From the NCBI RefSeq assembly GCF_988242995.1, contig NZ_OZ547043.1: 64,000 bases of DNA. One strand, 5' to 3'. The notes under the pieces are model-generated. The model was not told where the DNA came from and did not search any database. It worked only from the letters and a program-made list of their open reading frames with translations. A program made the position numbers and the translations under genes. Positions 1 through 64,000 of the stretch are shown here, piece after piece. Positions within the stretch are counted from its first letter, which is position 1; each line of letters opens with the position of its first letter.

Positions 1-597
1 GGCTTCAAAAAGGTCTATTTCTGTTAATCCCGCTTCAAGAGCTGCATCCGGAGAAGAGGGGAGTAAATCATCTACGCGAAGTTTTGCGCCGTTAGCTTCG
101 TCTGTTCTTTGTTGCGCCATTGCTTCGAGTGCTCCGATAGGATTAAACGCTGTAAATCCCTCACGCATAAGACGCCCGTAGTTTGCACCCGTGACAGTAC
201 CAATAGCTTTAATTCGACGTTCTGTCATTGCGGCATTAATGGCATATCCACCTCCACCACAAATACCCAGTACACCAATACGCCCGGCATCAACGTAAGG
301 TAAGGTGGTAAGGTAATCAACGACAATGCTGAAGTCTTTTACTCGCATTGTTGGATCTTCCAGATAACGCGGTTCTCCACCGCTGCTTCCCTGAAAACTG
401 GCATCAAAAGCAATGACGATAAAGCCAGCTTTTGCCAGGGCGGCACCATACACACTACCCGATGTCTGTTCTTTGCAGCTTCCAATTGGATGGGCGCTGA
501 TAATGGCAGGATACTTTTTTTCACTATTAAAATCGTCAGGGAAATAGATATCAGCAGCTATATCCCAGTAAGTGTGTTTTATCGAAACAGTTTTCAT
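1..597 (-). CDS. alpha/beta hydrolase, dienelactone-hydrolase-like (partial; C-terminus beyond window edge)
   Basis: Hand translation of minus strand from ATG at 595-597: MKTVSIKHTYWDIAADIYFPDDFNSEKKYPAIISAHPIGSCKEQ...GVLGICGGGGY... reads open to position 1; GxCxG nucleophile-elbow-like motif. Family call from motif only. Confidence 0.55.
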   Translation of the reverse strand, partial: MKTVSIKHTYWDIAADIYFPDDFNSEKKYPAIISAHPIGSCKEQTSGSVYGAALAKAGFIVIAFDASFQGSSGGEPRYLEDPTMRVKDFSIVVDYLTTLPYVDAGRIGVLGICGGGGYAINAAMTERRIKAIGTVTGANYGRLMREGFTAFNPIGALEAMAQQRTDEANGAKLRVDDLLPSSPDAALEAGLTEIDLFEA

Positions 598-753
598 TTC
601 AAGCTCCGGGGATTTGCCTAAACAGATTTAAATATCATTTCTATTATCCGCAACTGGCATTTGTGTTCATATCGAGAACGGCGTAATAGTATGACTTGTA
701 TTGGTTATCATCAATGGTCTAATATCTATCACAGTGTTAAGTTAAGGTTTACA

Positions 754-1680
754 ATGATGAAAATAGAGCCTTCAATTTTGCCTTCTCTTGCCTGGTTTGC
801 GCTGATTGTTCGTGCCGGCAGTTTTTCCAGAGCCGCTTCTGAAATGGGTATTACGCGGGCCGCATTGTCCCAGAATTTAAAATCTCTTGAGGAACGTCTT
901 AACACCAAGCTGATATACCGTACGACCCGCAATATGTCGCTTACTGAGGAAGGACAGCGTCTGTATGAAGTGCTGGTGTCGGCTTTGGGGCAAATTGATG
1001 ATGCTTTGAAAGATGTTGGTGATACCCAACTTGAACCTACAGGCCTGTTGAGAATAAATTCCTCCCGTGTTGCAGCACGGATGCTTGTTGAGCCTCATAT
1101 TGGCGAGTTTCTTACTCGTTACCCCAAAACAAAGATAGAACTCATTATGGATGACGGTTTATCTAACATTATTGCGGACGGCTGTGATGTGGGCATACGT
1201 CTTGAGCAAGGACTGGATGAGCATATGACTGCCGTTCCTGTTTCTCCGCTTATTAAACTGGTTACTGTGGCATCGCCAGATTATTTAAAAGAACACGGTA
1301 TTCCTGAAACTCCTCAGGAACTGAGTAACCATAATTGCCTTCGGTTGCGGCATAAAAGTAGCGGTGCACTCTCTGCATGGGTGTTTTCTAATGTTGTGGG
1401 GGGTAATGAAGAGTTCGAAATAGAGGTTTCAGGTAAGTATATTTCTAATGATGACGAAAGCATGATACGAATGGCGCTGAATGGAACGGGTATCATTCAA
1501 CATCTGGATTTTGCAATCGCTGAACATATCAATGCGGGCAAGTTACAGCCGATTCTTGAGGATTGGGCCGTTTCATTTCCTGGATTTTATATATATGTTT
1601 CATCACGGGTGAGAATGCCCTCTAAAGTTCGTGCTTTTATTGATTTTATGGTGGAGAAAAGAGTAAAAATAGAAAGTTAA
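754..1680 (+). CDS. LysR-family transcriptional regulator
   Basis: ORF 661..1680; N-terminal HTH signature (AWFALIVRAGSFSRAASEMGITRAALSQNLKSLEERL) and LysR substrate-binding domain. Start chosen at MMKIEP; upstream ATGs at 661/691 are possible. Confidence 0.7.
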   Translation: MMKIEPSILPSLAWFALIVRAGSFSRAASEMGITRAALSQNLKSLEERLNTKLIYRTTRNMSLTEEGQRLYEVLVSALGQIDDALKDVGDTQLEPTGLLRINSSRVAARMLVEPHIGEFLTRYPKTKIELIMDDGLSNIIADGCDVGIRLEQGLDEHMTAVPVSPLIKLVTVASPDYLKEHGIPETPQELSNHNCLRLRHKSSGALSAWVFSNVVGGNEEFEIEVSGKYISNDDESMIRMALNGTGIIQHLDFAIAEHINAGKLQPILEDWAVSFPGFYIYVSSRVRMPSKVRAFIDFMVEKRVKIES

Positions 1681-1820
1681 TGATGTGTGTCAGAATATCG
1701 GTAAGAAGAATGGCGCAATCGTGAGGATACGTTTATTCATAATAAATCTCCTGAAAGTTTAGAATTATTTTCGATACAGCCAGATTATCATTGTTACTAA
1801 TAATGTGGTTAAAATAATAG

Positions 1821-4687
<2,867 letters not shown>

Positions 4688-5236
4688 TTATCGTTCATGA
4701 GAAGCATAACGTAAAGGGAAAAGCTCGATTAGACGGCAGGATTTGTCAGGGGTTATGAACGAAATTCATAAATCTGCTTAAGTGTTGCGATGAGTCGTGC
4801 AAGTTCGATATCCCTGCAATTCACAGTCTGATGAAGGAAAATGAATATCCATAAAAAATATATCGGTTTATCCTGGCGTATATACCTACTTCGACGTATT
4901 TCCAATAGTTGTTAATTAAAGGCAGGCCATTATTATTCACTCTGAATAATGAATTATTCACTGTCCGCAGAGTAAAAATATAACTTAGGTATCTATTTAA
5001 TAACTTGCACAAAAAGCTAAATTTTTACCCATAAATAAAAATATAATCCCGCGCCCAACCACCTGATGAGTGGCTACAGACACTGGATATATTAGGTGGC
5101 GGTGTACTTTCTTACATAAAGGTATTTCCTTTTCTGCGGAAAAGGAAATCGGGGATTTCCCGGTTTTTCTGACAAGCAGACGCCACTATTTGTGTCTGCC
5201 TATGTTCGTTAATTCGTTCATCAGGAAATTATCTCA

Positions 5237-8200
5237 ATGTCACGTTATAAAACAGGTCATAAACAACCACGATTTCGTTATTCAGTTCTGGCCCGCTGCG
5301 TGGCGTGGGCAAATATCTCTGTTCAGGTTCTTTTCCCACTCGCTGTCACCTTTACCCCAGTAATGGCGGCACGCGCGCAGCATGCGGTTCAGCCACGGTT
5401 GAGCATGGAAAATACTACGGTAGCTGCTGATAATAATGTGGAAAAAAATGTCGCGTCGTTTGCCGCAAATGCCGGGACATTTTTAAGCAGTCAGCCAGAT
5501 AGCGATGCGACACGTAACTTTATTACCGGAATGGCCACAGCTAAAGCTAACCAGGAAATACAGGAGTGGCTCGGGAAATATGGTACTGCGCGCGTCAAAC
5601 TGAATGTCGATAAAGATTTCTCGCTGAAGGATTCTTCGATGGAAATGCTTTATCCGATTTATGATACGCCGACAAATATGTTGTTCACTCAGGGGGCAAT
5701 ACATCGTACCGACGAGCGTACTCAGTCAAATATTGGTTTTGGCTGGCGTCATTTTTCAGAAAATGACTGGATGGCGGGGGTGAATACTTTTATCGATCAT
5801 GATTTATCCCGTAGTCATACCCGCATTGGTGTTGGTGCGGAATACTGGCGTGATTATTTGAAACTGAGCGCCAATGGTTATATCCGGGCTTCTGGCTGGA
5901 AAAAATCGCCGGATGTTGAGGATTATCAGGAACGCCCGGCGAATGGCTGGGATATTCGTGCTGAGGGCTATTTACCCGCCTGGCCGCAGCTTGGCGCAAG
6001 CCTGATGTATGAACAGTATTATGGCGATGAAGTCGGGCTGTTTGGTAAAGATAAACGCCAGAAAGATCCACATGCGATTACCGCTGAAGTGAATTACACG
6101 CCAGTGCCTCTTCTGACCCTGAGTGCTGGGCATAAGCAGGGCAAGAGTGGTGAGAATGACACTCGCTTTGGCCTGGAAGTTAATTATCGGATTGGCGAAC
6201 CTCTGGAAAAACAACTCGATACAGACAGCATTCGCGAGCGTCGAATGCTGGCAGGCAGCCGCTATGACCTGGTTGAGCGTAATAACAATATCGTTCTTGA
6301 GTATCGCAAATCTGAAGTGATCCGTATTGCTCTGCCTGAGCGTATTGAAGGCAAGGGCGGCCAGACGGTTTCCCTGGGGCTTGTGGTCAGCAAAGCAACT
6401 CACGGTCTGAAAAATGTGCAATGGGAAGCGCCGTCTTTGCTGGCCGCAGGCGGAAAAATTACGGGGCAGGGCAATCAGTGGCAAGTGACGCTCCCGGCTT
6501 ATCAGGCAGGCAAAGACAATTATTATGCGGTTTCAGCGATTGCCTACGATAACAAAGGCAATGCCTCGAAACGTGTGCAGACAGAAGTGGTTATTAGCGG
6601 AGCTGGTATGAGCGCCGATCGTACGGCGTTAACGCTTGACGGTCAGAGCCGTATTCAAATGCTTGCTAACGGTAATGAGCAAAAGCCGCTGGTGCTGTCT
6701 CTGCGCGACGCCGAGGGTCAGCCAGTCACGGGCATGAAAGATCAGATCAAGACTGAACTAACTTTCAAACCGGCTGGAAATATTGTGACTCGTTCTCTGA
6801 AGGCCACTAAATCACAGGCAAAGCCAACACTGGGTGAGTTCACCGAAACTGAAGCAGGGGTGTATCAGTCTGTCTTTACTACCGGAACGCAGTCAGGTGA
6901 GGCAACGATTACTGTTAGCGTTGATGACATGAGCAAAACTGTCACTGCAGAACTGCGGGCCACGATGATGGATGTGGCAAACTCCACCCTGAGCGCTAAC
7001 GAGCCGTCAGGTGATGTGGTTGCTGATGGTCAGCAAGCCTACACGCTGACACTGACAGCGGTGGACTCCGAGGGTAATCCGGTGACGGGAGAAGCCAGCC
7101 GCCTGCGACTTGTTCCGCAAGACACTAATGGTGTAACCGTTGGTGCCATTTCGGAAATAAAACCAGGGGTTTACAGCGCCACGGTTTCTTCGACCCGTGC
7201 CGGAAACGTTGTTGTGCGTGCCTTCAGCGAGCAGTATCAGCTGGGCACATTACAACAAACGCTGAAGTTTGTTGCAGGGCCGCTTGATGCAGCACATTCG
7301 TCCATCACCCTGAATCCTGATAAACCGGTGGTTGGCGGTACAGTTACGGCAATCTGGACGGCAAAAGATGCCTATGACAACCCTGTGACCAGCCTCACGC
7401 CGGAAGCGCCGTCATTAGCGGGGGCTGCGGCTGTAGGTTCTACAGCATCTGGCTGGACAAATAATGGTGATGGGACGTGGACTGCGCAGATTACTCTCGG
7501 CTCTACGGCGGGTGAATTAGAAGTTATGCCGAAGCTAAATGGACAGGATGCGGCAGCAAACGCGGCAAAAGTAACCGTGGTGGCTGATGCGTTATCTTCA
7601 AACCAGTCGAAAGTCTCTGTCGTAAAAGATCACGTAAAAGCCGGCGAAAGCACAACCGTGACGCTGGTGGCGAAAGATGCGCATGGCAACGCTATCAGTG
7701 GTCTTTCGTTGTCGGCAAGTTTGACGGGGACCGCCTCTGAAGGGGCGACTATTTCCAGTTGGACCGAAAAAGGTGACGGTTCCTATGTTGCTACGTTGAC
7801 TACAGGCGGAAAGACGGGCGAGCTTCGCGTCATGCCTCTCTTCAATGGCCAGCCAGCAGCCACCGAAGCCGCGCAGTTGACGGTCATCGCTGGAGAGATG
7901 TCATCAGCTAACTCTACGCTTGTTGCGGACAATAAGGCTCCGGTCGTCAAAACGACGACGGAACTCACCTTCACCGTGAAGGATGCGTACGGGAACCCGG
8001 TCACCGGGCTGAAGCCAGATGCACCAGTGTTTAGCGGTGCCGCCAGCACGGGGAGTGAGCGTCCTTCAGCAGGAAACTGGACAGAGAAAGGTAATGGGGT
8101 CTACGTGTCGACCTTAACGCTGGGATCTGCCGCGGGTCAGTTGTCTGTGATGCCACGCGTGAACGGCCTAAATGCCGTTGCTCAGCCACTGGTGCTGAAT

Positions 8201-9490
8201 GTTGCAGGCGACGCTTCCCGGGCAGTGATCAGTGATATGGCGGTGAAGGTGAATAACCAACTGGCAAATGGACAGTCTGCTAACCAGATAACCCTGACCG
8301 TCGTGGACAGCTATGGTAACCCGTTGCAGGGGCAAGAAGTTACGCTGACTTTACCGCAGGGTGTGACCAGCAAGACGGGGAATACGGTAACAACCAATAC
8401 GGCAGGTAAAGCTGACATTGAGCTGATGTCAACGGTTGCCGGGGAACTTGAGATCGAGGCCGCGGTGAAAAACTCTCAGAAGACGGTCACGGTGAAATTC
8501 AACGCGGATGCCAGCACCGGTCAGGCGAGCCTGGAGGTAGACGCCGCTGCTCAAAAAGTGGCAAACGGCAAAGATGCCTTTACGCTGACGGCGACCGTTG
8601 AGGATAAAAACGGTAACCCTGTTCCAGGCACTCTGGTGACCTTTAATCTGCCCCGAGGTGTCAAGCCGCTTACTGGCGATAATGTCTGGGTGAAAGCCAA
8701 CGATGAGGGGAAAGCAGAGTTGCAGGTGGTTTCCGTGACTGCCGGAACCTATGAGATCACGGCGTCGGCAGGAAATGACCAGCCTTCGGATGCGCAGACT
8801 ATAACGTTTGTGGCCGATAAGGCGACCGCAACCGTCTCCGGTATTGAGGTGATTGGCAACTATGCACTGGCGGATGGCAAAGCCAAACAGACGTATAAAG
8901 TTACGGTGACTGATGCCAATAACAACCTGTTGAAAGATAGCGAGGTGACGCTGACTGCCAGCCCGGCAAATTTAGCTCTGGATCCCGATGGGACGGCGAA
9001 AACTAATGAGCAAGGGCAGGCTATTTTCACCGCCACGACCACTGTCGCAGCGAAATATACACTCACGGCGAAAGTGGAACAGGCCAACGGTCAGGAATCG
9101 ACGAAAACTGCTGAATCTAAATTCGTCGCGGATGATAAAAACGCGGTGCTCGCCGCATCATCTGATGTGCAATCGCTGGTGGCGGATGGGAAATCGACTG
9201 CGAAGCTGGAGGTGACCCTGATGTCGGCAAATAACCCCGTTGGCGGAAATATGTGGGTCGACATTCAGACGCCGGAAGGGGTGACGGAGAAGGATTATCA
9301 GTTCCTGCCGTCGAAAAATGACCATTTCGTGAGCGGAAAAATCACGCGTACATTTAGTACCAACAAGCCAGGTGTCTATACGTTCACATTTAACGCCCTG
9401 ACGTATGGCGGGTACGAAATGAAGCCAGTGACGGTGACCATAACCGCGGTGGATGCCGATACGGCAAAGGGCGAGGTGGCGATGAAATAA
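5237..9490 (+). CDS. eaeH: intimin/invasin-family inverse-autotransporter adhesin with repeated bacterial Ig-like (Big) domains (EaeH/FdeC), full length
   Basis: 1417-aa uninterrupted ORF; N-terminal beta-barrel region followed by about ten ~100-aa repeats carrying T(L)T..VDSYGNPV.G-type Big_1 motifs. Confidence 0.85.
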   Translation: MSRYKTGHKQPRFRYSVLARCVAWANISVQVLFPLAVTFTPVMAARAQHAVQPRLSMENTTVAADNNVEKNVASFAANAGTFLSSQPDSDATRNFITGMATAKANQEIQEWLGKYGTARVKLNVDKDFSLKDSSMEMLYPIYDTPTNMLFTQGAIHRTDERTQSNIGFGWRHFSENDWMAGVNTFIDHDLSRSHTRIGVGAEYWRDYLKLSANGYIRASGWKKSPDVEDYQERPANGWDIRAEGYLPAWPQLGASLMYEQYYGDEVGLFGKDKRQKDPHAITAEVNYTPVPLLTLSAGHKQGKSGENDTRFGLEVNYRIGEPLEKQLDTDSIRERRMLAGSRYDLVERNNNIVLEYRKSEVIRIALPERIEGKGGQTVSLGLVVSKATHGLKNVQWEAPSLLAAGGKITGQGNQWQVTLPAYQAGKDNYYAVSAIAYDNKGNASKRVQTEVVISGAGMSADRTALTLDGQSRIQMLANGNEQKPLVLSLRDAEGQPVTGMKDQIKTELTFKPAGNIVTRSLKATKSQAKPTLGEFTETEAGVYQSVFTTGTQSGEATITVSVDDMSKTVTAELRATMMDVANSTLSANEPSGDVVADGQQAYTLTLTAVDSEGNPVTGEASRLRLVPQDTNGVTVGAISEIKPGVYSATVSSTRAGNVVVRAFSEQYQLGTLQQTLKFVAGPLDAAHSSITLNPDKPVVGGTVTAIWTAKDAYDNPVTSLTPEAPSLAGAAAVGSTASGWTNNGDGTWTAQITLGSTAGELEVMPKLNGQDAAANAAKVTVVADALSSNQSKVSVVKDHVKAGESTTVTLVAKDAHGNAISGLSLSASLTGTASEGATISSWTEKGDGSYVATLTTGGKTGELRVMPLFNGQPAATEAAQLTVIAGEMSSANSTLVADNKAPVVKTTTELTFTVKDAYGNPVTGLKPDAPVFSGAASTGSERPSAGNWTEKGNGVYVSTLTLGSAAGQLSVMPRVNGLNAVAQPLVLNVAGDASRAVISDMAVKVNNQLANGQSANQITLTVVDSYGNPLQGQEVTLTLPQGVTSKTGNTVTTNTAGKADIELMSTVAGELEIEAAVKNSQKTVTVKFNADASTGQASLEVDAAAQKVANGKDAFTLTATVEDKNGNPVPGTLVTFNLPRGVKPLTGDNVWVKANDEGKAELQVVSVTAGTYEITASAGNDQPSDAQTITFVADKATATVSGIEVIGNYALADGKAKQTYKVTVTDANNNLLKDSEVTLTASPANLALDPDGTAKTNEQGQAIFTATTTVAAKYTLTAKVEQANGQESTKTAESKFVADDKNAVLAASSDVQSLVADGKSTAKLEVTLMSANNPVGGNMWVDIQTPEGVTEKDYQFLPSKNDHFVSGKITRTFSTNKPGVYTFTFNALTYGGYEMKPVTVTITAVDADTAKGEVAMK

Positions 9491-9523
9491 TATTAAGAAT
9501 ATGAAAGTAACATTCTAATAAAC

Positions 9524-9556
9524 AATAATGGCGTTGACATCTTCAACGCCATTATT
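9524..9556. terminator. 14-bp perfect inverted repeat between convergent eaeH and ykgA; likely bidirectional terminator
   Basis: aataatggcgttga-catct-tcaacgccattatt, T-rich on both flanks. Confidence 0.45.
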
Positions 9557-9610
9557 TATTGAATTGCCTGACAGTAGTCTCGTTATATATTCATTTAGAT
9601 ATAGCGACAA

Positions 9611-10516
9611 CTAAACCGGACGAACGGGGATAAAAATTTCGCAAACAATGTTATTGCTATCAATTTCGACGAAATTTTCATTGTAATAAAACCGCTCAAT
9701 ATCACTGCCGTTCACTCTGGCTAACCCCCTGGCAGGTAATTCCATCAGATAGAGGTTTCGCGCCCATTCAGGGTAGTGCTCCCACTCACCTTCATAGCGG
9801 AAAGAGGCATACAGTCCTCGGTTAATTGTCCACTCTTTCGACATCTCTGAATCGGTTTGTTTGCATACCGTACCGGCAAAAGTTTCAACTGTGAGCAAAT
9901 CGACCGATTTTGTTGACGGTTCGAATGTGGAGACGAAATAGATATCCGTCTTAAAACTCTTCATACATCTGGCTAAATGATGACGTCGCAGTTTGACTTC
10001 TTCATCCGGTGATTTATTCGACACTTCAATGTCATATTTAAATGAATCGCCAAAAATAGGTGTCTCAGGAAAGTTGACTAATTTACACTCCGTCTTTTGC
10101 TGTTGACGTATTAAAAAAGAAGGGAAGATATTTGCGAGATCCCAATAATCACGGTGGCGGTATTCACGGGGAGAGCAGCCGAATAACTTTTTAAATTCGC
10201 GGCTGAATGACTGCTGTGAATCAAAATGCAAAGAGAGTGCAATATCAAGCATAGATTTCGCGGTGAGCCGGACAAGAATGGCGGCACGACAAAGCCTTCG
10301 TTTGCGAATGTATTCTCCCAAAGGCACATGCATGAAATTTCGGAACAGAAGCTGGATGTTGCGTCTGCTGTAGCCAGATTTCTGTGCGATATCTTCGATT
10401 GAAATAGGGTGTTCGAGATTGCACTCAATCCACTCCAGGAGCTGCTGTAGAATCTTCTGCCTGATCATCACATTCTCCGTTAATTCTTTGTCATATCGCA
10501 CATTTTCGTTATGCAC
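9611..10516 (-). CDS. ykgA: AraC-family regulator with C-terminal GyrI-like effector domain (Rob-like architecture)
   Basis: 301-aa ORF; AraC HTH signatures (IEDIAQKSGYSRRNIQLLFRNF..., SQQSFSREFKKLFGCSPREYR). Start may be the internal MIRQKIL. Gene name from recalled K-12 neighbourhood. Confidence 0.65.
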   Translation of the reverse strand: MHNENVRYDKELTENVMIRQKILQQLLEWIECNLEHPISIEDIAQKSGYSRRNIQLLFRNFMHVPLGEYIRKRRLCRAAILVRLTAKSMLDIALSLHFDSQQSFSREFKKLFGCSPREYRHRDYWDLANIFPSFLIRQQQKTECKLVNFPETPIFGDSFKYDIEVSNKSPDEEVKLRRHHLARCMKSFKTDIYFVSTFEPSTKSVDLLTVETFAGTVCKQTDSEMSKEWTINRGLYASFRYEGEWEHYPEWARNLYLMELPARGLARVNGSDIERFYYNENFVEIDSNNIVCEIFIPVRPV

Positions 10517-10716
10517 TGGGCCCTAAGTGTATCAAAAACAGCAAGGGCGAAGGCAAAAGCACTGGTAGCGTCTGCTTCGTTGTCCCCTAAAATAGAGAGG
10601 TTTCAGTCCTACATTATTAATGAATTTTTTGCATAAGTGATATCAAAATCCACATACTAATTTGAGGTTACGTTTTAACGTAGACTCATTGTTCATGCCT
10701 AATGGAGGGACTGACA

Positions 10717-11586
10717 GTGGAATTTTCCGTATTAAGTAACAATCTGAAAATGCCGATGATGGGATTTGGTGTTTTTCAGGTTACCGATAAAAACGTGTGC
10801 AAACAGTCAGTGTTGAACGCTATCCGCACGGGTTATCGACTCATCGACACTGCAGCGGTATACGGTAATGAAGATGCCGTCGGTGAAGCCGTTCGTGAAG
10901 CTATATCTGAAGGTTTATGTACCCGAGATGAGTTATTTATAACGTCTAAATTGTGGGTGCAGGATATGTTGAATCAGGATACGGCAAAAGCAGGTATTGA
11001 AGCGTCATTAAAAAAATCGGAACTAGAATACTTCGACCTCTATTTATTGCACCAGGCTATGCGCGATTATTTCAGTGCGTGGCGTGCACTCGAAGATGCC
11101 TATGAAGAGGGCAAATTAAAAGCAATTGGGGTTTCCAATTTCTATCCTCATGTTCTGGCGAACTTTTGTGAAACGGTAAGAGTTAAACCGATGGTCAACC
11201 AGGTCGAGTTGCATCCCTATTTTGCCCAACCAGAGGCGCTGGCAACCATGAAGTATTATAACGTGCAGCCTGAAGCATGGGCTCCGTTAGGTGGTGGACG
11301 ACATAAACCCTTTGAAAATAATCTGCTTCAGAGTATTGCAGATGCCCATCAAAAATCGATTTCTCAGGTCATTCTGCGTTGGAATATTCAACGGGGAGTG
11401 GTCGTTATTCCGAAATCGACACATCAACAGCGTATCGAAGAAAATTTTGCTATCTGGGATTTCTCACTGACAGAGAAAGAAATGGCACAAATTAGCTCGC
11501 TTGATTTGGGTTATGTTGGGGAGTCGGTAAAACATTTTAATCCTGAATTTGTTCGTGGTTGTCTTGCTGTAAAAATACATGATTGA
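10717..11586 (+). CDS. aldo-keto reductase (DkgA-like)
   Basis: ORF 10702..11586; GGAGGG at 10704-10709 then in-frame GTG at 10717; MPMMGFGVFQ...[14 protein letters not shown]...IGVSNF motifs. Confidence 0.7.
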   Translation: MEFSVLSNNLKMPMMGFGVFQVTDKNVCKQSVLNAIRTGYRLIDTAAVYGNEDAVGEAVREAISEGLCTRDELFITSKLWVQDMLNQDTAKAGIEASLKKSELEYFDLYLLHQAMRDYFSAWRALEDAYEEGKLKAIGVSNFYPHVLANFCETVRVKPMVNQVELHPYFAQPEALATMKYYNVQPEAWAPLGGGRHKPFENNLLQSIADAHQKSISQVILRWNIQRGVVVIPKSTHQQRIEENFAIWDFSLTEKEMAQISSLDLGYVGESVKHFNPEFVRGCLAVKIHD

Positions 11587-11745
11587 TATTAATCATGTAT
11601 TTTACCTGAGACGACAAGAATCTTTTAACAGGGGAGTGATATTGATCTTCACTCTGTCATGTCTCCGGTAATATGGCGTCAGGCTTCATCATCAGAAAGG
11701 GGGCCTGACGCCTGCAAAAGTGAACAACAGACAGTGTTCGGATTA

Positions 11746-12339
11746 TCAATATTCAGTTTTTAGCGTTGAACTGGATTCATTACTGCGTTGTTTAAGAATT
11801 TCCCGCGCCGAATCTGCCATTATCATGACAGCACCTGCCAGCATCAGAGTATCTTTCAATACCAGGCGACCAGCACCGGATAAATAAGGGAAACCATGAT
11901 GAGCGTCACCCAATGCGGGTACCCATGCCTCCGGGGTGGTGATTAAAAATGAGAGTGTTACCAACGGTGTGGTAAATGCCATCAGCCCTCCCAATAAACC
12001 TAACCAGCGATTGACAGGATTAGCCAAAACCAGCAGAGCAATAATCACCTCCACGACGCCAAGACCGTTGGAAAAACCATAGGTATTATTGGCCGATTGC
12101 CATGCCCTTGCTTCTGGTTTGTATTCGCCTTCGTGAGTCAGATACTGTTTATAGTCTTCCGGGTGTTCATAAAAGAACGACATTAGTGGACTGTTTGCGA
12201 CGAATGGTGTAATGCTGTCTGCCTCGTAAGGGACAAACTTTAATAACCCAATCCACATAAAAACAATCGCAATACTCAGACGAATCAATGTCAGGCCAAT
12301 TTTATCTCCCCGACTTAACAGGTGCAGGTATTTCTCCAT
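11746..12339 (-). CDS. rclC: inner-membrane protein of the reactive-chlorine resistance operon
   Basis: ORF 11746..12348; start set to MEKYLHLLSRG; multiple hydrophobic segments; position matches recalled K-12 rclC/ykgB. Confidence 0.8.
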   Translation of the reverse strand: MEKYLHLLSRGDKIGLTLIRLSIAIVFMWIGLLKFVPYEADSITPFVANSPLMSFFYEHPEDYKQYLTHEGEYKPEARAWQSANNTYGFSNGLGVVEVIIALLVLANPVNRWLGLLGGLMAFTTPLVTLSFLITTPEAWVPALGDAHHGFPYLSGAGRLVLKDTLMLAGAVMIMADSAREILKQRSNESSSTLKTEY

Positions 12340-12350
12340 TGTAAACATCC

Positions 12351-12587
12351 TTATTTATACAATACTGCTGTTGCGGTTGAATTATTATCAATTCGCATCG
12401 ATGTGACTTTCCAGGATGAAGCATTATATTTTCTAGCCATATCAGCAATGGCATCCTCAAGAACTGTCGGTGATGCTGATACTGACGAGACGCTGATATG
12501 TTTCAGAATTATTTTATCATCTGCATTGGTGGAAAATGCCATAACGCCAGATAATAGTGTTGCAAATAAAACAGGTTTTTTAAACAT
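12351..12587 (-). CDS. rclB: small periplasmic DUF1471-type protein
   Basis: ORF 12351..12602; signal peptide MFKKPVLFATLLSGVMAFSTNA; start set to MFKKP. Confidence 0.7.
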   Translation of the reverse strand: MFKKPVLFATLLSGVMAFSTNADDKIILKHISVSSVSASPTVLEDAIADMARKYNASSWKVTSMRIDNNSTATAVLYK

Positions 12588-12695
12588 ATAAAATACCATC
12601 AATGAAGTGATTAAGAAGTTATATAATAACAGGGAATTAATAAGATTCTTTTCTCTGAGACGCCAGAATATTTGTCCTGGCGTCTGATTTTGGGT

Positions 12696-14021
12696 TTATT
12701 TGACTAATGAAAATAGATCATTGAGTGATTCGCTCATCGACGGATGAGTAAATATCTGATCGCGTAATATGCTATAAGGCAGCCCGGCATCCATCACCAT
12801 TTTCACTATATTGATCATCTCGTGGGAGTCAACACACAGCAGTGATGCCCCTAATATACGTTGGGTTTTATTATCAACAATCGCTTTTAATACCCCACGG
12901 GTATCGTTCATCACTCTGGCGCGCGGAATTGCAGCTACAGGCAATGTCACCACCTGAATATCAGCACCACTCTCTCTGGCCTGTTCTTCTGTCATACCAA
13001 CCCTGGACAGGGGCGGTGTCATAAATACGGAATAAGGCACATTTTTCCGATCATCAGTACTACGTTTGCCTTCACCCAGTAACTCATCACGTACAATGCG
13101 GTAATCATCCAGTGAAATATAAGTAAATTGCAGCCCGCCGGTAACATCTCCCATCGCCCAAATATTGTCTGCGGTGGTATGTAATCGCTTGTCAACGACA
13201 ATTGCCCCGCGCTCGTTTACTGCGATACCGGCATTTTCTGGATGTAACGAAGCGGTAGCCGGTTGACGACCGGAAGCTATTAACAGTGCATCCACCGCCA
13301 GTTGGGCGTGCTCGCTATGCACTTGCACTTGATTTTCATGGTGACTGATTCGCTCCACATGGGCATTGAGGATAATATCGACGCCCTGATCGCGTAAAAT
13401 CGTCGCGATATTATCAGCAATATCCCGATCTTCCCGAGGCAAAAACAGCGAAGCTGCTTCTAAAATGGTTACCTTGCTGCCAAAATTAGCGAACATAGAG
13501 GCGAACTCAACGCCAATATATCCGCCGCCCAAAATACCTAAATGCCCAGGCAATTCTTTTAGATTAAGTAATCCGGTGCTGTCATATACTCCTGGCGTGG
13601 TGGTAATTCCAGGAATTGGCGGAACCACGGTTTGTGCACCGGTATTAATAAAAATTTTCTCGCCATGAATTTCCAGATTTCCCTCAGGCCGATGAACACG
13701 CAGGCTATGATTATTGATAAACTCCGCCTGGCCGTCGATCACGTCGATATTGGGCATATCCGCAAGATTATGAAAATTCTTATTACGTAAAAAATTAACC
13801 ACTTCATTTTTACGCTGTATGGCACGGACAAAATCTGTGTGCTGCTGTGCGTCATGAACCAATGTTTTGGTTGGGATGCAGCCGATATTAATACAGGTCC
13901 CGCCATACATTGCATTTGATTGTTCGATGAGAGCCACACGCCAACCTGCTTTTGCCAGCGTGACGGCTAATGTTTTTCCAGCCTTGCCAAAACCAATAAT
14001 AACTGCCTGATATTTATTCAT
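12696..14021 (-). CDS. rclA: pyridine nucleotide-disulfide oxidoreductase (FAD/NAD-binding)
   Basis: ORF 12696..14048; GFGKAG dinucleotide motif and GGTCINIGCIPTK redox-active CxxxxC motif; start set to MNKYQAVIIG. Confidence 0.85.
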   Translation of the reverse strand: MNKYQAVIIGFGKAGKTLAVTLAKAGWRVALIEQSNAMYGGTCINIGCIPTKTLVHDAQQHTDFVRAIQRKNEVVNFLRNKNFHNLADMPNIDVIDGQAEFINNHSLRVHRPEGNLEIHGEKIFINTGAQTVVPPIPGITTTPGVYDSTGLLNLKELPGHLGILGGGYIGVEFASMFANFGSKVTILEAASLFLPREDRDIADNIATILRDQGVDIILNAHVERISHHENQVQVHSEHAQLAVDALLIASGRQPATASLHPENAGIAVNERGAIVVDKRLHTTADNIWAMGDVTGGLQFTYISLDDYRIVRDELLGEGKRSTDDRKNVPYSVFMTPPLSRVGMTEEQARESGADIQVVTLPVAAIPRARVMNDTRGVLKAIVDNKTQRILGASLLCVDSHEMINIVKMVMDAGLPYSILRDQIFTHPSMSESLNDLFSLVK

Positions 14022-14247
14022 GATGATTTCCTGTCGAAACGCGTTCATTTGACATCATGACTATAGACGCAAAAGAGCAAATAACATTTCTTCACAACGC
14101 TTGATATTTTGTCTTATCGTCTGGTATTTTCTTTTTCATAATCAGAATCACAAAACAAAAATCATGATTAACCATTTGATGGTATTAGATTAATTATTGA
14201 CTAAGATTGTTGGTGTTTGTAATCAAAAAACTACTCAGGAGTCTGAT

Positions 14248-15102
14248 ATGGATGCTCTTAGCCGTTTGTTGATGCTTAACGCTCCACAAGGAACGATCGA
14301 TAAGAATTGCGTGTTAGGAAGTGACTGGCAACTTCCACATGGTGCCGGGGAATTGTCGGTTATTCGTTGGCATGCGTTAACGCAAGGAGCGGCGAAGCTG
14401 GAAATGCCGACGGGAGAGATTTTTACATTACGCCCGGGAAATGTGGTCCTGCTACCACAAAATTCAGCTCATCGCCTGAGTCATGTCGATAATGAATCGA
14501 CCTGTATTGTCTGTGGCACTCTTCGGCTGCAACATTCGGCGCGTTATTTTTTAACGTCTTTGCCGGAAACGCTGTTTGTAGCACCAGTGAACCATAGCGT
14601 GGAATATAACTGGCTGAGGGAGGCGATCCCGTTTTTACAACAGGAATCCAGATCGGCAATGCCGGGAGTGGATGCTCTGTGTAGCCAGATCTGCGCTACA
14701 TTCTTTACCCTCGCGGTGCGTGAGTGGATTGCACAGGTTAATACTGAGAAAAACATTCTCAGTTTGCTTCTGCATCCACGTCTTGGTGCGGTAATACAGC
14801 AAATGCTGGAAATGCCAGGACACGCCTGGACCGTCGAATCGCTGGCCAGCATCGCCCACATGTCCCGGGCAAGTTTTGCCCAGCTTTTCCGTGATGTTTC
14901 CGGAACCACGCCGCTAGCTGTATTAACAAAGTTGCGTCTACAAATAGCGGCCCAGATGTTTTCCCGGGAAATGCTCCCTGTTGTGGTGATCGCTGTGTCA
15001 GTAGGCTATGCCAGTGAATCATCTTTTCACAAGGCGTTTGTCCGCGAGTTTGGTTGTACCCCGGGAGAATATCGGGAAAGGGTCAGACAGCTTGCACCCT
15101 GA
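14248..15102 (+). CDS. rclR: AraC-family redox-sensing activator, divergent from rclABC
   Basis: ORF 14197..15102; C-terminal AraC HTH (SESSFHKAFVREFGCTPGEYR); start set to MDALSRLL. Confidence 0.8.
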   Translation: MDALSRLLMLNAPQGTIDKNCVLGSDWQLPHGAGELSVIRWHALTQGAAKLEMPTGEIFTLRPGNVVLLPQNSAHRLSHVDNESTCIVCGTLRLQHSARYFLTSLPETLFVAPVNHSVEYNWLREAIPFLQQESRSAMPGVDALCSQICATFFTLAVREWIAQVNTEKNILSLLLHPRLGAVIQQMLEMPGHAWTVESLASIAHMSRASFAQLFRDVSGTTPLAVLTKLRLQIAAQMFSREMLPVVVIAVSVGYASESSFHKAFVREFGCTPGEYRERVRQLAP

Positions 15103-15628
15103 ATAAAACCGCCAGAAATCAGGGCAAAGATAATCCGCATTCCGGGAGTTGTGAGCCTTTCAACTATTTCTATTTCCAACGGTGGTTTGGGCTTTATATA
15201 TTTTTTCTGATGGACTCTAGCTCAGTTTTTAAATAAAAATGCAAACTAAATTGCTTCAATTAAATAAAATGCCGATTATTACTTGATACGTAATTATTGT
15301 TGGTGATTTTGTTTGTACACCATCAGTGTATATCTCAATAACCCCTGAATAAGTAGCACTGAATAGGTATAAGGGATGTAGCCTTTTTAAATGGATTTCT
15401 TATGCCAAAAATGATCGTCGATTTCCCTATAAAATGTGAGCGATGCCGAAAGAAATAAAATTAGTTATTGCATTTGAAGTTTGGATGAAAGATTATCATT
15501 TGTCATACAAATGAGGGGTGGTATGTTGCTAGCCAATTAAAAAAGAACGCCATATTTATTGATGATTGATCCCCCGGAAGGGGGGAACCATCGGGCATAA
15601 ATGGGCATGAAGTAATGGAGTATTAGTT

Positions 15629-16348
15629 GTGAATGTCAATTTCTTTGTCACCTGTATTGGTGACGCCCTGAAATCAAGAATGGCACGAGACTCCGTGCTG
15701 CTACTGGAAAAACTCGGCTGTCGCGTAAATTTCCCGGAGAAACAGGGATGCTGCGGTCAGCCTGCGATCAATAGTGGTTATATCAAAGAAGCGATTCCAG
15801 GGATGAAAAATCTGATCGCCGCACTGGAGGATAACGACGATCCCATTATTTCACCGGCTGGCTCTTGCACCTATGCCGTAAAAAGTTACCCGACGTATCT
15901 GGCGGATGAACCTGAATGGGCATCACGTGCCGAAAAGGTAGCCGCGCGTATGCAGGATCTCACCTCTTTTATTGTTAATACATTAGGGGTAGTCGATGTA
16001 GGTGCCAGTTTGCAAGGGAGAGCGGTGTATCACCCATCTTGTAGCCTGGCCCGTAAGCTGGGGGTGAAGGACGAGCCACTTATGCTGCTGAAAAATGTGC
16101 GTGGACTGGAGCTGTTGACCTTTGCTGAACAGGATACCTGCTGCGGATTTGGCGGCACGTTCTCGGTCAAAATGGCCGAAATATCCGGCGAGATGGTGAA
16201 AGAAAAGGTTGCGCACCTGATGGAAGTCCGCCCTGAGTATTTAATTAGTGCTGACGTGAGTTGCCTGCTGAACATCAGTGGGCGATTACAACGGGAAGGG
16301 CAGAAAGTCAAAGTAATGCATATTGCTGAAGTGCTGATGAGCCGCTGA
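15629..16348 (+). CDS. ykgE: LutA-like cysteine-rich (CCG-domain) Fe-S oxidoreductase subunit
   Basis: 239 aa, GTG start, MNVNFFVTCIGD..., paired CCG motifs. Confidence 0.8.
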   Translation: MNVNFFVTCIGDALKSRMARDSVLLLEKLGCRVNFPEKQGCCGQPAINSGYIKEAIPGMKNLIAALEDNDDPIISPAGSCTYAVKSYPTYLADEPEWASRAEKVAARMQDLTSFIVNTLGVVDVGASLQGRAVYHPSCSLARKLGVKDEPLMLLKNVRGLELLTFAEQDTCCGFGGTFSVKMAEISGEMVKEKVAHLMEVRPEYLISADVSCLLNISGRLQREGQKVKVMHIAEVLMSR

Positions 16349-16358
16349 GGATATAAAG

Positions 16359-17786
16359 ATGTCGATCAAAACCAGTAATACAGATTTTAAGACACGCATC
16401 CGTCAGCAAATTGAAGATCCTATCATGCGCAAAGCGGTGGCAAACGCGCAGCAGCGTATCGGGGCAAATCGGCAAAAAATGGTCGATGAATTGGGGCACT
16501 GGGAGGAGTGGCGCGATCGGGCCGCCCAGATACGTGATCATGTTCTGAGTAATCTCGACGCTTATCTGTACCAGCTCTCAGAAAAAGTGACGCAAAACGG
16601 CGGTCACGTCTATTTTGCAAAAACCAAAGAAGACGCTACCCGCTACATTTTACAGGTTGCCCAACGCAAAAATGCCCGGAAGGTGGTGAAATCTAAATCG
16701 ATGGTGACCGAAGAGATTGGTGTCAATCATGTGTTGCAGGATGCTGGCATTCAGGTGATTGAAACCGATCTGGGTGAATATATTCTCCAGCTGGATCAAG
16801 ATCCGCCCTCTCATGTTGTGGTCCCGGCAATTCATAAAGATCGCCATCAGATCCGTCGAGTGCTACACGAACGTCTGGGCTATGAGGGGCCGGAAACGCC
16901 TGAAGCGATGACCTTATTCATTCGGCAAAAAATCCGCGAAGATTTCCTCAGTGCTGAAATAGGTATTACCGGCTGTAATTTCGCGGTGGCAGAGACCGGT
17001 TCGGTATGCCTGGTGACCAATGAAGGTAATGCGCGAATGTGTACCACGCTGCCTAAAACGCATATTGCAGTGATGGGAATGGAGCGTATTGCTCCCACGT
17101 TTGCAGAGGTAGATGTATTGATCACCATGCTGGCGCGCAGTGCCGTTGGTGCACGTTTGACGGGATACAACACCTGGCTGACAGGACCACGCGAAGCGGG
17201 GCACGTTGATGGTCCTGAAGAGTTTCATCTGGTTATTGTCGATAACGGGCGTTCTGAGGTGCTGGCCTCTGAATTTCGGGATGTGCTGCGCTGTATTCGC
17301 TGCGGGGCTTGTATGAATACTTGTCCGGCATATCGCCATATTGGCGGTCATGGATATGGCTCTATTTATCCAGGGCCAATTGGTGCGGTGATTTCTCCGC
17401 TACTTGGCGGCTATAAAGATTTTAAAGATTTACCCTACGCCTGCTCTTTATGCACTGCTTGTGACAACGTGTGTCCGGTGCGTATTCCGCTATCAAAACT
17501 GATTTTGCGTCATCGTCGGGTGATGGCTGAAAAAGGGATCACCGCAAAAGCAGAGCAACGGGCGATAAAAATGTTCGCTTATGCCAATAGTCATCCAGGA
17601 TTGTGGAAAGTCGGGATGATGGCCGGTGCTCATGCGGCAAGCTGGTTTATCAATGGCGGCAAAACACCACTCAAATTTGGCGCGATTAGCGACTGGATGG
17701 AAGCACGCGATCTTCCTGAAGCTGACGGAGAGAGTTTCCGTAGTTGGTTTAAGAAACATCAGGCGCAGGAGAAAAAGAATGGATAA
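16359..17786 (+). CDS. ykgF: LutB-like iron-sulfur protein (4Fe-4S ferredoxin motifs)
   Basis: 475 aa; CIRCGACMNTCP and CSLCTACDNVCP ferredoxin-type motifs. Confidence 0.85.
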   Translation: MSIKTSNTDFKTRIRQQIEDPIMRKAVANAQQRIGANRQKMVDELGHWEEWRDRAAQIRDHVLSNLDAYLYQLSEKVTQNGGHVYFAKTKEDATRYILQVAQRKNARKVVKSKSMVTEEIGVNHVLQDAGIQVIETDLGEYILQLDQDPPSHVVVPAIHKDRHQIRRVLHERLGYEGPETPEAMTLFIRQKIREDFLSAEIGITGCNFAVAETGSVCLVTNEGNARMCTTLPKTHIAVMGMERIAPTFAEVDVLITMLARSAVGARLTGYNTWLTGPREAGHVDGPEEFHLVIVDNGRSEVLASEFRDVLRCIRCGACMNTCPAYRHIGGHGYGSIYPGPIGAVISPLLGGYKDFKDLPYACSLCTACDNVCPVRIPLSKLILRHRRVMAEKGITAKAEQRAIKMFAYANSHPGLWKVGMMAGAHAASWFINGGKTPLKFGAISDWMEARDLPEADGESFRSWFKKHQAQEKKNG

Positions 17787-18474
17787 TCGGAGCGAATTTT
17801 TGAATAACGTTGCTCAGGCACTGGGTCGCCCGCTGCGACTTGAACCGCAAGCAGAAGATGCGCCGCTTAACAACTATGCTAACGAGCGGCTTACCGAACT
17901 TAACCAAAAGCAGCGCTGTGACGCGTTTATTCAGTTTGCCAGCGATGTTATGTTGACGCGCTGTGAGCTGACCAGCGAGGCGAAGGCGGCAGAAGCTGCA
18001 ATACGTCTGTGTAAAGAGCTGGGAGATCAGTCGGTCGTGATTAGCGGTGACACGAGGCTGGAGGAATTGGGGATTAGCGAACGTTTGCAGCAGGAATGCA
18101 ATGCCGTTGTTTGGGATCCGGCGAAAGGTGCCGAGAATATCTCGCAGGCAGAGCAGGCTAAAGTGGGTGTCGTGTATGCTGAATATGGTTTAACCGAATC
18201 GGGAGGCGTGGTTCTTTTTTCCGCCGCCGGGCGCGGGCGTTCATTGAGCCTGCTCCCGGAATCTTCTCTTTTTATCCTGCGTAAAAGCACAATCCTACCG
18301 CGTGTAGCGCAACTTGCAGAAAAATTGCATCAGAAAGCGCAGGCCGGTGAACGAATGCCGTCATGTATTAACATCATCAGTGGTCCCAGTTCAACGGCGG
18401 ACATTGAGCTTATCAAAGTCGTCGGGGTTCATGGTCCGGTGAAAGCGGTGTATCTGATTATTGAGGATTGCTGA
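17779..18474 (+). CDS. ykgG: LutC-like protein
   Basis: ORF 17626..18474; start set to MDNRSEFLNN (ATG 17779), overlapping the ykgF stop. Confidence 0.8.
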   Translation: MDNRSEFLNNVAQALGRPLRLEPQAEDAPLNNYANERLTELNQKQRCDAFIQFASDVMLTRCELTSEAKAAEAAIRLCKELGDQSVVISGDTRLEELGISERLQQECNAVVWDPAKGAENISQAEQAKVGVVYAEYGLTESGGVVLFSAAGRGRSLSLLPESSLFILRKSTILPRVAQLAEKLHQKAQAGERMPSCINIISGPSSTADIELIKVVGVHGPVKAVYLIIEDC

Positions 18475-18716
18475 GAGAGATATGAAGTCTGGACATAAAC
18501 CTGAAGGCGGTGTACGAGGTTGTGAATAGCGTTAAGGACAACCTGACTTAACCCCGTTCCGTCATGGTTATGCTCCTCTTCTGTAAATATCCTGGCATTA
18601 CTAATGCCAGGATATTTAAAGTGAAAAAGACAGGCATCCATTCCTGAAAACGGGTTCCCTTCCCGGTCATTGTCACTATAGTTTTATACAGGCACTCTCT
18701 GTCAGAATGCTGTTTA

Positions 18717-18914
18717 TTACTGCCCAGAGTTTTGTTGGTATTCATCTACCATTTTTTTGACAAGGCAAAACATTACAGAAATCACAATGCTTAGAAAAAA
18801 TCCCAGAGCCAGGCAAATGGTAGCAGGGTATTTATTTTTTATTTCTGGTGAGCTTATAGTGACACAGCCATCACCGTTCGGATACAATGACCAGTTCCTG
18901 GTCAGGTATATCAT
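18717..18914 (-). CDS. small membrane ORF overlapping the ykgH stop (separate coupled gene or 3' part of frameshifted ykgH)
   Basis: 65-aa ORF, TM helix ATICLALGFFLSIVISVMFCLV, ATGA start/stop overlap with upstream ORF. Confidence 0.35.
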   Translation of the reverse strand: MIYLTRNWSLYPNGDGCVTISSPEIKNKYPATICLALGFFLSIVISVMFCLVKKMVDEYQQNSGQ

Positions 18915-19267
18915 TTTTGTACAGCAGTTGGTAAATCTCTCTTATCTCCTGACCATTCCAGTTTTATTTCTCTGTTCTTGACATCTGGGCTGGTGTGAAA
19001 AAATGTAGTAATTCGCTGAATAACATCTTCAGTCATTGTGGTCTGACAGGCAAAGTTATTATTGCTATCACAGCTAACAAGTATGCCTGGTGTTGTTTGG
19101 TTTATTTTTAGACTGTAAGTCACTTTTATATTATCTTTATTGATATACAGAAACAACAGCACCATTGCCATACAGATAGCTATAATAAAAAGGATAACAC
19201 GAATCTTTTTCTTCAGATAAAATAAAATCTCAATCAGATCGATATCCTGTTTGATTTGTTCACTCAT
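18911..19267 (-). CDS. ykgH: membrane protein (ykgH-like), possibly the 5' part of a frameshifted gene
   Basis: 118-aa ORF with one TM helix (VILFIIAICMAMVLLFLYI); stop TGA overlaps the next ATG in an ATGA junction beside an A5 run. Confidence 0.5.
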   Translation of the reverse strand: MSEQIKQDIDLIEILFYLKKKIRVILFIIAICMAMVLLFLYINKDNIKVTYSLKINQTTPGILVSCDSNNNFACQTTMTEDVIQRITTFFHTSPDVKNREIKLEWSGDKRDLPTAVQK

Positions 19268-19479
19268 AATATATCCAGAAAATAAAATCTGTCGCAGATA
19301 AGATTGTATTAATAGTCTGTATCAGGAATGTTCAGGGTAAATATCAGCAAAAAGCCAGCATCATGAATACTGGATATGAAGCATGAGAGTTACCTCAGTG
19401 TTTTATATAAGGATTCGGTCCTCATAGTAGAACGGTAACTCTCAATCTGATAGGTTCCTGAGTCAGTTCACATCACGAC

Positions 19480-21150
19480 TCATTTTTTCGCTCTCACCGG
19501 CATCCCATTTGCCACATAATATCCCGCCGTGCTCCTCGGCAACGCATCCTTCCCGCGAATCATATCCGCCATTTTCTCGCCAATCATAATAGTCGTGGCG
19601 TTCAAATTGCCGGTGATAATCTGCGGCATAATTGACGCATCTACCACGCGCAGGCCTTCCAGCCCGTGTACGCGGCCTTCGGCGTCAACCACTGCCATCT
19701 CGTCATAACCCATTTTGCAGGTACCGCACGGGTGGAAGGCGGTTTCGGCGTGGTTACGCACGAACTCATCGAGCTGCTCATCCGTCTGGCATTCGACACC
19801 GGGGCTGATTTCGCGGCCACGATACTGATCCAGCGCCGGTTGATGCATGATCTCCCGGGTGATGCGAATTGCGTCGCGGAACTCCTGCCAGTCCTGCTCG
19901 TGCGACATGTAGTTAAACAGAATCGCTGGATGCTGGTGCGGGTCGCGGGATTTAATCCGCACATGCCCACGGCTTGGCGAGCGCATCGATCCGACGTGGC
20001 ACTGGAAGCCGTGCTCTTTCACTGCGTTCGAGCCGTTATAGTTAATCGCCACTGGCAGGAAATGGTACTGAATATTCGGCCACGCAAATTCCTCACGGCT
20101 GCGAATAAATCCGCCTGCTTCAAAGTGGTTGCTGGCACCAACGCCGGTGCCGCCAAACAGCCACTCCGCACCGATTTTCGGCTGATTCCACCACTGCAGG
20201 GCAGGGTAGAGGGAAACCGGTTCTTTGCACTCATATTGCAGGTACATCTCCAGGTGATCCTGAAGATTTTCGCCGACGCCGGGTAAATCATGCACCAGCG
20301 GAATATCAAACTCCGCCAGCAGTTCAGCGCTACCCACGCCGGAACGTTGCAGGATCTGCGGAGAGGCGATCGCACCTGCACATAACAGCACCTCTTTATT
20401 CGCTGTCGCGCGGGTTGGAATGGTGCTGTCGCCTTCCAGCCACTCGACGCCCACCGCGCGTTTGCCGTCAAAAATGATGTGATCGGTCATGGCGTGAGTA
20501 CGAATGGTCAGGTTAGGGCGCGATTTGGCCTGATCGAGATAGCTACGCGCGGTGCTGGCGCGACGGCCATGCGGCGTGACGGTGCGATCCATCGGGCCAA
20601 AACCTTCCTGCTGATAGCCGTTGAGATCGTCCGTGCGCGGGTAGCCTGCCTGCACGCCCGCTTCAATCATCGCTTCAAACAGCGGATTGACGCCGGGTTT
20701 GGAGGTAGTGACGCTCACCGGGCCATCGCCACCGTGGTAGTCGTTCTCGCCTACATCGCGAGTCTCGGCCTTGCGGTAGTAGGGCAGGCAGTCGAGATAA
20801 CTCCAGTTCTCCAGACCGGGTTCTTGCGCCCAGTTATCGAGATCCAGCGCATTGCCACGGATGTAGCACATGCCGTTGATCAGTGATGACCCGCCAAGCC
20901 CCTTACCGCGTCCGCACTCCATGCGACGGTTGTTCATAAACGGTTCCGGTTCCGTCTCATAGGCCCAGTTATAGCGTTTACCCTGTAGCGGGAATGCCAG
21001 CGCGGCGGGCATCTGGGTGCGGAAGTCAAAGCGATAGTCCGGGCCGCCTGCTTCAAGCAGCAGCACGGTTGTGTTCGGATCTTCAGTCAGACGGGTAGCG
21101 AGAACGTTGCCGGCTGAGCCGGCACCAATAATGATGTAGTCAAATTGCAA
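19480..21150 (-). CDS. betA: choline dehydrogenase (GMC oxidoreductase)
   Basis: ORF 19480..21195; [15 protein letters not shown] motif; GGAGG then TTG at 21150-21148 gives 556 aa. Confidence 0.9.
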
Positions 21151-21163
21151 ATAAACCTCCTGG

Positions 21164-22636
21164 TTAGAATATGGACTGGAATTTAGCCATCTCAACCTGG
21201 ATGGACTTCACCTGGGTGTAACTCTGGAGCGTCATCACGCCGTTCTCGCGACCAATGCCGGAGTGTTTGTAGCCGCCAACGGGCATCTCAGCAGGGGATT
21301 CGCCCCAGGTGTTGATCCAGCAAATACCCGCTTCCAGCTGATGAATGACGCGATGCGCGCGGTTCAGGTCCGCCGTCACGATGCCCGCCGCCAGGCCGTA
21401 GTCGGTATCATTGGCGCGGCGAATCACTTCGTCCTCAGATTCATAAGTGAGAAGCGACATCACCGGACCGAAGATCTCTTCGCGCACGATGGTCATTTCG
21501 TCGCGGCAATCGGTGAACACGGTCGGTGCAACCCATGCGCCGTTATCGAAGCCATCGCCTTTCAGTACATCGCCGCCGCACAGTACGCGCGCGCCTTCCT
21601 CTTTGCCTTTGGCGATGTAACGCAGCACGTTATCGCGATGCGGGAAGCTGACCAGCGGGCCAAAGTTAGTTTGCGGATCGAAAACGTCGCCCGCGCGAAT
21701 GCGCTCAACGCGCGCCAGAATCTTTTGTTCAAATGCGGCTTTGCATTTCGCCGGAACGAAGACGCGGGTGCCGTTGGTACACACCTGACCGGAGCTGAAG
21801 AAGTTCGCCATCATGGCGATATCAGCGGCGAGATCGAGATCTGCATCGTCGAAAACGATCAGCGGCGATTTACCGCCCAGCTCCATGGTCACTTCTTTCA
21901 GGGAGGAAGCTGCCGAGTTAGCCATCACTTTTTTGCCGCTGGCGACACCGCCGGTAAATGACACTTTGGCAATGCCCGGATGATCGGTCAGATATTGCCC
22001 GGTCTCCGCGCCCACGCCCGGCAACACGTTAAATACACCGTCCGGCAGGCCCGCTTCGCTGTAAATTTCAGCCAGCTTTAACGCGGTAAGCGGGGTGACT
22101 TCGCTCGGTTTGAAGATCATTGCATTGCCTGCCGCCAGCGCCGGGGCGGATTTCCACAGGGCAATCTGGATCGGGTAGTTCCATGCGCCAATCCCTGCCA
22201 CTACGCCCAGCGGTTCGCGGCGGGTATAGACAAATGACGTCTCACGCAATGGGATCTGGCTGCCTTCCAGCGACGGGATCAGCCCGGCGTAGTACTCGAG
22301 CACGTCCGCGCCGGTAACGATATCGACGGTTGAGGTTTCCGAATACGCTTTTCCGGTGTCGAGGGTTTCCAGTTTTGCGAGTTCGTTATTGCGTTCACGC
22401 AGAATATCAACGGCCCGACGCAGAATACGCGAGCGTTCCATAGCGGTCATCGCCGCCCAGATTTTTTGCCCCTGTTGGGCACTCTTCACGGCGCGATCGA
22501 CATCCTCACGCCCGGCGGCCTGCACGGTCGCCAGCACGTTACCGTTGGCCGGGTTAATGGTCTCGAAGGTGCGACCGCTGGTGGCGGAGGTATAACCACC
22601 ATGTATATAAAGCTGCTGTTCTGCCATTCGGGACAT
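21164..22636 (-). CDS. betB: betaine aldehyde dehydrogenase
   Basis: ORF 21164..22639; [15 protein letters not shown]...; aldehyde dehydrogenase family. Confidence 0.9.
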
Positions 22637-22649
22637 CACGTCTCCTCGG

Positions 22650-23237
22650 TTAATCGGTGGGTAAATGCTGAGTAATAAAGTGACGGGTCAGCGAGTGTGC
22701 GAGAGGTTTATCCAGCGGTTTGCCGCTCAGTGCCGCGCGCAGCCATAATCCGTCAATCAGCGCGGCAAGGCCGTAGCCCGCTTCCTGTGCCTGTTGGCGC
22801 GGTAACTCGCGGTGAAATTCGCTCACCAGATTCGACAACAAGCGGCGGCTGCTCACCTGCTGCAAACGGTAAAGCATCGGCTGATGCATACTGCTGGCCC
22901 AAAACGCCAACCAGGCTTTCATCGCAGCATTACTGACCTGCGATTCATCGAAATTCCCGTCAACAATCGCCTGTAATCGCTGCTCTGCACTGCCCTGCGG
23001 AAGAGCATGTAATCGATTCAAAACCGCGTCACGCAGCTGACTGGTGATATCGCGCATGGTTGCTTCCAGCAGACCATTTTTGTCCCTGAAATAGTGGCTG
23101 ATGATCCCCGTAGAAACGCCTGCACGGCGGGCGATCTGCGCGATCGTTGCATCGTGCATGCCCACTTCATTTATTGCTTCCAGCGTGGCGTCGATCAGTT
23201 GTCTGCGCCGGATCGACTGCATCCCCAATTTGGGCAT
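22650..23237 (-). CDS. betI: TetR-family repressor of bet genes
   Basis: ORF 22650..23255; start set to [22 protein letters not shown]; TetR HTH ([21 protein letters not shown]). Confidence 0.9.
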
Positions 23238-23365
23238 TTTCGCCACTCCATTCATCAGCGTTGTTTATCTATTAAAGCGGTTATTGATTGGACGTTCAAT
23301 ATAAAATGTGTCTTAATTGTTACGAATTTGATTTTAAATGGTAACAATAACAGTGGGGATACTGG

Positions 23366-25399
23366 ATGACAGACCTTTCACACAGCAGGGAAAAGGACAA
23401 AATCAATCCGGTGGTGTTTTACACTTCCGCCGGACTGATTTTGTTGTTTTCCCTGACAACGATCCTGTTTCGCGACTTCTCGGCCCTGTGGATTGGCCGC
23501 ACGCTGGACTGGGTTTCTAAAACCTTCGGTTGGTACTATCTGCTGGCGGCAACGCTCTATATTGTCTTTGTGGTCTGTATTGCTTGTTCGCGTTTTGGTT
23601 CGGTGAAGCTCGGGCCAGAACAATCCAAACCGGAATTCAGCCTGCTGAGCTGGGCGGCGATGCTGTTTGCTGCCGGGATCGGTATCGACCTGATGTTCTT
23701 CTCCGTAGCCGAACCGGTAACGCAGTATATGCAGCCGCCGGAAGGCGCGGGTCAGACGATTGAGGCCGCGCGTCAGGCGATGGTCTGGACGCTGTTTCAC
23801 TACGGCTTAACCGGCTGGTCGATGTATGCGCTGATGGGCATGGCGCTCGGATACTTTAGCTATCGTTATAATTTGCCGCTCACCATCCGCTCGGCGCTGT
23901 ACCCGATCTTCGGTAAACGGATTAACGGGCCGATTGGTCATTCAGTGGATATTGCAGCGGTAATCGGCACCATCTTCGGTATTGCCACTACGCTCGGTAT
24001 CGGTGTGGTGCAGCTTAACTATGGCTTGAGCGTACTGTTTGATATTCCCGATTCAATGGCGGCGAAAGCGGCACTGATCGCCTTGTCGGTGATCATCGCC
24101 ACGATCTCTGTCACCTCCGGTGTCGATAAGGGCATTCGTGTGTTATCGGAACTTAACGTTGCGCTGGCGCTGGGATTGATCCTTTTCGTGCTGTTTATGG
24201 GCAACACCTCGTTCCTGCTTAATGCGCTGGTGCTGAACGTTGGCGACTATGTGAATCGCTTTATGGGCATGACGCTCAACAGTTTTGCCTTCGACCGTCC
24301 GGTTGAGTGGATGAATAACTGGACGCTCTTCTTCTGGGCATGGTGGGTGGCATGGTCGCCGTTTGTCGGCCTGTTTCTGGCGCGTATCTCGCGCGGGCGT
24401 ACCATTCGCCAGTTCGTGCTGGGCACGTTGATTATTCCGTTTACCTTCACGCTGTTATGGCTCTCGGTGTTCGGCAATAGCGCGCTGTATGAAATCATCC
24501 ACGGCGGCGCGGCATTTGCCGAGGAAGCGATGGTCCATCCGGAGCGCGGCTTCTACAGCCTGCTGGCGCAGTATCCGGCGTTTACCTTTAGCGCCTCCGT
24601 CGCCACCATTACTGGCCTGCTGTTTTATGTGACCTCGGCGGACTCCGGGGCGCTGGTGCTGGGGAATTTCACCTCGCAGCTTAAAGATATCAACAGCGAC
24701 GCCCCCGGCTGGCTGCGCGTCTTCTGGTCGGTGGCGATTGGCCTGCTAACGCTCGGCATGCTGATGACCAACGGGATATCCGCGCTGCAAAACACCACGG
24801 TAATCATGGGGCTGCCGTTCAGCTTTGTGATTTTCTTCGTGATGGCGGGGTTGTATAAATCTCTGAAGGTAGAAGATTACCGCCGTGAAAGTGCCAACCG
24901 TGATACCGCGCCGCGACCGCTGGGGCTTCAGGATCGCCTGAGCTGGAAAAAACGTCTCTCGCGCCTGATGAATTATCCGGGCACGCGTTACACTAAACAG
25001 ATGATGGAGACGGTCTGTTACCCGGCAATGGAAGAAGTGGCGCAGGAGCTGCGGTTGCGCGGCGCGTACGTGGAGCTAAAAAGCCTGCCGCCGGAAGAGG
25101 GACAACAGTTGGGGCATCTGGATTTGTTGGTGCATATGGGCGAAGAGCAAAACTTTGTCTATCAGATTTGGCCGCAGCAATATTCGGTGCCGGGCTTTAC
25201 CTACCGCGCACGTAGCGGTAAATCGACCTACTACCGGCTGGAAACCTTCCTGTTAGAAGGCAGCCAGGGCAACGACCTGATGGACTACAGCAAAGAGCAG
25301 GTGATCACCGATATTCTTGACCAGTACGAGCGGCATCTTAACTTTATCCATCTCCATCGTGAAGCGCCGGGCCATAGCGTGATGTTCCCGGACGCGTGA
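23366..25399 (+). CDS. betT: choline transporter, BCCT family
   Basis: 677 aa, polytopic, divergent from betIBA. Confidence 0.9.
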   Translation: MTDLSHSREKDKINPVVFYTSAGLILLFSLTTILFRDFSALWIGRTLDWVSKTFGWYYLLAATLYIVFVVCIACSRFGSVKLGPEQSKPEFSLLSWAAMLFAAGIGIDLMFFSVAEPVTQYMQPPEGAGQTIEAARQAMVWTLFHYGLTGWSMYALMGMALGYFSYRYNLPLTIRSALYPIFGKRINGPIGHSVDIAAVIGTIFGIATTLGIGVVQLNYGLSVLFDIPDSMAAKAALIALSVIIATISVTSGVDKGIRVLSELNVALALGLILFVLFMGNTSFLLNALVLNVGDYVNRFMGMTLNSFAFDRPVEWMNNWTLFFWAWWVAWSPFVGLFLARISRGRTIRQFVLGTLIIPFTFTLLWLSVFGNSALYEIIHGGAAFAEEAMVHPERGFYSLLAQYPAFTFSASVATITGLLFYVTSADSGALVLGNFTSQLKDINSDAPGWLRVFWSVAIGLLTLGMLMTNGISALQNTTVIMGLPFSFVIFFVMAGLYKSLKVEDYRRESANRDTAPRPLGLQDRLSWKKRLSRLMNYPGTRYTKQMMETVCYPAMEEVAQELRLRGAYVELKSLPPEEGQQLGHLDLLVHMGEEQNFVYQIWPQQYSVPGFTYRARSGKSTYYRLETFLLEGSQGNDLMDYSKEQVITDILDQYERHLNFIHLHREAPGHSVMFPDA

Positions 25400-25412
25400 T
25401 TGTTATTGCATA

Positions 25413-25449
25413 AAACCGCGCCATGTCTGCATATGGCGCGGTTTCTCTT
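25413..25449 (+). terminator. rho-independent terminator downstream of betT
   Basis: aaaccgcgccat-(8 nt loop)-atggcgcggttt followed by tctctt. Confidence 0.45.
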
Positions 25450-26275
25450 ACCTCTTGATACGTTATATCTGTGTACAGTTAAGCCCTTAGTATCGATTGA
25501 TGATTGCCAGGCAACAGATAATAAAAAAGAAAAGAACTATTGAAGCCCAAAACCTACGCTTGGACTGTTGTGAATGTTCAATAAGCTTAGTCTTATTTAA
25601 TGTAAATATTGGTGCTAATTTGAAATGACGCTTTATTCATGGGAAACGCGTAGCGCAAATCAACTAAAATCAATGTAACTGTTTGTTGTTTAAGGTTTAA
25701 TTGTCTGTGTCTGATATTTTATTGATTGTTTTAAATATTGTTTTTATTGTCATTGTTATAATGTTGGCTATCTATTGCTGAATGGATTCAGCCTTAAAAA
25801 GCAGGTTGTTAAGGGATAGGCATAGAGTAATGACGTGTATGCATAACCAACATCTTTACTCATTATGTCATTGAATGTTGACGCTATGTGTTTATGAGGT
25901 TGAGGTATTTTCAGTTGATCTGGATTGTTAAATTCATATAATGCGCCTTTACTCATGAATGGGCGTCAATACGTAGTGGGAAATTATAAATATTGAAATA
26001 GTCCAACTACTTCTTTATTACCAAAAATGAGTATCTGAATTTTAATATTGCATTCTTGCGTGATTATCTCCTGAGTTTGACTTGTGATTACCTTTTTAAG
26101 GTATTTAGCGTAACTGTTTTTGAGCGAGCATCAGAGGTAAAGATAATCTTTTTGATAGTGATGTGGGATGTTATGCGTATGGCATCGCTGATGTTTATGG
26201 TTACCCCTTATGTGTGCTCAGGAATCCACAGGTAATCACTCATACTGAACAGCGATAAAAGATAAAGGTGTGTTC

Positions 26276-27364
26276 ATGAATTCATGTGATTTTCGTGTTT
26301 TTCTGCAAGAGTTCGGTACAACGGTTCATTTGTCATTGCCTGGTAGCGTATCCGAGAAAGAACGACTGCTACTCAAGCTGCTGATGCAGGGAATGTCTGT
26401 AACAGAAATATCACAGTACAGAAATCGCAGTGCAAAGACCATTTCACATCAAAAGAAACAGCTCTTTGAGAAACTGGGGATTCAGAGCGATATTACTTTC
26501 TGGCGGGATATTTTCTTTCAGTACAATCCGGAGATCATATCCGCCACGGGTAATAATAGTCACAAATATATTAATGATAATCACTATCACCATATCGTCA
26601 CGCCTGAAGCCATCAGTCTGGCGTTGGAAAACCATGAGTTTAAACCGTGGATCCAACCGGTTTTCTGCGCGCAGACTGGGGTACTGACGGGCTGTGAGGT
26701 GCTTGTCCGCTGGGAACATCCACAAACGGGAATTATCCCACCGGATCAGTTTATTCCTCTGGCGGAGTCATCTGGTCTTATCGTCATAATGACTCGCCAG
26801 TTGATGAAACAGACTGCGGATATTCTGATGCCGGTAAAACATTTGCTGCCGGATAATTTCCATATTGGCATCAACGTCTCGGCGGGTTGTTTTTTGGCCG
26901 CGGGATTTGAAAAAGAATGCCTGAACCTGGTCAAGAAATTAGGAAACGATAAAATCAAACTGGTTCTCGAGCTAACGGAACGTAACCCTATTCCGGTAAC
27001 GCCAGAAGCCAGAGCGATATTTGACAGCCTTCATCAGCACAACATTACCTTTGCGCTGGATGACTTTGGTACGGGTTATGCGACCTATCGTTACTTGCAG
27101 GCGTTCCCGGTCGATTTTATTAAGATCGATAAGTCATTTGTGCAAATGGCGAGCGTGGACGAAATATCCGGTCATATTGTGGACAATATTGTCGAACTGG
27201 CGCGTAAGCCTGGTCTGAGTATCGTGGCGGAAGGGGTAGAAACCCAGGAGCAGGCGGATTTAATGATCGGCAAAGGCGTTCACTTTTTGCAGGGCTATTT
27301 GTACTCTCCGCCAGTACCGGGTAATAAATTTATCTCTGAATGGGTAATGAAAGCAGGTGGTTGA
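26276..27364 (+). CDS. pdeL: c-di-GMP phosphodiesterase with N-terminal LuxR-type HTH and C-terminal EAL domain
   Basis: ORF 26270..27364; LuxR HTH (LLKLLMQGMSVTEISQYRNRSAKTISHQKKQLFEKLG), EAL-domain motifs (ELTER, DDFGTGY). Confidence 0.85.
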   Translation: MNSCDFRVFLQEFGTTVHLSLPGSVSEKERLLLKLLMQGMSVTEISQYRNRSAKTISHQKKQLFEKLGIQSDITFWRDIFFQYNPEIISATGNNSHKYINDNHYHHIVTPEAISLALENHEFKPWIQPVFCAQTGVLTGCEVLVRWEHPQTGIIPPDQFIPLAESSGLIVIMTRQLMKQTADILMPVKHLLPDNFHIGINVSAGCFLAAGFEKECLNLVKKLGNDKIKLVLELTERNPIPVTPEARAIFDSLHQHNITFALDDFGTGYATYRYLQAFPVDFIKIDKSFVQMASVDEISGHIVDNIVELARKPGLSIVAEGVETQEQADLMIGKGVHFLQGYLYSPPVPGNKFISEWVMKAGG

Positions 27365-27405
27365 TGTAAACCGCTATTCACAGCGCATCGGGAGGTTGGC
27401 AGCGA

Positions 27406-28338
27406 TTAATTCTCCCGATGCAGTAAATCCTGATAGATCCCCGTTAATATGCCATTTGGCGAAAATTGTTTTTTAATCCACTGCGTCACCTGACCCGTAG
27501 CAGAATGCTGAGTTGCGAGTAACATGCGTGAATCCTGGCGCGGATTATGGATTTGTCGGGTAACCAGCAGGGATTGCGCCATCGCCTCACGGACCATGTA
27601 ATCCGGCAAAAAACCAATCCCTTCACCTAAAATCTGGCACTGACATTTGGTGTTGAAATCTGGCACCAGAATCGACTCCTGCCCATGCAGCAACCAGCCC
27701 ACTTTTTTATTAATCGTATGCGCGGTGTCCTCCACCATGATATTAGGATAGAGACGCAGTTGGCTTTCGGCGATGGGTTCCGGCACAAAGGCTAATGGGT
27801 GATCCGGGGTGATAGCAAAAGCCCAGCGAATTGCGCCAATCTCCGTGTAATCAATGCCGCCGCCGTCCAGCAGTGTGTCGGGCGCGCCGATAGCAATATT
27901 CGCCTGATTATTAATAATCGCATCCCAGACGCCGTTATACACTTCGGTCGTCACGGTAATCTGGCAGGTTGGAAACTGCTTTTTCAGTACCTGTAATAAG
28001 CGTGCGGTGTGTTTGGGCGTATAAAGCAGTTGGTTAATACAAATGCGCACCCGTGCTTCTATACCCTGCGAAATAGTATCGATGCTGCGTTTGATGGCGT
28101 GAAAATCATTCAGCAGGTCGGTAGCTTTGCGGAAAAAATAACGCCCGGACTCCGTTAACTCAATGCTGCGGGTACTGCGAGTGAACAGCACCACATCCAG
28201 CCCTGTTTCCATTCGCTTGATGGTGTAGCTAATGGCGGAAGTGGTTAAACCCAACTCTTCTGCGGCTTTACTGAAACTGCCAAAACGCGCAGCGGTAGTA
28301 AATGCCAACAGATTCTCTTCGGTAAAAATTGAGTTCAT
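27406..28338 (-). CDS. yahB: LysR-family transcriptional regulator
   Basis: 310 aa; HTH (LLAFTTAARFGSFSKAAEELGLTTSAISYTIKRME). Confidence 0.8.
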   Translation of the reverse strand: MNSIFTEENLLAFTTAARFGSFSKAAEELGLTTSAISYTIKRMETGLDVVLFTRSTRSIELTESGRYFFRKATDLLNDFHAIKRSIDTISQGIEARVRICINQLLYTPKHTARLLQVLKKQFPTCQITVTTEVYNGVWDAIINNQANIAIGAPDTLLDGGGIDYTEIGAIRWAFAITPDHPLAFVPEPIAESQLRLYPNIMVEDTAHTINKKVGWLLHGQESILVPDFNTKCQCQILGEGIGFLPDYMVREAMAQSLLVTRQIHNPRQDSRMLLATQHSATGQVTQWIKKQFSPNGILTGIYQDLLHREN

Positions 28339-28429
28339 TAAACCATTCCCGCCATTATCTACTATGAATTTCTCCAGCTATGACTGTAGAGGTATCGGTT
28401 AAAGATAGATAATCATTTTTGAATAACTT

Positions 28430-28927
28430 TTAATACCCGTCGCGTTTAGTCGTCGCTTCGCTTAATTTTTGTCCGCCATATTCTGAAATTATCCCCACGC
28501 AGTTACCCGCCAGAAAACCCAGTAATGTCACCGTCCAGTTCATCCCGCTGGCAAAAAATAGCGTCATGCCGAGAAAGCCTCCGGGAATAAAAGACAGTAA
28601 ACCGAAACGTCCTTGCCAGACCACCACCGCCGAGAAGGGTACAGTCATAATCACGCTCGCCCAGAACGTGGACAATCCACTCACCGAGGCCAGCCAACCG
28701 GCAGCCAGCGCGGCGAAAAACGCCCACACCATCCCGGAATAATTAACCGCCAGGCTTCTGATAAACCCCGATTTACCGCCGCCTGCGGCATAAAAACTGC
28801 AAAAGGCGACGAAGCCAATAGTTCCTAATAATTCCCATCCCTGAGAGAGCCCGACATGTGAAGACACTAACTGCCAAAGCCCTGCACAAATACCGACGGT
28901 GACACCCGTTGCCGTGAGTCCGTTCAT
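28430..28927 (-). CDS. yahC: small inner-membrane protein
   Basis: 165 aa, four to five hydrophobic helices. Confidence 0.7.
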   Translation of the reverse strand: MNGLTATGVTVGICAGLWQLVSSHVGLSQGWELLGTIGFVAFCSFYAAGGGKSGFIRSLAVNYSGMVWAFFAALAAGWLASVSGLSTFWASVIMTVPFSAVVVWQGRFGLLSFIPGGFLGMTLFFASGMNWTVTLLGFLAGNCVGIISEYGGQKLSEATTKRDGY

Positions 28928-29184
28928 CTTGTTCCCCTCTGGTTAGACATGGACGAAAGCTACTCTTACATGTGCAGACTATAGAGAAATAAAACCTGAT
29001 TGAGTGAAAGGGTATCGGGTCAAAGAAACAAATATTGCACTACCGCACACTGCGAAAAGATTGTTGAACATCATTCAACAAAAAGGCGAAATACGGCGAA
29101 TTAAATTTAAGCGGGTTCTTTTATCAGATTATCGTTGCTATTCTCAATTCATCGAAAACAGCCACAAAAATCAGGGGAATGTGA

Positions 29185-29790
29185 ATGACTATAAAAAATC
29201 TACCTGCCGACTATTTATTGGCTGCGCAACAGGGTGATATCGATAAAGTAAAAACCTGCCTTGCGCTGGGTGTCGATATTAATACCTGCGATCGTCAGGG
29301 GAAAACGGCAATTACGCTGGCAAGTTTATATCAGCAATATGCTTGCGTTCAGGCATTAATTGATGCCGGAGCAGATATTAATAAGCAAGATCAAATATGT
29401 TCAAATCCTTTTTTAATTAGCTGCCTGACCGGCGATTTAACCCTGTTACGGATTATTTTACCGGCTAAACCTGATCTTAATTGCGTCACCCGTTTTGGCG
29501 GTGTCGGCCTGACGCCTGCCTGTGAAAAAGGCCATTTAAGTATTGTAAAAGAGCTTTTGGCGCATACGGAGATTAACGTTAACCAGACCAACCATGTTGG
29601 CTGGACGCCGCTACTGGAAGCAATCGTGCTTAATGATGGCGGGATTAAACAGCAGGCGATTGTCCAGTTATTGCTGGAACACGGTGCCAGCCCGCACATG
29701 ACGGATAAATATGGCAAAACGCCGCTGGAACTGGCGCGGGAACGAGGCTTTGAAGAGATTGCTCAGTTGCTGATTGCGGCAGGTGCATAA
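29185..29790 (+). CDS. yahD: ankyrin-repeat protein
   Basis: 201 aa; repeated ankyrin signatures (GKTAITLASLYQQYACVQALIDAGADIN, GWTPLLEAIVLN...VQLLLEHGASPH, GKTPLELARERGFEEIAQLLIAAGA). Confidence 0.8.
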   Translation: MTIKNLPADYLLAAQQGDIDKVKTCLALGVDINTCDRQGKTAITLASLYQQYACVQALIDAGADINKQDQICSNPFLISCLTGDLTLLRIILPAKPDLNCVTRFGGVGLTPACEKGHLSIVKELLAHTEINVNQTNHVGWTPLLEAIVLNDGGIKQQAIVQLLLEHGASPHMTDKYGKTPLELARERGFEEIAQLLIAAGA

Positions 29791-29829
29791 ACCGGGAGGC
29801 TTGCTATCAATACACCAGAAAGACGGTGT

Positions 29830-30693
29830 GTGTGGGCGCTAACTGCGGATGCTGATTTTCTGGCGCAGCGGGGGCAAGGACAGGTTGAACAGGTCTTTGC
29901 CAGAGCGGTAAATATCGCACTTCCGGCCCGCCAGCAGTTGCTGACGCTGCTTTGTGAAGAGTACGACAATGCGCCAAACAGTTGTCGGTTGGCACTCACT
30001 CACTTTGATGGTCTGTTCCGGCATGGTGATAAGGTTCAGTTTGACGATCAAGGCATTACGGTTGGTCAACATCTTCATATAGAGATGAGTCATTGCCTGC
30101 GTTGGCTGTCCCCAACCTTGCAAATGACCGCTGTGAATTTTCACCTTATTGCCTGGCAACAGTGGCACGACATTATTCATCAGCACCTGGGGGAAAATGA
30201 AACCCTGTTTAATTATCGCGGCGATAATCCGTTTTATCAGGCGTTAAATAAAGAATTACATATTAAACGACGGGCAGTTATTCAGGAAGTAAACGATAAA
30301 CAAAATATCGCCTTAGCGGTCGCCAGTATGATGGGGTTAGGGATTGGCCTTACGCCATCAGCCGATGATTATTTAACAGGTCTGGCGCTTATTTTATTTA
30401 TTTCCGGACATCCGGCGGAAAAATACAAAGAGGAATTTTATATCGGTCTGCAACGCGGCAGAAATAATACCACGTTATTAAGTGCCATAACGCTGGAAGC
30501 CGCATTACAACAACGCTGCCGGGAAAATATTCATCATTTTATTCACGATATTATTTATGGTGTCCCTGGGAATTCAACCCAGGCAATAGAAAAAATTAAA
30601 CATATTGGCTCCAGTTCCGGCTGCGACATGCTGTATGGCATGGCCGATGGTTGTGCGCTGAGCCAAACCTACGGAGGGAATTATGTCAGTTAA
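29830..30693 (+). CDS. yahE: DUF2877-type protein (YlbF/AllH-like)
   Basis: 287-aa ORF; 3' end overlaps yahF start by 11 nt. Confidence 0.7.
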   Translation: MWALTADADFLAQRGQGQVEQVFARAVNIALPARQQLLTLLCEEYDNAPNSCRLALTHFDGLFRHGDKVQFDDQGITVGQHLHIEMSHCLRWLSPTLQMTAVNFHLIAWQQWHDIIHQHLGENETLFNYRGDNPFYQALNKELHIKRRAVIQEVNDKQNIALAVASMMGLGIGLTPSADDYLTGLALILFISGHPAEKYKEEFYIGLQRGRNNTTLLSAITLEAALQQRCRENIHHFIHDIIYGVPGNSTQAIEKIKHIGSSSGCDMLYGMADGCALSQTYGGNYVS

Positions 30694-32230
30694 AATAGTC
30701 ATTAAACCGAATACCTATTTTGATTCTGTCTCGCTGATGTCTATCTCCACGCGTGCAAATAAACTCGACGGCGTCGAGCAGGCATTTGTGGCGATGGCGA
30801 CCGAAATGAACAAAGGCGTGCTGAAGAATTTAGGACTGCTGACGCCGGAACTGGAGCAGGCGAAAAACGGTGACCTGATGATTGTCATCAATGGTAAATC
30901 GGGTGCGGACAACGAGCAGTTGCTGGTGGAGATTGAAGAACTGTTCAACACCAAAGCTCAAACTGGTTCACATGAAGCACGCTATGCCACTATTGCCAGC
31001 GCCAAAAAGCATATCCCGGAAAGTAACCTGGCGGTGATTTCGGTCAACGGTCTGTTTGCCGCTCGCGAAGCGCGTCAGGCGCTGCAAAACGATCTTAACG
31101 TGATGCTGTTTTCCGATAACGTCTCAGTTGAAGATGAACTGGCGCTCAAACAGTTGGCCCACGAAAAAGGGCTGCTGATGATGGGGCCAGACTGCGGTAC
31201 GGCGATTATCAACGGCGCGGCGCTCTGCTTTGGTAACGCCGTGCGTCGCGGCAACATCGGCATTGTTGGCGCATCCGGCACCGGTAGCCAGGAACTGAGC
31301 GTCCGCATTCATGAATTTGGCGGCGGCGTTTCGCAACTGATCGGCACCGGCGGGCGCGACCTGAGCGAGAAAATCGGCGGCCTGATGATGCTCGACGCCA
31401 TCGGGATGCTGGAAAACGATCCGCAAACTGAAATTATTGTGCTTATCTCCAAACCGCCTGCGCCTGCGGTGGCCCGCAAAGTGCTGGAACGCGCACGTGC
31501 CTGCCGCAAGCCGGTGGTGGTCTGCTTCCTCGGTCGTGGCGAAACGCCAGTGGATGAGCAGGGGCTACAGTTTGCTCGCGGCAGCAAAGAAGCGGCGCTG
31601 AAAGCGGTAATGCTCTCCGGCGTGAAACAGGAACATCTCGATCTGCATACCCTGAACCAGCCATTGATTGCTGACGTGCGCGCTCGCCTGAAGCCACAAC
31701 AGAAATACATTCGTGGCCTGTTCTGCGGCGGTACGCTGTGTGACGAAACCATGTTCGCGGTGATGGAAAAACACGGCGATGTCTACAGCAACATCCAGCC
31801 CGATCCTGAATTCCGCCTGAAAGATATCAACCGCAGCATCAAACACACCTTCCTCGACTTTGGTGATGACGACTTCACCAACGGCAAGCCGCATCCAATG
31901 ATTGACCCCACCAACCGCATCAGCCGGTTGATCGAAGAAGCGCGCGATCCAGAAGTGGCGGTGATCGTGATGGATTTTGTGCTCGGATTTGGATCGCATG
32001 AAGATCCGGTCGGTTCCACCATTGAGGCGATCAAAGAGGCGAAAGCGATCGCCGCTGCCGAAGGACGTGAGTTGATCATTCTCGCCTATGTGCTGGGTAC
32101 CGATCTTGATACGCCATCATTAGAACAACAAAGCCAGATGTTGCTTGATGCCGGAGTGATTCTGGCCAGCAGCAGCACCAATACCGGATTGCTGGCGCGT
32201 GAATTTATCTGCAAAGGGGAGGAAGCCTGA
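30683..32230 (+). CDS. yahF: FdrA-like protein (CoA-ligase/succinyl-CoA-synthetase alpha-like fold)
   Basis: 515-aa ORF; glycine-rich Rossmann-like stretches (GIVGASGTGSQE). Confidence 0.8.
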   Translation: MSVKIVIKPNTYFDSVSLMSISTRANKLDGVEQAFVAMATEMNKGVLKNLGLLTPELEQAKNGDLMIVINGKSGADNEQLLVEIEELFNTKAQTGSHEARYATIASAKKHIPESNLAVISVNGLFAAREARQALQNDLNVMLFSDNVSVEDELALKQLAHEKGLLMMGPDCGTAIINGAALCFGNAVRRGNIGIVGASGTGSQELSVRIHEFGGGVSQLIGTGGRDLSEKIGGLMMLDAIGMLENDPQTEIIVLISKPPAPAVARKVLERARACRKPVVVCFLGRGETPVDEQGLQFARGSKEAALKAVMLSGVKQEHLDLHTLNQPLIADVRARLKPQQKYIRGLFCGGTLCDETMFAVMEKHGDVYSNIQPDPEFRLKDINRSIKHTFLDFGDDDFTNGKPHPMIDPTNRISRLIEEARDPEVAVIVMDFVLGFGSHEDPVGSTIEAIKEAKAIAAAEGRELIILAYVLGTDLDTPSLEQQSQMLLDAGVILASSSTNTGLLAREFICKGEEA

Positions 32231-33648
32231 TGAGCCCGTCACTGTTTAGCCAACCGTTGAACGTTATTAACGTCGGTATCGCCATGTTTAGCGATGATCT
32301 GAAAAAGCAGCATGTAGAAGTGACCCAACTCGACTGGACGCCGCCGGGGCAGGGCAATATGCAGGTGGTGCAGGCGCTGGATAACATTGCCGATTCGCCG
32401 CTGGCAGACAAAATCGCCGCCGCTAACCAGCAGGCGCTGGAGCGCATTATCCAGTCGCATCCGGTGCTGATTGGTTTTGATCAGGCGATAAACGTGGTGC
32501 CGGGCATGACGCCGAAAACCATTCTTCACGCCGGGCCGCCGATCACCTGGGAAAAAATGTGCGGCGCGATGAAAGGCGCGGTCACCGGGGCGCTGGTGTT
32601 CGAAGGGCTGGCGAAAGATCTCGACGAGGCGGCTGAACTGGCGGCCTCCGGGGAGATCTCCTTCTCGCCGTGCCACGAACATGACTGCGTGGGATCGATG
32701 GCGGGTGTTACCTCGGCCTCGATGTTTATGCACATCGTAAAAAACAAAACCTACGGCAACATCGCTTACACCAATATGAGTGAGCAGATGGCGAAGATTT
32801 TGCGTATGGGCGCTAACGACCAGAGCGTGATTGACCGCCTCAACTGGATGCGCGATGTGCAGGGGCCAATGCTGCGCGACGCGATGAAAATTATCGGCGA
32901 AATCGATCTGCGCTTAATGCTGGCGCAAGCGCTGCATATGGGCGATGAATGCCATAACCGCAATAACGCCGGGACGACGCTGCTGATTCAGGCGCTGACG
33001 CCGGGGATTATTCAGGCGGGTTATTCCGTCGAGCAACAGCGCGAAGTGTTTGAGTTTGTCGCCAGCAGCGACTACTTCTCCGGCCCGACGTGGATGGCGA
33101 TGTGTAAAGCGGCGATGGATGCGGCGCACGGCATCGAATACAGCACCGTGGTCACCACCATGGCGCGTAACGGCGTCGAGTTCGGCCTGCGGGTCAGCGG
33201 CCTGCCGGGGCAATGGTTTACCGGCCCGGCGCAGCAGGTGATCGGCCCGATGTTTGCCGGTTATAAGCCGGAAGATTCGGGGCTGGATATCGGCGACAGC
33301 GCCATCACTGAAACCTACGGCATTGGCGGATTTGCCATGGCGACCGCGCCTGCTATCGTCGCGCTGGTGGGCGGTACGGTGGAAGAGGCTATCGATTTCT
33401 CCCGCCAGATGCGTGAAATCACTCTCGGTGAAAACCCCAACGTCACCATTCCGCTGCTCGGTTTTATGGGCGTGCCGTCGGCAATCGACATCACCCGCGT
33501 GGGCAGCAGCGGCATTCTGCCGGTGATCAACACCGCCATCGCCCATAAAGATGCGGGCGTCGGCATGATTGGTGCGGGCATTGTGCATCCACCATTCGCC
33601 TGCTTCGAGAAAGCCATTCTCGGCTGGTGCGAACGTTACGGCGTCTGA
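32230..33648 (+). CDS. yahG: DUF1116-type protein (YlbE/AllG-like)
   Basis: 472-aa ORF; ATG overlaps yahF TGA in a TGATG junction. Confidence 0.8.
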   Translation: MSPSLFSQPLNVINVGIAMFSDDLKKQHVEVTQLDWTPPGQGNMQVVQALDNIADSPLADKIAAANQQALERIIQSHPVLIGFDQAINVVPGMTPKTILHAGPPITWEKMCGAMKGAVTGALVFEGLAKDLDEAAELAASGEISFSPCHEHDCVGSMAGVTSASMFMHIVKNKTYGNIAYTNMSEQMAKILRMGANDQSVIDRLNWMRDVQGPMLRDAMKIIGEIDLRLMLAQALHMGDECHNRNNAGTTLLIQALTPGIIQAGYSVEQQREVFEFVASSDYFSGPTWMAMCKAAMDAAHGIEYSTVVTTMARNGVEFGLRVSGLPGQWFTGPAQQVIGPMFAGYKPEDSGLDIGDSAITETYGIGGFAMATAPAIVALVGGTVEEAIDFSRQMREITLGENPNVTIPLLGFMGVPSAIDITRVGSSGILPVINTAIAHKDAGVGMIGAGIVHPPFACFEKAILGWCERYGV

Positions 33649-33742
33649 CCTGCAAACGCACCTTACGATCCCTTCTCCCTTCTGGGGAGAGGGGCAACCT
33701 CACTCTCATAACCCCATCACCCACTGTAGCGGACATAACAAC

Positions 33743-34693
33743 ATGAAAGAACTTGTGGTCGTTGCCATTGGTGGCAACAGCATTATCAAAGATAACGCCA
33801 GCCAGTCGATTGAGCATCAGGCGGAGGCGGTGAAAGCCGTCGCCGATACGGTGCTGGAAATGCTGGCTTCCGATTACGACATTGTGCTGACCCACGGCAA
33901 CGGACCGCAGGTCGGTTTGGATTTACGCCGCGCGGAGATTGCCCACGAGCGCGAAGGGCTGCCCTTAACGCCGCTGGCGAACTGTGTGGCGGATACGCAA
34001 GGCGGCATTGGCTACTTGATCCAACAGGCGCTGAATAACCGACTGGCGCGTCACGGTGAGAAAAAAGCCGTCACCGTGGTGACTCAGGTGGAAGTGGATA
34101 AAAACGATCCGGGTTTTGCTCATCCCACCAAGCCCATCGGCGCATTCTTCAGTGAAAGCCAGCGTGACGAATTACAAAAGGCAAACCCTGACTGGCGTTT
34201 TGTTGAAGATGCCGGACGGGGCTATCGCCGCGTGGTCGCCTCGCCGGAACCGAAACGTATTGTCGAAGCACCTGCCATTAAGGCGCTGATCCAACAAGGT
34301 TTTGTGGTGATTGGCGCGGGCGGCGGTGGAATTCCGGTGGTGTGCAGTGAAGCGGGGGATTACCAAAGCGTGGACGCGGTTATCGACAAAGATCTCTCTA
34401 CCGCGCTATTGGCCCGTGAAATTCACGCCGACATTCTGGTGATCACCACCGGCGTCGAAAAAGTGTGTATTCACTTTGGCAAGCCGCAGCAGCAGGCGCT
34501 GGATCGGGTGGATATTGCCACCATGACCCGCTATATGCAGGAAGGGCATTTCCCGCCTGGCAGCATGTTGCCAAAAATCATCGCCAGCCTGACGTTCCTG
34601 GAGCAGGGCGGCAAAGAAGTGATTATCACCACGCCGGAATGCCTGCCTGCGGCGCTGCGCGGTGAAACAGGCACACATATTATTAAAACGTAA
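33743..34693 (+). CDS. yahI: carbamate kinase
   Basis: ORF 33569..34693; start set to MKELVVVAIGGNSI (ATG 33743); carbamate/amino-acid kinase signatures (LTHGNGPQVG, GGGGIPV). Confidence 0.85.
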   Translation: MKELVVVAIGGNSIIKDNASQSIEHQAEAVKAVADTVLEMLASDYDIVLTHGNGPQVGLDLRRAEIAHEREGLPLTPLANCVADTQGGIGYLIQQALNNRLARHGEKKAVTVVTQVEVDKNDPGFAHPTKPIGAFFSESQRDELQKANPDWRFVEDAGRGYRRVVASPEPKRIVEAPAIKALIQQGFVVIGAGGGGIPVVCSEAGDYQSVDAVIDKDLSTALLAREIHADILVITTGVEKVCIHFGKPQQQALDRVDIATMTRYMQEGHFPPGSMLPKIIASLTFLEQGGKEVIITTPECLPAALRGETGTHIIKT

Positions 34694-34702
34694 GGACGTA
34701 AG

Positions 34703-36085
34703 ATGAAAAAAAACAATAGCCGCCGTGAGTTTCTGAGCCAGAGCTGTAAGATGGTCACCGCCGCCGCGCTGTTTGGTACCTCTGTGCCGCTCGCCCATGC
34801 GGCAGTCTCTGGCACCCTAAACTGCGACGCGAATAACACCATGAAAATCACTGACCCGCACTACTATCTCGACAACGTGCTGCTGGAAACCGGTTTTGAC
34901 TACGAAAACGGTGTGGCGGTACAGACCCGCACGGCGCACCAGACCGTAGAGATTCAGAACGGCAAAATTGTTGCCCTGCGCGAGAACAAGCAGCATCCGG
35001 ACGCCACGCTGCCGCACTATGACGCTGGCGGTAAGCTGATGCTGCCCACCACCCGCGACATGCATATTCATCTCGACAAAACCTTTTACGGCGGGCCGTG
35101 GCGCTCGCTCAATCGCCCGGCAGGCACCACCATCCAGGACATGATCAAACTCGAGCAGAAAATGCTGCCGGAGCTGCAACCGTACACTCAGGAACGAGCG
35201 GAAAAACTGATCGATTTATTGCAGTCGAAAGGCACTACCATTGCCCGCAGCCACTGCAATATCGAACCGGTTTCCGGCCTGAAAAATCTGCAAAATTTGC
35301 AGGCGGTGCTGGCGCGACGTCAGGCGGGCTTCGAGTGTGAAATTGTCGCCTTCCCGCAGCACGGTTTGCTGCTGTCGAAATCGGAACCCTTAATGCGTGA
35401 AGCGATGCAGGCGGGGGCGCATTACGTCGGCGGTCTGGATCCGACCAGTGTTGATGGCGCGATGGAAAAATCCCTCGATACCATGTTCCAGATTGCGCTG
35501 GACTACGACAAAGGCGTTGATATTCACCTGCACGAAACCACTCCGGCAGGCGTGGCAGCCATCAATTATATGGTTGAAACGGTGGAGAAAACGCCGCAAC
35601 TGAAGGGCAAGCTGACCATCAGCCACGCCTTTGCGCTGGCAACGCTCAATGAGCAACAGGTAGATGAACTGGCGCACCGGATGGCGGCGCAGCAAATTTC
35701 TATCGCCTCGACGGTGCCGATTGGCACGCTGCATATGCCGCTCAAACAGTTGCACGACAAAGGCGTAAAAGTGATGACCGGCACCGACAGCGTTATCGAC
35801 CACTGGTCGCCTTACGGCCTGGGCGACATGCTGGAAAAAGCCAATCTGTACGCGCAGCTCTATATTCGTCCTAACGAACAGAACCTCTCCCGCTCGCTGT
35901 TTTTAGCCACTGGCGATGTATTGCCGCTCAACGAAAAAGGCGAGCGCGTGTGGCCCAAAGCGCAGGATGATGCCAGCTTTGTGCTGGTGGACGCCTCCTG
36001 TTCCGCCGAGGCGGTGGCGCGTATCTCGCCGAGAACGGCGACGTTCCATAAAGGGCAACTGGTGTGGGGGAGTGTGGCAGGTTGA
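34703..36085 (+). CDS. yahJ: amidohydrolase-superfamily deaminase with twin-arginine (Tat) signal peptide
   Basis: 460 aa; N-terminus MKKNNSRREFLSQSCKMVTAAALFGTSVPLAHAA (RR-x-FL plus AxA site); metal-binding HxH (MHIHLDKT). Confidence 0.85.
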   Translation: MKKNNSRREFLSQSCKMVTAAALFGTSVPLAHAAVSGTLNCDANNTMKITDPHYYLDNVLLETGFDYENGVAVQTRTAHQTVEIQNGKIVALRENKQHPDATLPHYDAGGKLMLPTTRDMHIHLDKTFYGGPWRSLNRPAGTTIQDMIKLEQKMLPELQPYTQERAEKLIDLLQSKGTTIARSHCNIEPVSGLKNLQNLQAVLARRQAGFECEIVAFPQHGLLLSKSEPLMREAMQAGAHYVGGLDPTSVDGAMEKSLDTMFQIALDYDKGVDIHLHETTPAGVAAINYMVETVEKTPQLKGKLTISHAFALATLNEQQVDELAHRMAAQQISIASTVPIGTLHMPLKQLHDKGVKVMTGTDSVIDHWSPYGLGDMLEKANLYAQLYIRPNEQNLSRSLFLATGDVLPLNEKGERVWPKAQDDASFVLVDASCSAEAVARISPRTATFHKGQLVWGSVAG

Positions 36086-36379
36086 TACGCATTTGAAACG
36101 CCTGCAATGGTGAATCGTAAGAGATTTAAAGCCCCAGGGAGTGGGGCGGGAATGGTTTGTTAATGAATGATCCTGAACTTTATAATCTCCCGGCATAATT
36201 TCCAGGGGATTATTTGAGAGAAATACACAAAAGTGAGTTTTAACAATATTTATCAAGCCATAAATGTGACCTGCTTCGGATAAAAAAGATTAAAAATAGA
36301 AAAACCAATGATACTCTTGCTGATGGTTATCAACAGTAATTAAGATGTGATTTTTTTCCGTAATCGCGAAAATATTCTC

Positions 36380-36790
36380 ATGACCATAAAAGAAAAAATC
36401 TCACAAAAATATCCCCATGCTTCCTTTTGTACTTTTGGCGATTCAGCAGCGTTGGCCGATCACCTCGCAACGTTGATTGCGACAGGTGTTAAAACAGCTT
36501 CCTGTGGTTCGCTGGCGGGATGTATTGAAGACAACGCATTTCCGATGATTGGTGAGTATAAGATTGTAGAAAATAGCCGTGGTGAGCCTGTCTGTGTTAT
36601 CAGAGTGATTGGCCTGCATTTACTGCGCTTTTCTGATGTCACCGCGGAGCTTGCCCGTAAGGAAGGTGAAGGTGACCTCAGTCTTGAATATTGGCGTAAT
36701 GAACACCGTCGTTTTTTCCAGGCAGAAGGATGCTATTCACCCGAAATGGACGTTATCTTTGAAGAATATGCCCTTATTGACGTTGTGTAG
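36380..36790 (+). CDS. ASCH-domain (PUA-like) protein
   Basis: ORF 36347..36790; start set to MTIKEK; FGDSAALADHLATLIATGVKTASCGS resembles ASCH N-terminal signature. Domain call from motif recall only. Confidence 0.55.
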   Translation: MTIKEKISQKYPHASFCTFGDSAALADHLATLIATGVKTASCGSLAGCIEDNAFPMIGEYKIVENSRGEPVCVIRVIGLHLLRFSDVTAELARKEGEGDLSLEYWRNEHRRFFQAEGCYSPEMDVIFEEYALIDVV

Positions 36791-37040
36791 ATAACTATTT
36801 TTCTACGCGAAATAAGCTCACAAACATAAAGTATCGCTAATTTTGTTTATTTTGCTGTTTTTTACGTGATGATTGTCACACTTATTGTTACTGCCCGTTT
36901 TGTCCATATTTATAACCAAATTTTTAATAGCTGCCTGAAATAGGGCTGTTTATTCTGCATAAAAATATTCGAAAATTCTTATTCTCTCCAGCGCGCTAAT
37001 TTGGGCGAACACTTCCTGACTACCCTGCAATGAGGCTGAA

Positions 37041-38027
37041 ATGATGAATAAACGTTTTGTTATCAATATGGTGTCTTCGCTGTTATTAGGCGCTGCGCTA
37101 ATTTCTGCGCCGCTCCAGGCAGCGGAAAAAGTCGTGGTGAATATCTCTAAAGTCGATGGTATGCCGTGGTTTAATCGCATGGGCGAAGGTGTGGTCGAGG
37201 CGGGTAAAGCCTTTGGTGTTAATGCGTCACAGGTGGGGCCTTCAAGTACTGATGCTCCGCAACAGGTTAAAATCATTGAGGATTTAATCGCCCGTAAGGT
37301 TAATGCAATTACAATTGTGCCAAACGATGCCAACGTGCTGGAACCGGTATTCAAAAAAGCGCGAGATGCCGGAATTGTGGTTCTGACCAACGAATCCCCC
37401 GGTCAGCCAAGTGCTAACTGGGATATCGAAATCATTGATAACGAAAAATTTGCCGCTGAATATGTTGAGCATATGGCGAAACGCATGGGTGGCAAGGGCG
37501 GCTATGTGATTTACGTGGGTAGTTTGACCGTGCCGCAGCATAACTTATGGGCTGACTTGCTGGTGAAATACCAGAAAGAGCATTACCCGGATATGCATGA
37601 AGTTACCCGCCGCATGCCGGTTGCCGAGAGTGTGGATGACTCACGTCGTACCACACTGGACCTCATGAAAACCTATCCTGACTTGAAAGCGGTTGTCTCC
37701 TTTGGTTCAAACGGTCCGATTGGCGCGGGACGTGCAGTGAAAGAGAAACGGGCGAAAAATAAAGTCGCAGTCTATGGCATGATGATCCCTTCACAGGCGG
37801 CATCACTGATTAAAAGTGGTGATATCACCGAAGGGATTACTTACGATCCGGCCTCTGCAGGTTACGCACTCGCGGCCGTCGCCAGCACGTTGCTGAAGGG
37901 TGAAGAGATCAAACCTGGATTAGAAATGGAGAATCTCGGTAAGGCCGACGTAGATATGGATAAGCGAATTATCCGTTTCCATAAGGTATTACTGGTCAAC
38001 AAAGACAATATCGACTCACTTTATTAA
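37041..38027 (+). CDS. periplasmic substrate-binding protein of a CUT2 (ribose/AI-2-type) ABC transporter
   Basis: 328 aa; signal peptide MMNKRFVINMVSSLLLGAALISAPLQAAEK; type-I PBP features. Confidence 0.8.
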   Translation: MMNKRFVINMVSSLLLGAALISAPLQAAEKVVVNISKVDGMPWFNRMGEGVVEAGKAFGVNASQVGPSSTDAPQQVKIIEDLIARKVNAITIVPNDANVLEPVFKKARDAGIVVLTNESPGQPSANWDIEIIDNEKFAAEYVEHMAKRMGGKGGYVIYVGSLTVPQHNLWADLLVKYQKEHYPDMHEVTRRMPVAESVDDSRRTTLDLMKTYPDLKAVVSFGSNGPIGAGRAVKEKRAKNKVAVYGMMIPSQAASLIKSGDITEGITYDPASAGYALAAVASTLLKGEEIKPGLEMENLGKADVDMDKRIIRFHKVLLVNKDNIDSLY

Positions 38028-38075
38028 TCCATTTCTTCGGGGCGAAAGCCCCGATTCTTATTGCCAGGGGATGCT

Positions 38076-39560
38076 ATGGAAACCTTCCTTTCCCTTCGTC
38101 ATATCAACAAAACGTTTCATGCCACGCGAGCGCTGCGCGATGTTTCTCTCGACTTTATGTCGGGTGAGGTGCACTGCCTTGCCGGGCAAAACGGCTGTGG
38201 TAAATCGACGTTGATTAAAATTATGTCCGGTGTTTATCGCCCGGATGAGGGGGCGGAAATTACGCTTGGTGGGAAAAACTGGTCAAAGCTGACACCCGCC
38301 GCTTCGGTGGCGCAGGGGATTCAGGTGATTTATCAGGACCTCTCTTTATTTCCTAACCTGAGTGTCTGGGAGAATATCGCCGTGAATCACTATCACCACG
38401 GTCTGTTTGTTAACCGCCGTCGTCTGCGTGAGGTGGCGCAGGCGGCAATGACCAGTATTAACGTCACATTGCCACTGGATACGCTCGTTTCTGAGCTTTC
38501 AATTGCCCGCTGTCAGCTGGTGGCAATTTGCCGTGCACTGGCGCAGGACGCACGGTTGATCGTGATGGATGAACCAACCGCTTCGCTGACCCATCAGGAA
38601 GTGCAAGGGTTATTACAGGTGGTGCATCAATTGCGGGAACGCGGGATCTGCGTGGTCTTCGTCAGTCATCGTCTGGAAGAAGTGATGGAAGTTTCCGACC
38701 GTATTTCAGTGCTGAAAGATGGTGAGCTGGTCGGGACCTTTCCGGCCGCAGAGATGACCACAAAACAACTCAGTTTTCTGATGACCGGCCAGGAGTTCGA
38801 ATATCAGGTACGAGAGTTGTGGCAGGGAAAATCCAGCACCCCGGTGCTGGAGGTGCGTAATTTAAGTCGTCATGGGGAATATCAAAATATTAACTTGCGG
38901 GTGGAAGCGGGCGAAGTGGTGTCGATTGTTGGCCTGCTTGGTGCGGGGCGCACGGAATTATGTCTGAGTCTGTTTGGTATGACCCGACCGGATGCTGGTG
39001 AGATCCTCATCAACGGTCAGCCGGTTACACTGCATAGTAACCAGGACGCCATCCGCCACGGTATTGGTTATGTTTCGGAAGATCGCATGTCGCGCGGTTT
39101 GGTGATGGCGCAATCTATTGAAGACAACATCATTAGCACTGTTTTTCACAAGGTAAAAGATCGCTTCGGCTTTCTGAGTGAAGCTAAAGTGCGTGACCTG
39201 GTGGACAGGCTAATCAAGGCATTGACCATCAAAGTCTCTGACCCACATCTCCCGGTGAATACGCTTTCCGGGGGTAACGCGCAGCGAGTATCGATCGCCA
39301 AATGGCTGGCGATTGGGCCACGACTGTTGATTCTCGATAGCCCGACAGTCGGTGTTGATATCGCCAACAAAGCAGGAATATACGGCATTATCAGCGATCT
39401 GGCGGCTCATGGCATTGCGGTATTGATGATCTGCGATGAAATTGAAGAAGCGTGGTATCAAAGCCACCGGATTTTGGTAATGCAGAAAGGTCAGATCACC
39501 CATAGCTTCCTGCCTGACAGCAGTTCTCAGGCCAGGATTGCGGAGGTGGTAAATGGCTGA
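38076..39560 (+). CDS. ABC transporter ATPase with duplicated nucleotide-binding domains (RbsA-like)
   Basis: ORF 38061..39560; Walker A GQNGCGKST, signature LSGGNAQRV, Walker B LLILDSPT; start set to METFLSL. Confidence 0.8.
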   Translation: METFLSLRHINKTFHATRALRDVSLDFMSGEVHCLAGQNGCGKSTLIKIMSGVYRPDEGAEITLGGKNWSKLTPAASVAQGIQVIYQDLSLFPNLSVWENIAVNHYHHGLFVNRRRLREVAQAAMTSINVTLPLDTLVSELSIARCQLVAICRALAQDARLIVMDEPTASLTHQEVQGLLQVVHQLRERGICVVFVSHRLEEVMEVSDRISVLKDGELVGTFPAAEMTTKQLSFLMTGQEFEYQVRELWQGKSSTPVLEVRNLSRHGEYQNINLRVEAGEVVSIVGLLGAGRTELCLSLFGMTRPDAGEILINGQPVTLHSNQDAIRHGIGYVSEDRMSRGLVMAQSIEDNIISTVFHKVKDRFGFLSEAKVRDLVDRLIKALTIKVSDPHLPVNTLSGGNAQRVSIAKWLAIGPRLLILDSPTVGVDIANKAGIYGIISDLAAHGIAVLMICDEIEEAWYQSHRILVMQKGQITHSFLPDSSSQARIAEVVNG

Positions 39561-40524
39561 ACTGAAAAAACGTCATGAATTCTGGCTGGCATTACTGATT
39601 GTGGGGCTGTTTGTTGGCCTTGCCTGGCGCAGCGACGAGTTTCTGACATTCGGTAATTTGTACGATCTCGCCAATAACTATGCCATGTTGACTATTCTCG
39701 CCTGTGGTTTGTTTGTGGTGTTAATTTCCGGTGGGATTGATATTTCGTTTCCGGCAATGACCATCATTGCGCAATACGGCATGGTGCTGTTGCTGCAAAA
39801 AATTGGTGGCAACTTTGCTGTCGCGTTTGCACTGGCGGGCGGCATCGGCATTTTACTTGGCTTAATAAACGCCTTACTGGTTAATCGCCTACGGGTGCCG
39901 TCTATCATCATCACCATTTCGACGCTGAATATTTTCTATGGCCTGCTGTTATGGTTGAGTAAAGGTGTGTGGCTGTACGACTTTCCGCCGTGGTTTGAGC
40001 AGGGGGTAATGTTGTTCAAGTACACCGATGCTGACGGCTATGACTATGGCCTTGGTCTGCCGCTGATCGCCATGATTACGGTGGTGCTGCTAACAGCGTT
40101 TATCATGAATTTCACCAGTGTAGGGCGCAAAATTTATGCCCTTGGCGGGAACCGTGAATCAGCCAGTCGCATCGGCTTTAGCGTGCTGAAACTGCAACTT
40201 TTCGTTTACGGCTATATGGGATTGATGTCTGGTGCTGCGGGTGTAGTGCAGTCGTGGACGGTGATGACTGTCGCCCCCGATTCTCTTCTGGGTTATGAGC
40301 TGACAGTACTGGCTGCGGTGGTGCTTGGCGGCACTAGTTTGCTCGGCGGGCGCGGCACGTTAACCGGTACTTTGCTCGGCGTGGTGTTGTTGGCAGTGAT
40401 GCAAAACGGGCTAAATTTATTGGGAGTCTCGTCTTACTGGCAAACATTGATCACCGGCATCATCATCGTTGCCAGCATTAGTGCCACGGCGTGGAGTCAG
40501 CATCAGAACCGGAGTCTGCTATGA
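39553..40524 (+). CDS. ABC transporter permease (RbsC-like)
   Basis: 323-aa polytopic ORF; start overlaps ATPase stop by 8 nt. Confidence 0.8.
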   Translation: MAELKKRHEFWLALLIVGLFVGLAWRSDEFLTFGNLYDLANNYAMLTILACGLFVVLISGGIDISFPAMTIIAQYGMVLLLQKIGGNFAVAFALAGGIGILLGLINALLVNRLRVPSIIITISTLNIFYGLLLWLSKGVWLYDFPPWFEQGVMLFKYTDADGYDYGLGLPLIAMITVVLLTAFIMNFTSVGRKIYALGGNRESASRIGFSVLKLQLFVYGYMGLMSGAAGVVQSWTVMTVAPDSLLGYELTVLAAVVLGGTSLLGGRGTLTGTLLGVVLLAVMQNGLNLLGVSSYWQTLITGIIIVASISATAWSQHQNRSLL

Positions 40525-41477
40525 AAAAATCGTGGCGTAACAACGTTGAGTTTTACTTGATCGGCCTGCTGGTGCTAACTGTTGCAGCCTTCAGCATTAC
40601 TATGCCGGAGATTTTCTGGTCGATAAGTAATTTCCAGTCCGTCGCTTCGCAAATGCCCGTGCTGGGCATTCTGGCGTTGGCTATGGCGGTGACCATGCTT
40701 TGCGGTGGCATTAACTTGTCAATTATTGCCACTGCTAACGCCTGTTCACTGGTAATGGCGTGGGTGGCGACTCAGTATCCACCGGGTATTGCTACGGTTG
40801 TCGCTACGCTGCTGGCGGGCGCTGGCGCGGCGGTGATAATCGGTTTATGTAACGGCGTATTGATTGCTGGTATTCGAGTGTCGCCAATTCTTGCAACGCT
40901 TGGGATGATGACGTTGCTCAAAGGGGTAAATATTCTGGTGACAGGCGGTAGCGCCATTGCCAATTATCCCTCATGGGTGCTGTGGTTGAATCATGCGCAA
41001 TGGTTCGGTATTCCGCTACCGATGTGGTTGTTTGCCGCAGTGGCACTGGGGCTGTGGATATTGCTGGAGAAAACGCCGCTCGGTAAAGCCATTTATCTGA
41101 TTGGTTCTAACGAACGAGCAACACTTTACTCCGGTATTAACACTCGTCGGGTGCTGATATGGGTGTATGTCATTTCCGCCTTACTTTGTGCGGTAGCGGC
41201 ATTTTTGATGATGTCGAAACTCAACTCGGCTAAGGCCTCTTATGGCGAATCGTACTTGCTGGTGTCAATCCTCGCGGCAGTACTCGGCGGGGTTAATCCG
41301 GACGGCGGCAGCGGGCGGATAATTGGTATGGTGCTGGCGCTGTTTCTTCTGCAAATTATTGAAAGCGGCTTCAATATTCTCGGTATAAGCCCCTACCTGA
41401 CGATGGCCTTATGGGGAACGTTGCTGCTCTGTTTCATTCAGGCTCGCGGCATGTTGGGGCTGGATCGGGTGGTTTAA
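40521..41477 (+). CDS. ABC transporter permease (RbsC-like), second copy
   Basis: ORF 40491..41477; start set to MKKSWRNN (ATG 40521) forming an ATGA overlap with the upstream stop. Confidence 0.8.
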   Translation: MKKSWRNNVEFYLIGLLVLTVAAFSITMPEIFWSISNFQSVASQMPVLGILALAMAVTMLCGGINLSIIATANACSLVMAWVATQYPPGIATVVATLLAGAGAAVIIGLCNGVLIAGIRVSPILATLGMMTLLKGVNILVTGGSAIANYPSWVLWLNHAQWFGIPLPMWLFAAVALGLWILLEKTPLGKAIYLIGSNERATLYSGINTRRVLIWVYVISALLCAVAAFLMMSKLNSAKASYGESYLLVSILAAVLGGVNPDGGSGRIIGMVLALFLLQIIESGFNILGISPYLTMALWGTLLLCFIQARGMLGLDRVV

Positions 41478-41563
41478 ATATTGGCTATATTCAATGGACG
41501 CGTTTTGCCGCGATGACATATCAGGCATCGCCAAATACACATAGCTAATCAGGAGTAAACACA

Positions 41564-42613
41564 ATGAAGATCAAAGCTGTTGGTGCATATTCCGCTAAAC
41601 AACCGCTGGAACCGATGGATATTACCAGGCGTGAACCGGGACCGCATGATGTCAAAATTGAAATCGCTTACTGTGGCGTCTGCCATTCCGATCTCCACCA
41701 GGTCCGTTCCGAGTGGGCGGGGACGGTTTACCCCTGCGTGCCGGGTCATGAAATTGTGGGGCGTGTGGTAGCCGTTGGTGATCAGGTAGAAAAACATGCG
41801 CCGGGCGATCTGGTTGGTGTCGGCTGTATTGTCGACAGTTGTAAACATTGCGAAGAGTGTGAAGACGGGCTGGAAAACTACTGTGATCACATGACCGGCA
41901 CCTATAACTCGCCGACGCCGGACGAACCGGGCCATACTCTGGGCGGCTACTCACAACAGATCGTCGTTCATGAGCGATATGTTCTGCGTATTCGTCACCC
42001 GCAAGAGCAGCTGGCGGCGGTGGCACCTTTGTTGTGTGCAGGGATCACCACGTATTCGCCGCTACGTCACTGGCAGGTCGGTCCGGGTAAAAAAGTGGGC
42101 GTGGTCGGCATCGGCGGTCTGGGACATATGGGGATTAAGCTGGCCCACGCGATGGGGGCGCATGTGGTGGCATTTACCACTTCTGAGTCAAAACGCGAAG
42201 CGGCAAAAGCCCTGGGGGCCGATGAAGTTGTTAACTCACGCAATGCCGATGAGATGGCGGCTCATGTGAAGAGTTTCGATTTCATTTTGAATACAGTAGC
42301 TGCGCCACATAATCTCGACGATTTTACCACCTTGCTGAAGCGTGATGGCACCATGACGCTGGTTGGTGCGCCTGCGACACCGCATAAATCACCGGAAGTT
42401 TTCAACCTGATCATGAAACGCCGTGCGATAGCCGGTTCTATGATTGGCGGCATTCCAGAAACACAGGAGATGCTCGATTTTTGCGCCGAACATGGCATCG
42501 TGGCTGATATAGAGATGATTCGGGCCGATCAAATTAATGAAGCCTATGAGCGAATGCTGCGTGGTGATGTGAAATATCGTTTTGTTATCGATAATCGCAC
42601 ACTAACAGACTGA
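41564..42613 (+). CDS. yahK: NADPH-dependent aldehyde reductase, zinc-dependent MDR/ADH family
   Basis: 349 aa; GVCHSDLH and GHEIVGRV zinc motifs, GIGGLGHMG NAD(P)-binding motif. Confidence 0.9.
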   Translation: MKIKAVGAYSAKQPLEPMDITRREPGPHDVKIEIAYCGVCHSDLHQVRSEWAGTVYPCVPGHEIVGRVVAVGDQVEKHAPGDLVGVGCIVDSCKHCEECEDGLENYCDHMTGTYNSPTPDEPGHTLGGYSQQIVVHERYVLRIRHPQEQLAAVAPLLCAGITTYSPLRHWQVGPGKKVGVVGIGGLGHMGIKLAHAMGAHVVAFTTSESKREAAKALGADEVVNSRNADEMAAHVKSFDFILNTVAAPHNLDDFTTLLKRDGTMTLVGAPATPHKSPEVFNLIMKRRAIAGSMIGGIPETQEMLDFCAEHGIVADIEMIRADQINEAYERMLRGDVKYRFVIDNRTLTD

Positions 42614-42648
42614 AAAAATTAATAAATATCCTGTGGTTTAACATATTA

Positions 42649-42690
42649 ATTTCGCTCTCCACTTAACTTTTTAGTTAAGGAGAGCGAAAT
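42649..42690. repeat. long inverted repeat downstream of yahK (12-bp outer stem plus inner 5-bp stem, T-rich loop)
   Basis: atttcgctctcc...ggagagcgaaat with nested ttaac/gttaa; no clear U-tract. Confidence 0.35.
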
Positions 42691-42855
42691 AATATCAAAG
42701 TAGCAGTAAAACCTATAACGTAAATTCAAATTGTTAAATTAACTCCCTCCAGGACACAATACTTCACACGTTAGTTATGAGCGATTTCTGATAGTGCATG
42801 GTTTAATCAGGGCTTTATTATCTGCGACGTTTATTTTTATTTAAGAGAGATCGCG

Positions 42856-43671
42856 ATGATATCATTAAAAGCTCCGCACAATAATTTGATGCCATATACG
42901 CAACAAAGCATACTTAATACAGTAAAAAACAATCAGTTACCAGAGGATATCAAAAGCTCCCTGGTTTCCTGTGTCGATATATTCAAGGTTTTGATTAAAC
43001 AATATTATGATTATCCTTATGATTGTCGTGATGATTTAGTCGATGACGACAAACTCATTCATCTCATGGCTGCCGTACGAGACTGTGAGTGGTCAGACGA
43101 TAACGCACTCACCATAAATGTGCAGTTTAATGATTTCCCAGGATTTTATGACTGGATGGATTACCCTGATCACCCGGTTAAGTTTGTTTTTCGCATACTT
43201 GAAAATCAAAAAGGGACAGTTTGGGTATATGACCAGGATGATGCGTTTCTTGATATTAAAGCAAATGTGCAGGCTGGACGCTTTACCGGGCTTAAGAAAT
43301 TAGTGCAGTTTATCGATTCAGTGCGAACAGATTGCAAATGTATTCTTCTTGAACACCATATGCCTTTGCTGAGACTTTTCCCTAAAGGGAAAGAGTGTAT
43401 GCATGTGGAAAAATGGCTTCGCGAAATGTCGTCTATTCCGGAGACCGACGCACCCATTAAGCAGGCGCTTGCGCATGGATTATTATTACACTTAAAAAAT
43501 ATCTACCCTGTTTTTCCTGAATCACTGGTGATGTTATTGCTCTCTGTTCTGGACGTAAAAACATACAGAGATGATGCGCGATTAAATCAATGGATATCTA
43601 ATAGAGTGCAGGAATTAGGTGACAGATATTATCCTGTAAATAAGCACGTTAAAATCCGCTACACTCTTTAG
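42856..43671 (+). CDS. yahL: uncharacterised protein
   Basis: 271-aa ORF; no recognisable domain; name from recalled K-12 synteny. Confidence 0.65.
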   Translation: MISLKAPHNNLMPYTQQSILNTVKNNQLPEDIKSSLVSCVDIFKVLIKQYYDYPYDCRDDLVDDDKLIHLMAAVRDCEWSDDNALTINVQFNDFPGFYDWMDYPDHPVKFVFRILENQKGTVWVYDQDDAFLDIKANVQAGRFTGLKKLVQFIDSVRTDCKCILLEHHMPLLRLFPKGKECMHVEKWLREMSSIPETDAPIKQALAHGLLLHLKNIYPVFPESLVMLLLSVLDVKTYRDDARLNQWISNRVQELGDRYYPVNKHVKIRYTL

Positions 43672-43897
43672 TTCAGAAAGGGTTCCACCTGCGAGTTGTT
43701 ATTCCACCAGAGAGTGAATCGCAAAGCAGGTGATCATTTCATCTGTATATCCGTATGCCAAATGGCATTCCACCGCCTTTTTCGCCGATATTTTGTTGTG
43801 ATCGGCGACACTTCGCTTAAAAAAGCATCAGCAGTGGTTTCGCAGCTATACGGTGTATAAAAAATGATCTCATGCAGATGTTTTGTGAATGTGTGGG

Positions 43898-43926
43898 TTG
43901 ACATTCATATGAAAAAAATCATAATT
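43898..43926 (+). promoter_or_regulatory. sigma70-like promoter (TTGACA, 16-17 nt spacer, CATAAT) upstream of yahM
   Basis: ttgaca 43898-43903, cataat 43920-43925. Confidence 0.25.
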
Positions 43927-44083
43927 CCATCATGTTTGTGTGGGGTCTTTTCTGTATCTTACGCATCGCACTCAAGCCTGACAGAAAATATGCTGTAAGG
44001 CTCATATCAAAAACCGCCATTAGCTCATCAGGAAGAGCAGACGACAACCAGGATTGTTGTATGGTACGGGGTTCGAGGCCTCG

Positions 44084-44329
44084 ATGGCGGTCCAACTTTT
44101 CATAACTCTTCTGAATCAGATCCCCTTATTATCATCCCTGCAAAGTGGAACATTGCCATTGTTTGGCTATTCAGGACGGGTCAGAGCAATGAAAAAAGCC
44201 CACACAGGGGAGAGTGGGCTGAAATGGGAAGCTAAAGACTCAAGTAAACTTATCGGAAATAAGGACCACGCATTACGGGGGCTATCATCGCCGATGGTCG
44301 GGATTCGGCAAATCAGGTTGATTACGTAG
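44084..44329 (+). CDS. yahM: small uncharacterised protein
   Basis: ORF 44054..44329; start set to MAVQLF; weak evidence (ORF plus synteny). Confidence 0.4.
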   Translation: MAVQLFITLLNQIPLLSSLQSGTLPLFGYSGRVRAMKKAHTGESGLKWEAKDSSKLIGNKDHALRGLSSPMVGIRQIRLIT

Positions 44330-44345
44330 AGAGTAAATTATCTGC

Positions 44346-45017
44346 TCACCGCTGTGTCACCCCTTCGTAAATCAGGCGTAGCGCGAATACACCAATAATT
44401 GCACCAATAACCCGACTGGCAACGCGTTGCATACGCCCATAAGCACGACGCACAGCGGGCAAAGAAAACGCCTGACTAAGAAAAACGCGCCAGATAATTG
44501 ATGCGAGCACAATCCCCGCTCAGGCCATTAAACGTGCCCATGTTGGTGTTTCGGCATTTAATGTTACTGAGAAAATACTGATAAAAAATAAAACGGTTTG
44601 CGGGTTAGAGAGATCGGTAATTAATCCACGGCGAAAAAAGACATACCAGGGGGCGTTAATCGGTTGTTGTAGTGTGCTCATTTGCGGTGTTGACTGGCGG
44701 CGCATGCTGCACCACGCAAACCATAAGAGATAAGCGCCGCCGACGATTCTGATAAGCGAAAAAATCTCCTCACACTGCGTAATTAGCGTTGCAAGACCAA
44801 ACAAACCCAACCCGGAATAAAATGCATCGCCCAGCGCCACGCCCAGCCCGGTCAGCACCCCTGCGCGTCGACCGGAAGCCAGGCTGGTTTGTACTACCAC
44901 AAAGAGATTGGCTCCCGGATTAAAAAAAGTAATCACGAACAGTCCTACGGTCAGATAAACGGCGTGCAAAGGATCCATAGTGATTTCATCCATAAATAAG
45001 TGAAGTAACTTCATCAT
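44346..45017 (-). pseudogene. yahN: LysE/RhtB-family amino-acid exporter interrupted by an in-frame TGA
   Basis: ORF 44520..45017 ends ...TWARLMA-TGA; same frame continues 57 codons (AGIVLASIYLARFLSQAFSLPAVRRAYGRMQRVASRVIGAIIGVFALRLIYEGVTQR) to TGA at 44346-44348. Confidence 0.65.
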
Positions 45018-45163
45018 ATTTCTACCAAAAATAATCGGGTGCGAGAGAGATCACAAAGTGTCTTATTTCCGGTTACTGGCGTTTATGCCCTGACTGAACT
45101 AATTATTAATCAACCCAATAATGTGGGTGGGTGATAGTGTGATAACAACTCTGGAGCCGTAAT

Positions 45164-45439
45164 ATGAAAATAATCTCTAAAATGTTAGTCGGTGCGTTAG
45201 CGTTTGCCGTTACCAATGTCTATGCCGCAGAATTAATGACCAAAGCGGAATTTGAAAAGGTTGAATCGCAATATGAAAAAATAGGTGATATTTCAACCAG
45301 TAATGAAATGTCGACTGCAGATGCAAAAGAAGATTTAATCAAAAAAGCCGATGAAAAAGGGGCTGATGTGTTGGTACTGACCTCCGGTCAAACTGACAAT
45401 AAGATCCACGGCACGGCAAATATTTATAAGAAGAAGTAA
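45164..45439 (+). CDS. yahO: small periplasmic DUF1471 (YdgH/BhsA-like) protein
   Basis: 91 aa; signal peptide [23 protein letters not shown]. Confidence 0.8.
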
Positions 45440-45506
45440 TTCTGAATCCTATGTAAACATCCCCGATGCGTAAGTTTATCGGTGATCATCATCTATTGAA
45501 ATTTAT

Positions 45507-45536
45507 GCCGGATAAAGCGTTCGCGCTGCATTCGGC
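45507..45536. repeat. REP-like palindromic unit between convergent yahO and prpR
   Basis: gccggataaagcgttcgcgctgcattcggc, resembles REP consensus. Confidence 0.4.
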
Positions 45537-45539
45537 AGT

Positions 45540-47126
45540 TCAGTTTTTCAGCCGCCGCCAGAACGTCGTCCGGCTTATGCCTAAATAATTCGCCGCTGCT
45601 GTTTTATCGCCTTTAAATTTCTCCAGTGCCTGTTGTGGTGTCAGTAAGCGTGGAGCGGGAATTTTCGCCGACTCGCGCGCCAGTTCCGGCAGTAGCAGCT
45701 GCAAAAATTGCGGCGTTAAATCCGGCGTCGGTTCCACACTTAAAAACAGCGCCAGTCGCTCCATCATATTGCGCAGTTCACGAATATTGCCCGGCCAGTC
45801 GTAGTGCACCAGCACGGTTTCGCTTGCCTGTAACCCCTGGCGTAATGCGGCAGAAAACGGGGCGGAGAGCGCCGCCAGAGACACTTTCAAAAAGCTTTCC
45901 GCCAGCGGCAGAATATCCGCCACCCGCTCGCGCAGTGGTGGCAATTGCAGACGCAAAATACTCAGCCGATAAAACAGATCACGGCGAAAACGTCCTTGCT
46001 GCATATCTTCTTCCAGATTGCAGTGAGTGGCGCTAATGACCCGCACATCTAACGGAACAGGCTGATGCCCGCCGACGCGGGTGACCTCTTTTTCTTCCAG
46101 CACCCGTAACAGGCGAGTCTGCAAAGGTAGCGGCATTTCGCCAATCTCATCCAGAAACAGCGTACCGCCGTGGGCAATTTCGAACAGCCCGGCGCGACCT
46201 CCACGTCGCGAGCCGGTGAACGCCCCTTCCTCATAGCCAAACAGCTCTGCTTCCAGCAGCGATTCGGCAATCGCCCCGCAGTTGACGGCAACAAACGGAT
46301 GCGACTTTTTGCCCTGTCGCGCATCGTGGCGGGCAAAATATTCCCGATGAATCGCCTGGGCCGCCAGCTCTTTGCCCGTCCCCGTTTCCCCTTCAATCAA
46401 CACCGCTGCACTGGAGCGGGCATACAGCAAAATAGTCTGCCGTACCTGTTCCATCTGTGGTGATTGACCGAGCATATCGCCCAGCACGTAACGAGTACGC
46501 AGGGCGTTGCGGGTGGCATCGTGAGTGTTATGGCGTAACGACATGCGCGTCATATCCAGCGCATCGCTGAATGCCTGGCGCACGGTGGCGGCGGAATAGA
46601 TAAAAATTCCGGTCATTCCGGCTTCTTCTGCCAAATCGGTAATCAGCCCCGCGCCGACCACCGCTTCGGTGCCGTTAGCTTTCAGCTCGTTAATCTGCCC
46701 GCGCGCGTCTTCTTCGGTAATGTAGCTACGTTGGTCGAGGCGCAAATTAAAGGTTTTTTGAAACGCCACCAGCGCTGGAATGGTTTCCTGATAAGTGACA
46801 ACGCCGATAGAAGAGGTGAGTTTTCCGGCTTTTGCCAGTGCCTGTAACACATCGTAGCCGCTCGGTTTAATCAAAATAACTGGCACTGACAGGCGGCTTT
46901 TCAGGTACGCGCCGTTAGAGCCAGCAGCGATGATGGCGTCACAGCGTTCGCTTGCCAGTTTCTTGCGGATGTAGGTCACCGCTTTTTCAAAGCCAAGCTG
47001 GATAGGGGTAATGTTCGCCAGATGATCAAACTCGAGGCTGATATCGCGAAACAGCTCGAACAGGCGCGTCACCGATACCGTCCAGATAACCGGTTTGTCG
47101 TCATTCAGCCGTGGTGGATGTGCCAT
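45540..47126 (-). CDS. prpR: sigma-54-dependent enhancer-binding activator of propionate catabolism
   Basis: ORF 45540..47138; start set to [10 protein letters not shown] (528 aa); AAA+ sigma54-activator motifs ([14 protein letters not shown]) and C-terminal HTH. Confidence 0.9.
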
Positions 47127-47302
47127 AGCGCACCGCAAAATTAAGAAACCGAATATTGGGTTTAGCCTTGTTTCATAATTGTTGCAATGAAACGCGGTGA
47201 AACATTGCCTGAAACGTTAACTGAAACGCATATTTGCGGATTACTTCATGACTTTATTTATAACAAATTGAAATTAAACATTTAATTTTATTCAGTCAAT
47301 TG

Positions 47303-47318
47303 TGGCACACCCCTTGCT
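47303..47318 (+). promoter_or_regulatory. sigma-54 (-24/-12) promoter for prpBCDE
   Basis: TGGCAC-N5-TTGCT (tggcacaccccttgct), ~47 nt upstream of prpB ATG. Confidence 0.6.
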
Positions 47319-47364
47319 TTGTCTTTATTAACGCAAATAACAAGTTGATAACAAAGGATGGGCT

Positions 47365-48255
47365 ATGTCTCTACACTCTCCAGGTAAAGCGTTTCGCGCT
47401 GCACTGTCTAAAGAAAATCCATTGCAGATTGTCGGCACCATCAACGCTAACCATGCGCTGCTGGCGCAGCGTGCCGGATATCAGGCAATTTATCTCTCCG
47501 GCGGTGGCGTGGCGGCAGGGTCGCTGGGGCTGCCCGATCTCGGTATTTCTACTCTTGATGACGTGCTGACAGATATTCGCCGTATCACCGACGTTTGTTC
47601 GCTGCCGCTGCTGGTGGATGCGGATATCGGTTTTGGTTCTTCTGCTTTTAACGTGGCGCGCACCGTGAAATCGATGATTAAAGCCGGTGCGGCAGGATTG
47701 CATATTGAAGATCAGGTTGGTGCGAAACGCTGCGGTCATCGTCCGAATAAAGCGATCGTCTCGAAAGAGGAGATGGTGGATCGGATCCGCGCGGCGGTGG
47801 ATGCGAAAACCGATCCTGATTTTGTGATCATGGCGCGCACCGATGCGCTGGCGGTTGAAGGGCTGGACGCCGCGATCGAGCGTGCGCAGGCCTACGTTGA
47901 AGCGGGTGCCGAGATGTTGTTCCCGGAGGCGATTACCGAACTCGCCATGTACCGCCAGTTTGCCGATGCGGTGCAGGTGCCGATCCTCGCCAACATCACC
48001 GAATTTGGCGCAACACCGCTGTTTACCACCGACGAATTACGCAGCGCCCATGTTGCAATGGCGCTGTACCCGCTTTCAGCGTTTCGCGCCATGAACCGCG
48101 CCGCCGAACATGTCTACAACGTCCTGCGTCAGGAAGGCACGCAGAAAAGCGTCATCGACACCATGCAAACCCGCAACGAGCTGTACGAAAGCATCAATTA
48201 CTACCAGTACGAAGAGAAGCTCGACGACCTGTTTGCCCGTAGCCAGGTGAAATAA
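47365..48255 (+). CDS. prpB: 2-methylisocitrate lyase
   Basis: 296 aa; isocitrate-lyase/PEP-mutase family. Confidence 0.9.
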
Positions 48256-48299
48256 AACACAACGAAAAATATCTCGACCCTACAAATGACGAGGACAAT

Positions 48300-49469
48300 A
48301 TGAGCGACACAACGATCCTGCAAAACAGTACCCATGTCATTAAACCGAAAAAATCGGTGGCACTTTCTGGCGTTCCGGCGGGCAATACGGCGCTCTGCAC
48401 CGTGGGTAAAAGTGGCAATGATTTGCATTACCGAGGCTACGACATTCTTGATCTGGCGGAACATTGCGAATTTGAAGAAGTGGCGCATCTGCTGATCCAC
48501 GGCAAACTGCCGACCCGTGACGAACTCGCCGCCTACAAAACGAAACTGAAAGCCCTGCGCGGTTTACCGGCTAACGTGCGTACCGTGCTGGAAGCCTTAC
48601 CGGCGGCGTCACACCCGATGGATGTTATGCGCACCGGCGTTTCCGCGCTCGGCTGCACGCTGCCAGAAAAAGAGGGGCATACCGTCTCTGGCGCGCGGGA
48701 TATTGCCGACAAACTGCTGGCGTCACTTAGCTCGATTCTTCTCTACTGGTATCACTACAGCCACAACGGCGAACGCATTCAGCCGGAAACCGATGACGAC
48801 TCCATCGGCGGTCACTTCCTGCATCTGCTGCATGGCGAAAAGCCGTCGCAAAGCTGGGAAAAGGCGATGCATATTTCGCTGGTGCTGTACGCCGAACACG
48901 AGTTTAACGCCTCCACCTTTACCAGCCGGGTGATTGCGGGCACCGGCTCTGATATGTATTCCGCGATTATTGGCGCGATTGGTGCACTGCGCGGGCCGAA
49001 GCACGGCGGGGCGAATGAAGTGTCGCTGGAGATCCAGCAACGCTACGAAACGCCGGACGAAGCCGAAGCCGATATCCGCAAGCGGGTGGAAAACAAAGAA
49101 GTGGTCATTGGTTTTGGTCATCCGGTTTATACCATCGCCGACCCGCGTCATCAGGTGATCAAACGCGTGGCGAAGCAGCTCTCGCAGGAAGGCGGTTCGC
49201 TGAAGATGTATAACATCGCCGATCGCCTGGAAACAGTGATGTGGGAGAGCAAAAAGATGTTCCCCAATCTCGACTGGTTCTCCGCTGTTTCCTACAACAT
49301 GATGGGCGTTCCCACCGAGATGTTCACCCCACTGTTTGTTATCGCCCGCGTCACCGGCTGGGCGGCGCACATTATCGAACAACGTCAGGACAACAAAATT
49401 ATCCGTCCTTCCGCCAATTATGTTGGACCGGAAGACCGCCAGTTTGTCGCGCTGGATAAGCGCCAGTAA
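48300..49469 (+). CDS. prpC: 2-methylcitrate synthase
   Basis: 389 aa; citrate-synthase family. Confidence 0.9.
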
Positions 49470-49502
49470 ACCTCTACGAATAACAATAAGGAAACGTACC
49501 CA

Positions 49503-50954
49503 ATGTCAGCTCAAATCAACAACATCCGCCCGGAATTTGATCGTGAAATCGTTGATATCGTCGATTACGTGATGAACTACGAAATCAGCTCCAGAGTGGC
49601 CTACGAGACCGCACATTACTGCCTGCTCGACACGCTCGGCTGCGGTCTGGAAGCTCTCGAATACCCGGCCTGTAAAAAACTGCTGGGGCCAATTGTCCCT
49701 GGCACCGTCGTACCCAACGGCGTGCGCGTCCCCGGAACTCAGTTCCAGCTCGACCCCGTCCAGGCGGCATTTAACATCGGCGCGATGATCCGTTGGCTCG
49801 ATTTCAACGATACCTGGCTGGCGGCGGAGTGGGGCCATCCTTCCGACAACCTCGGCGGCATTCTGGCAACGGCGGACTGGCTTTCGCGCAACGCGGTCGC
49901 TAGCGGCAAAGCGCCGTTGACCATGAAGCAGGTGCTGACCGGAATGATCAAAGCCCATGAAATTCAGGGCTGCATCGCGCTGGAAAACTCCTTTAACCGC
50001 GTCGGCCTCGACCACGTTCTGTTAGTGAAAGTGGCTTCCACCGCCGTGGTCGCCGAAATGCTCGGCCTGACCCGCGAGGAAATTCTCAACGCCGTTTCGC
50101 TGGCGTGGGTGGACGGTCAGTCGCTGCGCACCTATCGCCATGCGCCGAACACCGGCACGCGTAAATCCTGGGCGGCGGGCGATGCCACTTCCCGCGCGGT
50201 ACGTCTGGCACTGATGGCGAAAACGGGCGAAATGGGTTACCCGTCAGCCCTGACTGCGCCGGTATGGGGCTTCTACGACGTCTCCTTCAAAGGTGAATCG
50301 TTCCGCTTCCAGCGCCCGTACGGTTCTTACGTCATGGAAAATGTGCTGTTCAAAATCTCCTTCCCGGCGGAGTTCCACTCCCAGACGGCAGTTGAAGCAG
50401 CGATGACGCTCTATGAACAGATGCAGGCAGCAGGCAAAACGGCGGCAGATATCGAAAAAGTGACCATTCGCACCCACGAAGCCTGTATTCGCATCATCGA
50501 CAAAAAAGGACCGCTCAATAACCCGGCAGACCGCGACCACTGCATTCAGTACATGGTGGCGATCCCGCTGCTGTTCGGACGCTTAACGGCGGCAGATTAC
50601 GAGGACAACGTTGCGCAAGATAAACGCATCGACGCCCTGCGCGAGAAGATCAATTGCTTTGAAGATCCGGCATTTACCGCTGACTACCACGACCCGGAAA
50701 AACGTGCCATCGCCAATGCCATAACCCTTGAGTTCACCGACGGTACGCGATTTGAAGAAGTGGTGGTGGAGTACCCAATTGGTCATGCTCGCCGCCGTCA
50801 GGATGGCATTCCGAAGCTGGTCGATAAATTCAAAATCAATCTCGCGCGCCAGTTCCCGACTCGCCAACAGCAGCGCATTCTGGAGGTTTCTCTCGACAGA
50901 GCTCGCCTGGAACAGATGCCGGTTAATGAGTATCTCGACCTGTACGTCATTTAA
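49503..50954 (+). CDS. prpD: 2-methylcitrate dehydratase
   Basis: 483 aa; MmgE/PrpD family. Confidence 0.9.
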
Positions 50955-50993
50955 GCAAACAGCGGTAAGGCGTAAGTTCAACAGGAGAGCATT

Positions 50994-52880
50994 ATGTCTT
51001 TTAGCGAATTTTATCAGCGTTCGATTAACGAACCGGAGCAGTTCTGGGCCGAGCAGGCCCGGCGTATTGACTGGCAGACGCCCTTTACGCAAACGCTCGA
51101 TCACAGCAATCCGCCGTTTGTCCGTTGGTTTTGTGAAGGCCGAACCAACTTGTGTCACAACGCTATCGACCGCTGGCTGGAGAAACAGCCAGAGGCGCTG
51201 GCGCTGATTGCCGTCTCTTCGGAAACAGAAGAAGAGTGCACCTTTACCTTCCGCCAGTTACATGACGAAGTGAATGCGGTGGCCTCAATGCTGCGCTCGC
51301 TGGGTGTGCAGCGCGGCGATCGGGTGCTGGTGTATATGCCGATGATTGCCGAAGCGCATATTACTCTGCTGGCTTGCGCGCGCATTGGCGCTATTCACTC
51401 GGTGGTGTTTGGGGGATTTGCCTCGCACAGCGTGGCGGCGCGAATTGATGATGCTAAACCGGTGCTGATTGTCTCGGCTGATGCCGGAGCGCGCGGTGGC
51501 AAAATCATTCCCTATAAAAAATTGCTCGACGATGCGATAAGTCAGGCGCAGCACCAGCCACGCCATGTTTTGCTGGTGGATCGCGGGCTGGCGAAAATGG
51601 CACGCGTCAGCGGGCGGGATGTCGATTTCGCGTCGTTGCGCCATCAACACATCGGCGCACGGGTACCGGTGGCGTGGCTGGAATCCAACGAAACCTCCTG
51701 CATTCTCTACACCTCCGGCACGACCGGCAAACCTAAAGGCGTGCAGCGTGACGTTGGCGGATATGCGGTGGCGCTGGCGACCTCGATGGACACCATTTTT
51801 GGCGGCAAAGCGGGCGGTGTGTTCTTTTGTGCTTCGGATATCGGCTGGGTGGTGGGGCATTCGTATATCGTCTACGCGCCGCTGCTGGCGGGGATGGCGA
51901 CTATCGTTTACGAAGGATTACCGACCTGGCCGGACTGCGGCGTGTGGTGGAAAATCGTCGAGAAATATCAGGTTAGCCGCATGTTCTCAGCGCCGACCGC
52001 CATTCGCGTGCTGAAAAAATTCCCTACCGCTGAAATTCGCAAACACGATCTCTCGTCGCTGGAAGTGCTCTATCTGGCTGGAGAACCGCTGGACGAGCCG
52101 ACCGCCAGTTGGGTGAGCAATACGCTGGATGTGCCGGTCATCGACAACTACTGGCAGACCGAATCCGGCTGGCCGATTATGGCGATTGCTCGCGGTCTGG
52201 ACGACAGGCCGACGCGTCTGGGAAGCCCCGGCGTGCCGATGTATGGCTATAACGTGCAGTTGCTTAATGAAGTCACCGGCGAACCGTGTGGCGTCAACGA
52301 GAAAGGGATGCTGGTGGTGGAAGGGCCATTGCCGCCGGGGTGTATTCAGACCATTTGGGGCGACGACGACCGCTTTGTGAAGACGTACTGGTCGCTGTTT
52401 TCCCGCCCGGTGTACGCCACCTTTGACTGGGGCATCCGTGACGCTGACGGTTATCACTTTATTCTCGGGCGCACTGACGATGTAATTAACGTTGCCGGGC
52501 ATCGGCTGGGGACGCGCGAGATTGAAGAGAGTATCTCCAGTCATCCGGGCGTTGCCGAAGTGGCGGTGGTTGGGGTGAAAGATGCGCTGAAAGGGCAGGT
52601 GGCGGTGGCGTTTGTTATTCCGAAAGAGAGCGACAGTCTGGAAGATCGTGATGTGGCGCATTCGCAAGAGAAGGCGATTATGGCGCTGGTGGACAGCCAG
52701 ATTGGCAACTTTGGCCGCCCGGCGCACGTCTGGTTTGTCTCGCAATTGCCAAAAACGCGATCCGGAAAAATGCTGCGCCGCACGATCCAGGCGATTTGCG
52801 AAGGACGCGATCCTGGGGATCTGACGACCATTGATGATCCTGCGTCGTTGGATCAGATCCGCCAGGCGATGGAAGAGTAG
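50994..52880 (+). CDS. prpE: propionyl-CoA synthetase
   Basis: 628 aa; acyl-CoA synthetase AMP-binding motif (YTSGTTGKPKG). Confidence 0.9.
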   Translation: MSFSEFYQRSINEPEQFWAEQARRIDWQTPFTQTLDHSNPPFVRWFCEGRTNLCHNAIDRWLEKQPEALALIAVSSETEEECTFTFRQLHDEVNAVASMLRSLGVQRGDRVLVYMPMIAEAHITLLACARIGAIHSVVFGGFASHSVAARIDDAKPVLIVSADAGARGGKIIPYKKLLDDAISQAQHQPRHVLLVDRGLAKMARVSGRDVDFASLRHQHIGARVPVAWLESNETSCILYTSGTTGKPKGVQRDVGGYAVALATSMDTIFGGKAGGVFFCASDIGWVVGHSYIVYAPLLAGMATIVYEGLPTWPDCGVWWKIVEKYQVSRMFSAPTAIRVLKKFPTAEIRKHDLSSLEVLYLAGEPLDEPTASWVSNTLDVPVIDNYWQTESGWPIMAIARGLDDRPTRLGSPGVPMYGYNVQLLNEVTGEPCGVNEKGMLVVEGPLPPGCIQTIWGDDDRFVKTYWSLFSRPVYATFDWGIRDADGYHFILGRTDDVINVAGHRLGTREIEESISSHPGVAEVAVVGVKDALKGQVAVAFVIPKESDSLEDRDVAHSQEKAIMALVDSQIGNFGRPAHVWFVSQLPKTRSGKMLRRTIQAICEGRDPGDLTTIDDPASLDQIRQAMEE

Positions 52881-52884
52881 GTTA

Positions 52885-52960
52885 TTGTCGGATGCGTCGC
52901 CTGGCGTATCCGACACCATGCGCCGATGCCTGATGCGACGCTTACCGCGTCTTATTATGG
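52885..52960. repeat. two REP palindromic units (BIME-like) downstream of prpE
   Basis: tgtcggatgcgtcgcctggcgtatccgaca and gcctgatgcgacgcttaccgcgtcttat. Confidence 0.55.
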
Positions 52961-53034
52961 CTACCCACTGTTTTTACACCGATAATTTTTCCCCCACCTT
53001 TTTGCACTCATTCATATAAAAAATATATTTCCCC

Positions 53035-53050
53035 ACGAAAACGATTGCTT
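53035..53050. promoter_or_regulatory. candidate PurR operator upstream of codBA
   Basis: acgaaaacgattgctt matches recalled PUR-box consensus at ~13/16 positions. Confidence 0.3.
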
Positions 53051-53116
53051 TTTATCTTCAGATGAATAGAATGCGGCGGATTTTTTGGGTTTCAAACAGC
53101 AAAAAGGGGGAATTTC

Positions 53117-54376
53117 GTGTCGCAAGATAACAACTTTAGCCAGGGGCCAGTCCCGCAGTCGGCGCGGAAAGGGGTATTGGCATTGACGTTCGTCATGCTG
53201 GGATTAACCTTCTTTTCCGCCAGTATGTGGACCGGCGGCACTCTCGGAACCGGTCTTAGCTATCATGATTTCTTCCTCGCAGTTCTCATCGGTAATCTTC
53301 TCCTCGGTATTTACACTTCATTTCTCGGTTACATTGGCGCAAAAACCGGCCTGACCACTCATCTTCTTGCTCGCTTCTCGTTTGGTGTTAAAGGCTCATG
53401 GCTGCCTTCACTGCTACTGGGCGGCACCCAGGTTGGCTGGTTTGGCGTTGGCGTGGCGATGTTTGCCATTCCGGTGGGCAAGGCAACTGGGCTGGATATT
53501 AATTTGCTGATTGCCGTCTCCGGTGTACTGATGACCGTCACCGTCTTCTTTGGTATTTCGGCGCTGACGGTTCTTTCGGTGATTGCAGTTCCGGCTATCG
53601 CCTGCCTGGGCGGTTATTCCGTGTGGTTGGCCGTTAACGGCATGGGCGGCCTGGACGCATTAAAAGCGGTCGTTCCCGCACAACCGTTAGATTTCAATGT
53701 CGCGCTGGCGCTGGTTGTGGGGTCATTTATCAGTGCGGGCACGCTCACCGCTGACTTTGTCCGGTTTGGTCGTAATGCCAAACTGGCGGTGCTGGTGGCG
53801 ATGGTGGCCTTTTTCCTCGGCAACTCGTTGATGTTTATTTTCGGTGCAGCGGGCGCGGCGGCACTGGGGATGGCGGATATCTCTGATGTGATGATTGCTC
53901 AGGGTCTGCTGCTGCCTGCGATTGTGGTGCTGGGGCTGAATATCTGGACCACCAACGATAACGCGCTCTATGCGTCGGGCTTAGGTTTCGCCAACATTAC
54001 CGGGATGTCGAGCAAAACCCTTTCGGTAATCAACGGTATTATCGGTACGGTCTGCGCACTATGGCTGTATAACAATTTTGTCGGCTGGCTGACCTTCCTT
54101 TCGGCAGCTATTCCTCCGGTAGGGGGCGTGATCATCGCTGACTATCTGATGAACCGTCGCCGCTATGAGCACTTTGCGTCCACGCGTATGATGAGTGTCA
54201 ATTGGGTGGCGATTCTGGCGGTCGCCTTGGGGATTGCCGCAGGCCACTGGTTACCGGGAATTGTTCCGGTCAACGCGGTATTAGGTGGCGCGCTGAGCTA
54301 TCTGATCCTTAACCCGATTTTGAATCGTAAAACGACAGCAGCAATGACGCATGTGGAGGCTAACAGTGTCGAATAA
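53117..54376 (+). CDS. codB: cytosine permease (NCS1 family)
   Basis: 419 aa, GTG start after AAGGGGG, polytopic. Confidence 0.9.
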
Positions 54377-55649
54377 CGCTTTACAGACAATTATTAACGC
54401 CCGGTTACCCGGCAAAGAGGGGCTGTGGCAGATTCATCTGCTGGACGGAAAAATCAGCGCCATTGATGCGCAATCCGGGGTGATGCCCGTAACTGAAAAC
54501 AGCCTGGATGCCGAACAAGGTTTAGTTATACCGCCGTTTGTGGAGCCACATATTCACCTGGACACCACGCAAACCGCCGGACAACCGAACTGGAATCAGT
54601 CTGGCACGCTGTTTGAAGGCATTGAACGCTGGGCCGAGCGCAAAGCGTTATTAACCCATGACGATGTGAAACAACGCGCCTGGCAAACGCTGAAATGGCA
54701 GATTGCCAACGGCATTCAGCATGTGCGTACCCATGTCGATGTTTCGGATGCAACGCTGACCGCGCTGAAAGCAATGCTGGAAGTGAAGCAGGAAGTCGCG
54801 CCGTGGATTGATCTGCAAATCGTCGCCTTCCCGCAGGAAGGGATTTTGTCGTATCCCAACGGTGAAGCGTTGCTGGAAGAGGCGTTACGCTTAGGGGCAG
54901 ACGTAGTGGGGGCGATTCCGCATTTTGAATTTACCCGTGAATATGGCGTGGAGTCGCTGCATAAAACCTTCGCCCTGGCGCAAAAATACGACCGTCTCAT
55001 CGATGTTCACTGTGATGAGATTGATGACGAACAGTCGCGCTTTGTTGAAACCGTTGCTGCCCTGGCGCACCGTGAAGGCATGGGCGCGCGAGTCACCGCC
55101 AGCCACACTACGGCAATGCACTCCTATAACGGGGCGTATACCTCGCGCCTGTTCCGCTTGCTGAAAATGTCCGGTATTAACTTTGTCGCCAACCCGCTGG
55201 TCAATATTCATCTGCAAGGACGTTTCGATACGTATCCAAAACGTCGCGGCATCACGCGCGTTAAAGAGATGCTGGAGTCCGGCATTAACGTCTGCTTTGG
55301 TCACGATGATGTCTTCGATCCGTGGTATCCACTGGGAACGGCGAATATGCTGCAAGTGCTGCATATGGGGCTGCATGTTTGTCAGTTGATGGGCTACGGG
55401 CAGATTAACGACGGCCTGAATTTAATCACCCACCATAGCGCCAGGACGTTGAATTTGCAGGATTACGGCATTGCCGCCGGAAACAGCGCCAACCTGATTA
55501 TCCTGCCTGCAGAAAATGGGTTTGATGCGCTGCGCCGTCAGGTTCCTGTACGTTATTCGGTACGTGGCGGTAAGGTGATTGCCAGCACACAACCGGCACA
55601 AACCACCGTATATCTGGATCAGCCAGAAGCCATCGATTACAAACGGTAA
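54366..55649 (+). CDS. codA: cytosine deaminase (amidohydrolase superfamily)
   Basis: ORF 54351..55649; GTG at 54366 ([16 protein letters not shown]) gives 427 aa; overlaps codB by 11 nt. Confidence 0.9.
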
Positions 55650-55666
55650 TTTCCTCTGTGTTGAAG

Positions 55667-55690
55667 AGCCACTGACCTGTGTCAGTGGCT
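55667..55690. terminator. 10-bp stem hairpin between convergent codA and cynR
   Basis: agccactgac-ctgt-gtcagtggct. Confidence 0.4.
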
Positions 55691-56588
55691 ACCGTGATTC
55701 ATTCCCGCCAACAACCGCGCATTCCTCCAACGCCATGTGCAAAAATGCCTTCGCGGCGGCTGTCTGCCAGCTATTTTTCCGCCGCAATAAAACCGCCGTT
55801 CTCTCCAGTAACGGTGGGGCAAGGGATATAGCTTTAAGCCCGTCATGTTGTGTGGCAATCGCTGCTGGCAACAATGTGGAAAGGGAAGTGCGGCGAATCA
55901 GCTCCAGAACCGCGCTAATTGAGTTCGCCTCAATGACCACCTGTGGATGTAGCCCCGCTTTCTCGCAGTAGTGGTCAATTTGCTCTCTGGTGGCAAATTC
56001 CGCGCTGAGCAGGACCAGTTTTTCATCATGCAAGCGACTCAACGCCACCTGTTCACAGGCAGCCAGCGGATGATGTTGCGCCACGACTAACGCTAAACTT
56101 TCTGTCAGTAAAGGAATTGCCTCCAGCTCCGGCGAATGCACAGGCGCGAAGGCAATCCCAACGTCCAACTCGTCGCGACAAAGCAGATCTTCGATTTTCT
56201 CCTGCGACATTTCCTGTAGCTGGAGCGTGATGCCGGGGTAGCGCGCATAGAAATCCGCCATTAAAGGGCCGATAAAGTAGCTTGTAAAGGTGGGAGTGAC
56301 GGCGATACGCAGCGATCCTCGCGTCAGATCGGCAACATCATGAATCGCCCGTTTACCCGCCCCCAGTTCCTGTAACGCCCGGCTGGCGTACTGTCGCCAG
56401 ACTTCTCCTGCATCAGTGAGACGAATCGTTCGCCCGCTACGGTCAAACAGCGGCACGCCTAAACTCTCCTCTAACTGGCGAATCTGCTGGGAAAGCGCAG
56501 GCTGGGAGACGTGCAACGCACTGGCGGCACGGGTAAAGCTGCCATGTTCAGCCACGGCAAGAAAATAATTGATATGTCGAGAGAGCAT
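55689..56588 (-). CDS. cynR: LysR-family activator of the cyn operon
   Basis: ORF 55689..56612; start set to [22 protein letters not shown] (299 aa). Confidence 0.9.
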
Positions 56589-56697
56589 TCGCCAACCTAT
56601 AAGTAAATCCAATAGAACTCATCATAAATGAGACTTTTACCTTATGACAATCGGCGAGTAGTCTGCCTCTCATTCCAGAGACAGACAGAGGTTAACG

Positions 56698-57357
56698 GTG
56701 AAAGAGATTATTGATGGATTCCTTAAATTCCAGCGCGAGGCATTTCCGAAGCGGGAAGCCTTGTTTAAACAGCTGGCGACACAGCAAAGCCCGCGCACAC
56801 TTTTTATCTCCTGCTCCGACAGCCGTCTGGTCCCTGAGCTGGTGACGCAACGTGAGCCTGGCGATCTGTTCGTTATTCGCAACGCGGGCAATATTGTCCC
56901 TTCCTACGGGCCGGAACCCGGTGGCGTTTCTGCTTCGGTGGAGTATGCCGTCGCTGCGCTTCGGGTATCTGACATTGTGATTTGCGGTCATTCCAACTGT
57001 GGCGCGATGACCGCCATTGCCAGCTGTCAGTGCATGGACCATATGCCTGCCGTCTCCCACTGGCTGCGTTATGCCGATTCAGCCCGCGTCGTTAATGAGG
57101 CGCGCCCGCATCCCGATTTACCGTCAAAAGCTGCGGCGATGGTACGTGAAAACGTCATTGCTCAGTTGGCTAATTTGCAAACTCATCCATCGGTGCGCCT
57201 GGCGCTCGAAGAGGGGCGGATCGCCCTGCACGGCTGGGTCTACGACATTGAAAGCGGCAGCATCGCAGCTTTTGACGGCGCAACCCGCCAGTTTGTGCCA
57301 CTGGCAGCTAATCCTCGCGTTTGTGCCATACCGCTACGCCAACCGACCGCAGCGTAA
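56698..57357 (+). CDS. cynT: beta-class carbonic anhydrase
   Basis: 219 aa; CSDSR and HSNCGA zinc-ligand motifs. Confidence 0.9.
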
Positions 57358-57369
57358 CCTTATTTTTAA

Positions 57370-57858
<489 letters not shown>

Positions 57859-58181
57859 CAGCCATGCGCAACCATCAAAAGACGTTCACGATGCTGCTGG
57901 TTCTGGTGCTGATTGGTCTTAATATGCGACCACTGCTCACCTCCGTCGGGCCACTGCTACCGCAATTGCGCCAGGCAAGCGGAATGAGCTTTAGCGTGGC
58001 TGCCCTGTTGACCGCTCTGCCGGTGGTTACCATGGGCGGGCTGGCGCTGGCCGGAAGCTGGCTTCATCAGCATGTCAGCGAACGTCGCAGCGTCGCCATC
58101 AGTTTGTTACTGATTGCCGTCGGTGCATTGATGCGTGAGCTTTACCCCCAAAGTGCGCTGCTGCTTAGCAGCGCACTGCTT

Positions 58182-58893
58182 GTGCACAGAAAACCCCCAG
58201 CTAGGCTGGGGGTTCCGGAAAGCTTTCAGCTTTGAGCCAGTTATTAAAACCCCTTTTGATTTGTTAAAACACCTTGCGGTCTGGCAACTGCAAGTGTCAA
58301 ACAAGAAATCAAAAGGGGGTCCCAATGGGGAACGAAAAGAGCTTAGCGCACACCCGATGGAACTGTAAATATCACATAGTTTTTGCGCCAAAATACCGAA
58401 GACAGGTGTTCTACAGAGAGAAGCGTAGAGCAATAGGCAGTATTTTGAGAAAGCTGTGTGAGTGGAAAAGCGTACGGATTCTGGAAGCTGAATGCTGTGC
58501 AGATCATATCCATATGCTTGTGGAGATCCCGCCCAAAATGAGCGTATCCGGGTTTATGGGATATCTGAAAGGGAAAAGCAGTCTGATGCTTTACGAGCAG
58601 TTTGGTGATTTGAAATTCAAATACAGGAACAGGGAGTTCTGGTGCAGAGGGTACTACGTCGATACAGTGGGTAAGAACACGGCGAAGATACAGGATTACA
58701 TAAAGCACCAGCTTGAAGAGGATAAAATGGGAGAGCAGTTATCGATTCCCTATCCGGGCAGCCCGTTTACGGGCCGTAAGTAACGAAGTTGGATGCAAAT
58801 GTCAGATCGTGTGCGCCTGTTAGGGCGCGGCTGGTAAGAGAGCCTTATAGGCGCATTTGAAAAACCTCCGGCTATGCCGGAGGATATTTATTT
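58182..58893 (+). mobile_element. IS200 (IS200/IS605 family) insertion element, ~712 bp
   Basis: Carries a 152-aa tnpA, left-end hairpin aaacccccagctaggctgggggtt and right-end hairpin cctccggctatgccggagg; precisely interrupts cynX with no evident target duplication. Confidence 0.85.
58325..58783 (+). CDS. tnpA: IS200 transposase TnpA (HUH Y1 transposase)
   Basis: ORF 58274..58783; MGNEKSLAHTRWNCKYHIVFAPKYRRQVFY...HIHMLVEIPPK (HuH motif)...YYVDTVG (catalytic Tyr region); matches recalled Salmonella IS200 TnpA. Confidence 0.9.
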   Translation: MGNEKSLAHTRWNCKYHIVFAPKYRRQVFYREKRRAIGSILRKLCEWKSVRILEAECCADHIHMLVEIPPKMSVSGFMGYLKGKSSLMLYEQFGDLKFKYRNREFWCRGYYVDTVGKNTAKIQDYIKHQLEEDKMGEQLSIPYPGSPFTGRK

Positions 58894-59771
58894 GGTGGAG
58901 TGGGGATCGGCATCATTCAGGCAGTGATGCCTTCGGTAATTAAGCGGCGGTTTCAGCACCGTACGCCACTGGTGATGGGGCTGTGGTCCGCGGCTCTGAT
59001 GGGCGGCGGTGGACTTGGTGCCGCCATTACGCCCTGGTTAGTTCAACATAGCGAAACCTGGTATCAAACACTCGCCTGGTGGGCGCTGCCTGCCGTTGTT
59101 GCGCTCTTTGCCTGGTGGTGGCAAAGCGCCCGCGAGGTCGCCTCTTCTCACAAGACAACAACCACTCCGGTTCGCGTGGTATTTACTCCCCGCGCGTGGA
59201 CGCTGGGTGTTTACTTCGGTCTGATTAACGGTGGTTACGCCAGCCTGATTGCCTGGTTACCCGCTTTCTATATTGAGATTGGTGCCAGCGCGCAGTACAG
59301 CGGTTCCTTGCTGGCATTGATGACGCTTGGGCAAGCAGCAGGGGCATTGCTGATGCCTGCTATGGCTCGCCATCAGGATCGGCGCAAACTTTTGATGCTG
59401 GCGCTGGCGTTACAACTGGTGGGGTTCTGCGGCTTTATCTGGCTGCCGCTGCAATTGCCGGTATTGTGGGCAATGGTGTGTGGGTTAGGTCTGGGCGGCG
59501 CATTTCCGCTCTGTTTGCTGCTGGCGCTCGATCACTCTGCGCAACCCGCTATTGCTGGCAAACTGGTGGCGTTTATGCAGGGGATCGGTTTTATCATCGC
59601 CGGGCTTGCCCCGTGGTTTTCTGGTGTGCTGCGTAGTATCAGTGGCAATTACTTGATGGACTGGGCGTTTCATGCGCTGTGCGTCGTTGGGCTGATGATC
59701 ATAACCCTGCGTTTTGCACCAGCACGTTTTCCGCAGCTGTGGGTCAAAGAGGCATGATGCGACGCTTGTTT

Positions 59772-59827
59772 CGCCAGATAATGGAAGAGTGAATTATTGT
59801 CGGATGTGCCCAATGGCGCATCCGACA
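59772..59827. repeat. copy of the prpE 3'-end/REP junction followed by a REP-like palindrome, downstream of cynX
   Basis: cgccagataatggaagagtgaattattgtcggatg (vs 52859-52893, 4 mismatches in 35) then tgtcggatgtgcccaatggcgcatccgaca. Confidence 0.5.
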
Positions 59828-59844
59828 TTTATTTCAGTGCTTAT

Positions 59845-60456
59845 TTAAACTGAAGGTTCAACTTTATAATCTTTGTAATAATAGTGCTTATCCCGGTCGT
59901 TTATTTCGCGAATAACCCGGCAAGGAACGCCAGCAGCCACGACGTTTGGTGGAATGTCTTTTATGACGACACTACCCGCGCCAATAACAGAATTATCCCC
60001 GATGGTGACGCCTGGATTAATGACCACATGACTTCCGATCCAGACGTTATTGCCAATCGTTATCGGAAAAGAGTACATCTCACCGTTTTTTCTCAATTCA
60101 TGGTGTACAGGGTGTCCCGTAACGGAAAGAGTAACATTGGGAGCAATCAGTACGTTATCACCGATTGTTACCGTGTAGTCATCGACAATGGTTAAATTAA
60201 AATTTGCATAAAAATTGCGGCCTATATGGATGTTGGAACCGTAAGAGAAATAGACGGGTGGTTCTACCCAGGCGTTTTCCCCTACCGTGGCAAACATTTC
60301 TTTAATCAGGCTTTCTCTTTTTTCAACTTCTGATGGATGCGAGTGATTAAACTCATACATTAACGTTTTCCCACGAAGTCTTTTTTCCGGTAAGCCTTCG
60401 CACATATCGGTAAATAGCTTGCCTGCTTTTATTCTTTCGGTCATCGACATGTTCAT
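59845..60456 (-). CDS. lacA: galactoside O-acetyltransferase (hexapeptide-repeat)
   Basis: ORF 59845..60507; start set to MNMSMTERIKAGKLF (203 aa). Confidence 0.9.
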   Translation of the reverse strand: MNMSMTERIKAGKLFTDMCEGLPEKRLRGKTLMYEFNHSHPSEVEKRESLIKEMFATVGENAWVEPPVYFSYGSNIHIGRNFYANFNLTIVDDYTVTIGDNVLIAPNVTLSVTGHPVHHELRKNGEMYSFPITIGNNVWIGSHVVINPGVTIGDNSVIGAGSVVIKDIPPNVVAAGVPCRVIREINDRDKHYYYKDYKVEPSV

Positions 60457-60482
60457 TGCGATCATTCCGTCCTGATATGTTG

Positions 60483-60512
60483 GTCGGATAAGGCGCTCGC
60501 GCCGCATCCGAC
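60483..60512. repeat. REP palindromic unit between lacY and lacA
   Basis: tcggataaggcgctcgcgccgcatccgaca. Confidence 0.5.
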
Positions 60513-60521
60513 ATTGATTGC

Positions 60522-61820
<1,299 letters not shown>

Positions 61821-61826
61821 TTATTA

Positions 61827-64000
<2,174 letters not shown>

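Follow-up and report, generated by a model that had tools for sequence, protein, structure and literature searches.

Which task might an ankyrin-repeat protein perform at the head of an enterobacterial metabolic operon? This question is raised by yahD, which was analysed in a window of 64,000 nucleotides taken from contig NZ_OZ547043.1 (NCBI RefSeq assembly GCF_988242995.1). The yahC–yahM region is among the densest blocks of uncharacterised genes remaining in E. coli K-12 (PMC11551758), and the only E. coli ankyrin-repeat proteins named in PMC7033237 are YahD and ArpA. No dedicated study of YahD was found in the searchable literature, where the gene turns up in screen tables and lists only. 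Existing annotation covers both the gene and its fold, and the fold is an ordinary one, so that the result, as it stands, is a modest refinement rather than a discovery; the role of the protein in its cluster is the main subject of what follows.

Identity, fold and operon context of yahD

An ATG-initiated open reading frame of 201 amino acids spans exactly 29185..29790 on the plus strand of the window, stop codon included, and its product consists entirely of ankyrin repeats. RefSeq labels the same DNA "yahD: ankyrin repeat domain-containing protein", and the frame is the same gene as that for K-12 YahD (b0318, UniProt P77736). Its DNA is 99.9% identical to RefSeq-annotated yahD of other strains, the protein is 96–99% identical to those of the main E. 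coli clusters, and the gene lies between yahC and yahE as in annotated E. coli. The differences of the window strain from annotated yahD amount to a few substitutions, none of them substantive, together with additional genes downstream of yahJ. Among the 5426 complete genomes of E. coli, yahD is carried by 5091 and yahFG by 5068, so that the two are nearly equally common.

YahD belongs to the ankyrin repeat superfamily. Five Pfam ankyrin models matched it far above their cut-offs, namely Ank_4 (E 2e-27; 95.1 bits, cut-off 22.7), Ank_2 (5.5e-27; 94.6 bits, cut-off 27.3), Ank (2.8e-24; 84.3 bits, cut-off 21.1), Ank_5 (64.4 bits, cut-off 27) and Ank_3 (63.4 bits, cut-off 22.3). Among PDB sequences, DARPins and ankyrin-1/2 were matched with E values down to 2e-72; these share the repeat fold and register of YahD, a generic likeness that implies no shared function. 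An AlphaFold2 prediction from the single sequence was uninformative (pLDDT 50.6), but with an alignment of 80 orthologs the model reached a pLDDT of 96.5 and a pTM of 0.90 and contained 12 helices forming six helix pairs. Foldseek superimposed this model on the ankyrin domain of an Acinetobacter baumannii protein (PDB 5d66) with a TM-score of 0.93 and an rmsd of 1.2 Å, and on DARPins with TM-scores of 0.79–0.89.

Read against the 33-residue ankyrin register, YahD comprises six repeats and no further domain. Repeat 1, the N-cap (residues 7–35; 29203..29289, plus strand as for all repeats), was placed by the consensus register and has helices at residues 3–16 and 19–27, and repeat 2 (residues 36–68; 29290..29388) holds the best single Pfam Ank match (39–69) and is seen in the AlphaFold2 model. 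Repeat 3 (residues 69–101; 29389..29487) is degenerate, with NPFL replacing TPLH. Repeat 4 (residues 102–135; 29488..29589) carries the concave-face residues R103, F104, G106, E114, K115 and T135, which are invariant in 23 non-redundant YahD orthologs. Repeat 5 (residues 136–173; 29590..29703) has a conserved insertion of 5–6 residues, NDGGIK, and invariant V138, W140, V148, L149 and T173, and repeat 6 (residues 174–201; 29704..29787) is the C-cap. The initial annotation had proposed tandem ankyrin repeats in a cytoplasmic protein of 201 residues, and the reading frame, the Pfam matches, the repeat count and the model all bear out the first part of this statement. A cytoplasmic location is reasonable, in that the N-terminus (MTIKNLPADYLLAAQQGD) lacks a hydrophobic segment of the kind expected for a secreted or exported ankyrin. 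Ankyrin families were the only Pfam families matched, and hence neither a catalytic domain nor membership of a Tat chaperone family of the TorD/DmsD/NapD type was found. The NCBIfam models of Legionella and Coxiella Dot/Icm effectors, which also carry ankyrin repeats (AnkG, AnkH, AnkY and others), matched weakly, at only 20–73 bits against cut-offs of 500–1400; unlike those effectors, YahD is encoded in a chromosomal metabolic operon with no secretion-related context.

The yahDEFGIJ operon begins with yahD, which is divergent from yahB (27406..28338, minus strand); the latter encodes a LysR-family regulator whose nearest NCBIfam models, AllS and PunR, both scored under their cut-offs. Between the two lies yahC (28430..28927, minus strand), identified by family match as a DUF1097 membrane protein. 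Downstream on the plus strand are yahE (29830..30693), of the AllH family (DUF2877; PF11392, E 8e-28); yahF (30683..32230), AllF/FdrA-family and succinyl-CoA-synthetase-alpha-like (PF00549 and PF02629); yahG (32230..33648), of the AllG family (DUF1116; PF06545, E 7e-89) and ~70% identical to PDB 3clq; yahI (33743..34693), of the carbamate kinase family (NF009007, E 5e-195); and yahJ (34703..36085), an amidohydrolase that belongs to the cytosine-deaminase-like superfamily and whose N-terminus is of the twin-arginine type (SRREFL). The neighbours yahE, yahF, yahG and yahI had been named in the initial annotation, correctly so by these family matches. The layout is operon-like, with a gap of 39 nt between yahD and yahE and overlaps of 11 nt between yahE and yahF and 1 nt between yahF and yahG, and no terminator-like site was found on the plus strand. 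The divergent yahC–yahD intergenic region (28928..29184) is a putative control region and is 81% conserved across E. coli, Kluyvera and Raoultella, with the blocks TGCACnACnGCACA and CGGCGAATnAAnTTTAAGCGGGTTCTTTT. A consensus promoter scan returned no sigma-70-like site there. A perfect 8-bp inverted repeat, TTGTTGAA-N5-TTCAACAA (29061..29081), contains a T-N11-A motif, is partly conserved in Kluyvera and Raoultella, and is a candidate LysR box for YahB.

Paralogy with AllFGH and retention of yahD

The neighbours of yahD fall in the same Pfam families as the genes of the E. coli all locus, and the cluster co-encodes AllH, AllF and AllG family members with a carbamate kinase, as expected of an AllFGH-type system. 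AllFGH, identified in 2024 as the oxamic transcarbamylase (OXTCase) of E. coli and acting with the carbamate kinase AllK, required all three all genes for activity; purified AllF–AllG–AllH was active with no ankyrin present, AllH seemed to be sub-stoichiometric, and the yah genes are not mentioned (all PMC11326118). The "YahEFG complex" of the initial annotation is a supposition drawn only from this paralog. BLASTP identities to the K-12 proteins were 38% for YahF–AllF, 45% for YahG–AllG, 25% for YahE–AllH and 38% for YahI–AllK. The gene order is H-F-G in yah versus F-G-H in all, and a segment of 50 residues is located at the N-terminus of YahG versus the C-terminus of AllF. With identities of 25–45% and different accessory genes, it is plausible that the Yah substrate differs from that of AllFGH, whose reaction is oxalurate + Pi <-> oxamate + carbamoyl phosphate. 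No ankyrin gene is present in the E. coli all locus, and none is listed for a third, plasmid-borne AllFGH-type cluster. YahD itself matched none of the families that define the enzyme's subunits (PF00549/PF02629, PF06545 and PF11392), and yahD counts as accessory to the cluster, outside those families.

Orthologs of YahD were collected context-first, by way of YahG and then its neighbouring genes. A search for orthologs with YahD itself in a representative library was of no use, as it gave 233,938 matches, mostly giant multi-repeat ankyrin proteins. A YahD ortholog opens the operon in all 78 YahG-type loci with upstream DNA, from about 20 genera, and these orthologs are 67–97% identical and 201 aa long in 75 of 77 cases. 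The genera include Escherichia, Citrobacter, Kluyvera, Raoultella, Enterobacter, Serratia, Buttiauxella and Providencia, and also Proteus, Zophobihabitans and Aeromonas, with differing flanking contexts. The window YahD has the features of this group (~201 aa, at least 67% identity, a position before yahE/yahF and a divergent LysR gene). yahD is kept in all three cluster architectures, each of which includes a membrane protein: YahC in architecture A, to which yahC is restricted (17 of 76 loci), and a 520-aa protein without a Pfam family, here called protein X, in B and C. yahD also occurs on IS-flanked copies of the cluster carried by IncF conjugative plasmids. In Pseudocitrobacter, yahB–yahE have one evolutionary history and yahF–yahJ another. 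The gene is under purifying selection, with dN/dS of 0.045–0.135, below the 0.14–0.32 of yahE. No other accessory gene of the module is retained as faithfully as the ankyrin gene.

The retention of yahD extends to loci that have lost yahE. In 24 of 76 loci (Enterobacter, Leclercia, Lelliottia and others) yahF directly follows yahD after a gap of about 105–110 nt, no AllH-family ORF is present anywhere in the locus, and the concave face of YahD is unchanged; YahE is therefore not an essential partner. It is conceivable that YahD replaces or overlaps the AllH-like YahE and becomes the third enzyme subunit where yahE has been lost, a reading for which these loci speak, as do the rate at which YahE evolves, the fastest in the module (35–64% identity between genera, dN/dS up to 0.32), and the apparent sub-stoichiometry of AllH. 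We nevertheless regard it as unlikely, since YahD is not similar to YahE and is found together with it in 52 of the 76 loci, and since OXTCase activity depended on all three all genes; moreover, the survey covered the loci, and an AllH encoded elsewhere in the yahE-less genomes could complement.

The concave face and relatives outside the YahD group

The putative binding face was defined by the positions randomised in DARPins (x2, x3, x5, x13, x14 and x33 of each repeat). The frequency of the major residue among YahD orthologs was 0.92 at these positions and 0.90 in the framework versus 0.72 on the convex face (Mann-Whitney p = 2e-4), and mean entropy was 0.38 on the binding face versus 1.11 on the convex face (p = 2e-4). 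In repeats 4–6, the binding positions are almost invariant (entropy 0.10 versus 0.82). YahD thus has the concave-face constraint that would be expected of a DARPin-like target binder, although part of the conserved patch is subfamily-wide: F104, G106, E114, K115, W140, L149 and G152–G153 are invariant across phyla, and the concave patch (R-F/Y-G-G...E-K/R-G; G-W..LLEA..L..G) is also present in the signal-peptide-bearing A. baumannii ankyrin and in further free-standing ankyrins from unrelated gene contexts. We considered the cross-phylum invariant residues as the mark of a common interface with YahF/YahG and dropped this as proof, because the motifs recur in ankyrins that are exported or have unrelated neighbours. 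The patch alone can thus not name YahF/YahG as the ligand; it may be a structural trait of the subfamily, or may bind a ligand unrelated to YahF/YahG.

The A. baumannii protein ABAYE2397, solved by structural genomics as a six-repeat domain of ~200 aa (5d66), is 42% identical to YahD and shares with it the motifs of repeats 4 and 5 as well as the insertion in the latter, but, unlike YahD, it has a signal peptide, unrelated neighbours and no Yah homolog within 12 kb. A second structural-genomics ankyrin of six repeats and ~200 aa, Enterococcus faecalis EF0377 (3hra), is 37% identical (TM-score 0.89), whereas the Enterococcus YahG-type cluster, unlike yah, has no ankyrin within 10 kb. A Bacillus mycoides relative resembles the A. 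baumannii protein in having the hydrophobic N-terminal signal segment that YahD lacks. The best short match, P0157, a double ankyrin of 43% identity, was rejected as a functional relative, its neighbours being genes for an MFS transporter, a two-component system and an ABC transporter. Overall, relatives at 39–48% identity lie in unrelated gene contexts and some are exported.

Such proteins, with their shared signature surface residues, are what would be seen if YahD were a passenger: an all-purpose member of a widespread bacterial ankyrin subfamily, binding for instance a small ligand or an unrelated protein, and held beside yahEFG only by linkage in a mobile cassette. In a screen, overexpression of a yahD–yahE–yahF fragment from UTI89 caused filamentation (PMC6206680), a phenotype that is not obviously metabolic and that would fit the same idea. 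Retention in 78 of 78 loci through three rearranged architectures, an internal recombination breakpoint and plasmid transfer argues against it, and a constant length and a dN/dS of about 0.1 would be unexpected for a hitch-hiker. Clusters of Bacilli have, in addition, recruited this type of ankyrin, and we judge a passenger role to be improbable.

In four of six sampled Bacilli YahG-type clusters (Peribacillus, Paenibacillus, Psychrobacillus and Trichococcus), BLAST and hmmscan identified a fusion protein in which a YahD-like ankyrin domain is joined to TPR repeats; at the other two, no ankyrin was found within 10 kb. These clusters have the arrangement AllH-AllF-AllG(-carbamate kinase), with AllG 65–76% identical to YahG. 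Over their N-terminal ~195 residues, the fusion proteins align collinearly with YahD (E about 1e-37) and likewise have six repeats and the insertion in repeat 5, but, unlike YahD, they continue into a TPR domain of about 190 residues at the C-terminus, and their genes follow AllG or directly precede AllH, unlike the first-gene position of yahD. They are only 26–35% identical to YahD, and free-standing relatives are closer to it. That the fusion proteins are no closer to YahD than are the free-standing members suggests that ankyrins of one type joined the same enzyme genes on more than one occasion.

The Bacilli clusters also bear on two proposals that would place the partner of YahD away from the enzyme. 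In the first, YahD would bind the LysR regulator YahB as an anti- or co-activator, providing IκB-like feedback on its own operon. In its favor, yahB is divergent from yahD in every enterobacterial locus with upstream DNA (74–98% identity), the conserved intergenic region includes the LysR-box-like dyad, and yahB–yahE share a history in Pseudocitrobacter that is distinct from that of yahF–yahJ. The Bacilli clusters with ankyrin–TPR proteins, however, use PucR-family rather than LysR regulators, and no DNA-binding or regulator-binding feature was detectable in YahD, so that this proposal has little likelihood in our view. We know of no LysR regulator described as being controlled by an ankyrin partner. 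In the second, YahD would act on the envelope side, either as a chaperone or proofreader for a Tat-exported YahJ or as an adaptor to the membrane protein, YahC or protein X. The twin-arginine motif of YahJ, the co-occurrence of YahJ with YahD in all enterobacterial loci having downstream DNA and the presence of some membrane protein in each architecture would agree with such a role, but the loci of the Paenibacillus and Psychrobacillus clusters bear an ankyrin–TPR gene with no YahJ homolog, and the membrane partner varies (YahC, protein X or a 390-aa protein in Bacilli) while the concave face of YahD is invariant. To our knowledge, the known Tat chaperones of the TorD, DmsD and NapD families are not ankyrins, and we consider an envelope role to be very improbable.

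Proposed role of YahD

The reading that we prefer, at a probability of roughly 0.45, is that YahD is a dedicated, non-catalytic accessory of the carbamoyl module that binds a partner by its concave face. That YahD is functionally coupled to its cluster is well supported by the comparative evidence, in view of the co-occurrence, the purifying selection, the conserved binding face and the ankyrin fusions of Bacilli, and this coupling is most plausibly to the YahF–YahG core and not to YahE. Every cluster with such an ankyrin encodes YahF and YahG, which is true of no other protein; YahE, YahC, membrane protein X, YahJ and the carbamate kinase vary among ankyrin-bearing clusters, as does the type of regulator. 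This choice of partner is an intersection of gene contents and presumes that YahD has the same function as the ankyrin–TPR proteins of Bacilli.

Being paralogous to the oxalurate branch encoded by allFGHK, the yah operon may be expected to work by analogous steps. YahF–YahG, with YahE optional, would cleave a carbamoyl (ureido) compound phosphorolytically to yield carbamoyl phosphate, from which the carbamate kinase YahI would produce ATP, NH3 and CO2, and the amidohydrolase YahJ presumably catalyzes an upstream step of the pathway. YahD would bind its partner, most probably the YahF–YahG core, through the concave face of repeats 3–6, and binding would control assembly, stability or activity. 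The initial annotation had offered YahD as a scaffold or regulator of YahEFG and not as an enzyme. The absence of a catalytic domain from both the Pfam matches and the model agrees with a helper role, but YahE as an essential partner does not stand in light of the 24 yahE-less loci. Similarly, the tie to the downstream genes is upheld by the 78 of 78 loci, the operon spacing and the purifying selection, but the enzyme family as such needs no ankyrin, as is evident from the activity of purified AllFGH and from the all locus, the plasmid cluster and two of the six Bacilli clusters, which have none.

A more far-reaching form of the accessory reading, which we offer only tentatively and think doubtful, would make the six-repeat YahD-type ankyrin a fourth, non-catalytic subunit, serving in assembly or in allosteric regulation, of a distinct and widespread class of AllFGH-like carbamoyltransferases, recruited independently in Enterobacterales (as free-standing YahD) and Bacilli (as the ankyrin–TPR fusion) and replacing the lost AllH-like subunit in lineages such as Enterobacter. 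The retention of YahD, its persistence in clusters without an AllH-like subunit and the TPR fusions of Bacilli give experimenters a concrete hypothesis together with natural variants. Should YahD prove to be a subunit of YahFG or to regulate it, it would be one of the few bacterial ankyrin proteins with a defined housekeeping role, and the fourth-subunit reading, if true, would for the first time assign a defined biochemical role in the core nitrogen catabolism of bacteria to an ankyrin protein.

Fold and genomic setting of YahD

The DNA is from E. coli, and its yahD gene, an ORF of 201 codons with an ATG start (29185..29790, + strand), is real, exactly located and already annotated: of 5426 complete E. 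coli genomes, 5091 have the 1-kb stretch around it at 95-99.9% identity, with the gene listed as 'yahD: ankyrin repeat domain-containing protein' and flanked by yahC and yahE. Five Pfam ankyrin models exceeded their gathering scores by a wide margin (Ank_4, E 2e-27; Ank_2, 5.5e-27; Ank, 2.8e-24), designed and natural ankyrins in the PDB matched with E values down to 2e-72, and ankyrin repeats are the sole domain type of the protein. Six repeats follow the 33-residue ankyrin register (residues 7-35, 36-68, 69-101, 102-135, 136-173 and 174-201), with one extra residue in repeat 4 and 5-6 in repeat 5, and the N-terminal sequence has no signal-like hydrophobic segment. AlphaFold2 was uninformative on the single sequence (pLDDT 50.6) and, given an alignment of 80 orthologs, returned a model with pLDDT 96.5, pTM 0.90 and 12 helices in six pairs. 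The structure that matched it best was 5d66, an ankyrin domain from A. baumannii (TM 0.93, rmsd 1.2 A, 42% identity), with E. faecalis EF0377 (3hra) and DARPins ranking next. The fold is ordinary, and the initial annotation of tandem ankyrin repeats in a 201-aa protein at this position was borne out in all particulars by the ORF, the Pfam and PDB matches and the AlphaFold2 model.

The spacing from yahD to yahJ, all on the + strand, is operon-like: 39 nt separate yahD from yahE (29830-30693; AllH family), yahE overlaps yahF (AllF/FdrA family) by 11 nt and yahF overlaps yahG (AllG family) by 1 nt, and gaps of 94 and 9 nt precede yahI (carbamate kinase family) and yahJ (an amidohydrolase with an SRREFL twin-arginine N-terminus), respectively. 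A terminator scan found no terminator-like site on the + strand. Upstream, and divergent on the - strand, are yahC (DUF1097) and the LysR-family gene yahB, whose nearest NCBIfam models are AllS and PunR. The 257-nt yahC-yahD spacer, 81% conserved across E. coli, Kluyvera and Raoultella, includes a perfect inverted repeat, TTGTTGAA-N5-TTCAACAA (29061-29081), that contains a T-N11-A motif and that we infer to be a candidate YahB site. The YahJ N-terminus (34703-34810) starts MKKNNSRREFLSQSCKMVTAAALFGTSVPLAHA, a typical twin-arginine export signal, so this amidohydrolase is probably periplasmic, as opposed to the cytoplasmic location predicted for the other pathway enzymes. On the 3' side of yahJ (36347-41477) are an ASCH-domain ORF and a four-gene ABC transporter (periplasmic sugar-binding protein, duplicated ATPase and two BPD_transp_2 permeases), whereas in the RefSeq comparison strain (L001) yahJ is directly followed by a hypothetical gene and then yahK; these post-yahJ genes look like strain-specific content.

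Co-occurrence of YahD with the cluster

Since a direct YahD homology search was swamped by generic ankyrins, which made up most of its 233,938 matches, loci were sampled through YahG instead, as the best 80 of 367 confirmed AllG-family loci from one-genome-per-species contigs. All 80 were YahG-type (86-99% identity) and represent ~20 genera, Escherichia through to Providencia, Proteus, Zophobihabitans and Aeromonas. Among these best 80 of 367 loci, all 78 with upstream DNA had, by tblastn and ORF extraction, a YahD ortholog as the first gene of the operon (67-97% identity; length 201 aa in 75 of 77). The flanking genes vary between genera, which indicates that the genes of the module move together. 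A YahD copy (71% identity) also occurs, with the rest of the cluster, between IS elements on ~70 IncF conjugative plasmids. One of these, E. coli p1517k (NZ_MW800638.1; L094), has a full type-B yah cluster (LysR, ankyrin, DUF2877, FdrA, YahG, membrane protein and YahI) between IS1 and IS100; the ~70 large plasmids of this kind are mostly from poultry and human E. coli, and many strains consequently have two yah clusters. Compared with window 27406-36085, the Pseudocitrobacter cluster (L010, L011) is a mosaic, in which yahF-yahJ are 96-99% identical (dS 0.14-0.23) and yahC, yahD and yahE just 54-74% identical (dS 1.1-1.7) to E. coli, which implies that recombination took place with its breakpoint between the yahE and yahF genes.

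Three architectures were scored in the 76 loci of this sample with full upstream DNA. Architecture A (17 loci) has yahB-yahC, then yahD-E-F-G-I-J; B (35 loci) is without yahC and has a 520-aa multi-pass membrane protein between yahG and yahI; C (24 loci) resembles B minus the AllH-family ORF, yahF following yahD after ~105-110 nt. A profile search of the whole locus found no AllH-family ORF in these 24 of 76 loci (L036, L038, L040, L042-L045, L047-L054, L056-L059, L061, L062, L064, L067 and L085), which belong to Enterobacter, Leclercia, Lelliottia, Silvania, Huaxiibacter, one Serratia and Aeromonas cavernicola. YahD is therefore kept where the AllH-like subunit has been lost, and is the more faithfully retained of the two. 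Where present, yahE is 35-64% identical between genera and evolves far faster than its neighbours, and YahD might compensate for its loss in some lineages. The ~520-aa membrane protein (L051 11422-13002; L077 11675-13237; L094 14578-16128) matches no Pfam or NCBIfam family, is conserved in B, C and the IncF plasmid copy, where it replaces yahC, and is probably a transporter of the pathway.

Constraint on YahD and ankyrins in related clusters

Against close and intermediate relatives, dN/dS was 0.045-0.135 for yahD, 0.14-0.32 for yahE, 0.016-0.085 for yahF and 0.02-0.037 for yahG. In 23 YahD orthologs, non-redundant at 90% identity, target-binding positions (those randomised in DARPins) were as conserved as framework positions (major-residue frequency 0.92 versus 0.90; entropy 0.38 for both), while convex-face positions (0.72; 1.11) were far less conserved than the binding face (Mann-Whitney p = 2e-4). 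The concave face of repeats 4-6 is near-invariant (R103, F104, G106, E114, K115, T135, V138, W140, V148, L149, T173, K175 and Y176), which argues for a predicted binding function under constraint. Because this invariance extends to loci without yahE, YahE cannot be an indispensable ligand of YahD. The repeat-4 and repeat-5 motifs also occur in free-standing six-repeat ankyrins in unrelated contexts, so the conserved patch is a trait of the wider subfamily and was ruled out as a YahFG-specific signature. Among such relatives, that of the 5d66 type in A. baumannii has a signal peptide and no Yah homolog within 12 kb, that of Paenibacillus adjoins LysR and MFS genes, and that of B. mycoides is lipoprotein-like. 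It is quite likely that the function of YahD is specific to this module.

YahG is ~70% identical to the PDB protein 3clq, whose sequence, used as a query, retrieved YahG-type proteins throughout Bacilli. In all six of the clusters inspected, a PucR-type regulator is divergent from AllH-AllF-AllG. Between AllG and carbamate kinase, Peribacillus, Paenibacillus and Psychrobacillus have a gene with an empty precomputed Pfam field that encodes an ankyrin-TPR fusion; its ankyrin domain aligns collinearly with the full length of YahD (33-36% identity, E ~1e-37), with the repeat-5 insertion in both. In Trichococcus, whose cluster has no carbamate kinase, the ankyrin-TPR gene is directly upstream of AllH, and the ankyrin-bearing Paenibacillus and Psychrobacillus clusters have no YahJ homolog in the locus. 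In the two remaining clusters (Enterococcus and Oceanobacillus-like), a ~390-aa membrane protein stands in for the ankyrin, of which there is none within 10 kb. The unclassified ~390-aa membrane protein of Bacilli clusters (L088 11198-12379; L093 11489-12658; L091 11485-12669) differs from the ~520-aa protein of architectures B and C. YahD is less similar to the ankyrin-TPR domains (26-35%) than to the free-standing ankyrins (39-48%), and YahD and the ankyrin-TPR proteins may have been recruited independently. The Peribacillus locus (L089 3714-4145) also has a second ankyrin ORF, missing from its gene table, of 143 aa and apparently N-terminally truncated (43% identical to YahD residues 54-201; 68% to a free-standing B. 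mycoides ankyrin), between xanthine/uracil permease and DUF4822 genes and ~3.4 kb upstream of AllH.

The E. coli paralogs are YahF-AllF (38% identity), YahG-AllG (45%), YahE-AllH (25%) and YahI-AllK (38%), and no ankyrin gene is present in the all locus. In 2024 AllFGH was identified as oxamic transcarbamylase; purified AllF-AllG-AllH was active, with AllH apparently sub-stoichiometric, and activity reportedly needs all three genes (PMC11326118). That paper makes no mention of the yah genes. A third, IS26-flanked cluster on K. pneumoniae IncFII plasmid NZ_CP023489.1 (L096 2734-10375), of a type widespread on plasmids of Citrobacter, Klebsiella and Enterobacter, combines an AllG 48% identical to YahG with carbamate kinase, a ring-opening amidohydrolase and a nucleobase permease of the NCS2 type, with no ankyrin among its listed genes. 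Plainly, AllFGH-type enzymes work without an ankyrin in AllFGH, this third cluster and two Bacilli clusters. YahG residues 2-53 (32230-32390) resemble the AllF C-terminal tail (residues 504-554, L006; 29% identity, E 1e-4) and also give an NCBIfam FdrA C-terminal hit; this ~50-residue segment has moved from one subunit to another between the Yah and All systems, which suggests a location at the F-G interface.

Proposed role of YahD

The sole constant components of ankyrin-bearing clusters are the AllF- and AllG-type proteins; YahJ, carbamate kinase, AllH and regulator type vary. This intersection favours the YahF-YahG core as partner. YahD would bind that core, rather than YahE, through its concave face, as a non-catalytic accessory subunit; we place the probability of this reading at roughly 0.45, the binding, the partner and the effect all being what we infer. 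The earlier proposal of a non-enzymatic interaction module for the downstream enzymes agrees with the whole of the comparative evidence and is considerably strengthened by the strict co-occurrence, purifying selection, conserved binding face and recurrence of ankyrins in distant clusters; it is refined in that YahE, which it had included among the partners, is probably not the partner.

A literature search found no dedicated study of YahD. The only functional hint comes from an overexpression screen in UPEC UTI89, in which a fragment with yahD, yahE and part of yahF led to filamentation and was one of 23 high-stringency regions (17-fold enrichment; PMC6206680). For the pathway substrate, the Bacilli PucR regulators, the nearest models of YahB (AllS and PunR) and, repeatedly, the flanking genes hint at a nucleobase or nucleoside link. 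YahG-type clusters are flanked, for example, by an inosine-uridine nucleoside hydrolase and a LacI regulator in Providencia (L077 15843-17855), a cytosine/purine permease and a CMP/dCMP-type deaminase in Paenibacillus (L090 13728-15650) and a xanthine/uracil permease in Peribacillus (L089 1913-3196). The yah operon is among the last few E. coli operons still uncharacterised, and the role proposed for YahD is one that can be tested for a bacterial ankyrin.

What the first reader, a model, noticed from the sequence alone, without database searches (positions are those of the whole stretch)
34703..34810. YahJ amidohydrolase carries a twin-arginine (Tat) export signal
The N-terminus MKKNNSRREFLSQSCKMVTAAALFGTSVPLAHAA has an SRREFL twin-arginine motif, a hydrophobic core and an AxA cleavage site, predicting Tat export of a folded metallo-amidohydrolase to the periplasm. 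Deaminases are usually cytoplasmic, so its substrate may be processed outside the cell, while the downstream carbamate kinase and YahEFG lack signal peptides.
Basis: seen in the sequence. Interest (0 to 1): 0.4.

Follow-up and report, generated by a model that had tools for sequence, protein, structure and literature searches.

The report
YahJ's known Tat export signal
The E. coli enzyme YahJ really does begin with a conserved twin-arginine export signal that should send the folded metal enzyme to the periplasm, but this has been in published lists of Tat substrates for about two decades, so the finding is correct and ordinary.

Summary
Window 34703..36085 (+) is yahJ (460 aa). Its N-terminus is MKKNNSRREFLSQSCKMVTAAALFGTSVPLAHA|AVSG, with a good Shine-Dalgarno site and no upstream in-frame start.

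The signal is not chance:
- It is the only Tat-like N-terminus among 101 ORFs in the window.
- Across 93 orthologue sequences, R7, R8, F10, L11, K16 and A33 are 95-100% conserved, while the linker after the cleavage site is hypervariable.
- 78 of 79 species loci keep the twin arginine.
- Arg, Phe and Leu codons change synonymously between genera.

Distant relatives (46% identity or less) are about 400 aa and lack any signal. The Tat signal is therefore an acquired extension on a mostly cytoplasmic AtzC/CodA-like family.

YahJ is listed as a Tat substrate in PMC7549933 and PMC3027627.

One detail is wrong: the carbamate kinase and YahEFG genes lie upstream of yahJ, not downstream.

New context found here:
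- Most genera carry a nucleobase-type permease inside the cluster. It is replaced by yahC in Escherichia.
- The ankyrin protein YahD is YahJ's most persistent neighbour.
- An AlphaFold fusion test gave no confident YahD-YahJ interface.

Novelty: already known. Interest: low.

The parts
34692..34696 (+). Shine-Dalgarno-like AAGGA, 6 nt upstream of the yahJ ATG. It overlaps the yahI stop codon (TAA, 34691..34693).
   Evidence: SD-like AGGA/GGAG/GGAA sites lie about 5-9 nt upstream of the corresponding ATG in five of the six other genera read. The Shewanella locus in that call shows an over-extended gene call whose true start lies downstream.
34703..34750 (+). Signal peptide n-region, M1-K16 (MKKNNSRREFLSQSCK). 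Net charge is +4.
   Evidence: K16 is 96% conserved. C15 is a rare allele at a position that is G in 78% of orthologues.
34718..34735 (+). Twin-arginine motif S6-R7-R8-E9-F10-L11. The RR codons are at 34721..34726.
   Evidence: R7 100%, R8 99%, F10 100% and L11 95% in 93 orthologue sequences. 78 of 79 species loci keep RR. Codons vary synonymously between genera.
34751..34792 (+). h-region M17-L30 (MVTAAALFGTSVPL): uncharged and moderately hydrophobic.
   Evidence: Best 12-residue Kyte-Doolittle mean is 1.64. The range for 21 published E. coli Tat signals is 1.39-2.18.
34793..34801 (+). c-region A31-H32-A33, an AxA signal-peptidase I site. The predicted cut is after 34801 (AHA|AVSG).
   Evidence: A33 (-1) is 98% conserved and A31 (-3) 78%. 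The same cleavage point is used in the published TatP listing.
34802..34858 (+). Hypervariable N-terminal linker of the mature protein (A34-P52), probably disordered.
   Evidence: Mean column entropy is 2.66 for residues 34-49, against 0.54 for the catalytic body. pLDDT is low in the AlphaFold model. The NF005312 profile match starts at residue 49.
34859..36085 (+). Amidohydrolase catalytic domain (H53-G460) plus the stop codon. Metal and catalytic residues are H121 (35063..35065), H123 (35069..35071), H275 (35525..35527), E278 (35534..35536), H308 (35624..35626) and D362 (35786..35788).
   Evidence: Pfam Amidohydro_3 8e-19; NCBIfam NF005312 716 bits against a 447 cut-off. Aligned to the CodA encoded in the same window. 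PDB AtzC-like 6nbo E 3.9e-44. Foldseek TM 0.89 to 6nbo.
33743..34693 (+). yahI, a carbamate kinase family gene immediately upstream of yahJ. No RR motif and no signal-peptide-like N-terminus.
   Evidence: NF009007 646 bits. N-terminus MKELVVVAIGGNS is the start of the conserved kinase fold (profile match 1-316 of 316), with no RR and no AxA site. Position.
29830..33648 (+). yahE (29830..30693), yahF (30683..32230) and yahG (32230..33648). They are paralogues of the oxamate carbamoyltransferase subunits AllH, AllF and AllG. No signal peptides.
   Evidence: Pfam AllH 97.7 bits and AllG 297.5 bits. NCBIfam FdrA 490.9 bits. AllFGH function from PMC11326118. N-termini.
29185..29790 (+). yahD, an ankyrin-repeat protein and first gene of the yahDEFGIJ unit. 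It is the most persistent neighbour of yahJ across species. No signal peptide.
   Evidence: The name 'operon yahDEFGIJ' is used in PMC4765031.
27406..28927 (-). Divergent yahB (LysR regulator, 27406..28338) and yahC (DUF1097 membrane protein, 28430..28927).
   Evidence: yahB accompanies yahD/yahJ in nearly all loci. yahC is present only where the cluster lacks the permease gene.

Best explanation
YahJ is made as a 460-aa precursor from the ATG at 34703. Its first 33 residues are a twin-arginine (Tat) signal peptide.

Proposed sequence of events:
1. The AtzC/CodA-like (beta/alpha)8 amidohydrolase domain folds in the cytoplasm. It binds its single metal ion at H121, H123, H275 and D362.
2. TatBC recognises S6-R7-R8-E9-F10-L11.
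3. TatA moves the folded protein across the inner membrane, driven by the proton-motive force.
4. Signal peptidase I cuts after A31-H32-A33. This releases a 427-aa periplasmic enzyme with a flexible linker of about 19 residues at its N-terminus.
5. In the periplasm YahJ most likely hydrolyses (deaminates or de-alkylaminates) an N-heterocyclic or amidine compound.
6. The product is taken up by a nucleobase-type permease that most genera encode inside the cluster. In Escherichia the DUF1097 membrane protein YahC may do this instead.
7. The product feeds the cytoplasmic AllFGH-like transcarbamylase YahEFG and the carbamate kinase YahI.

Shown here: the signal's anatomy, its conservation, its translation, the intact active site and the gene context.

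Inferred from established Tat biology: steps 2 to 4.

Speculative: the substrate class and the pathway link in steps 5 to 7.
For: Sequence and start codon.

Not chance: 1 of 101 ORFs passes the filter, against 0.2 expected.

Selection on the motif:
- R7, R8, F10, L11, K16 and A33 are 95-100% conserved, next to a hypervariable linker.
- 78 of 79 species loci, from Escherichia to Microvirga and Labrys, keep RRxF[LI].
- Codon changes in the motif are synonymous.

The signal's length, hydrophobicity and spacing lie inside the ranges of published E. coli Tat signals.

Active site: residues equivalent to CodA H61, H63, H214, E217, H246 and D313 are intact. The modelled fold matches AtzC at TM 0.89.

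Published listings: TatP-predicted Tat substrate with the same cleavage site, and a mild delta-yahJ fitness defect (CI 0.70, p 0.02) in ExPEC (PMC7549933). Also listed in PMC3027627.

Precedent: the Amidohydro_3 protein PA2699 is a Tat-dependent exoprotein of P. aeruginosa (PMC4899797).

Context:
- 47 of 71 judged species loci carry the full cluster.
- 38 of those carry a polytopic membrane protein of about 516 aa, with about ten predicted transmembrane segments, that sources name xanthine or AGZA-family permease.
- YahE/F/G match AllH/AllF/AllG (PMC11326118).
Against: - The curated Tat HMM TIGR01409 scores 14.5 bits, below its 16.7 cut-off. Pfam TAT_signal does not hit.
- The motif is SRREFLS, without the consensus Lys at +5.
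- The c-region has no basic 'Sec-avoidance' residue, and the early mature region has no net positive charge. Sec routing of the signal peptide is therefore not excluded.
- No export experiment could be read here. The reporter-fusion study I recall (Tullman-Ercek et al. 2007, J Biol Chem 282:8309) is not held in the library.
- The pathway link is weak. 15 species loci have Tat-YahJ with none of yahD/E/F/G/I, and 9 have only the ankyrin gene. YahJ's function therefore does not require YahEFGI.
- The substrate is unknown.
Confidence: 0.85

Rival explanations
1. The N-terminus is a real cleavable signal peptide, but YahJ is exported unfolded through Sec (or through both routes) and folds and acquires its metal in the periplasm.
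For: There is no basic residue in the c-region and no net positive charge in the first mature residues. The h-region hydrophobicity of 1.64 is moderate but not extreme. From memory, many E. coli Tat signal peptides route reporter proteins through Sec as well (Tullman-Ercek 2007, not read here).
Against: RR, F10 and L11 are near-invariant in 78 of 79 species. Sec targeting does not require these residues, so their conservation implies selection for TatBC recognition. The h-region is less hydrophobic than the Sec-type signal of the neighbouring periplasmic binding protein (2.28).
Confidence: 0.08
2. The signal is not cleaved. The h-region acts as an N-terminal anchor that holds YahJ on the periplasmic face of the inner membrane after Tat transport. 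This has been reported for organophosphate hydrolase, another amidohydrolase-superfamily Tat substrate (from memory).
For: The h-region is 14 uncharged residues. It is followed by a disordered linker of about 19 residues that could act as a tether.
Against: Small residues at -1 (A33, 98%) and -3 (A31, 78%) are conserved, as expected for signal peptidase I. A 14-residue h-region is short for a stable transmembrane helix.
Confidence: 0.05
3. The RR-containing N-terminus is not translated, or is a chance match. The true start is M17 or M47, and YahJ is cytoplasmic like most of its relatives.
For: In-frame ATGs exist at codons 17 and 47. Distant relatives lack any signal. TIGR01409 scores below its cut-off.
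Against: Residues 6-16 are conserved at the protein level with synonymous codon change. An SD-like site precedes the same ATG in five of the six other genera compared. The region after codon 33 is the most variable part of the protein, so conservation of codons 6-16 cannot be a DNA-level effect. The chance expectation is 0.2 per 101 ORFs before conservation is considered.
Confidence: 0.02

Closest known systems
Published E. coli Tat substrates without redox cofactors (SufI, AmiA, AmiC, YcbK, FhuD and YahJ itself)
   Same: S/T-R-R-x-F/L-L motif, signal of about 30 residues, moderately hydrophobic h-region and an AxA site. YahJ appears in these lists with the signal MKESNSRREFLSQSGKMVTAAALFGTSVPLAHA (PMC7549933; PMC3027627).
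   Different: The window carries a rare allele (E3K, S4N, G15C), found at 99% identity or more in only 5 of 4857 E. coli genomes. All motif residues are unchanged.
AtzC (N-isopropylammelide isopropylaminohydrolase) and CodA (cytosine deaminase), mononuclear amidohydrolases
   Same: Same fold: Foldseek TM 0.85-0.89 to AtzC and 0.74-0.79 to cytosine and 5-methylcytosine deaminases. Sequence E-values are 3.9e-44 to 6nbo and 1e-16 to CodA. The HxH, His, Glu, His and Asp active-site residues are conserved.
   Different: The solved AtzC and CodA chains (about 390-430 aa) align with YahJ only from about residue 80-105 onward, so they offer no counterpart to its N-terminal signal. That they work in the cytoplasm is general knowledge, not checked here. 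YahJ scores far below the cytosine-deaminase equivalog cut-offs, so its substrate is unknown.
PA2699 of Pseudomonas aeruginosa, an Amidohydro_3 (YtcJ-like) protein
   Same: An amidohydrolase-superfamily enzyme shown experimentally to depend on Tat for export (PMC4899797).
   Different: It belongs to a different subfamily and is released to the exoproteome. No relationship beyond the superfamily was tested here.
AllFGH oxamate carbamoyltransferase plus the carbamate kinase of the anaerobic allantoin pathway
   Same: YahE, YahF, YahG and YahI are paralogues of AllH, AllF, AllG and the carbamate kinase (PMC11326118, PMC9843812).
   Different: The all cluster has no Tat-exported amidohydrolase and no ankyrin protein. 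The paper on AllFGH does not mention the yah genes. YahE is missing from 12 of the clusters.

Membership tests
Tat (twin-arginine) signal peptide | Consensus S/T-R-R-x-F-L-K at the boundary of the n- and h-regions | tested here: met
   S6-R7-R8-E9-F10-L11-S12. Only the final K is absent, and K16 follows. RR, F and L are 95-100% conserved.
Tat (twin-arginine) signal peptide | Uncharged, moderately hydrophobic h-region followed by an AxA signal peptidase I site | tested here: met
   M17-L30 has Kyte-Doolittle mean 1.64, inside the 1.39-2.18 range of published E. coli Tat signals. The site is A31-H32-A33, with A33 98% conserved.
Tat (twin-arginine) signal peptide | Score at or above the curated HMM cut-off (TIGR01409 or Pfam PF10518) | tested here: not met
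   TIGR01409 scores 14.5 bits against a cut-off of 16.7 (E 0.034). Pfam gives no hit. These are short models and this is a near miss.
Tat (twin-arginine) signal peptide | Export that depends on tatABC and on the two arginines | not testable with these tools
   Only published predictions could be read. The reporter-fusion paper is not held.
Amidohydrolase superfamily, mononuclear CodA/AtzC type | (beta/alpha)8 barrel with HxH, a third His and an Asp as metal ligands, plus a catalytic Glu and His | tested here: met
   H121, H123, H275, E278, H308 and D362 align with CodA H61, H63, H214, E217, H246 and D313. The model has pLDDT above 90 over the domain and TM 0.89 to 6nbo. NF005312 scores 716 bits against a 447 cut-off.
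Cytosine deaminase (CodA equivalog) | Score above the equivalog cut-off | tested here: not met
   NF005759 scores 69.9 bits against 403. NF006685 scores 82.6 against 483. 'Deaminase' is a family-level label only.
Tat 'hitchhiker' complex (a signal-less partner exported with a Tat-signal subunit), considered for YahD with YahJ | A stable complex between the signal-less partner and the signal-bearing subunit | tested here: inconclusive
   The two genes co-occur in 56 of 71 judged loci, and the Microvirga ankyrin neighbour has its own signal. The AlphaFold fused-chain model has pTM 0.67 with both domains confident. That is about what one domain alone would give, so no confident interface was predicted.

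The most novel reading that the evidence does not exclude
The ankyrin-repeat protein YahD may be a dedicated partner of Tat-exported YahJ. It could leave the cell attached to YahJ as a signal-less 'hitchhiker', or it could act as a cytoplasmic chaperone or inhibitor of the enzyme before export.

On this reading, the yah cluster would be a split pathway. YahJ attacks an N-heterocycle in the periplasm. A nucleobase-type permease (YahC in Escherichia) imports the product. The AllFGH-like YahEFG and the carbamate kinase YahI turn it into carbamoyl phosphate and then ATP.

Evidence that allows this:
- yahD accompanies yahJ in 56 of 71 judged species loci, and it is the only partner in 9 of them.
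- In Microvirga the neighbouring ankyrin protein has its own signal-like N-terminus, while enterobacterial YahD has none.

Evidence that does not support it: the AlphaFold fusion model gave no confident interface.
Probability: 0.15. Interest if true: 0.5.

Novelty: already known. Interest (0 to 1): 0.15.

Why it matters
The finding adds nothing to what is already recorded for E. coli. YahJ has long been counted among the roughly 27 Tat substrates, and its function is still unknown.

The comparative work done here is of modest use:
- The Tat signal is a clade-specific addition to an otherwise cytoplasmic AtzC/CodA-like family.
- The signal is maintained from Escherichia to alpha-proteobacteria.
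- The ancestral-looking cluster contains a nucleobase-type permease, which Escherichia has replaced with yahC.
- The ankyrin protein YahD, rather than YahEFGI, is YahJ's most faithful neighbour.

These points narrow the search for YahJ's substrate to N-heterocycles processed in the periplasm. They also suggest simple experiments on an uncharacterised six-gene cluster (yahDEFGIJ) of the E. coli y-ome.

Tried and rejected
1. Pfam TAT_signal and TIGR01409 on the whole protein and on the 48-aa N-terminus gave no Pfam hit, and TIGR01409 fell just below its cut-off. I treat this as a near miss, outweighed by conservation.

2. I could not retrieve the reporter-fusion paper of Tullman-Ercek et al. 2007 by DOI or PMC id. 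What I say about it is from memory.

3. A full-text search for 'yahj' inside words, paired with 'tat', returned only noise.

4. The lipoprotein reading of the rare Cys15 is rejected. S12-Q13-S14-C15 is not a lipobox, and the Cys lies before the h-region (my reading).

5. Downstream starts at M17 or M47 are rejected on conservation and synonymous codon change.

6. The first AlphaFold run on YahD-linker-preYahJ used 20 paired rows. It gave pLDDT 64.7 and pTM 0.43 and was uninformative.

7. The second AlphaFold run used mature YahJ and 76 rows. Both domains were confident (pLDDT 90.7), but pTM was 0.67, so no confident interface was predicted. The hitchhiker idea is therefore not supported. The test is weak: a monomer model, a fused chain, only 12 paired rows and no PAE output.

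8. The promoter and terminator scans around the cluster found no more sites than shuffled sequence gave.

9. The AllFGH paper does not mention the yah paralogues. Papers that mention YahD contain nothing on its function.

10. Pfam and NCBIfam give no family for the 516-aa membrane protein. Its 'xanthine permease / AGZA family' label comes only from source annotations.
Full report
**What is there.** Window 34703..36085 on the + strand is a 460-codon ORF starting with ATG. It matches yahJ, annotated as 'amidohydrolase family protein', in 5034 of 5426 complete E. coli genomes. The best match is 99.5% identical (strain MEI003), and most are 95-99% identical. The ATG is the first possible start after the upstream stop. 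An AAGGA lies at 34692..34696, 6 nt upstream, overlapping the TAA stop of yahI. RefSeq annotates the same start in MEI003 and in K-12 MG1655.

**Is it more than chance?** I scanned all 101 ORFs of at least 100 aa in the six frames of the window. The filter required an RR motif, an uncharged hydrophobic stretch and a small-x-small site. Only yahJ passed. Composition-preserving shuffles of the N-termini pass at 0.002 per ORF, which is 0.2 expected per 101 ORFs. I also compared the signal with 21 published E. coli Tat signals taken from Table 2 of PMC7549933. The YahJ signal is typical of them:
- Length is 33 residues (mean 32.9).
- Best 12-residue hydrophobicity is 1.64 (mean 1.76, sd 0.21, range 1.39-2.18).
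- There are 25 residues from RR to the cleavage site (range 19-30).

**Comparative evidence.** I aligned 93 distinct full-length orthologue sequences of at least 70% identity, from Enterobacterales, Aeromonas and Shewanella.
- R7 is invariant. R8 is 99% conserved, F10 100%, L11 95%, K16 96%, A33 (-1) 98% and A31 (-3) 78%.
- Mean column entropy is 0.81 for residues 6-16 and 2.66 for the linker (residues 34-49). It is 0.54 for the catalytic body.

This is the pattern of a functional, cleaved signal followed by a disordered tether. It is not the pattern of an untranslated leader.

At the DNA level the Arg, Phe and Leu codons differ synonymously between genera (CGC CGT, CGT CGT, CGT AGA, CGT CGA). 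An SD-like site precedes the corresponding ATG in five of the six other genera read; the Shewanella locus shows an over-extended gene call.

A scan of one genome per species returned 80 loci. Of 79 full-length orthologues (62-98% identity), 78 keep RRxF[LI]. These include Photorhabdus, Wohlfahrtiimonas and the alpha-proteobacteria Labrys and Microvirga. Only Xenorhabdus szentirmaii has RH.

The curated model TIGR01409 scores 14.5 bits against a cut-off of 16.7, and Pfam's TAT_signal does not hit. I treat this as a near miss by very short models.

**The cargo.** Pfam assigns Amidohydro_3 and Amidohydro_1. NCBIfam NF005312 (PRK06846, 'amidohydrolase') scores 716 bits against a 447 cut-off, and the match starts at residue 49, after the signal and most of the variable linker. 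Cytosine-deaminase equivalogs score far below their cut-offs, for example 69.9 against 403 bits, so 'deaminase' is only a family-level label.

The nearest solved structures by sequence are AtzC-type N-isopropylammelide isopropylaminohydrolases (6nbo, E 3.9e-44). Cytosine deaminases follow. The window also encodes CodA at 54351..55649. Aligning YahJ to it places YahJ H121, H123, H275, E278, H308 and D362 on CodA H61, H63, H214, E217, H246 and D313 (the CodA numbering is from my own knowledge). The mononuclear metal site and the catalytic residues are therefore intact.

An AlphaFold model built on a 76-row alignment folds the domain with pLDDT mostly above 90. It superposes on 6nbo with TM 0.89 and on cytosine and 5-methylcytosine deaminases with TM 0.74-0.79. 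The linker (residues 34-52) is low-confidence.

**How unusual is the signal in the family?** An exhaustive HMMER search of 1.84 billion cluster representatives found only 168 clusters at E of 1e-30 or better. Relatives at 46% identity or less are about 390-430 aa. They begin directly at the first strand (YxLxNVRLExGF) with no hydrophobic N-terminus. Tat-like N-termini appear only in the YahJ clade and a few other branches: SRRRFI, SRREFL, SRRALL, and one SRKGFLK.

Tat export of amidohydrolase-superfamily enzymes is not unprecedented. PA2699 (Amidohydro_3) is an experimentally Tat-dependent exoprotein of P. aeruginosa (PMC4899797). From memory, organophosphate hydrolase is another example.

**What is already published.**
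- PMC7549933 lists YahJ among 25 TatP-predicted Tat substrates of an ExPEC strain, with the signal MKESNSRREFLSQSGKMVTAAALFGTSVPLAHA. It reports a small competitive defect for delta-yahJ (CI 0.70, p 0.02).
- PMC3027627 lists b0324 yahJ, 'putative deaminase', as a predicted E. coli Tat substrate that is absent from Salmonella.
- From memory, YahJ's signal peptide was among the 29 tested with reporter fusions by Tullman-Ercek et al. 2007, and UniProt annotates a Tat-type signal. I could not read that paper here.

The finding is therefore already known.

**Corrections to the finding.** The gene order is yahB(-) yahC(-) | yahD yahE yahF yahG yahI yahJ. The carbamate kinase and YahEFG genes are therefore upstream of yahJ, not downstream. 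YahI's hydrophobic N-terminal strand actually scores higher than YahJ's h-region on the hydrophobicity measure alone.

**Context and likely mechanism.** YahE, YahF and YahG match Pfam AllH, NCBIfam FdrA (AllF) and Pfam AllG. YahI is a carbamate kinase. AllFGH is the oxamate carbamoyltransferase of anaerobic allantoin catabolism (PMC11326118).

I searched the 80 species loci with the window's Yah proteins by tblastn. 71 loci had enough flanking sequence to judge:
- 47 carry the full cluster.
- 9 carry only the ankyrin gene next to yahJ. Seven of these also have yahB, and the gap to yahJ is 14-102 nt. In Erwinia rhapontici the two genes overlap by 8 nt.
- 15 carry yahJ with none of these genes.

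In 38 of the full clusters a gene for a membrane protein of about 516 aa sits between yahG and yahI. The protein has about ten predicted transmembrane segments. It has no Pfam or NCBIfam hit. Source databases call it xanthine permease, AGZA-family permease or adenine/guanine/hypoxanthine permease.

The 8 clusters without this gene come from Escherichia, Pseudocitrobacter, Kluyvera, Raoultella and Klebsiella. All 8 have yahC (DUF1097) instead. Among clusters that also have yahB, the counts are 37 permease-only, 8 yahC-only, none with both and none with neither. These loci are phylogenetically related, so few evolutionary events may lie behind the pattern.

The most economical model is a split pathway. 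Periplasmic YahJ hydrolyses an N-heterocyclic or amidine compound. The product is imported, and the cytoplasmic YahEFG and YahI extract carbamoyl phosphate and ATP from it. Only the anatomy supports this model. The many species with yahJ alone show that YahJ does not need YahEFGI.

**The ankyrin partner.** YahD accompanies yahJ in 56 of 71 judged loci. Enterobacterial YahD has no signal peptide. In Microvirga, however, the neighbouring ankyrin protein has a signal-like N-terminus: MRRSLAISILAALGIMGHSMTA in one species and GRRTLANPLVLVGLLAILFLSEGAIAQ in another. It matches Pfam Ank_2 and Ank_4 and shares the YahD signature GWT.L.EA..L.DGG. This raised the idea that YahD acts in the periplasm and, in Enterobacterales, is exported attached to YahJ.

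I tested the idea with AlphaFold on fused chains.
- The first run used 20 paired rows and was too poor to interpret (pLDDT 64.7, pTM 0.43).
- The second run used 12 paired rows plus 64 YahJ-only rows. Both domains folded confidently (pLDDT 90.7), but pTM was 0.67. That is about the value expected if only the 427-residue domain superposes, so no confident interface was predicted.

The idea remains untested rather than refuted, and I give it a low probability.

**The allele in this window.** YahJ here differs from K-12 YahJ at 11 residues. Five of them fall in the first 42 residues: E3K, S4N, G15C, A36S and E42D. None touches the RR motif, F10, L11, K16 or the AxA site. The 141-nt stretch around the signal is at least 99% identical in only 5 of 4857 E. 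coli genomes. Cys15 does not form a lipobox.

**Verdict.** One positional detail is wrong. The finding is already known. Interest is low. The only parts with some novelty are the cluster-level observations (permease versus yahC, and the YahD-YahJ pairing), and these remain hypotheses.

Noticed in passing
L014-L074 (for example L006 4942..6492, L002 7300..8847); window 28430..28927 (yahC) and 33649..33742 (yahG-yahI gap): A gene for a membrane protein of about 516 aa, with about ten predicted transmembrane segments, sits between yahG and yahI in 38 species clusters. Sources name it xanthine or AGZA-family permease. It has no Pfam or NCBIfam hit. Among clusters that also have yahB, it is mutually exclusive with yahC (DUF1097): 37 permease-only, 8 yahC-only, none with both, none with neither. 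In the window this slot is a 94-nt gap, and in K-12 it is 421 nt holding yahH and REP elements.
   Followed up: partly
window 29185..29790 (yahD); L005 9367..10008; L003 9010..9615; L087 8007..8798; L088 3462..4139: The ankyrin gene yahD is yahJ's most persistent neighbour (56 of 71 judged loci). It is the only partner gene in 9 loci and overlaps the yahJ start by 8 nt in Erwinia rhapontici. In Microvirga the ankyrin neighbour carries its own signal-like N-terminus, while enterobacterial YahD has none. An AlphaFold fusion model gave no confident interface (pTM 0.67).
   Followed up: partly
window 34703..34830: The signal-peptide region is a rare allele (K3, N4, C15; also S36 and D42). It is at least 99% identical in only 5 of 4857 E. 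coli genomes, while most genomes are 90-95% identical over this stretch. Position 15 is Gly in 78% of orthologues.
   Followed up: partly
window 36347..41477: Five genes lie between yahJ and yahK: an ASCH-domain protein and a periplasmic-binding-protein-dependent sugar or AI-2-like ABC transporter. K-12 lacks them, and its yahJ-yahK gap is about 380 nt. Strain MEI003 has the same insert.
   Followed up: no
L026, L028, L030, L032-L034, L037, L039, L041, L044, L059, L063: yahE (AllH-like) is missing from 12 otherwise complete clusters (Enterobacter, Lelliottia, Leclercia, Huaxiibacter, Silvania, Aeromonas). All three subunits are reported as necessary for AllFGH activity.
   Followed up: no
L050 (Xenorhabdus szentirmaii) and protein P0124: There are natural variants of the twin arginine. 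One orthologue has NRHEFLS. One relative at 49% identity has SRKGFLK. Either could be a decayed signal or a tolerated variant.
   Followed up: no
proteins P0001-P0003 and P0008 (ENA and NCBI contigs): Some assemblies predict YahI-YahJ fusion proteins of 677-780 aa in which the Tat signal would be internal. These are probably sequencing or assembly errors at the yahI stop codon, which lies 9 nt before the yahJ ATG.
   Followed up: no
window 53117..55649: codB and codA (cytosine permease and the signal-less cytosine deaminase) lie in the same window. CodA is 25% identical to YahJ over 323 residues. It served as the internal reference for the active-site residues.
   Followed up: yes

What the first reader, a model, noticed from the sequence alone, without database searches (positions are those of the whole stretch)
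36086..41563. ~5.4 kb ASCH + CUT2 ABC-transporter block between yahJ and yahK
From recalled K-12 gene order yahJ is directly followed by yahK; here an ASCH-domain gene and a four-gene ABC importer (binding protein, dual-domain ATPase, two permeases, with 8-nt and 4-nt start/stop overlaps) lie between them. This looks like a strain-variable accessory insertion, and its position next to the yah catabolic cluster suggests it may import that cluster's substrate. The binding protein is ribose/AI-2-like, so a sugar or nucleoside-like ligand is plausible but unproven.
Basis: partly seen in the sequence, partly recalled or inferred. Interest (0 to 1): 0.5.

Follow-up and report, generated by a model that had tools for sequence, protein, structure and literature searches.

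The report
Known Aau D-ribulose/L-arabinose ABC importer
The block between yahJ and yahK is the already published Aau sugar importer of E. coli (O-island 17, controlled by the arabinose regulator AraC, preferring D-ribulose) plus a solitary ASCH gene, and K-12 lacks it because it was deleted there, not because it was inserted here.

Summary
An ASCH gene (36380-36790) and a four-gene CUT2 ABC importer (37044-41477) lie between yahJ and yahK, and K-12-like genomes lack them.

The importer is not new. Its binding protein is 326/328 identical to PDB 9I1M, AauA of enterohaemorrhagic E. coli. This is the Accessory L-arabinose Uptake system (Z0415-9, O-island 17), published in 2024 and 2025. It is AraC- and L-arabinose-induced and binds D-ribulose at about 2 µM. 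All six ligand-contact residues are kept and all four genes are intact.

- **Link to the yah genes.** None of the 78 non-Escherichia loci carrying the operon has yah genes nearby. 26 have araC adjacent. A conserved CRP plus AraC I1-I2-type operator lies upstream of aauA (36865-36929).
- **Insertion.** K-12-like and ST131 genomes keep 70-bp ASCH and 72-bp aauD gene fragments at this site. A cryptic-clade Escherichia keeps ASCH with only the aauD fragment, and a lineage about 90% identical keeps aau in synteny. The K-12 state is therefore a two-step deletion.

The full block is in 2212 of 5426 complete E. coli genomes. Verdict: already known, low interest.

The parts
34703..36085 (+). yahJ (amidohydrolase family), the left flank. 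It is not part of the system.
   Evidence: ORF. NCBIfam NF005312 amidohydrolase, 716 bits. RefSeq names it yahJ on 99.2%-identical DNA.
36131..36147 (+). Stem-loop GCCCCAGGGAGTGGGGC just after yahJ. It is the last sequence shared with the deletion allele before the ASCH deletion.
   Evidence: 17/17 identical in the K-12-like locus L002. No T-run follows it, so it is not a canonical terminator.
36380..36790 (+). Solitary ASCH-domain gene (136 aa, YhfF/COG4405-like) of unknown function. It is a separate unit from the transporter.
   Evidence: Pfam PF04266, E = 8e-22. PDB relatives 1t62 and 3s9x. 134/136 identical to the O157:H7 copy. Homologues in Yersinia, Pseudenterobacter and Kosakonia lie in unrelated contexts.
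36743..36812 (+). Segment retained as a 70-bp scar (ASCH 3' end plus 22 bp) in genomes that lack the block.
   Evidence: blastn against K-12-like L002, 94% identity. About 2815 E. coli genomes match only this part of the ASCH segment.
36865..36880 (+). Predicted CRP-cAMP site, CGTGATGATTGTCACA.
   Evidence: A GTGAnnnnnnTCACA block is conserved at the same position upstream of aauA orthologues in Klebsiella, Franconibacter, Mangrovibacter and Aeromonas. Coordinates. Binding was not tested.
36892..36929 (+). Predicted AraC operator. Half-site I1 is TGCCCGTTTTGTCCATA (36892-36908), the spacer is TTTA, and the weak half-site I2 is TAACCAAATTTTTAATA (36913-36929).
   Evidence: The orthologue consensus AGCnTTTTTATCCATA-TTTn-TAGCAGnATATTACCTG resembles araI1-I2, whose sequence I confirmed between araC and araB. 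The tandem pattern occurs once in the 64-kb window. It is upstream of aauA in 35 of 59 Aau-type loci and 0 of 19 Rbl-type loci. It is identical in a ~90%-diverged Escherichia.
36951..36956 (+). Candidate -10 hexamer TATTCT of the aau promoter. It would give a 5' UTR of roughly 80 nt.
   Evidence: TTTAYTCT is conserved in the E. coli, Klebsiella and Franconibacter upstream sequences of the eight-genus alignment. Its spacing after I2 fits an AraC class II-like activator. The generic promoter scan did not call it. This is inference only.
37044..38027 (+). aauA, the periplasmic binding protein (D-ribulose strongly preferred over L-arabinose).
   Evidence: 326/328 identical to PDB 9I1M. K37, W43, E118, H167, E196 and S223 are all present. 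325/327 identical to O157:H7.
38037..38054 (+). GC-rich hairpin TCGGGGCGAAAGCCCCGA followed by TTCTTATT, between aauA and aauB. It is a probable partial terminator or mRNA stabiliser that raises binding-protein output.
   Evidence: Terminator-like site. The role is inferred.
38076..39560 (+). aauB, the tandem-domain ATPase (494 aa). It is intact here.
   Evidence: Walker A GQNGCGKS and Walker B LIVMDE in the first half. The second half is degenerate (GAGRT, LLILDSP) and carries the LSGGNAQR signature. 489/494 identical to O157:H7, which has TAG at codon 87.
39553..40524 (+). aauC, permease 1 (323 aa). Its start overlaps the end of aauB by 8 nt.
   Evidence: NCBIfam AraH/RbsC-type hits below cut-off. 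321/323 identical to O157:H7.
40521..41477 (+). aauD, permease 2 (318 aa). Its start overlaps the end of aauC by 4 nt.
   Evidence: NCBIfam RbsC/LsrD-type hits below cut-off. 316/318 identical to O157:H7.
41406..41477 (+). Last 23 codons plus stop of aauD. They are retained as a scar upstream of yahK in genomes that lack the block.
   Evidence: blastn against L002, 97% identity. About 2820 genomes match only this part. PGAP annotates it as an incomplete gene missing its N-terminus. It encodes the C-terminus conserved in K. pneumoniae AauD. Escherichia sp. E2593 also has it.
41564..42613 (+). yahK (NADPH-dependent aldehyde reductase), the right flank. It lies 86 bp after aauD with no predicted terminator between them.
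   Evidence: ORF. RefSeq name. Terminator scan.

Best explanation
The four-gene operon is an intact orthologue of AauABCD, the Accessory L-arabinose Uptake ABC importer of O-island 17 in enterohaemorrhagic E. coli.

**Proposed mechanism.**
1. With L-arabinose present, AraC activates the aau promoter. I predict it does so through an I1-I2 operator at 36892-36929, with CRP-cAMP bound at 36865-36880.
2. The periplasmic protein AauA captures alpha-D-ribulose with micromolar affinity and L-arabinose only weakly.
3. AauA docks on the AauC/AauD heterodimeric permease.
4. The tandem ATPase AauB drives import. Only its first nucleotide site is consensus.
5. Imported D-ribulose is phosphorylated by the L-ribulokinase AraB and enters the pentose phosphate pathway.

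**What is shown and what is inferred.** Steps 2 to 5 were shown experimentally by others in strain ZAP193. They are transferred here by near-identity. The operator in step 1 is my prediction.

**The neighbours.** The upstream ASCH gene is an independent solitary gene of unknown function. Neither unit serves the yah cluster.

**Origin.** The block is an old resident of this Escherichia locus. K-12-like and many B2 genomes lost it in two deletions, aau first and ASCH second, leaving gene fragments.
For: **Identity with Aau.**
- AauA is 326/328 identical to PDB 9I1M, and all six ribulose-contact residues are present.
- AauB, AauC and AauD are 99% identical to the O157:H7 proteins, in the same gene order and at the same yahJ-ASCH-aau-yahK position.

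**Published function.**
- KD is 1.98 µM for D-ribulose against 598 µM for L-arabinose. A crystal structure with ribulose exists. The reporter loses L-arabinose induction in an araC deletion mutant and is not induced by D-ribulose in wild type, and catabolism depends on AraB. The mouse-gut competition defect is reported in PMC11127945 and cited in PMC12307932.

- 26 of 59 Aau-type loci in other genera have an AraC-family gene adjacent. The representative scores 492 bits against an AraC cut-off of 208. Several also have araB and araA.
- The araI-like tandem operator is upstream of aauA in 35 of 59 Aau-type loci and 0 of 19 Rbl-type loci. That is 36 hits in 21 kb, against 14 hits in 2.79 Mb elsewhere, and a single hit in the 64-kb window.
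- The promoter and 5' UTR are nearly invariant, even in a ~90%-diverged Escherichia.

**Deletion polarity.**
Against: - No experiment was done on this strain.
- The window's AauA differs from 9I1M at two non-contact residues (D201 versus V, E297 versus Q).
- The predicted I2 half-site is weak, matching araI2 at only about 6 of 17 positions. The generic sigma-70 scan did not call the promoter.
- A relaxed half-site search alone is not enriched in the window: 131 matches against 163 expected.
- Only one representative genome of each other Escherichia species was scanned. An older horizontal acquisition, or introgression between lineages, cannot be excluded. The closest non-Escherichia orthologues (92% identical at protein level, in Klebsiella and Franconibacter) lie in a different context.
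Confidence: 0.92

Rival explanations
1. One reading: the importer supplies the substrate of the neighbouring yah catabolic cluster (yahD to yahJ).
For: Only adjacency and shared orientation. No strong terminator is predicted after yahJ.
Against: - Published regulation is strictly by AraC and L-arabinose, and the ligand is D-ribulose.
- None of the 78 non-Escherichia loci has yahJ or yahK within 9 kb.
- One Escherichia lineage keeps aau but lacks yahB to yahJ. Another keeps the yah cluster but lacks aau. About 2800 E. coli genomes have the yah genes without aau.
- The yah proteins match AllH, AllF, AllG, carbamate-kinase and amidohydrolase families. That points to a carbamoyl or nitrogen-compound pathway rather than a sugar pathway (inference).
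- A 294-bp gap, the ASCH gene and a 253-bp promoter region separate yahJ from aauA.
Confidence: 0.03
2. The block is a recent horizontally acquired island inserted into a K-12-like ancestral yahJ-yahK junction. This is the 'O-island' reading used in the literature and by the first reader.
For: - It is absent from K-12 and from the GTDB representative genomes of most other Escherichia species.
- The papers call it horizontally acquired.
- The operon occurs in other contexts in other genera.
- The ASCH and promoter stretch has low GC, 40-42%.
Against: - Genomes without the block keep in-frame 3' fragments of ASCH and aauD.
- The aauD fragment encodes the C-terminus conserved in Klebsiella AauD.
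- The deletion allele has the same architecture in phylogroup A and in B2 ST131, at 97% identity without gaps. A cryptic-clade Escherichia that still has an intact ASCH gene has a similar junction.
- A ~90%-diverged Escherichia has aau-yahK in synteny, diverged as much as its flanks: 89.9% against 88-93%.
- No integrase, IS element, adjacent tRNA gene or flanking repeats were found.
- The aau genes have about 50% GC, ordinary for E. coli.
Confidence: 0.07
3. It is an autoinducer-2 (Lsr-type) importer, as the RefSeq product name of the binding protein suggests.
For: RefSeq names the protein 'autoinducer 2 ABC transporter substrate-binding protein'. LsrB structures are distant PDB hits, E about 1e-24.
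Against: - The NCBIfam LsrB equivalog scores 111 bits against a cut-off of 384. LsrA, LsrC and LsrD are also far below cut-off.
- No lsrK, lsrR, lsrF or lsrG gene is adjacent.
- The crystal structure holds D-ribulose.
Confidence: 0.01
4. The locus is decaying and non-functional in this strain, as in the EDL933/TUV93-0 lineage.
For: O157:H7 RM8376 has an in-frame TAG at codon 87 of aauB. The papers report the same SNP in TUV93-0. The locus has been lost outright in over half of E. coli genomes.
Against: All five ORFs are full-length here, with conserved motifs and contact residues. The promoter and operator are intact.
Confidence: 0.04

Closest known systems
Aau (AauABCD; Z0415-Z0419, O-island 17) of enterohaemorrhagic E. 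coli. Cottam et al., Nat Commun 2024 (PMC11127945) and 2025 (PMC12307932); PDB 9I1M.
   Same: Same genes, same order and same chromosomal position. Protein identity is 99% or higher. All six D-ribulose contact residues are present. The promoter is nearly identical, including the predicted AraC operator.
   Different: aauB is intact here, whereas the EDL933/TUV93-0-type O157:H7 copy carries a premature stop at codon 87. There are two conservative differences in AauA away from the pocket. The host strain belongs to a lineage only about 97.4% identical to most E. coli across this region.
Rbl (RblABCD-RblK-RblI) D-ribulose utilisation locus of Citrobacter rodentium.
   Same: A CUT2 importer with the same four-gene architecture and the same preferred sugar. 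The Rbl-type loci recovered here are about 59-64% identical in all four proteins.
   Different: Rbl carries its own FGGY pentulose kinase and a KpsF-like isomerase directly downstream. It is induced by D-ribulose, not by AraC and arabinose. It has no araI-like operator in 0 of 19 loci. The window has no kinase or isomerase next to aauD.
Canonical E. coli L-arabinose systems (AraFGH ABC importer, AraE, araBAD) under AraC.
   Same: Shares the regulator. It has a predicted I1-I2 direct-repeat operator plus a CRP site, like the araBAD promoter. The ATPase and permease 1 score best against AraG and AraH among NCBIfam models.
   Different: Scores are well below the AraG and AraH equivalog cut-offs (426 against 689, and 155 against 378). 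There are two different permeases instead of one. The binding protein is of the RhaS/LsrB type, not the AraF type, and it prefers D-ribulose.
LsrACDB (AI-2) and RhaSTPQ (rhamnose) CUT2 importers with two permeases.
   Same: The architecture is binding protein, tandem ATPase and two distinct permeases. The binding-protein fold family is the same.
   Different: Equivalog scores fail: RhaS 137 against 342, and LsrB 111 against 384. The ligand and the regulator differ.

Membership tests
Aau (AauABCD) accessory L-arabinose / D-ribulose importer | Binding protein orthologous to AauA (PDB 9I1M) | tested here: met
   326/328 identical over the full length, E = 1e-213.
Aau (AauABCD) accessory L-arabinose / D-ribulose importer | D-ribulose-coordinating residues K37, W43, E118, H167, E196, S223 | tested here: met
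   All six are present at the same positions. The residue list comes from PMC12307932.
Aau (AauABCD) accessory L-arabinose / D-ribulose importer | Operon of binding protein, tandem ATPase and two permeases at the OI-17 position between yahJ/ASCH and yahK | tested here: met
   Same order and same flanks as O157:H7 RM8376. Protein identity 98.5-99.4%.
Aau (AauABCD) accessory L-arabinose / D-ribulose importer | Induction by L-arabinose that requires AraC | not testable with these tools
   Sequence support only. There is an araI-like I1-I2 operator at 36892-36929 and a CRP-like site, both conserved across genera. The promoter is about 97% identical to that of O157:H7 RM8376, the serotype of the strains used for the published reporter.
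Aau (AauABCD) accessory L-arabinose / D-ribulose importer | High-affinity D-ribulose binding and transport, with AraB-dependent catabolism | not testable with these tools
   Transferred from published ITC, crystallography and genetics on a 99.4%-identical protein.
Rbl D-ribulose utilisation locus (C. rodentium type) | Dedicated FGGY D-ribulokinase (rblK) and KpsF-like isomerase (rblI) downstream of the transporter | tested here: not met
   yahK follows aauD after 86 bp. rblK and rblI are found only in the loci of the ~60%-identity group.
Lsr autoinducer-2 importer | LsrB, LsrA, LsrC and LsrD equivalog scores, with lsrK/lsrR/lsrFG neighbours | tested here: not met
   LsrB 111 bits against a cut-off of 384, LsrA 388 against 586, LsrC 114 against 388, LsrD 146 against 500. 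No lsr accessory genes are present.
Mobile genomic island (insertion) | Integrase or transposase, tRNA or repeat-flanked boundaries, and an empty site without gene fragments in genomes that lack it | tested here: not met
   No such ORFs in the block. No tRNA gene adjoins it, and the only ARAGORN call is 2.5 kb away and unsupported by Rfam. There are no flanking direct or inverted repeats. The 'empty' sites contain ASCH and aauD fragments.

The most novel reading that the evidence does not exclude
'O-island 17' is not an EHEC-specific acquisition. It is an ancestral Escherichia locus held as a very old presence/absence polymorphism.

- The same, or nearly the same, aau deletion junction is found in a cryptic-clade Escherichia, in phylogroup A (K-12-like) and in B2 ST131.
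- A second deletion removing ASCH was then superimposed in E. coli.
- The intact allele persists in about 41% of E. coli genomes and in a lineage about 90% identical.

This would recast the reported association of Aau with LEE-positive strains as differential retention, or recombinational exchange of two ancient alleles, rather than gain.
Probability: 0.55. Interest if true: 0.3.

Novelty: already known. Interest (0 to 1): 0.14.

Why it matters
The system matters biologically. [quoted passage not shown] That is already published, so the finding adds no new kind of system.

This analysis adds three modest points:
- **A concrete regulatory prediction.** There is a testable CRP plus AraC I1-I2 operator upstream of aauA.
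- **Comparative context.** In Providencia, Budviciaceae and Pasteurellaceae the same transporter family sits beside araC and araBA. Its membership of the arabinose regulon is therefore old, not an EHEC innovation.
- **Origin.** The K-12 arrangement is a two-step deletion scar, which qualifies the 'horizontally acquired island' label.

The RefSeq product name 'autoinducer 2 ABC transporter substrate-binding protein' is misleading for this protein.

Tried and rejected
- **Literature search on gene names.** yahJ + yahK + 'ABC transporter' found nothing. The search for PDB 3D02 also found nothing. The link to the literature came only from the PDB sequence hit 9I1M.
- **Relaxed AraC half-site search.** AGCN7TCCATA with up to 2 mismatches gave 131 hits in the window against 163 expected. 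It is uninformative on its own. I replaced it with cross-genus alignment and a tandem-site pattern with an Rbl negative control.
- **Global alignment of the K-12 spacer to the block.** Cheap gap extension scattered the alignment meaninglessly. I used local alignments instead.
- **Generic promoter and terminator scan.** It was not enriched over shuffles and did not call the aau promoter.
- **Rfam.** No family reaches its gathering score in 35500-42000.
- **Island hallmarks.** No tRNA gene, IS element, integrase or flanking repeats were found.
- **ASCH gene context.** In Yersinia, Pseudenterobacter and Kosakonia there is no conserved neighbour, so no functional inference was possible.
- **Steps I skipped.** I did not predict structures, because an experimental structure of a 99.4%-identical protein exists. 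I ran no further search on YahK to type E. albertii and E. fergusonii junctions.

Full report
**1. Observation**

- yahJ at 34703-36085
- an ASCH ORF ending at 36790 (RefSeq-type start at 36380)
- a binding protein at 37041/37044-38027
- a tandem-domain ATPase, most likely ATG 38076-39560
- two permeases at 39553-40524 and 40521-41477
- yahK at 41564-42613

The 8-nt and 4-nt overlaps are real (ATGGCTGA and ATGA). Pfam confirms the ASCH domain. NCBIfam places the transporter among CUT2-type systems but below every equivalog cut-off. RefSeq records of near-identical DNA annotate the same genes and name the flanks yahJ and yahK. K-12-like genomes have yahJ followed by yahK across a 376-bp spacer.

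**2. Identity**

The binding protein is 326/328 identical to PDB 9I1M. A literature search shows this is AauA of enterohaemorrhagic E. coli. Two papers characterise the system: PMC11127945 (2024) and PMC12307932 (2025).

Their main results are these:
- Z0415-Z0419 on O-island 17 form the Accessory L-arabinose Uptake system.
- The promoter is induced only by L-arabinose and is silent in an araC deletion mutant.
- The locus gives a large competitive advantage in the mouse gut.
- AauA binds D-ribulose with KD 1.98 µM, against 598 µM for L-arabinose.
- The crystal structure holds alpha-D-ribulose, contacted by K37, W43, E118, H167, E196 and S223.
- Imported D-ribulose is phosphorylated by AraB.

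In the window all six contact residues are present. AauB, AauC and AauD are 99% identical to the O157:H7 proteins. The window's aauB is intact. O157:H7 RM8376 carries TAG at codon 87, the same SNP the authors report for TUV93-0. AauB has a consensus first nucleotide-binding domain and a degenerate second one. From general knowledge, this is usual for CUT2 ATPases.

**3. Independent comparative evidence**

A scan of one genome per species found the operon in 80 loci. Protein identity of the binding protein falls into three groups:
- 90-92% in Klebsiella pneumoniae, Franconibacter and Mangrovibacter
- 65-87% in Symbiopectobacterium, Aeromonas, Yersinia, Providencia, Budviciaceae, Pasteurellaceae and Vibrio
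- about 60% in a group that carries a pentulose kinase and a KpsF-like isomerase downstream, which is the published Rbl type

None of the 78 non-Escherichia loci has yahJ, yahK or ASCH within 9 kb. By contrast, 26 of the 59 Aau-type loci have an AraC-family gene adjacent. The representative scores 492 bits against the AraC cut-off of 208. Several of these loci also have araB and araA.

Aligning the regions upstream of aauA from eight genera shows two conserved blocks. One is a CRP-like GTGAnnnnnnTCACA. The other is AGCnTTTTTATCCATA-TTTn-TAGCAGnATATTACCTG. The second resembles araI1-I2, whose sequence I confirmed lies between araC and araB in 5384 E. coli genomes.

A tandem-site pattern gave these counts:
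- upstream of aauA in 35 of 59 Aau-type loci
- upstream of aauA in 0 of 19 Rbl-type loci
- 36 hits in 21 kb of upstream sequence, against 14 hits in 2.79 Mb elsewhere
- exactly one hit in the 64-kb window, at 36892-36929

From the CRP site to the start codon, the sequence is almost invariant even in an Escherichia that is otherwise only about 90% identical. The sequence further upstream has diverged. The published papers do not describe the operator. It is a prediction, not a demonstration.

**4. No link to the yah cluster**

- The adjacency is peculiar to Escherichia.
- The two units occur separately. One lineage has aau without yahB to yahJ. Another has the yah genes without aau. So do about 2800 E. 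coli genomes.
- The yah proteins match the AllH, AllF and AllG families plus a carbamate kinase and an amidohydrolase. I infer that this indicates a carbamoyl or nitrogen-compound pathway.

**5. Insertion or deletion?**

The full transporter block is in 2212 of 5426 complete genomes, and so is the full ASCH segment. About 2820 further genomes match only the last 72 bp of aauD, and about 2815 match only a 70-bp piece spanning the ASCH 3' end.

The evidence that these are deletion scars is as follows:
- In a K-12-like genome and in ST131 strain ZH063, the fragments sit in a 376-bp spacer of identical architecture, 97% identical without gaps.
- PGAP annotates the aauD piece as a gene missing its N-terminus.
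- The fragment encodes the C-terminus conserved in Klebsiella AauD.
- Escherichia sp. E2593 has yahJ, an intact ASCH gene, the aauD fragment and yahK. Its junction lies within about 10 bp of the K-12 junction.
- A genome labelled E. coli but only about 90% identical (L032) has aauABCD-yahK-yahL in synteny. Its divergence there equals that of the flanks. It has a different deletion that removed yahB to yahJ and the 5' part of ASCH.
- No integrase, IS element, adjacent tRNA gene or flanking repeats are present. The aau genes have ordinary GC content of about 50%.

The simplest history is an ancestral order yahJ-ASCH-aauABCD-yahK, then loss of aau, then loss of ASCH. K-12 therefore carries a deletion. 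This window does not carry an insertion.

An older acquisition at the base of the genus cannot be excluded. Neither can exchange of alleles between lineages. The representative genomes of the other named Escherichia species did not yield the operon.

**6. The ASCH gene**

It is a 136-aa YhfF/COG4405-like protein. Gaps of 294 bp and 253 bp separate it from its neighbours. Its homologues in other genera are solitary genes in unrelated contexts. It always accompanies aau in E. coli complete genomes. That is explained by the deletion history, not by shared function. Its function remains unknown.

**7. Verdict**

The finding is real and correctly described, but it is a published, structurally and genetically characterised system. 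Novelty: already known. Interest: low.

Noticed in passing
L001 7080-8564 (O157:H7 RM8376), equivalent to window 38076-39560: The O157:H7 copy of aauB has an in-frame TAG at codon 87, the Q-loop glutamine, and RefSeq flags it as a pseudogene. The window copy is intact. The same SNP (nt 259) is reported for TUV93-0 in PMC11127945.
   Followed up: yes
window 36876-37043: From the CRP and AraC sites through an ~80-nt 5' UTR to the aauA start, the sequence is about 98% conserved in an Escherichia that is only ~90% identical overall. The 85 bp upstream are far more diverged. The long conserved leader could hold a further regulatory element, such as an sRNA target.
   Followed up: partly
window 44014-44094 (+): ARAGORN calls a tRNA-Ser(GGA) between yahL and yahM/yahN. 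Rfam finds no tRNA there even at E <= 1. It is probably a false positive or a degenerate tRNA-like remnant.
   Followed up: partly
window 30750-36000, compared with 36000-37250 and 42250-44000: Composition is a mosaic. The yahE-yahJ cluster is 53-62% GC, the ASCH gene and aau promoter are 40-42%, the aau genes are about 50%, and the yahL region is 35-41%. The yah cluster itself looks compositionally foreign.
   Followed up: no
L032 (NZ_JAATUR010000022.1, 'E. coli' SCPM-O-B-8794): This genome is labelled E. coli but is only 88-93% identical to the window across about 18 kb, so it belongs to a divergent Escherichia lineage. It lacks the segment equivalent to window 27462-36690 (yahB to yahJ plus the ASCH 5' part) while keeping aau-yahK-yahL.
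   Followed up: partly
L088 3265-9681 (Escherichia sp. E2593), equivalent to window 29830-36085: Precomputed Pfam hits name YahE, FdrA and YahG as AllH, AllF and AllG family proteins. They sit next to a carbamate kinase (YahI) and an amidohydrolase (YahJ). The yah cluster looks like a paralogue of the allantoin-branch carbamoyl-transfer module.
   Followed up: no
L004 (SFEK01000152.1, MAG 'Bacteroidales bacterium'): A 4.7-kb contig binned as Bacteroidales is 98.8% identical to window 36781-41528. It is almost certainly E. coli contamination of the bin.
   Followed up: partly
window 37044-38027 and RefSeq records H1-H13: RefSeq names AauA 'autoinducer 2 ABC transporter substrate-binding protein', although it scores 111 bits against the LsrB cut-off of 384. 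The product name is misleading.
   Followed up: yes
L042, L047, L049, L051-L054, L057-L061, L080 (Pasteurellaceae): The Pasteurellaceae loci read araC, aauABCD-like operon, then an FGGY kinase that matches only XylB weakly (99.6 bits against a cut-off of 380). One locus also has araA. This may be a distinct pentulose pathway under an AraC-like regulator.
   Followed up: no
query window 34000-43700 against E. coli genomes: 116 matching places lie on plasmids, and 108 records match at only 80-90% identity. I did not examine which part of the query they cover. At least one plasmid record is an F'-type episome of XL1-Blue that carries the chromosomal scar.
   Followed up: no

What the first reader, a model, noticed from the sequence alone, without database searches (positions are those of the whole stretch)
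43672..44083. Near-consensus promoter and ~400 bp non-coding region between yahL and yahM
TTGACA-N16-CATAAT at 43898-43925 lies in a 380-bp gap with no convincing ORF, while the downstream yahM ORF is itself weak. The transcript from this promoter could be a small RNA or leader rather than only a yahM mRNA.
Basis: seen in the sequence. Interest (0 to 1): 0.25.

Follow-up and report, generated by a model that had tools for sequence, protein, structure and literature searches.

The report
Known leaderless xtpA gene with tRNA-like element
The "non-coding gap" between yahL and yahM in this E. coli window holds the already described xtpA gene: a strong promoter that starts transcription on the ATG of a small-protein mRNA whose 3' half is a tRNA-like sequence derived from a phage.

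Summary
The promoter is real. TTGACA-N16-CATAAT at 43898-43925 is the only match of 11/12 or better in the 64-kb window. Its -35 hexamer is identical in every Escherichia sequence compared.

The gap is not ORF-free. An ATG at 43932, 7 nt after the -10, opens a 57-codon ORF. [quoted passage not shown] From the -35 to the CCA end the window is 100% identical to K-12. One A>T change at 44103 makes a TAA stop and removes 3 residues.

Bases 44014-44094 fold as a cloverleaf ending in CCA. They are homologous to the phage tRNA-Arg gene argN, and closest to the decayed argN copy of phage phiP27. The yahM start codon lies inside the acceptor stem. yahM itself is frameshifted in the two yahL-lacking E. 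coli strains examined and absent from other species.

One result may go beyond the annotation. Across Escherichia species the tRNA-like part is invariant (0/81 variable columns, against 27/82 in the 5' ORF part). Codon 4 of the ORF is TAG in E. albertii and two cryptic-clade genomes. The RNA element may therefore be the conserved unit.

Verdict: already known, low interest.

The parts
43898..43925 (+). Sigma-70 promoter: -35 TTGACA (43898-43903), 16-nt spacer, -10 CATAAT (43920-43925)
   Evidence: It is the only match of 11/12 or better in 64 kb. The -35 is identical in all Escherichia sequences compared. Only 3 of 28 columns vary, and only in E. albertii.
43932..43932 (+). Inferred transcription start, the A of the xtpA ATG (C at -1, A at +1, 7 nt after the -10). 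No Shine-Dalgarno sequence lies between the -10 and the ATG.
   Evidence: Inferred from sequence geometry. 'Leaderless mRNA' comes from the title of Muto et al. 2022. Not measured here.
43932..44105 (+). xtpA ORF, 57-aa allele. K-12 has 60 aa; the T at 44103 creates a TAA stop.
   Evidence: A 61-mer carrying this allele is exact in 470 of 4783 E. coli records.
43933..44002 (+). Two predicted 5' hairpins inside the ORF (about 43933-43970 and 43975-44002)
   Evidence: Covariation is not significant, so they remain only predicted.
44003..44096 (+). Stretch homologous to phage DNA: the ileZ-argN spacer remnant plus an argN-derived sequence
   Evidence: Identity is 75-85% to lambdoid and Stx phage argN or pseudo-argN.
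44014..44094 (+). tRNA-like element. It has a 7-bp acceptor stem (CCGCCAT / ATGGCGG), a D arm, an anticodon-like arm, a T arm (CGGGG-TTCGAGG-CCTCG), discriminator T and an encoded CCA. It covers codons 28-54 of xtpA.
   Evidence: ARAGORN calls it tRNA-Ser(gga). The MFE fold is a cloverleaf. No column varies among 5 Escherichia species lineages, 0/81. It is identical in 4821 of 5170 E. coli records.
44084..44329 (+). yahM ORF (81 aa). Its ATG lies in the 3' strand of the acceptor stem and its GAGG in the T loop. It is probably not a conserved protein gene.
   Evidence: It is frameshifted in the yahL-lacking strains L010 and L011. Homology is lost about 10 nt after the CCA in other species. No Pfam or NCBIfam match.
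44192..44220 (-). Intrinsic terminator of the convergent gene yahN: hairpin at 44197-44220, U-tract at 44192-44196 on the minus strand. It lies inside the yahM ORF.
   Evidence: -13.9 kcal/mol, z = -3.1. The simple scan missed it because its loop is 10 nt. It is conserved in E. albertii.

Best explanation
This locus is the xtpA gene of E. coli.

A near-consensus sigma-70 promoter (43898-43925) should start transcription at the A of the ATG at 43932. The RNA therefore has no 5' UTR and no Shine-Dalgarno sequence, which makes it a leaderless mRNA. By established knowledge of leaderless mRNAs, ribosomes load on the 5'-terminal AUG.

The mRNA encodes the small basic protein XtpA, 57 aa in this strain and 60 aa in K-12. 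The 3' half of the ORF (44014-44094) is a degenerate tRNA-Arg gene of phage origin (argN type). It still folds as a cloverleaf with an encoded CCA end.

According to the title of the 2022 paper, XtpA regulates expression of the GcvB small RNA. From my memory of its abstract, loss of xtpA increases sensitivity to aminoglycosides.

Shown here: the promoter, the ORF orthology, the tRNA-like fold and its phage ancestry, and the conservation pattern.
Inferred from geometry and literature: the exact start site, translation of the ORF, and the GcvB link.
For: The promoter is unique in the window and conserved.

K-12 RefSeq annotates xtpA (b4845, 'putative transcriptional regulator XtpA') at the homologous coordinates. 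The window is 100% identical to K-12 from the -35 through the CCA.

RegulonDB v12 (PMC10767902) lists XtpA as a newly added small protein. It cites Muto et al. [quoted passage not shown]

A massively parallel reporter study reports a confirmed TSS and IHF repression at 'yahMp' (10.1101/2025.05.13.653802). This is probably the same promoter, but no coordinates are given.

ARAGORN and MFE folding support the tRNA-like element, and the alignment to 933W argN and the phiP27 copy supports its phage origin.

The ORF is intact in all 8 E. coli sequences compared.
Against: I could not read the primary paper, which is not held. The TSS, the translation and the GcvB link rest on its title, on database curation and on my memory of the abstract.

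The protein has no relatives outside Escherichia and no family match.

Outside E. coli the ORF carries TAG at codon 4 in E. albertii and two cryptic-clade genomes. pN/pS over codons 1-27 is 0.56-1.12, so the peptide is not visibly under purifying selection across species.

The predicted MFE structure pairs the 5' AUG region. That is not ideal for leaderless initiation.

This strain's allele lacks the last 3 residues.
Confidence: 0.85

Rival explanations
1. The selected unit is the RNA rather than the peptide, or the RNA in addition to it. The promoter makes a transcript whose conserved function resides in the tRNA-like element. That element could be a substrate or decoy for tRNA-processing or tRNA-binding factors, or a stabilising or processing module. 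The XtpA reading frame would then be a recent, E. coli-specific addition, opened by a TAG-to-TGG change at codon 4.
For: Among 5 species-level lineages whose yahN is only 83-87% identical to the window, the tRNA-like part has 0/81 variable columns. The adjoining 5' ORF part has 27/82, and the stretch after the CCA has 30/36 (Fisher p = 1e-9).

Codon 4 is TAG in E. albertii (2 strains), in MOD1-EC5350 and in L018, and AAG in E1V33. An ancestral TAG needs 2 changes and an ancestral TGG needs 3.

pN/pS in codons 1-27 is about 0.6-1.1.

Phage copies of the same pseudo-argN decay freely. They show acceptor-stem mismatches and destroyed T loops, with 20 variants among 119 copies. The chromosomal copy is identical in 93% of E. 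coli records.
Against: The published work (title only) attributes the regulatory effect to the peptide.

There is no covariation to prove structure, because the element never varies. The 5' hairpins show no significant covariation.

The Rfam tRNA model does not recognise the element, and the shuffle z-score of the fold is only -1.9.

Only 5 non-coli genomes were examined. The parsimony margin is a single step.
Confidence: 0.3
2. The promoter mainly serves yahM. On this reading 43932-44083 is a 152-nt 5' leader of a yahM mRNA, the default the first reader wanted to move away from.
For: yahM follows on the same strand, with GAGG 5 nt before its ATG. No + strand terminator was found between the two. 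The reporter study names the promoter yahMp. Convergent transcriptional overlap between yahM and yahN is reported (PMC12288877).
Against: yahM is frameshifted by two 1-nt deletions in the yahL-lacking E. coli strains L010 and L011. It is annotated differently in O157:H7. It is absent in E. albertii and the cryptic clades, where homology ends about 10 nt after the CCA. It has no family match.

Its ATG and GAGG are sequestered in the acceptor and T stems. Its ORF is antisense to the yahN terminator.
Confidence: 0.1
3. The promoter is a chance match in AT-rich horizontally acquired DNA and has no function.
For: The region is 43% G+C. Matches of 9/12 or better are not enriched in the surrounding 3 kb: 5 found against 7.5 expected. 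A match of 11/12 or better is expected 0.81 times per 64 kb.
Against: The expectation within the 412-bp gap is 0.0105. The -35 is identical and the -10 nearly so across species whose flanks are unalignable. Literature reports transcription from here.
Confidence: 0.02

Closest known systems
xtpA (b4845) of E. coli K-12 MG1655; Muto et al. 2022, J Biochem 171:459 (PMID 35081614)
   Same: The position is the same, between yahL and yahM/yahN. The promoter, ATG and frame are the same. The sequence is 100% identical from the -35 to the CCA of the tRNA-like element.
   Different: This strain has A>T at 44103, giving TAA and a 57-aa instead of a 60-aa product. About 10% of complete E. coli genomes carry the exact 61-mer with this allele.
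argN (tRNA-Arg UCG) of Stx/lambdoid phages such as 933W, and the unannotated decayed argN between ileZ and argO of phage phiP27 / mEp460
   Same: The acceptor stem, discriminator and CCA are identical, the T arm is nearly identical and the 5' side of the D arm is the same. The element shares the GGAAGAGCAGACGACA insertion with the phiP27 type. Identity is 75-85%.
   Different: The anticodon arm has been rebuilt, and the Rfam tRNA model does not recognise the element. It is chromosomal, lies inside an ORF and has its own promoter. The neighbouring ileZ, argO and phage pT promoter are absent. Phage copies decay, whereas this one is invariant.
Leaderless mRNAs such as lambda cI from PRM (established knowledge)
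   Same: The predicted transcription start coincides with the A of the AUG, and there is no Shine-Dalgarno sequence.
   Different: The start site was not measured here, and the predicted fold pairs the 5' end.
tmRNA (SsrA) and other RNAs that combine a tRNA-like domain with a coding segment; dual-function RNAs such as SgrS/SgrT (established knowledge)
   Same: One transcript carries both a tRNA-like fold and an ORF.
   Different: Here the tRNA-like fold lies inside the ORF rather than flanking it. There is no Rfam tmRNA or sRNA match, and no evidence of aminoacylation or trans-translation.

Membership tests
xtpA locus (E. coli K-12 b4845) | Orthologous position and sequence: between yahL and yahM, upstream of convergent yahN | tested here: met
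   Gene order is yahK-yahL-[xtpA]-yahM-yahN-yahO-prpR. The window is 100% identical to K-12 from 43898 to 44102.
xtpA locus (E. coli K-12 b4845) | ORF from the same ATG in the same frame, encoding XtpA (60 aa) | tested here: met
   The ATG and frame are the same and 57 of 57 residues are identical. A TAA at 44103-44105 removes the last 3 residues, KLF.
xtpA locus (E. coli K-12 b4845) | tRNA-like sequence inside the mRNA | tested here: met
   ARAGORN hit at 44014-44094 and cloverleaf MFE fold.
xtpA locus (E. coli K-12 b4845) | Peptide regulates GcvB expression | not testable with these tools
   Known only from the title of Muto et al. 2022 in a reference list. The paper is not held.
Leaderless mRNA | Primary 5' end at, or within a few nt of, the A of the start codon, with no Shine-Dalgarno sequence | not testable with these tools
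   The geometry fits: the -10 ends at 43925 and the ATG is at 43932, with TCCATC between them. The 5' end was not measured here.
Sigma-70 promoter | -35 and -10 hexamers with 16-18 nt spacing, conserved in relatives | tested here: met
   The match is 11/12 with a 16-nt spacer and is unique in the window. 25-28 of 28 positions are conserved across Escherichia species.
tRNA (Rfam RF00005) | Scores with the tRNA covariance model | tested here: not met
   No tRNA hit even at E <= 10, on the 3-kb and the 206-nt searches.
tRNA (Rfam RF00005) | Cloverleaf with 7-bp acceptor stem, T loop TTCRANN, GG in the D loop, and a 3' CCA | tested here: met
   together with the sequence itself.
tRNA (Rfam RF00005) | Canonical single-nt junction between D and anticodon arms, and U33 in a 7-nt anticodon loop | tested here: not met
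   Extra nucleotides (AGACG) follow the D stem. ARAGORN's loop CAGGAUU has A at position 33, and the MFE fold gives a 6-nt loop. The element is therefore unlikely to decode.
Trans-acting small RNA of a described family | Match to an Rfam sRNA family, and an intrinsic terminator defining a short transcript | tested here: not met
   Only chance-level Rfam hits. No + strand terminator was found.

The most novel reading that the evidence does not exclude
The ancestral and still-selected product may be a domesticated phage pseudo-tRNA expressed from its own strong promoter. This tRNA-like RNA is invariant across Escherichia species. On this reading the XtpA reading frame arose later, in the E. coli lineage, when a TAG at codon 4 became TGG. 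An independent TAG-to-AAG change would have done the same in one cryptic-clade genome. xtpA would then be a dual-function RNA and a case of recent gene birth on top of a tRNA-like non-coding transcript.
Probability: 0.3. Interest if true: 0.55.

Novelty: already known. Interest (0 to 1): 0.2.

Why it matters
As submitted, the finding re-discovers an annotated and published gene, so it adds little by itself. It does show that the yahL-yahM "gap" should be annotated as xtpA in this strain, where PGAP usually omits it. It also shows that yahM is a doubtful gene.

Two observations could matter for people studying xtpA, GcvB control or small-protein evolution. First, about one in ten complete E. 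coli genomes, including this one, carry a 57-aa allele. Second, the tRNA-like half is frozen across Escherichia species while the reading frame is broken at codon 4 outside E. coli. This raises the question of whether the RNA, the peptide or both carry the function. A start-codon mutant and cross-species complementation would answer that directly.

Tried and rejected
1. The promoter plus the 82-nt 5' part as a decayed phage pT promoter plus ileZ. The spacing is similar, 82 against 88 nt. Global alignment to 933W, phiP27 and mEp460 scored no better than shuffles. Rejected. Phage homology starts only about 11 nt before the tRNA-like element.

2. The tRNA-like element as an integration site (attB) for islands. 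The one truncated copy examined (strain DETEC-S792) is interrupted by IS1, not by an integrase-bearing element. No support.

3. An IHF consensus site (WATCARNNNNTTR) near the promoter, to match the reported IHF repression. There is no exact match within 43672-44083. Not followed with mismatches.

4. Rfam families. Only chance-level hits.

5. Covariation support for the two predicted 5' hairpins. 95.6% of cells are paired, but the shuffled controls reach the same values. Inconclusive.

6. Protein families and homologues of XtpA and YahM. No Pfam or NCBIfam match, and XtpA relatives occur only in Escherichia.

7. Literature look-ups by K-12 coordinate and for 'yahM' with 'leaderless' found nothing relevant. 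The primary xtpA paper is not in the library. The supplements of the reporter study do not mention yahM.

Full report
**Where we are.** The window is E. coli chromosome with the gene order yahK-yahL-yahM-yahN-yahO-prpR. It is 100% identical over the tested stretch to strain 118UI and many others, and the stretch is present in 5172 of 5426 complete E. coli genomes.

**The observation.**
- TTGACA (43898-43903), a 16-nt spacer and CATAAT (43920-43925) are present as described.
- At the loose 9/12 threshold, promoter-like sites are not enriched locally: 5 found against 7.5 expected.
- This site is nevertheless the only match of 11/12 or better on either strand of the whole 64 kb. Dinucleotide shuffles give 0.81 such sites per 64 kb and 0.0105 per 412-bp region.
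- The statement that the gap has no convincing ORF is wrong. An ATG at 43932, 7 nt after the last base of the -10, opens a 57-codon ORF (43932..44105). C is at -1, A at +1, and only TCCATC lies between the -10 and the ATG.

**What it is.**
- The current K-12 MG1655 RefSeq record annotates xtpA (b4845, 'putative transcriptional regulator XtpA', 60 aa) at the homologous coordinates, overlapping the start of yahM.
- Window and K-12 are identical at every base from the -35 through the end of the tRNA-like element. The 230 bp upstream differ at about 7% of positions.
- RegulonDB v12 (PMC10767902) lists XtpA as a newly added small protein. [quoted passage not shown]
- That paper is not in the library. 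Its details are therefore not verified here. From my own memory of the abstract, an xtpA deletion is more sensitive to aminoglycosides.
- A massively parallel reporter study reports a confirmed TSS and IHF repression at 'yahMp' (10.1101/2025.05.13.653802). This is probably the same promoter, but no coordinates are given, and the supplements do not mention yahM.
- In this window one A>T change at 44103 turns AAA into TAA, so the product is 57 rather than 60 aa. A 61-mer carrying this allele is exact in 470 of 4783 E. coli records.

**The tRNA-like element.**
- ARAGORN calls 44014-44094 a tRNA-Ser(gga).
- The minimum-energy fold is a cloverleaf, both alone and within the 179-nt transcript. The shuffle z-score is modest, -1.9 to -2.2.
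- It has a 7-bp acceptor stem, U8, GG in the D loop, a T arm (CGGGG-TTCGAGG-CCTCG), discriminator U and an encoded CCA.
- It also has extra nucleotides after the D stem and no U33. The Rfam tRNA model does not detect it even at E <= 10. It is therefore tRNA-like and not a decoding tRNA.
- BLAST against phages finds 284 records. The element is homologous to argN, the tRNA-Arg(UCG) gene of Stx and lambdoid phages such as 933W.
- It is closest (85%) to an unannotated decayed argN between ileZ and argO of phage phiP27. The two share the GGAAGAGCAGACGACA insertion.
- Homology covers 44003-44096 only. The promoter and the first 71 nt of the ORF show no similarity to the phage pT promoter or ileZ.

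**yahM.**
- Its ATG (44084) lies in the 3' strand of the acceptor stem and its GAGG in the T loop.
- yahM carries two 1-nt deletions in two E. coli strains that also lack yahL.
- It is annotated differently in O157:H7.
- It has no counterpart in E. albertii or the cryptic clades, where homology ends about 10 nt after the CCA.
- It has no family match.
- Its ORF is antisense to a good minus-strand terminator for convergent yahN: hairpin 44197-44220 plus a U-tract, -13.9 kcal/mol, z = -3.1.

**Conservation.**
- A genome-wide scan for an xtp-specific 24-mer found it only in Escherichia. XtpA protein relatives also occur only in Escherichia.
- I compared the window with E. albertii (two strains), Escherichia sp. 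MOD1-EC5350, a cryptic-clade genome labelled E. coli SCPM-O-B-8794, and Escherichia sp. E1V33. Their yahN is 83-87% identical to the window's.
- Homology starts about 25 nt upstream of the -35 and stops about 10 nt after the CCA. The flanks are otherwise unalignable or hold different genes.

| Segment | Variable columns between species |
|---|---|
| Promoter, 43898-43925 | 3 of 28 |
| 5' ORF part, 43932-44013 | 27 of 82 |
| tRNA-like element, 44014-44094 | 0 of 81 |
| After the CCA, 44095-44130 | 30 of 36 |

- The contrast between the 5' ORF part and the tRNA-like element gives Fisher p = 1e-9.
- Within E. coli, the tRNA-like 81-mer is identical in 4821 of 5170 records. The preceding 81 nt are identical in only 2963 of 5168.
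- Phage copies of the same pseudo-argN decay freely. They have unpaired acceptor-stem changes and T loops replaced by variable G-runs. There are 20 variants among 119 copies, none identical to the chromosomal form.

**The ORF across species.**
- The ATG is identical in every sequence compared.
- Codon 4 is TGG in E. coli; TAG in both E. albertii strains, in MOD1-EC5350 and in SCPM-O-B-8794; and AAG in E1V33.
- No alternative in-frame start follows the TAG before codon 44.
- pN/pS for codons 1-27 is 0.56-1.12. The numbers are small.
- XtpA is therefore not visibly conserved as a protein beyond E. coli, while the RNA element is. An ancestral TAG needs two changes on the tree and an ancestral TGG needs three, a weak preference.
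- The predicted 5' hairpins tolerate most substitutions, but they have no significant covariation.

**Mechanism.**
- Most likely: sigma-70 RNA polymerase starts at 43932, and the transcript is translated from its 5'-terminal AUG into XtpA. According to the 2022 paper's title, XtpA regulates GcvB expression.
- The intact acceptor/T minihelix with a CCA end is the kind of structure recognised by RNase P and the 3' trimming enzymes (established knowledge).
- I infer, but have not shown, that translation and tRNA-type processing of this RNA compete. Cleavage at 44013/44014 would cut the ORF at codon 27/28.
- The transcript has no + strand intrinsic terminator and would run into the yahN 3' region. 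This agrees with the reported convergent overlap between yahM and yahN (PMC12288877).

**Verdict.**
- The promoter observation is confirmed. The 'no ORF' part is not.
The feature itself is already known and annotated in K-12.
- Interest as a finding is low.
- The residual novelty lies in the cross-species pattern, an invariant domesticated phage pseudo-tRNA beside an interrupted ORF. That pattern leaves room for an RNA-level or dual function.

Noticed in passing
window 44346-45017 (- strand), stop at 44520-44522: yahN (LysE-family exporter) is a pseudogene in this strain. A TGA replaces the TGG seen in other strains and splits the ORF into pieces of 165 and 54 aa. RefSeq marks it 'internal stop' in the identical strain 118UI.
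   Followed up: partly
window 42856-43684; loci L010, L011: yahL shows presence/absence polymorphism. Two E. coli strains go from yahK directly to sequence homologous to the window from about 43685 onward, and the same strains have a frameshifted yahM. E. albertii lacks both yahK and yahL here (yahJ is adjacent). MOD1-EC5350 has an SNF2-family helicase upstream instead.
   Followed up: partly
window 44192-44220 (- strand): A yahN intrinsic terminator (7-bp stem, 10-nt loop, U-tract) lies about 125 nt downstream of the yahN stop, inside the yahM ORF. The simple terminator scan missed it. It also accounts for the weak Rfam 'Betaproteobacteria toxic sRNA' hit at 44190-44240.
   Followed up: yes
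L020 (NZ_CP116067.1, strain DETEC-S792), locus 6001-6815: An IS1 element is inserted inside the tRNA-like element after its 62nd base. This disrupts xtpA in that strain and gives a natural knockout.
   Followed up: partly
L004 2501-2582 (phage phiP27), L006 2502-2588 (mEp460), and many IMG/VR prophage contigs L021-L140: Lambdoid phages carry an unannotated, decaying argN pseudo-tRNA between ileZ and argO. The T loop is often replaced by a G-run of variable length. PGAP labels one plasmid-borne copy 'tRNA-OTHER'.
   Followed up: partly
window 43755-43768: An inverted repeat, ATGCCA-AA-TGGCAT, lies about 165-175 nt upstream of the xtpA start. It overlaps a weak minus-strand promoter-like site (43761-43733). 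The arms are also present in K-12. It could be a regulator site or a hairpin.
   Followed up: no
10 places on plasmids: A few E. coli plasmids hold matches to this region. At least one is only the phage-type pseudo-argN next to tRNA-Ile on a 90-kb plasmid, probably a phage-plasmid. The others were not examined.
   Followed up: no
L017 (MAG 'Proteobacteria bacterium' OH_SBlB_131, JAFAEO010000042.1): A metagenome-assembled genome labelled only 'Proteobacteria' carries an E. coli-type xtpA-yahM locus with a 1-nt deletion in the ORF. This is probably an Escherichia contig or an assembly error.
   Followed up: no

What the first reader, a model, noticed from the sequence alone, without database searches (positions are those of the whole stretch)
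44346..45017. yahN exporter gene interrupted by an in-frame TGA
The minus-strand ORF stops at TGA (44520-44522), yet the same frame continues for 57 more sense codons with membrane-helix character and ends at a second TGA at 44346. The combined 223-aa length fits the LysE/RhtB family, and I recall Trp (TGG) at this position in K-12. This is either a nonsense-mutation pseudogene, a sequencing error, or conceivably programmed UGA read-through.
Basis: partly seen in the sequence, partly recalled or inferred. Interest (0 to 1): 0.45.

Follow-up and report, generated by a model that had tools for sequence, protein, structure and literature searches.

The report
Inherited nonsense mutation in yahN exporter
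A non-essential E. coli amino-acid exporter gene (yahN) is cut short by a single TGG-to-TGA change that is already common and annotated as a pseudogene in the ST69-type lineage, so it is ordinary gene decay, not a new recoding signal.

Summary
On the minus strand, yahN (44346-45017) has an in-frame TGA at 44520-44522 (codon 166), followed by 57 more sense codons. K-12 has TGG (Trp) at this codon.

It is not a sequencing error. The same TGA is in at least 112 complete E. coli genomes, and the truncated product is indexed in 9,914 blocks of a public assembly collection. All seven complete-genome carriers whose RefSeq annotation I read are annotated "yahN pseudogene, internal stop". Six of them were compared over 12 kb and share one clonal background; one of these is named ST69.

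The gene is not naturally short. Orthologues from ten other genera are 210-215 aa. Trp166 is invariant in 15 orthologues, and the lost tail holds 12 more invariant residues. In an AlphaFold model the stop removes most of one helix and all of the last helix.

Nothing supports programmed recoding. There is no SECIS-like fold or Rfam hit, and no orthologue has a stop here.

One small twist: the window is not the ST69-type clone. It matches that clone exactly only across 43141-44954, and the flanks differ by about 1.5-2.7%. A recombination junction therefore lies inside yahN.

Verdict: an ordinary, already-annotated nonsense pseudogene. Trace read-through by Trp-tRNA is possible but untested. Interest is low.

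The parts
44346..45017 (-). yahN pseudogene, in the full extent of the 223-codon K-12 annotation. It encodes a LysE/RhtB-family amino-acid exporter.
   Evidence: 99.6% identical to the ST69-type allele and 9 nucleotide differences from K-12. TIGR00949 scores 238 bits with Trp restored. Synteny is yahL-yahM-yahN-yahO-prpR.
44520..44522 (-). Premature stop codon TGA at codon 166. The ancestral codon is TGG (Trp), and the single changed base is at 44520. The mRNA context is AUG GCC UGA G.
   Evidence: W166 is invariant in 15 orthologues down to 53% identity.
44520..45017 (-). 5' ORF that is actually translatable: 165 aa from the annotated start, or 152 aa from the conserved Met14.
   Evidence: It covers only profile positions 1-134 of 185 in TIGR00949 and scores 179.1 bits, below the 183.95 cut-off.
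44346..44519 (-). Untranslated 3' remnant: 57 codons plus the natural TGA stop. It encodes most of helix 159-183 and all of helix 187-222.
   Evidence: amino-acid identical to K-12; it holds 12 invariant residues (S173, W176, R177, L180, F184, S185, V189, R190, R191, G205, L215, G219). AlphaFold helices.
44976..44978 (-). ATG of Met14, the probable true start codon. Orthologues in other genera start here.
   Evidence: orthologues are 210-215 aa and align from M14. Some gene callers call the E. coli gene as 210 aa. The window-specific Q3K and V5L changes lie upstream of this start.
44508..44510 (-). In-frame GTG at codon 170, 9 nt after the premature stop. It is the only candidate restart codon, opens a 54-aa ORF, and has only a weak GGGG Shine-Dalgarno-like run 3 nt upstream.
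   Evidence: ORF 44346-44510; sequence. That it acts as a restart site is speculation, not shown.
43141..44954 (.). Haplotype block of 1,814 bp that is 100% identical to the ST69-type clone. It carries yahM, the tRNA-like element and codons 22-223 of yahN, including the TGA.
   Evidence: 0 differences here, against about 1.5% in the left flank and 2.7% in the right flank. MEI003 differs from the window at 19 sites inside this block.
44848..44954 (.). Interval holding the recombination junction inside yahN, between codons 21 and 57. To its left the window is ST69-type. From 44955 to about 46644 it is MEI003-type, with 1 difference.
   Evidence: SNP table.

Best explanation
This is yahN, a non-essential LysE/RhtB-family amino-acid exporter gene, inactivated by one G-to-A transition that turns the invariant Trp166 codon TGG into TGA.

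Ribosomes terminate at codon 166. The product of 152-165 aa lacks most of the second-last helix and all of the last helix of the family fold, so the exporter is most likely non-functional. This loss of function is inferred, not shown.

The mutation arose once. It is fixed in the ST69-type clone, where RefSeq already annotates it as a pseudogene. It reached the window's otherwise different genome on a homologous-recombination tract of 1.8 kb or less, one end of which lies inside yahN. The downstream codons are still intact because the lesion is young, not because they are translated.
For: Shown:
- The TGA is at codon 166, and the downstream 57 codons are amino-acid identical to K-12.
- K-12 and 3,370 other complete-genome records have the TGG version of the 58-mer. 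112 records have the TGA version.
- Seven complete-genome carriers were read, and all are annotated as pseudogene 'internal stop'. Six of them were compared over 12 kb and have identical flanks apart from one indel.
- Four further carriers from the assembly collection are at least 99.93% identical to the ST69-type locus.
- The parental protein, identical except for W at 166, is itself common (protein 4).
- Orthologues are 210-215 aa. W166 and 12 tail residues are invariant.
- The truncated product covers 134 of 185 profile positions and falls below the curated cut-off.
- An AlphaFold model puts W166 in helix 159-183, the most confident part of the model.
- The gene is dispensable. 231 of 5,426 genomes have no match to it. 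A Tn5 insertion in K-12 was viable (PMC11014345). Other independent frameshifted or truncated yahN products exist.
- The mosaic has 0 differences from the ST69 type in 43141-44954. Flanking divergence of 1.5-2.7% predicts 27-49 differences there.
Against: - No expression or phenotype data exist for this allele.
- The 57 downstream codons show no secondary decay. That is what a young lesion would show, but it is also what continued use would show.
- UGA is the leakiest stop codon in E. coli and the near-cognate tRNA inserts Trp, so a trace of true wild-type protein is expected (PMC10570021).
- The allele's presence in two genomic backgrounds could hint at selection rather than drift.
Confidence: 0.86

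Rival explanations
1. Leaky hypomorph. Near-cognate Trp-tRNA(Trp) reads UGA166 at a low rate and restores exactly wild-type YahN. The allele would then be a strongly down-tuned but still functional, condition-dependent exporter rather than a null.
For: - UGA read-through by Trp-tRNA(Trp) competing with RF2 is about 2% at 37 C and about 4% at 25 C in a K-12 reporter (PMC10570021).
- The ancestral residue is Trp, so read-through would give the native sequence.
- The downstream codons are intact.
Against: - The reporter figures come from K-12, whose RF2 carries the defective A246T change (PMC7530605). Natural isolates should terminate better.
- The base after the stop is G. The inefficient +4 context documented for UGA is C (PMC5289835).
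- No structure stimulates read-through.
- The intact tail is equally explained by a recent origin. The whole 1.8 kb block has zero differences between the two backgrounds.
Confidence: 0.08
2. Split gene. Ribosomes terminating at UGA166 restart at the in-frame GTG of codon 170. The resulting 165-aa and 54-aa fragments assemble into a working transporter.
For: - A GTG lies 9 nt after the stop and opens a 54-aa ORF to the natural stop.
- That fragment still matches profile positions 141-185 of TIGR00949.
Against: - The break falls in the middle of a helix and would delete the invariant W166 and the near-invariant G168 and I169.
- The Shine-Dalgarno-like run is weak and only 3 nt from the GTG.
- No orthologue is organised as two ORFs.
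Confidence: 0.02
3. The 165-aa truncated protein has an activity of its own, for example a dominant-negative partner of related exporters. Under this reading the allele is maintained and spread by selection.
For: - The allele is fixed in a very successful clone: 112 complete genomes and 9,914 index blocks.
- It also occurs in a second background through recombination.
Against: - Hitch-hiking in a pandemic clone explains the numbers without any selection on yahN.
- Only one non-clonal carrier, the window itself, was found.
- Other lineages disrupt yahN at different positions, which points to simple loss.
Confidence: 0.03
4. Sequencing or assembly error, or programmed recoding (selenocysteine or a dedicated read-through signal).
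For: None beyond the bare presence of an in-frame UGA.
Against: - Against error: the identical base is in at least 112 independent complete assemblies and thousands of other assemblies. It sits in a 1.8 kb block of perfect identity.
- Against recoding: the 81 nt around and after the UGA fold no better than shuffled sequence (z = +0.59).
- No Rfam family matched at E up to 1.
- All 15 orthologues have Trp, not a stop or Cys.
Confidence: 0.01

Closest known systems
yahN pseudogene allele ('internal stop') of ST69-type E. coli, as annotated by NCBI PGAP in RefSeq (for example 118UI Eco118UI_RS01915 and O15:H18 strain ST69 NUI00_RS11695)
   Same: It has the same TGG-to-TGA change at codon 166. Its sequence is identical from codon 22 to the end of the gene and for a further 1.2 kb downstream through yahM.
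   Different: The window's first 21 codons and everything upstream (yahO, prpR) are of a different, MEI003-like haplotype. That gives Q3K, V5L and one synonymous difference. The exact 165-aa product with K3/L5 is not in the 15-billion-protein collection.
[quoted passage not shown]
   Same: It is the same gene in the same synteny. It has 9 nucleotide differences in 672 and matches the same family models (annotation quoted in PMC11014345).
   Different: K-12 has Trp166 and makes the full 223-aa (or 210-aa) protein. The window allele stops at codon 166. It also has S121N, Q3K and V5L.
Basal UGA read-through by Trp-tRNA(Trp) in E. coli (ordinary stop-codon leakiness)
   Same: The stop codon is UGA and the near-cognate tRNA would insert the ancestral Trp (PMC10570021).
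   Different: There is no sign of a dedicated signal. The +4 base is G, there is no structure, and the stop is not conserved. Any read-through would be incidental.

Membership tests
LysE/RhtB exporter family (Pfam PF01810; NCBIfam TIGR00949 subfamily 2A76) | The whole-protein score is above the curated cut-off (183.95 bits) and the full 185-position profile is covered. | tested here: met
   For the gene with Trp restored: 238 bits, profile positions 1-185. Homologues carry PF01810.
LysE/RhtB exporter family (Pfam PF01810; NCBIfam TIGR00949 subfamily 2A76) | The product actually encoded contains the complete domain, with all helices of the fold. | tested here: not met
   The 165-aa product scores 179.1 bits, below 183.95, and covers profile positions 1-134 of 185. 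In the AlphaFold model most of helix 159-183 and all of helix 187-222 are missing.
yahN orthologue (E. coli b0328) | Conserved position between yahM and yahO-prpR, and near-identity to K-12 yahN. | tested here: met
   The gene order is the same in K-12, 118UI, MEI003, KE55 and IAI39. There are 9 nucleotide differences in 672 from K-12.
Nonsense-mutation pseudogene | An in-frame stop at a position where intact orthologues have a sense codon, with recognisable coding sequence continuing after it. | tested here: met
   TGG to TGA at codon 166. The 57 downstream codons are identical to K-12. All 15 orthologues have Trp.
Nonsense-mutation pseudogene | Loss of function of the product. | not testable with these tools
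   This is inferred from the loss of 12 invariant residues and two helices. No expression or transport data exist.
Selenocysteine recoding (bacterial SECIS-dependent UGA) | A stable stem-loop immediately 3' of the UGA, and Cys or Sec at the homologous position in relatives. | tested here: not met
   The fold is no better than shuffles (z = +0.59). There is no Rfam hit. Relatives have Trp.
Programmed stop-codon read-through | The stop codon is conserved across orthologues, with purifying selection on the extension. | tested here: not met
   The stop is confined to one haplotype of single origin and absent from all orthologues. Selection on the extension cannot be measured, because carriers are essentially identical.
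Programmed stop-codon read-through | A leaky sequence context (for UGA in E. coli, +4 C). | tested here: not met
   The context is UGA-G. Inefficient termination is documented for +4C (PMC5289835).

The most novel reading that the evidence does not exclude
The W166-to-UGA allele may be a tuned-down exporter rather than a dead gene. Trp-tRNA(Trp) read-through would regenerate exactly wild-type YahN at a percent-level rate that depends on temperature and cAMP. The reduced export would be advantageous in extraintestinal E. coli. That would explain why the allele is fixed in the pandemic ST69-type clone and has also been moved into a second lineage by a short recombination tract.
Probability: 0.05. 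Interest if true: 0.35.

Novelty: already known. Interest (0 to 1): 0.1.

Why it matters
It matters little beyond annotation. The feature should be labelled as a yahN pseudogene (internal stop, W166*), as RefSeq already does for the same allele in ST69-type genomes.

There are two modest points of use:

- The allele is a clean single-base marker of the ST69-type haplotype at this locus.
- The window shows that a nonsense allele can travel between E. coli lineages on a recombination tract under 2 kb that ends inside the gene. This is a small, concrete example of pseudogene spread by homologous recombination.

If the trace read-through product proved functional, it would be a natural example of a Trp-to-UGA hypomorph. 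Nothing found here points that way.

Tried and rejected
- Selenocysteine or structured recoding signal: folding the 81 nt around and after the UGA gave z = +0.59. An Rfam E-value scan of 43800-45600 gave only two irrelevant sub-threshold hits. Rejected.
- Naturally short gene: orthologues are 210-215 aa and conserved to the C-terminus. Rejected.
- Sequencing error: rejected by at least 112 independent complete genomes and 9,914 index blocks.
- Finding the window's own lineage:
  - The best complete-genome match over 25 kb is only 98.9% (MEI003) or 98.6%.
  - The window's exact PrpR allele is widespread, but all 8 genomes shown have TGG and are at most 98.6% identical to the window.
  - The exact 165-aa window product is absent from the protein collection.
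  - The source lineage therefore remains unidentified.
- Finding a second non-ST69 carrier: the four places shown for the 152-aa product are all ST69-type. Only 24 of 9,914 blocks were read, so other mosaic carriers may exist.
- Checking UMN026, which I recalled as the ST69 reference strain: its accession is not in the collection. The 'ST69' label rests on one strain's name plus identical flanks in the carriers compared. No MLST was done.
- Solved structures: no PDB sequence relative at E up to 1. Helix positions come from an AlphaFold model with mean pLDDT 73.
- Literature on yahN: a plain 'yahN' search returned author surnames. Narrowed searches found only table entries. Nothing was found on this allele.
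- A dN/dS test on the untranslated tail was considered and dropped. The carriers read are identical in yahN, so it has no power.

Full report
**Observation**

Reading the minus strand of 44346-45017 gives a 165-codon ORF that ends in TGA at 44520-44522. The same frame then runs for 57 sense codons to a second TGA at 44346-44348, 223 codons in all. With Trp placed at the stop, the protein scores 238 bits on NCBIfam TIGR00949, the homoserine/threonine efflux (RhtB/LysE) subfamily, against a cut-off of 183.95. The gene lies between yahM and yahO-prpR, as yahN does in every E. coli genome I inspected.

**What the ancestral state was**

Aligned with K-12 BW25113, the window differs at 9 of 672 bases. 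One of these is codon 166: TGA in the window, TGG (Trp) in K-12. The 57 codons after the stop are amino-acid identical to K-12 and carry two synonymous differences.

**Is it an error or a private mutation?**

It is neither.

- Strain 118UI has the same TGA and differs from the window at only three bases, all within the first 21 codons.
- A 58-mer centred on the stop matches exactly in 112 complete-genome records. The TGG version matches exactly in 3,370. The figure of 112 is a lower bound, because carriers with a further SNP in the 58-mer would be missed.
- I read the RefSeq annotation of seven carriers from human, chicken, cattle, kite, pig and duck sources. All are annotated by PGAP as yahN pseudogene, 'internal stop'.
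- I compared six of them over 12 kb. Their flanks are identical apart from one indel between prpB and prpC. One of the six is named 'O15:H18 strain ST69'.
- The truncated product called from Met14 (152 aa) is indexed in 9,914 blocks of the public assembly collection. The four places shown are at least 99.93% identical to the ST69-type locus.
- The parental protein, identical but with Trp166, is itself common.

The mutation is therefore real, inherited, of single origin, very common in public data and already annotated.

**Is the gene naturally short?**

It is not.

- Orthologues in E. albertii, Citrobacter, Salmonella, Enterobacillus, Pluralibacter, Edwardsiella, Hafnia, Edaphovirga, Yersinia, Entomohabitans and Providencia are 210-215 aa and align to the C-terminus.
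- In an alignment of 15 orthologues reaching down to 53% identity, Trp166 is invariant. So are S173, W176, R177, L180, F184, S185, V189, R190, R191, G205, L215 and G219 in the lost tail.
- The 165-aa product covers only profile positions 1-134 of 185 and drops below the curated cut-off (179.1 against 183.95 bits).
- An AlphaFold model (mean pLDDT 73) places Trp166 in helix 159-183, its most confident segment, followed by helix 187-222. The stop therefore removes most of one helix and all of the last. No solved structure of a sequence relative exists.
- The same alignment shows that orthologues start at E. coli Met14. The window-specific Q3K and V5L changes therefore probably lie in the leader, not in the protein.

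**Recoding**

- The RNA around and after the UGA folds no better than shuffled sequence (z = +0.59).
- No Rfam family matches.
- No orthologue has a stop or Cys at this position.
- The base after the stop is G. Inefficient termination at UGA is documented for +4C (PMC5289835).

Incidental read-through cannot be excluded. Trp-tRNA(Trp) competes with RF2 at UGA and gives about 2% (37 C) to 4% (25 C) read-through of a reporter in K-12 (PMC10570021). Here it would restore the native Trp. But K-12 has a defective RF2 (A246T; PMC7530605), so wild isolates should leak less.

A restart at the in-frame GTG of codon 170 is conceivable. It would split a helix, delete invariant residues, and has only a poor ribosome-binding site.

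**The one twist: a mosaic background**

The window is not the ST69-type clone.

- Over 25 kb its best complete-genome matches are only 98.9% (MEI003) and 98.6%.
- A SNP table shows the window identical to the ST69 type only across 43141-44954 (1,814 bp, 0 differences). The flanks differ by about 1.5% on the left and 2.7% on the right, which predicts 27-49 differences in a block this size.
- From 44955 to about 46644 the window is instead MEI003-type, with 1 difference against about 50 from ST69.
- The junction lies between 44847 and 44955, inside yahN between codons 21 and 57.

The nonsense allele therefore sits on a short recombination tract shared between two otherwise divergent lineages. 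The direction of transfer is unknown. Genomes that carry the window's exact PrpR allele all have TGG. No second mosaic carrier was found, though only a small sample of the index was read.

**Dispensability**

- 231 of 5,426 genomes have no match to the yahN region.
- A Tn5 insertion in K-12 yahN was viable (PMC11014345).
- The protein search returned other E. coli YahN products with frameshifts in the T-run, a frameshift after codon 166, and a truncation near residue 184. Some of these may be assembly errors.
- In the window itself, yahN is one of three lesions among about 52 genes checked. The other two are cynX::IS200 and a 40-codon gap in ykgH.

**Verdict**

This is an ordinary nonsense pseudogene of a non-essential exporter, already annotated as such in the clone where it is fixed. 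Loss of function is inferred, not shown. The only mildly notable points are the intragenic recombination junction and the expectation that any read-through would regenerate the wild-type protein. Interest is low.

Noticed in passing
window 44014-44094 (+), between yahL and yahM: A tRNA-like element. ARAGORN calls it tRNA-Ser(GGA). The minimum-free-energy fold is a cloverleaf with a 7-bp acceptor stem, a D-arm, a T-arm (GGGGUUCGAGGCCUCG) and a 3' UCCA, but a non-canonical 7-bp anticodon stem with a 6-nt loop (z = -1.88). Rfam's tRNA model does not hit it. ARAGORN calls it at the same place in K-12, MEI003, KE55 and the ST69 strain, and none of the PGAP annotations I read lists it. It may be a decayed tRNA gene or an island attachment relic.
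   Followed up: partly
window ~58182-58830 (insertion), within cynX 57864-59757 (+): cynX (cyanate transporter) is interrupted by an insertion of about 650 bp. The insertion carries an IS200/IS605-family transposase ORF (58274-58783; NF033573, 147.7 bits) and the Rfam STnc490 Hfq-binding RNA (58192-58315, 146 bits). This is a second pseudogene in the window.
   Followed up: partly
window ~18720-19267 (-), ykgH: Compared with the ykgH of strain WP8-S17-ESBL-12, residues 116-155 are missing and the flanking parts are contiguous. This is either a 120-bp in-frame deletion in the window or an insertion in the reference.
   Followed up: no
whole window, tested on 7001-57000: The window is unusually distant from all 5,426 complete E. 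coli genomes. Its best matches are 98.9% and 98.6% over 25 kb. It is a fine-scale mosaic, with stretches identical to MEI003 (38500-39500 and 44955-46600) alternating with ST69-type and lineage-specific stretches. The source lineage was not identified.
   Followed up: partly
window 44979-45017 (-), the first 13 annotated codons of yahN: The K-12-style annotated start (MMQLVHLFMDEIT-) is probably 13 codons too long. Orthologues in all other genera start at Met14, and some gene callers give 210 aa for E. coli too. The AlphaFold model has pLDDT below 50 for residues 1-13.
   Followed up: partly
window ~48250-48300 (prpB-prpC spacer), compared with L005-L010: ST69-type genomes carry about 500 bp of extra internally repeated sequence between prpB and prpC. 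It varies in length between strains and is annotated as a 179- to 210-aa hypothetical protein on the opposite strand. The window, MEI003 and KE55 lack it.
   Followed up: no
window 45506-45564 (+), between yahO and prpR: A sub-threshold Rfam match to naRNA4 (27 bits against a gathering score of 59.5, E = 0.028). I think it is probably a REP-type repeat, but I did not test this.
   Followed up: no
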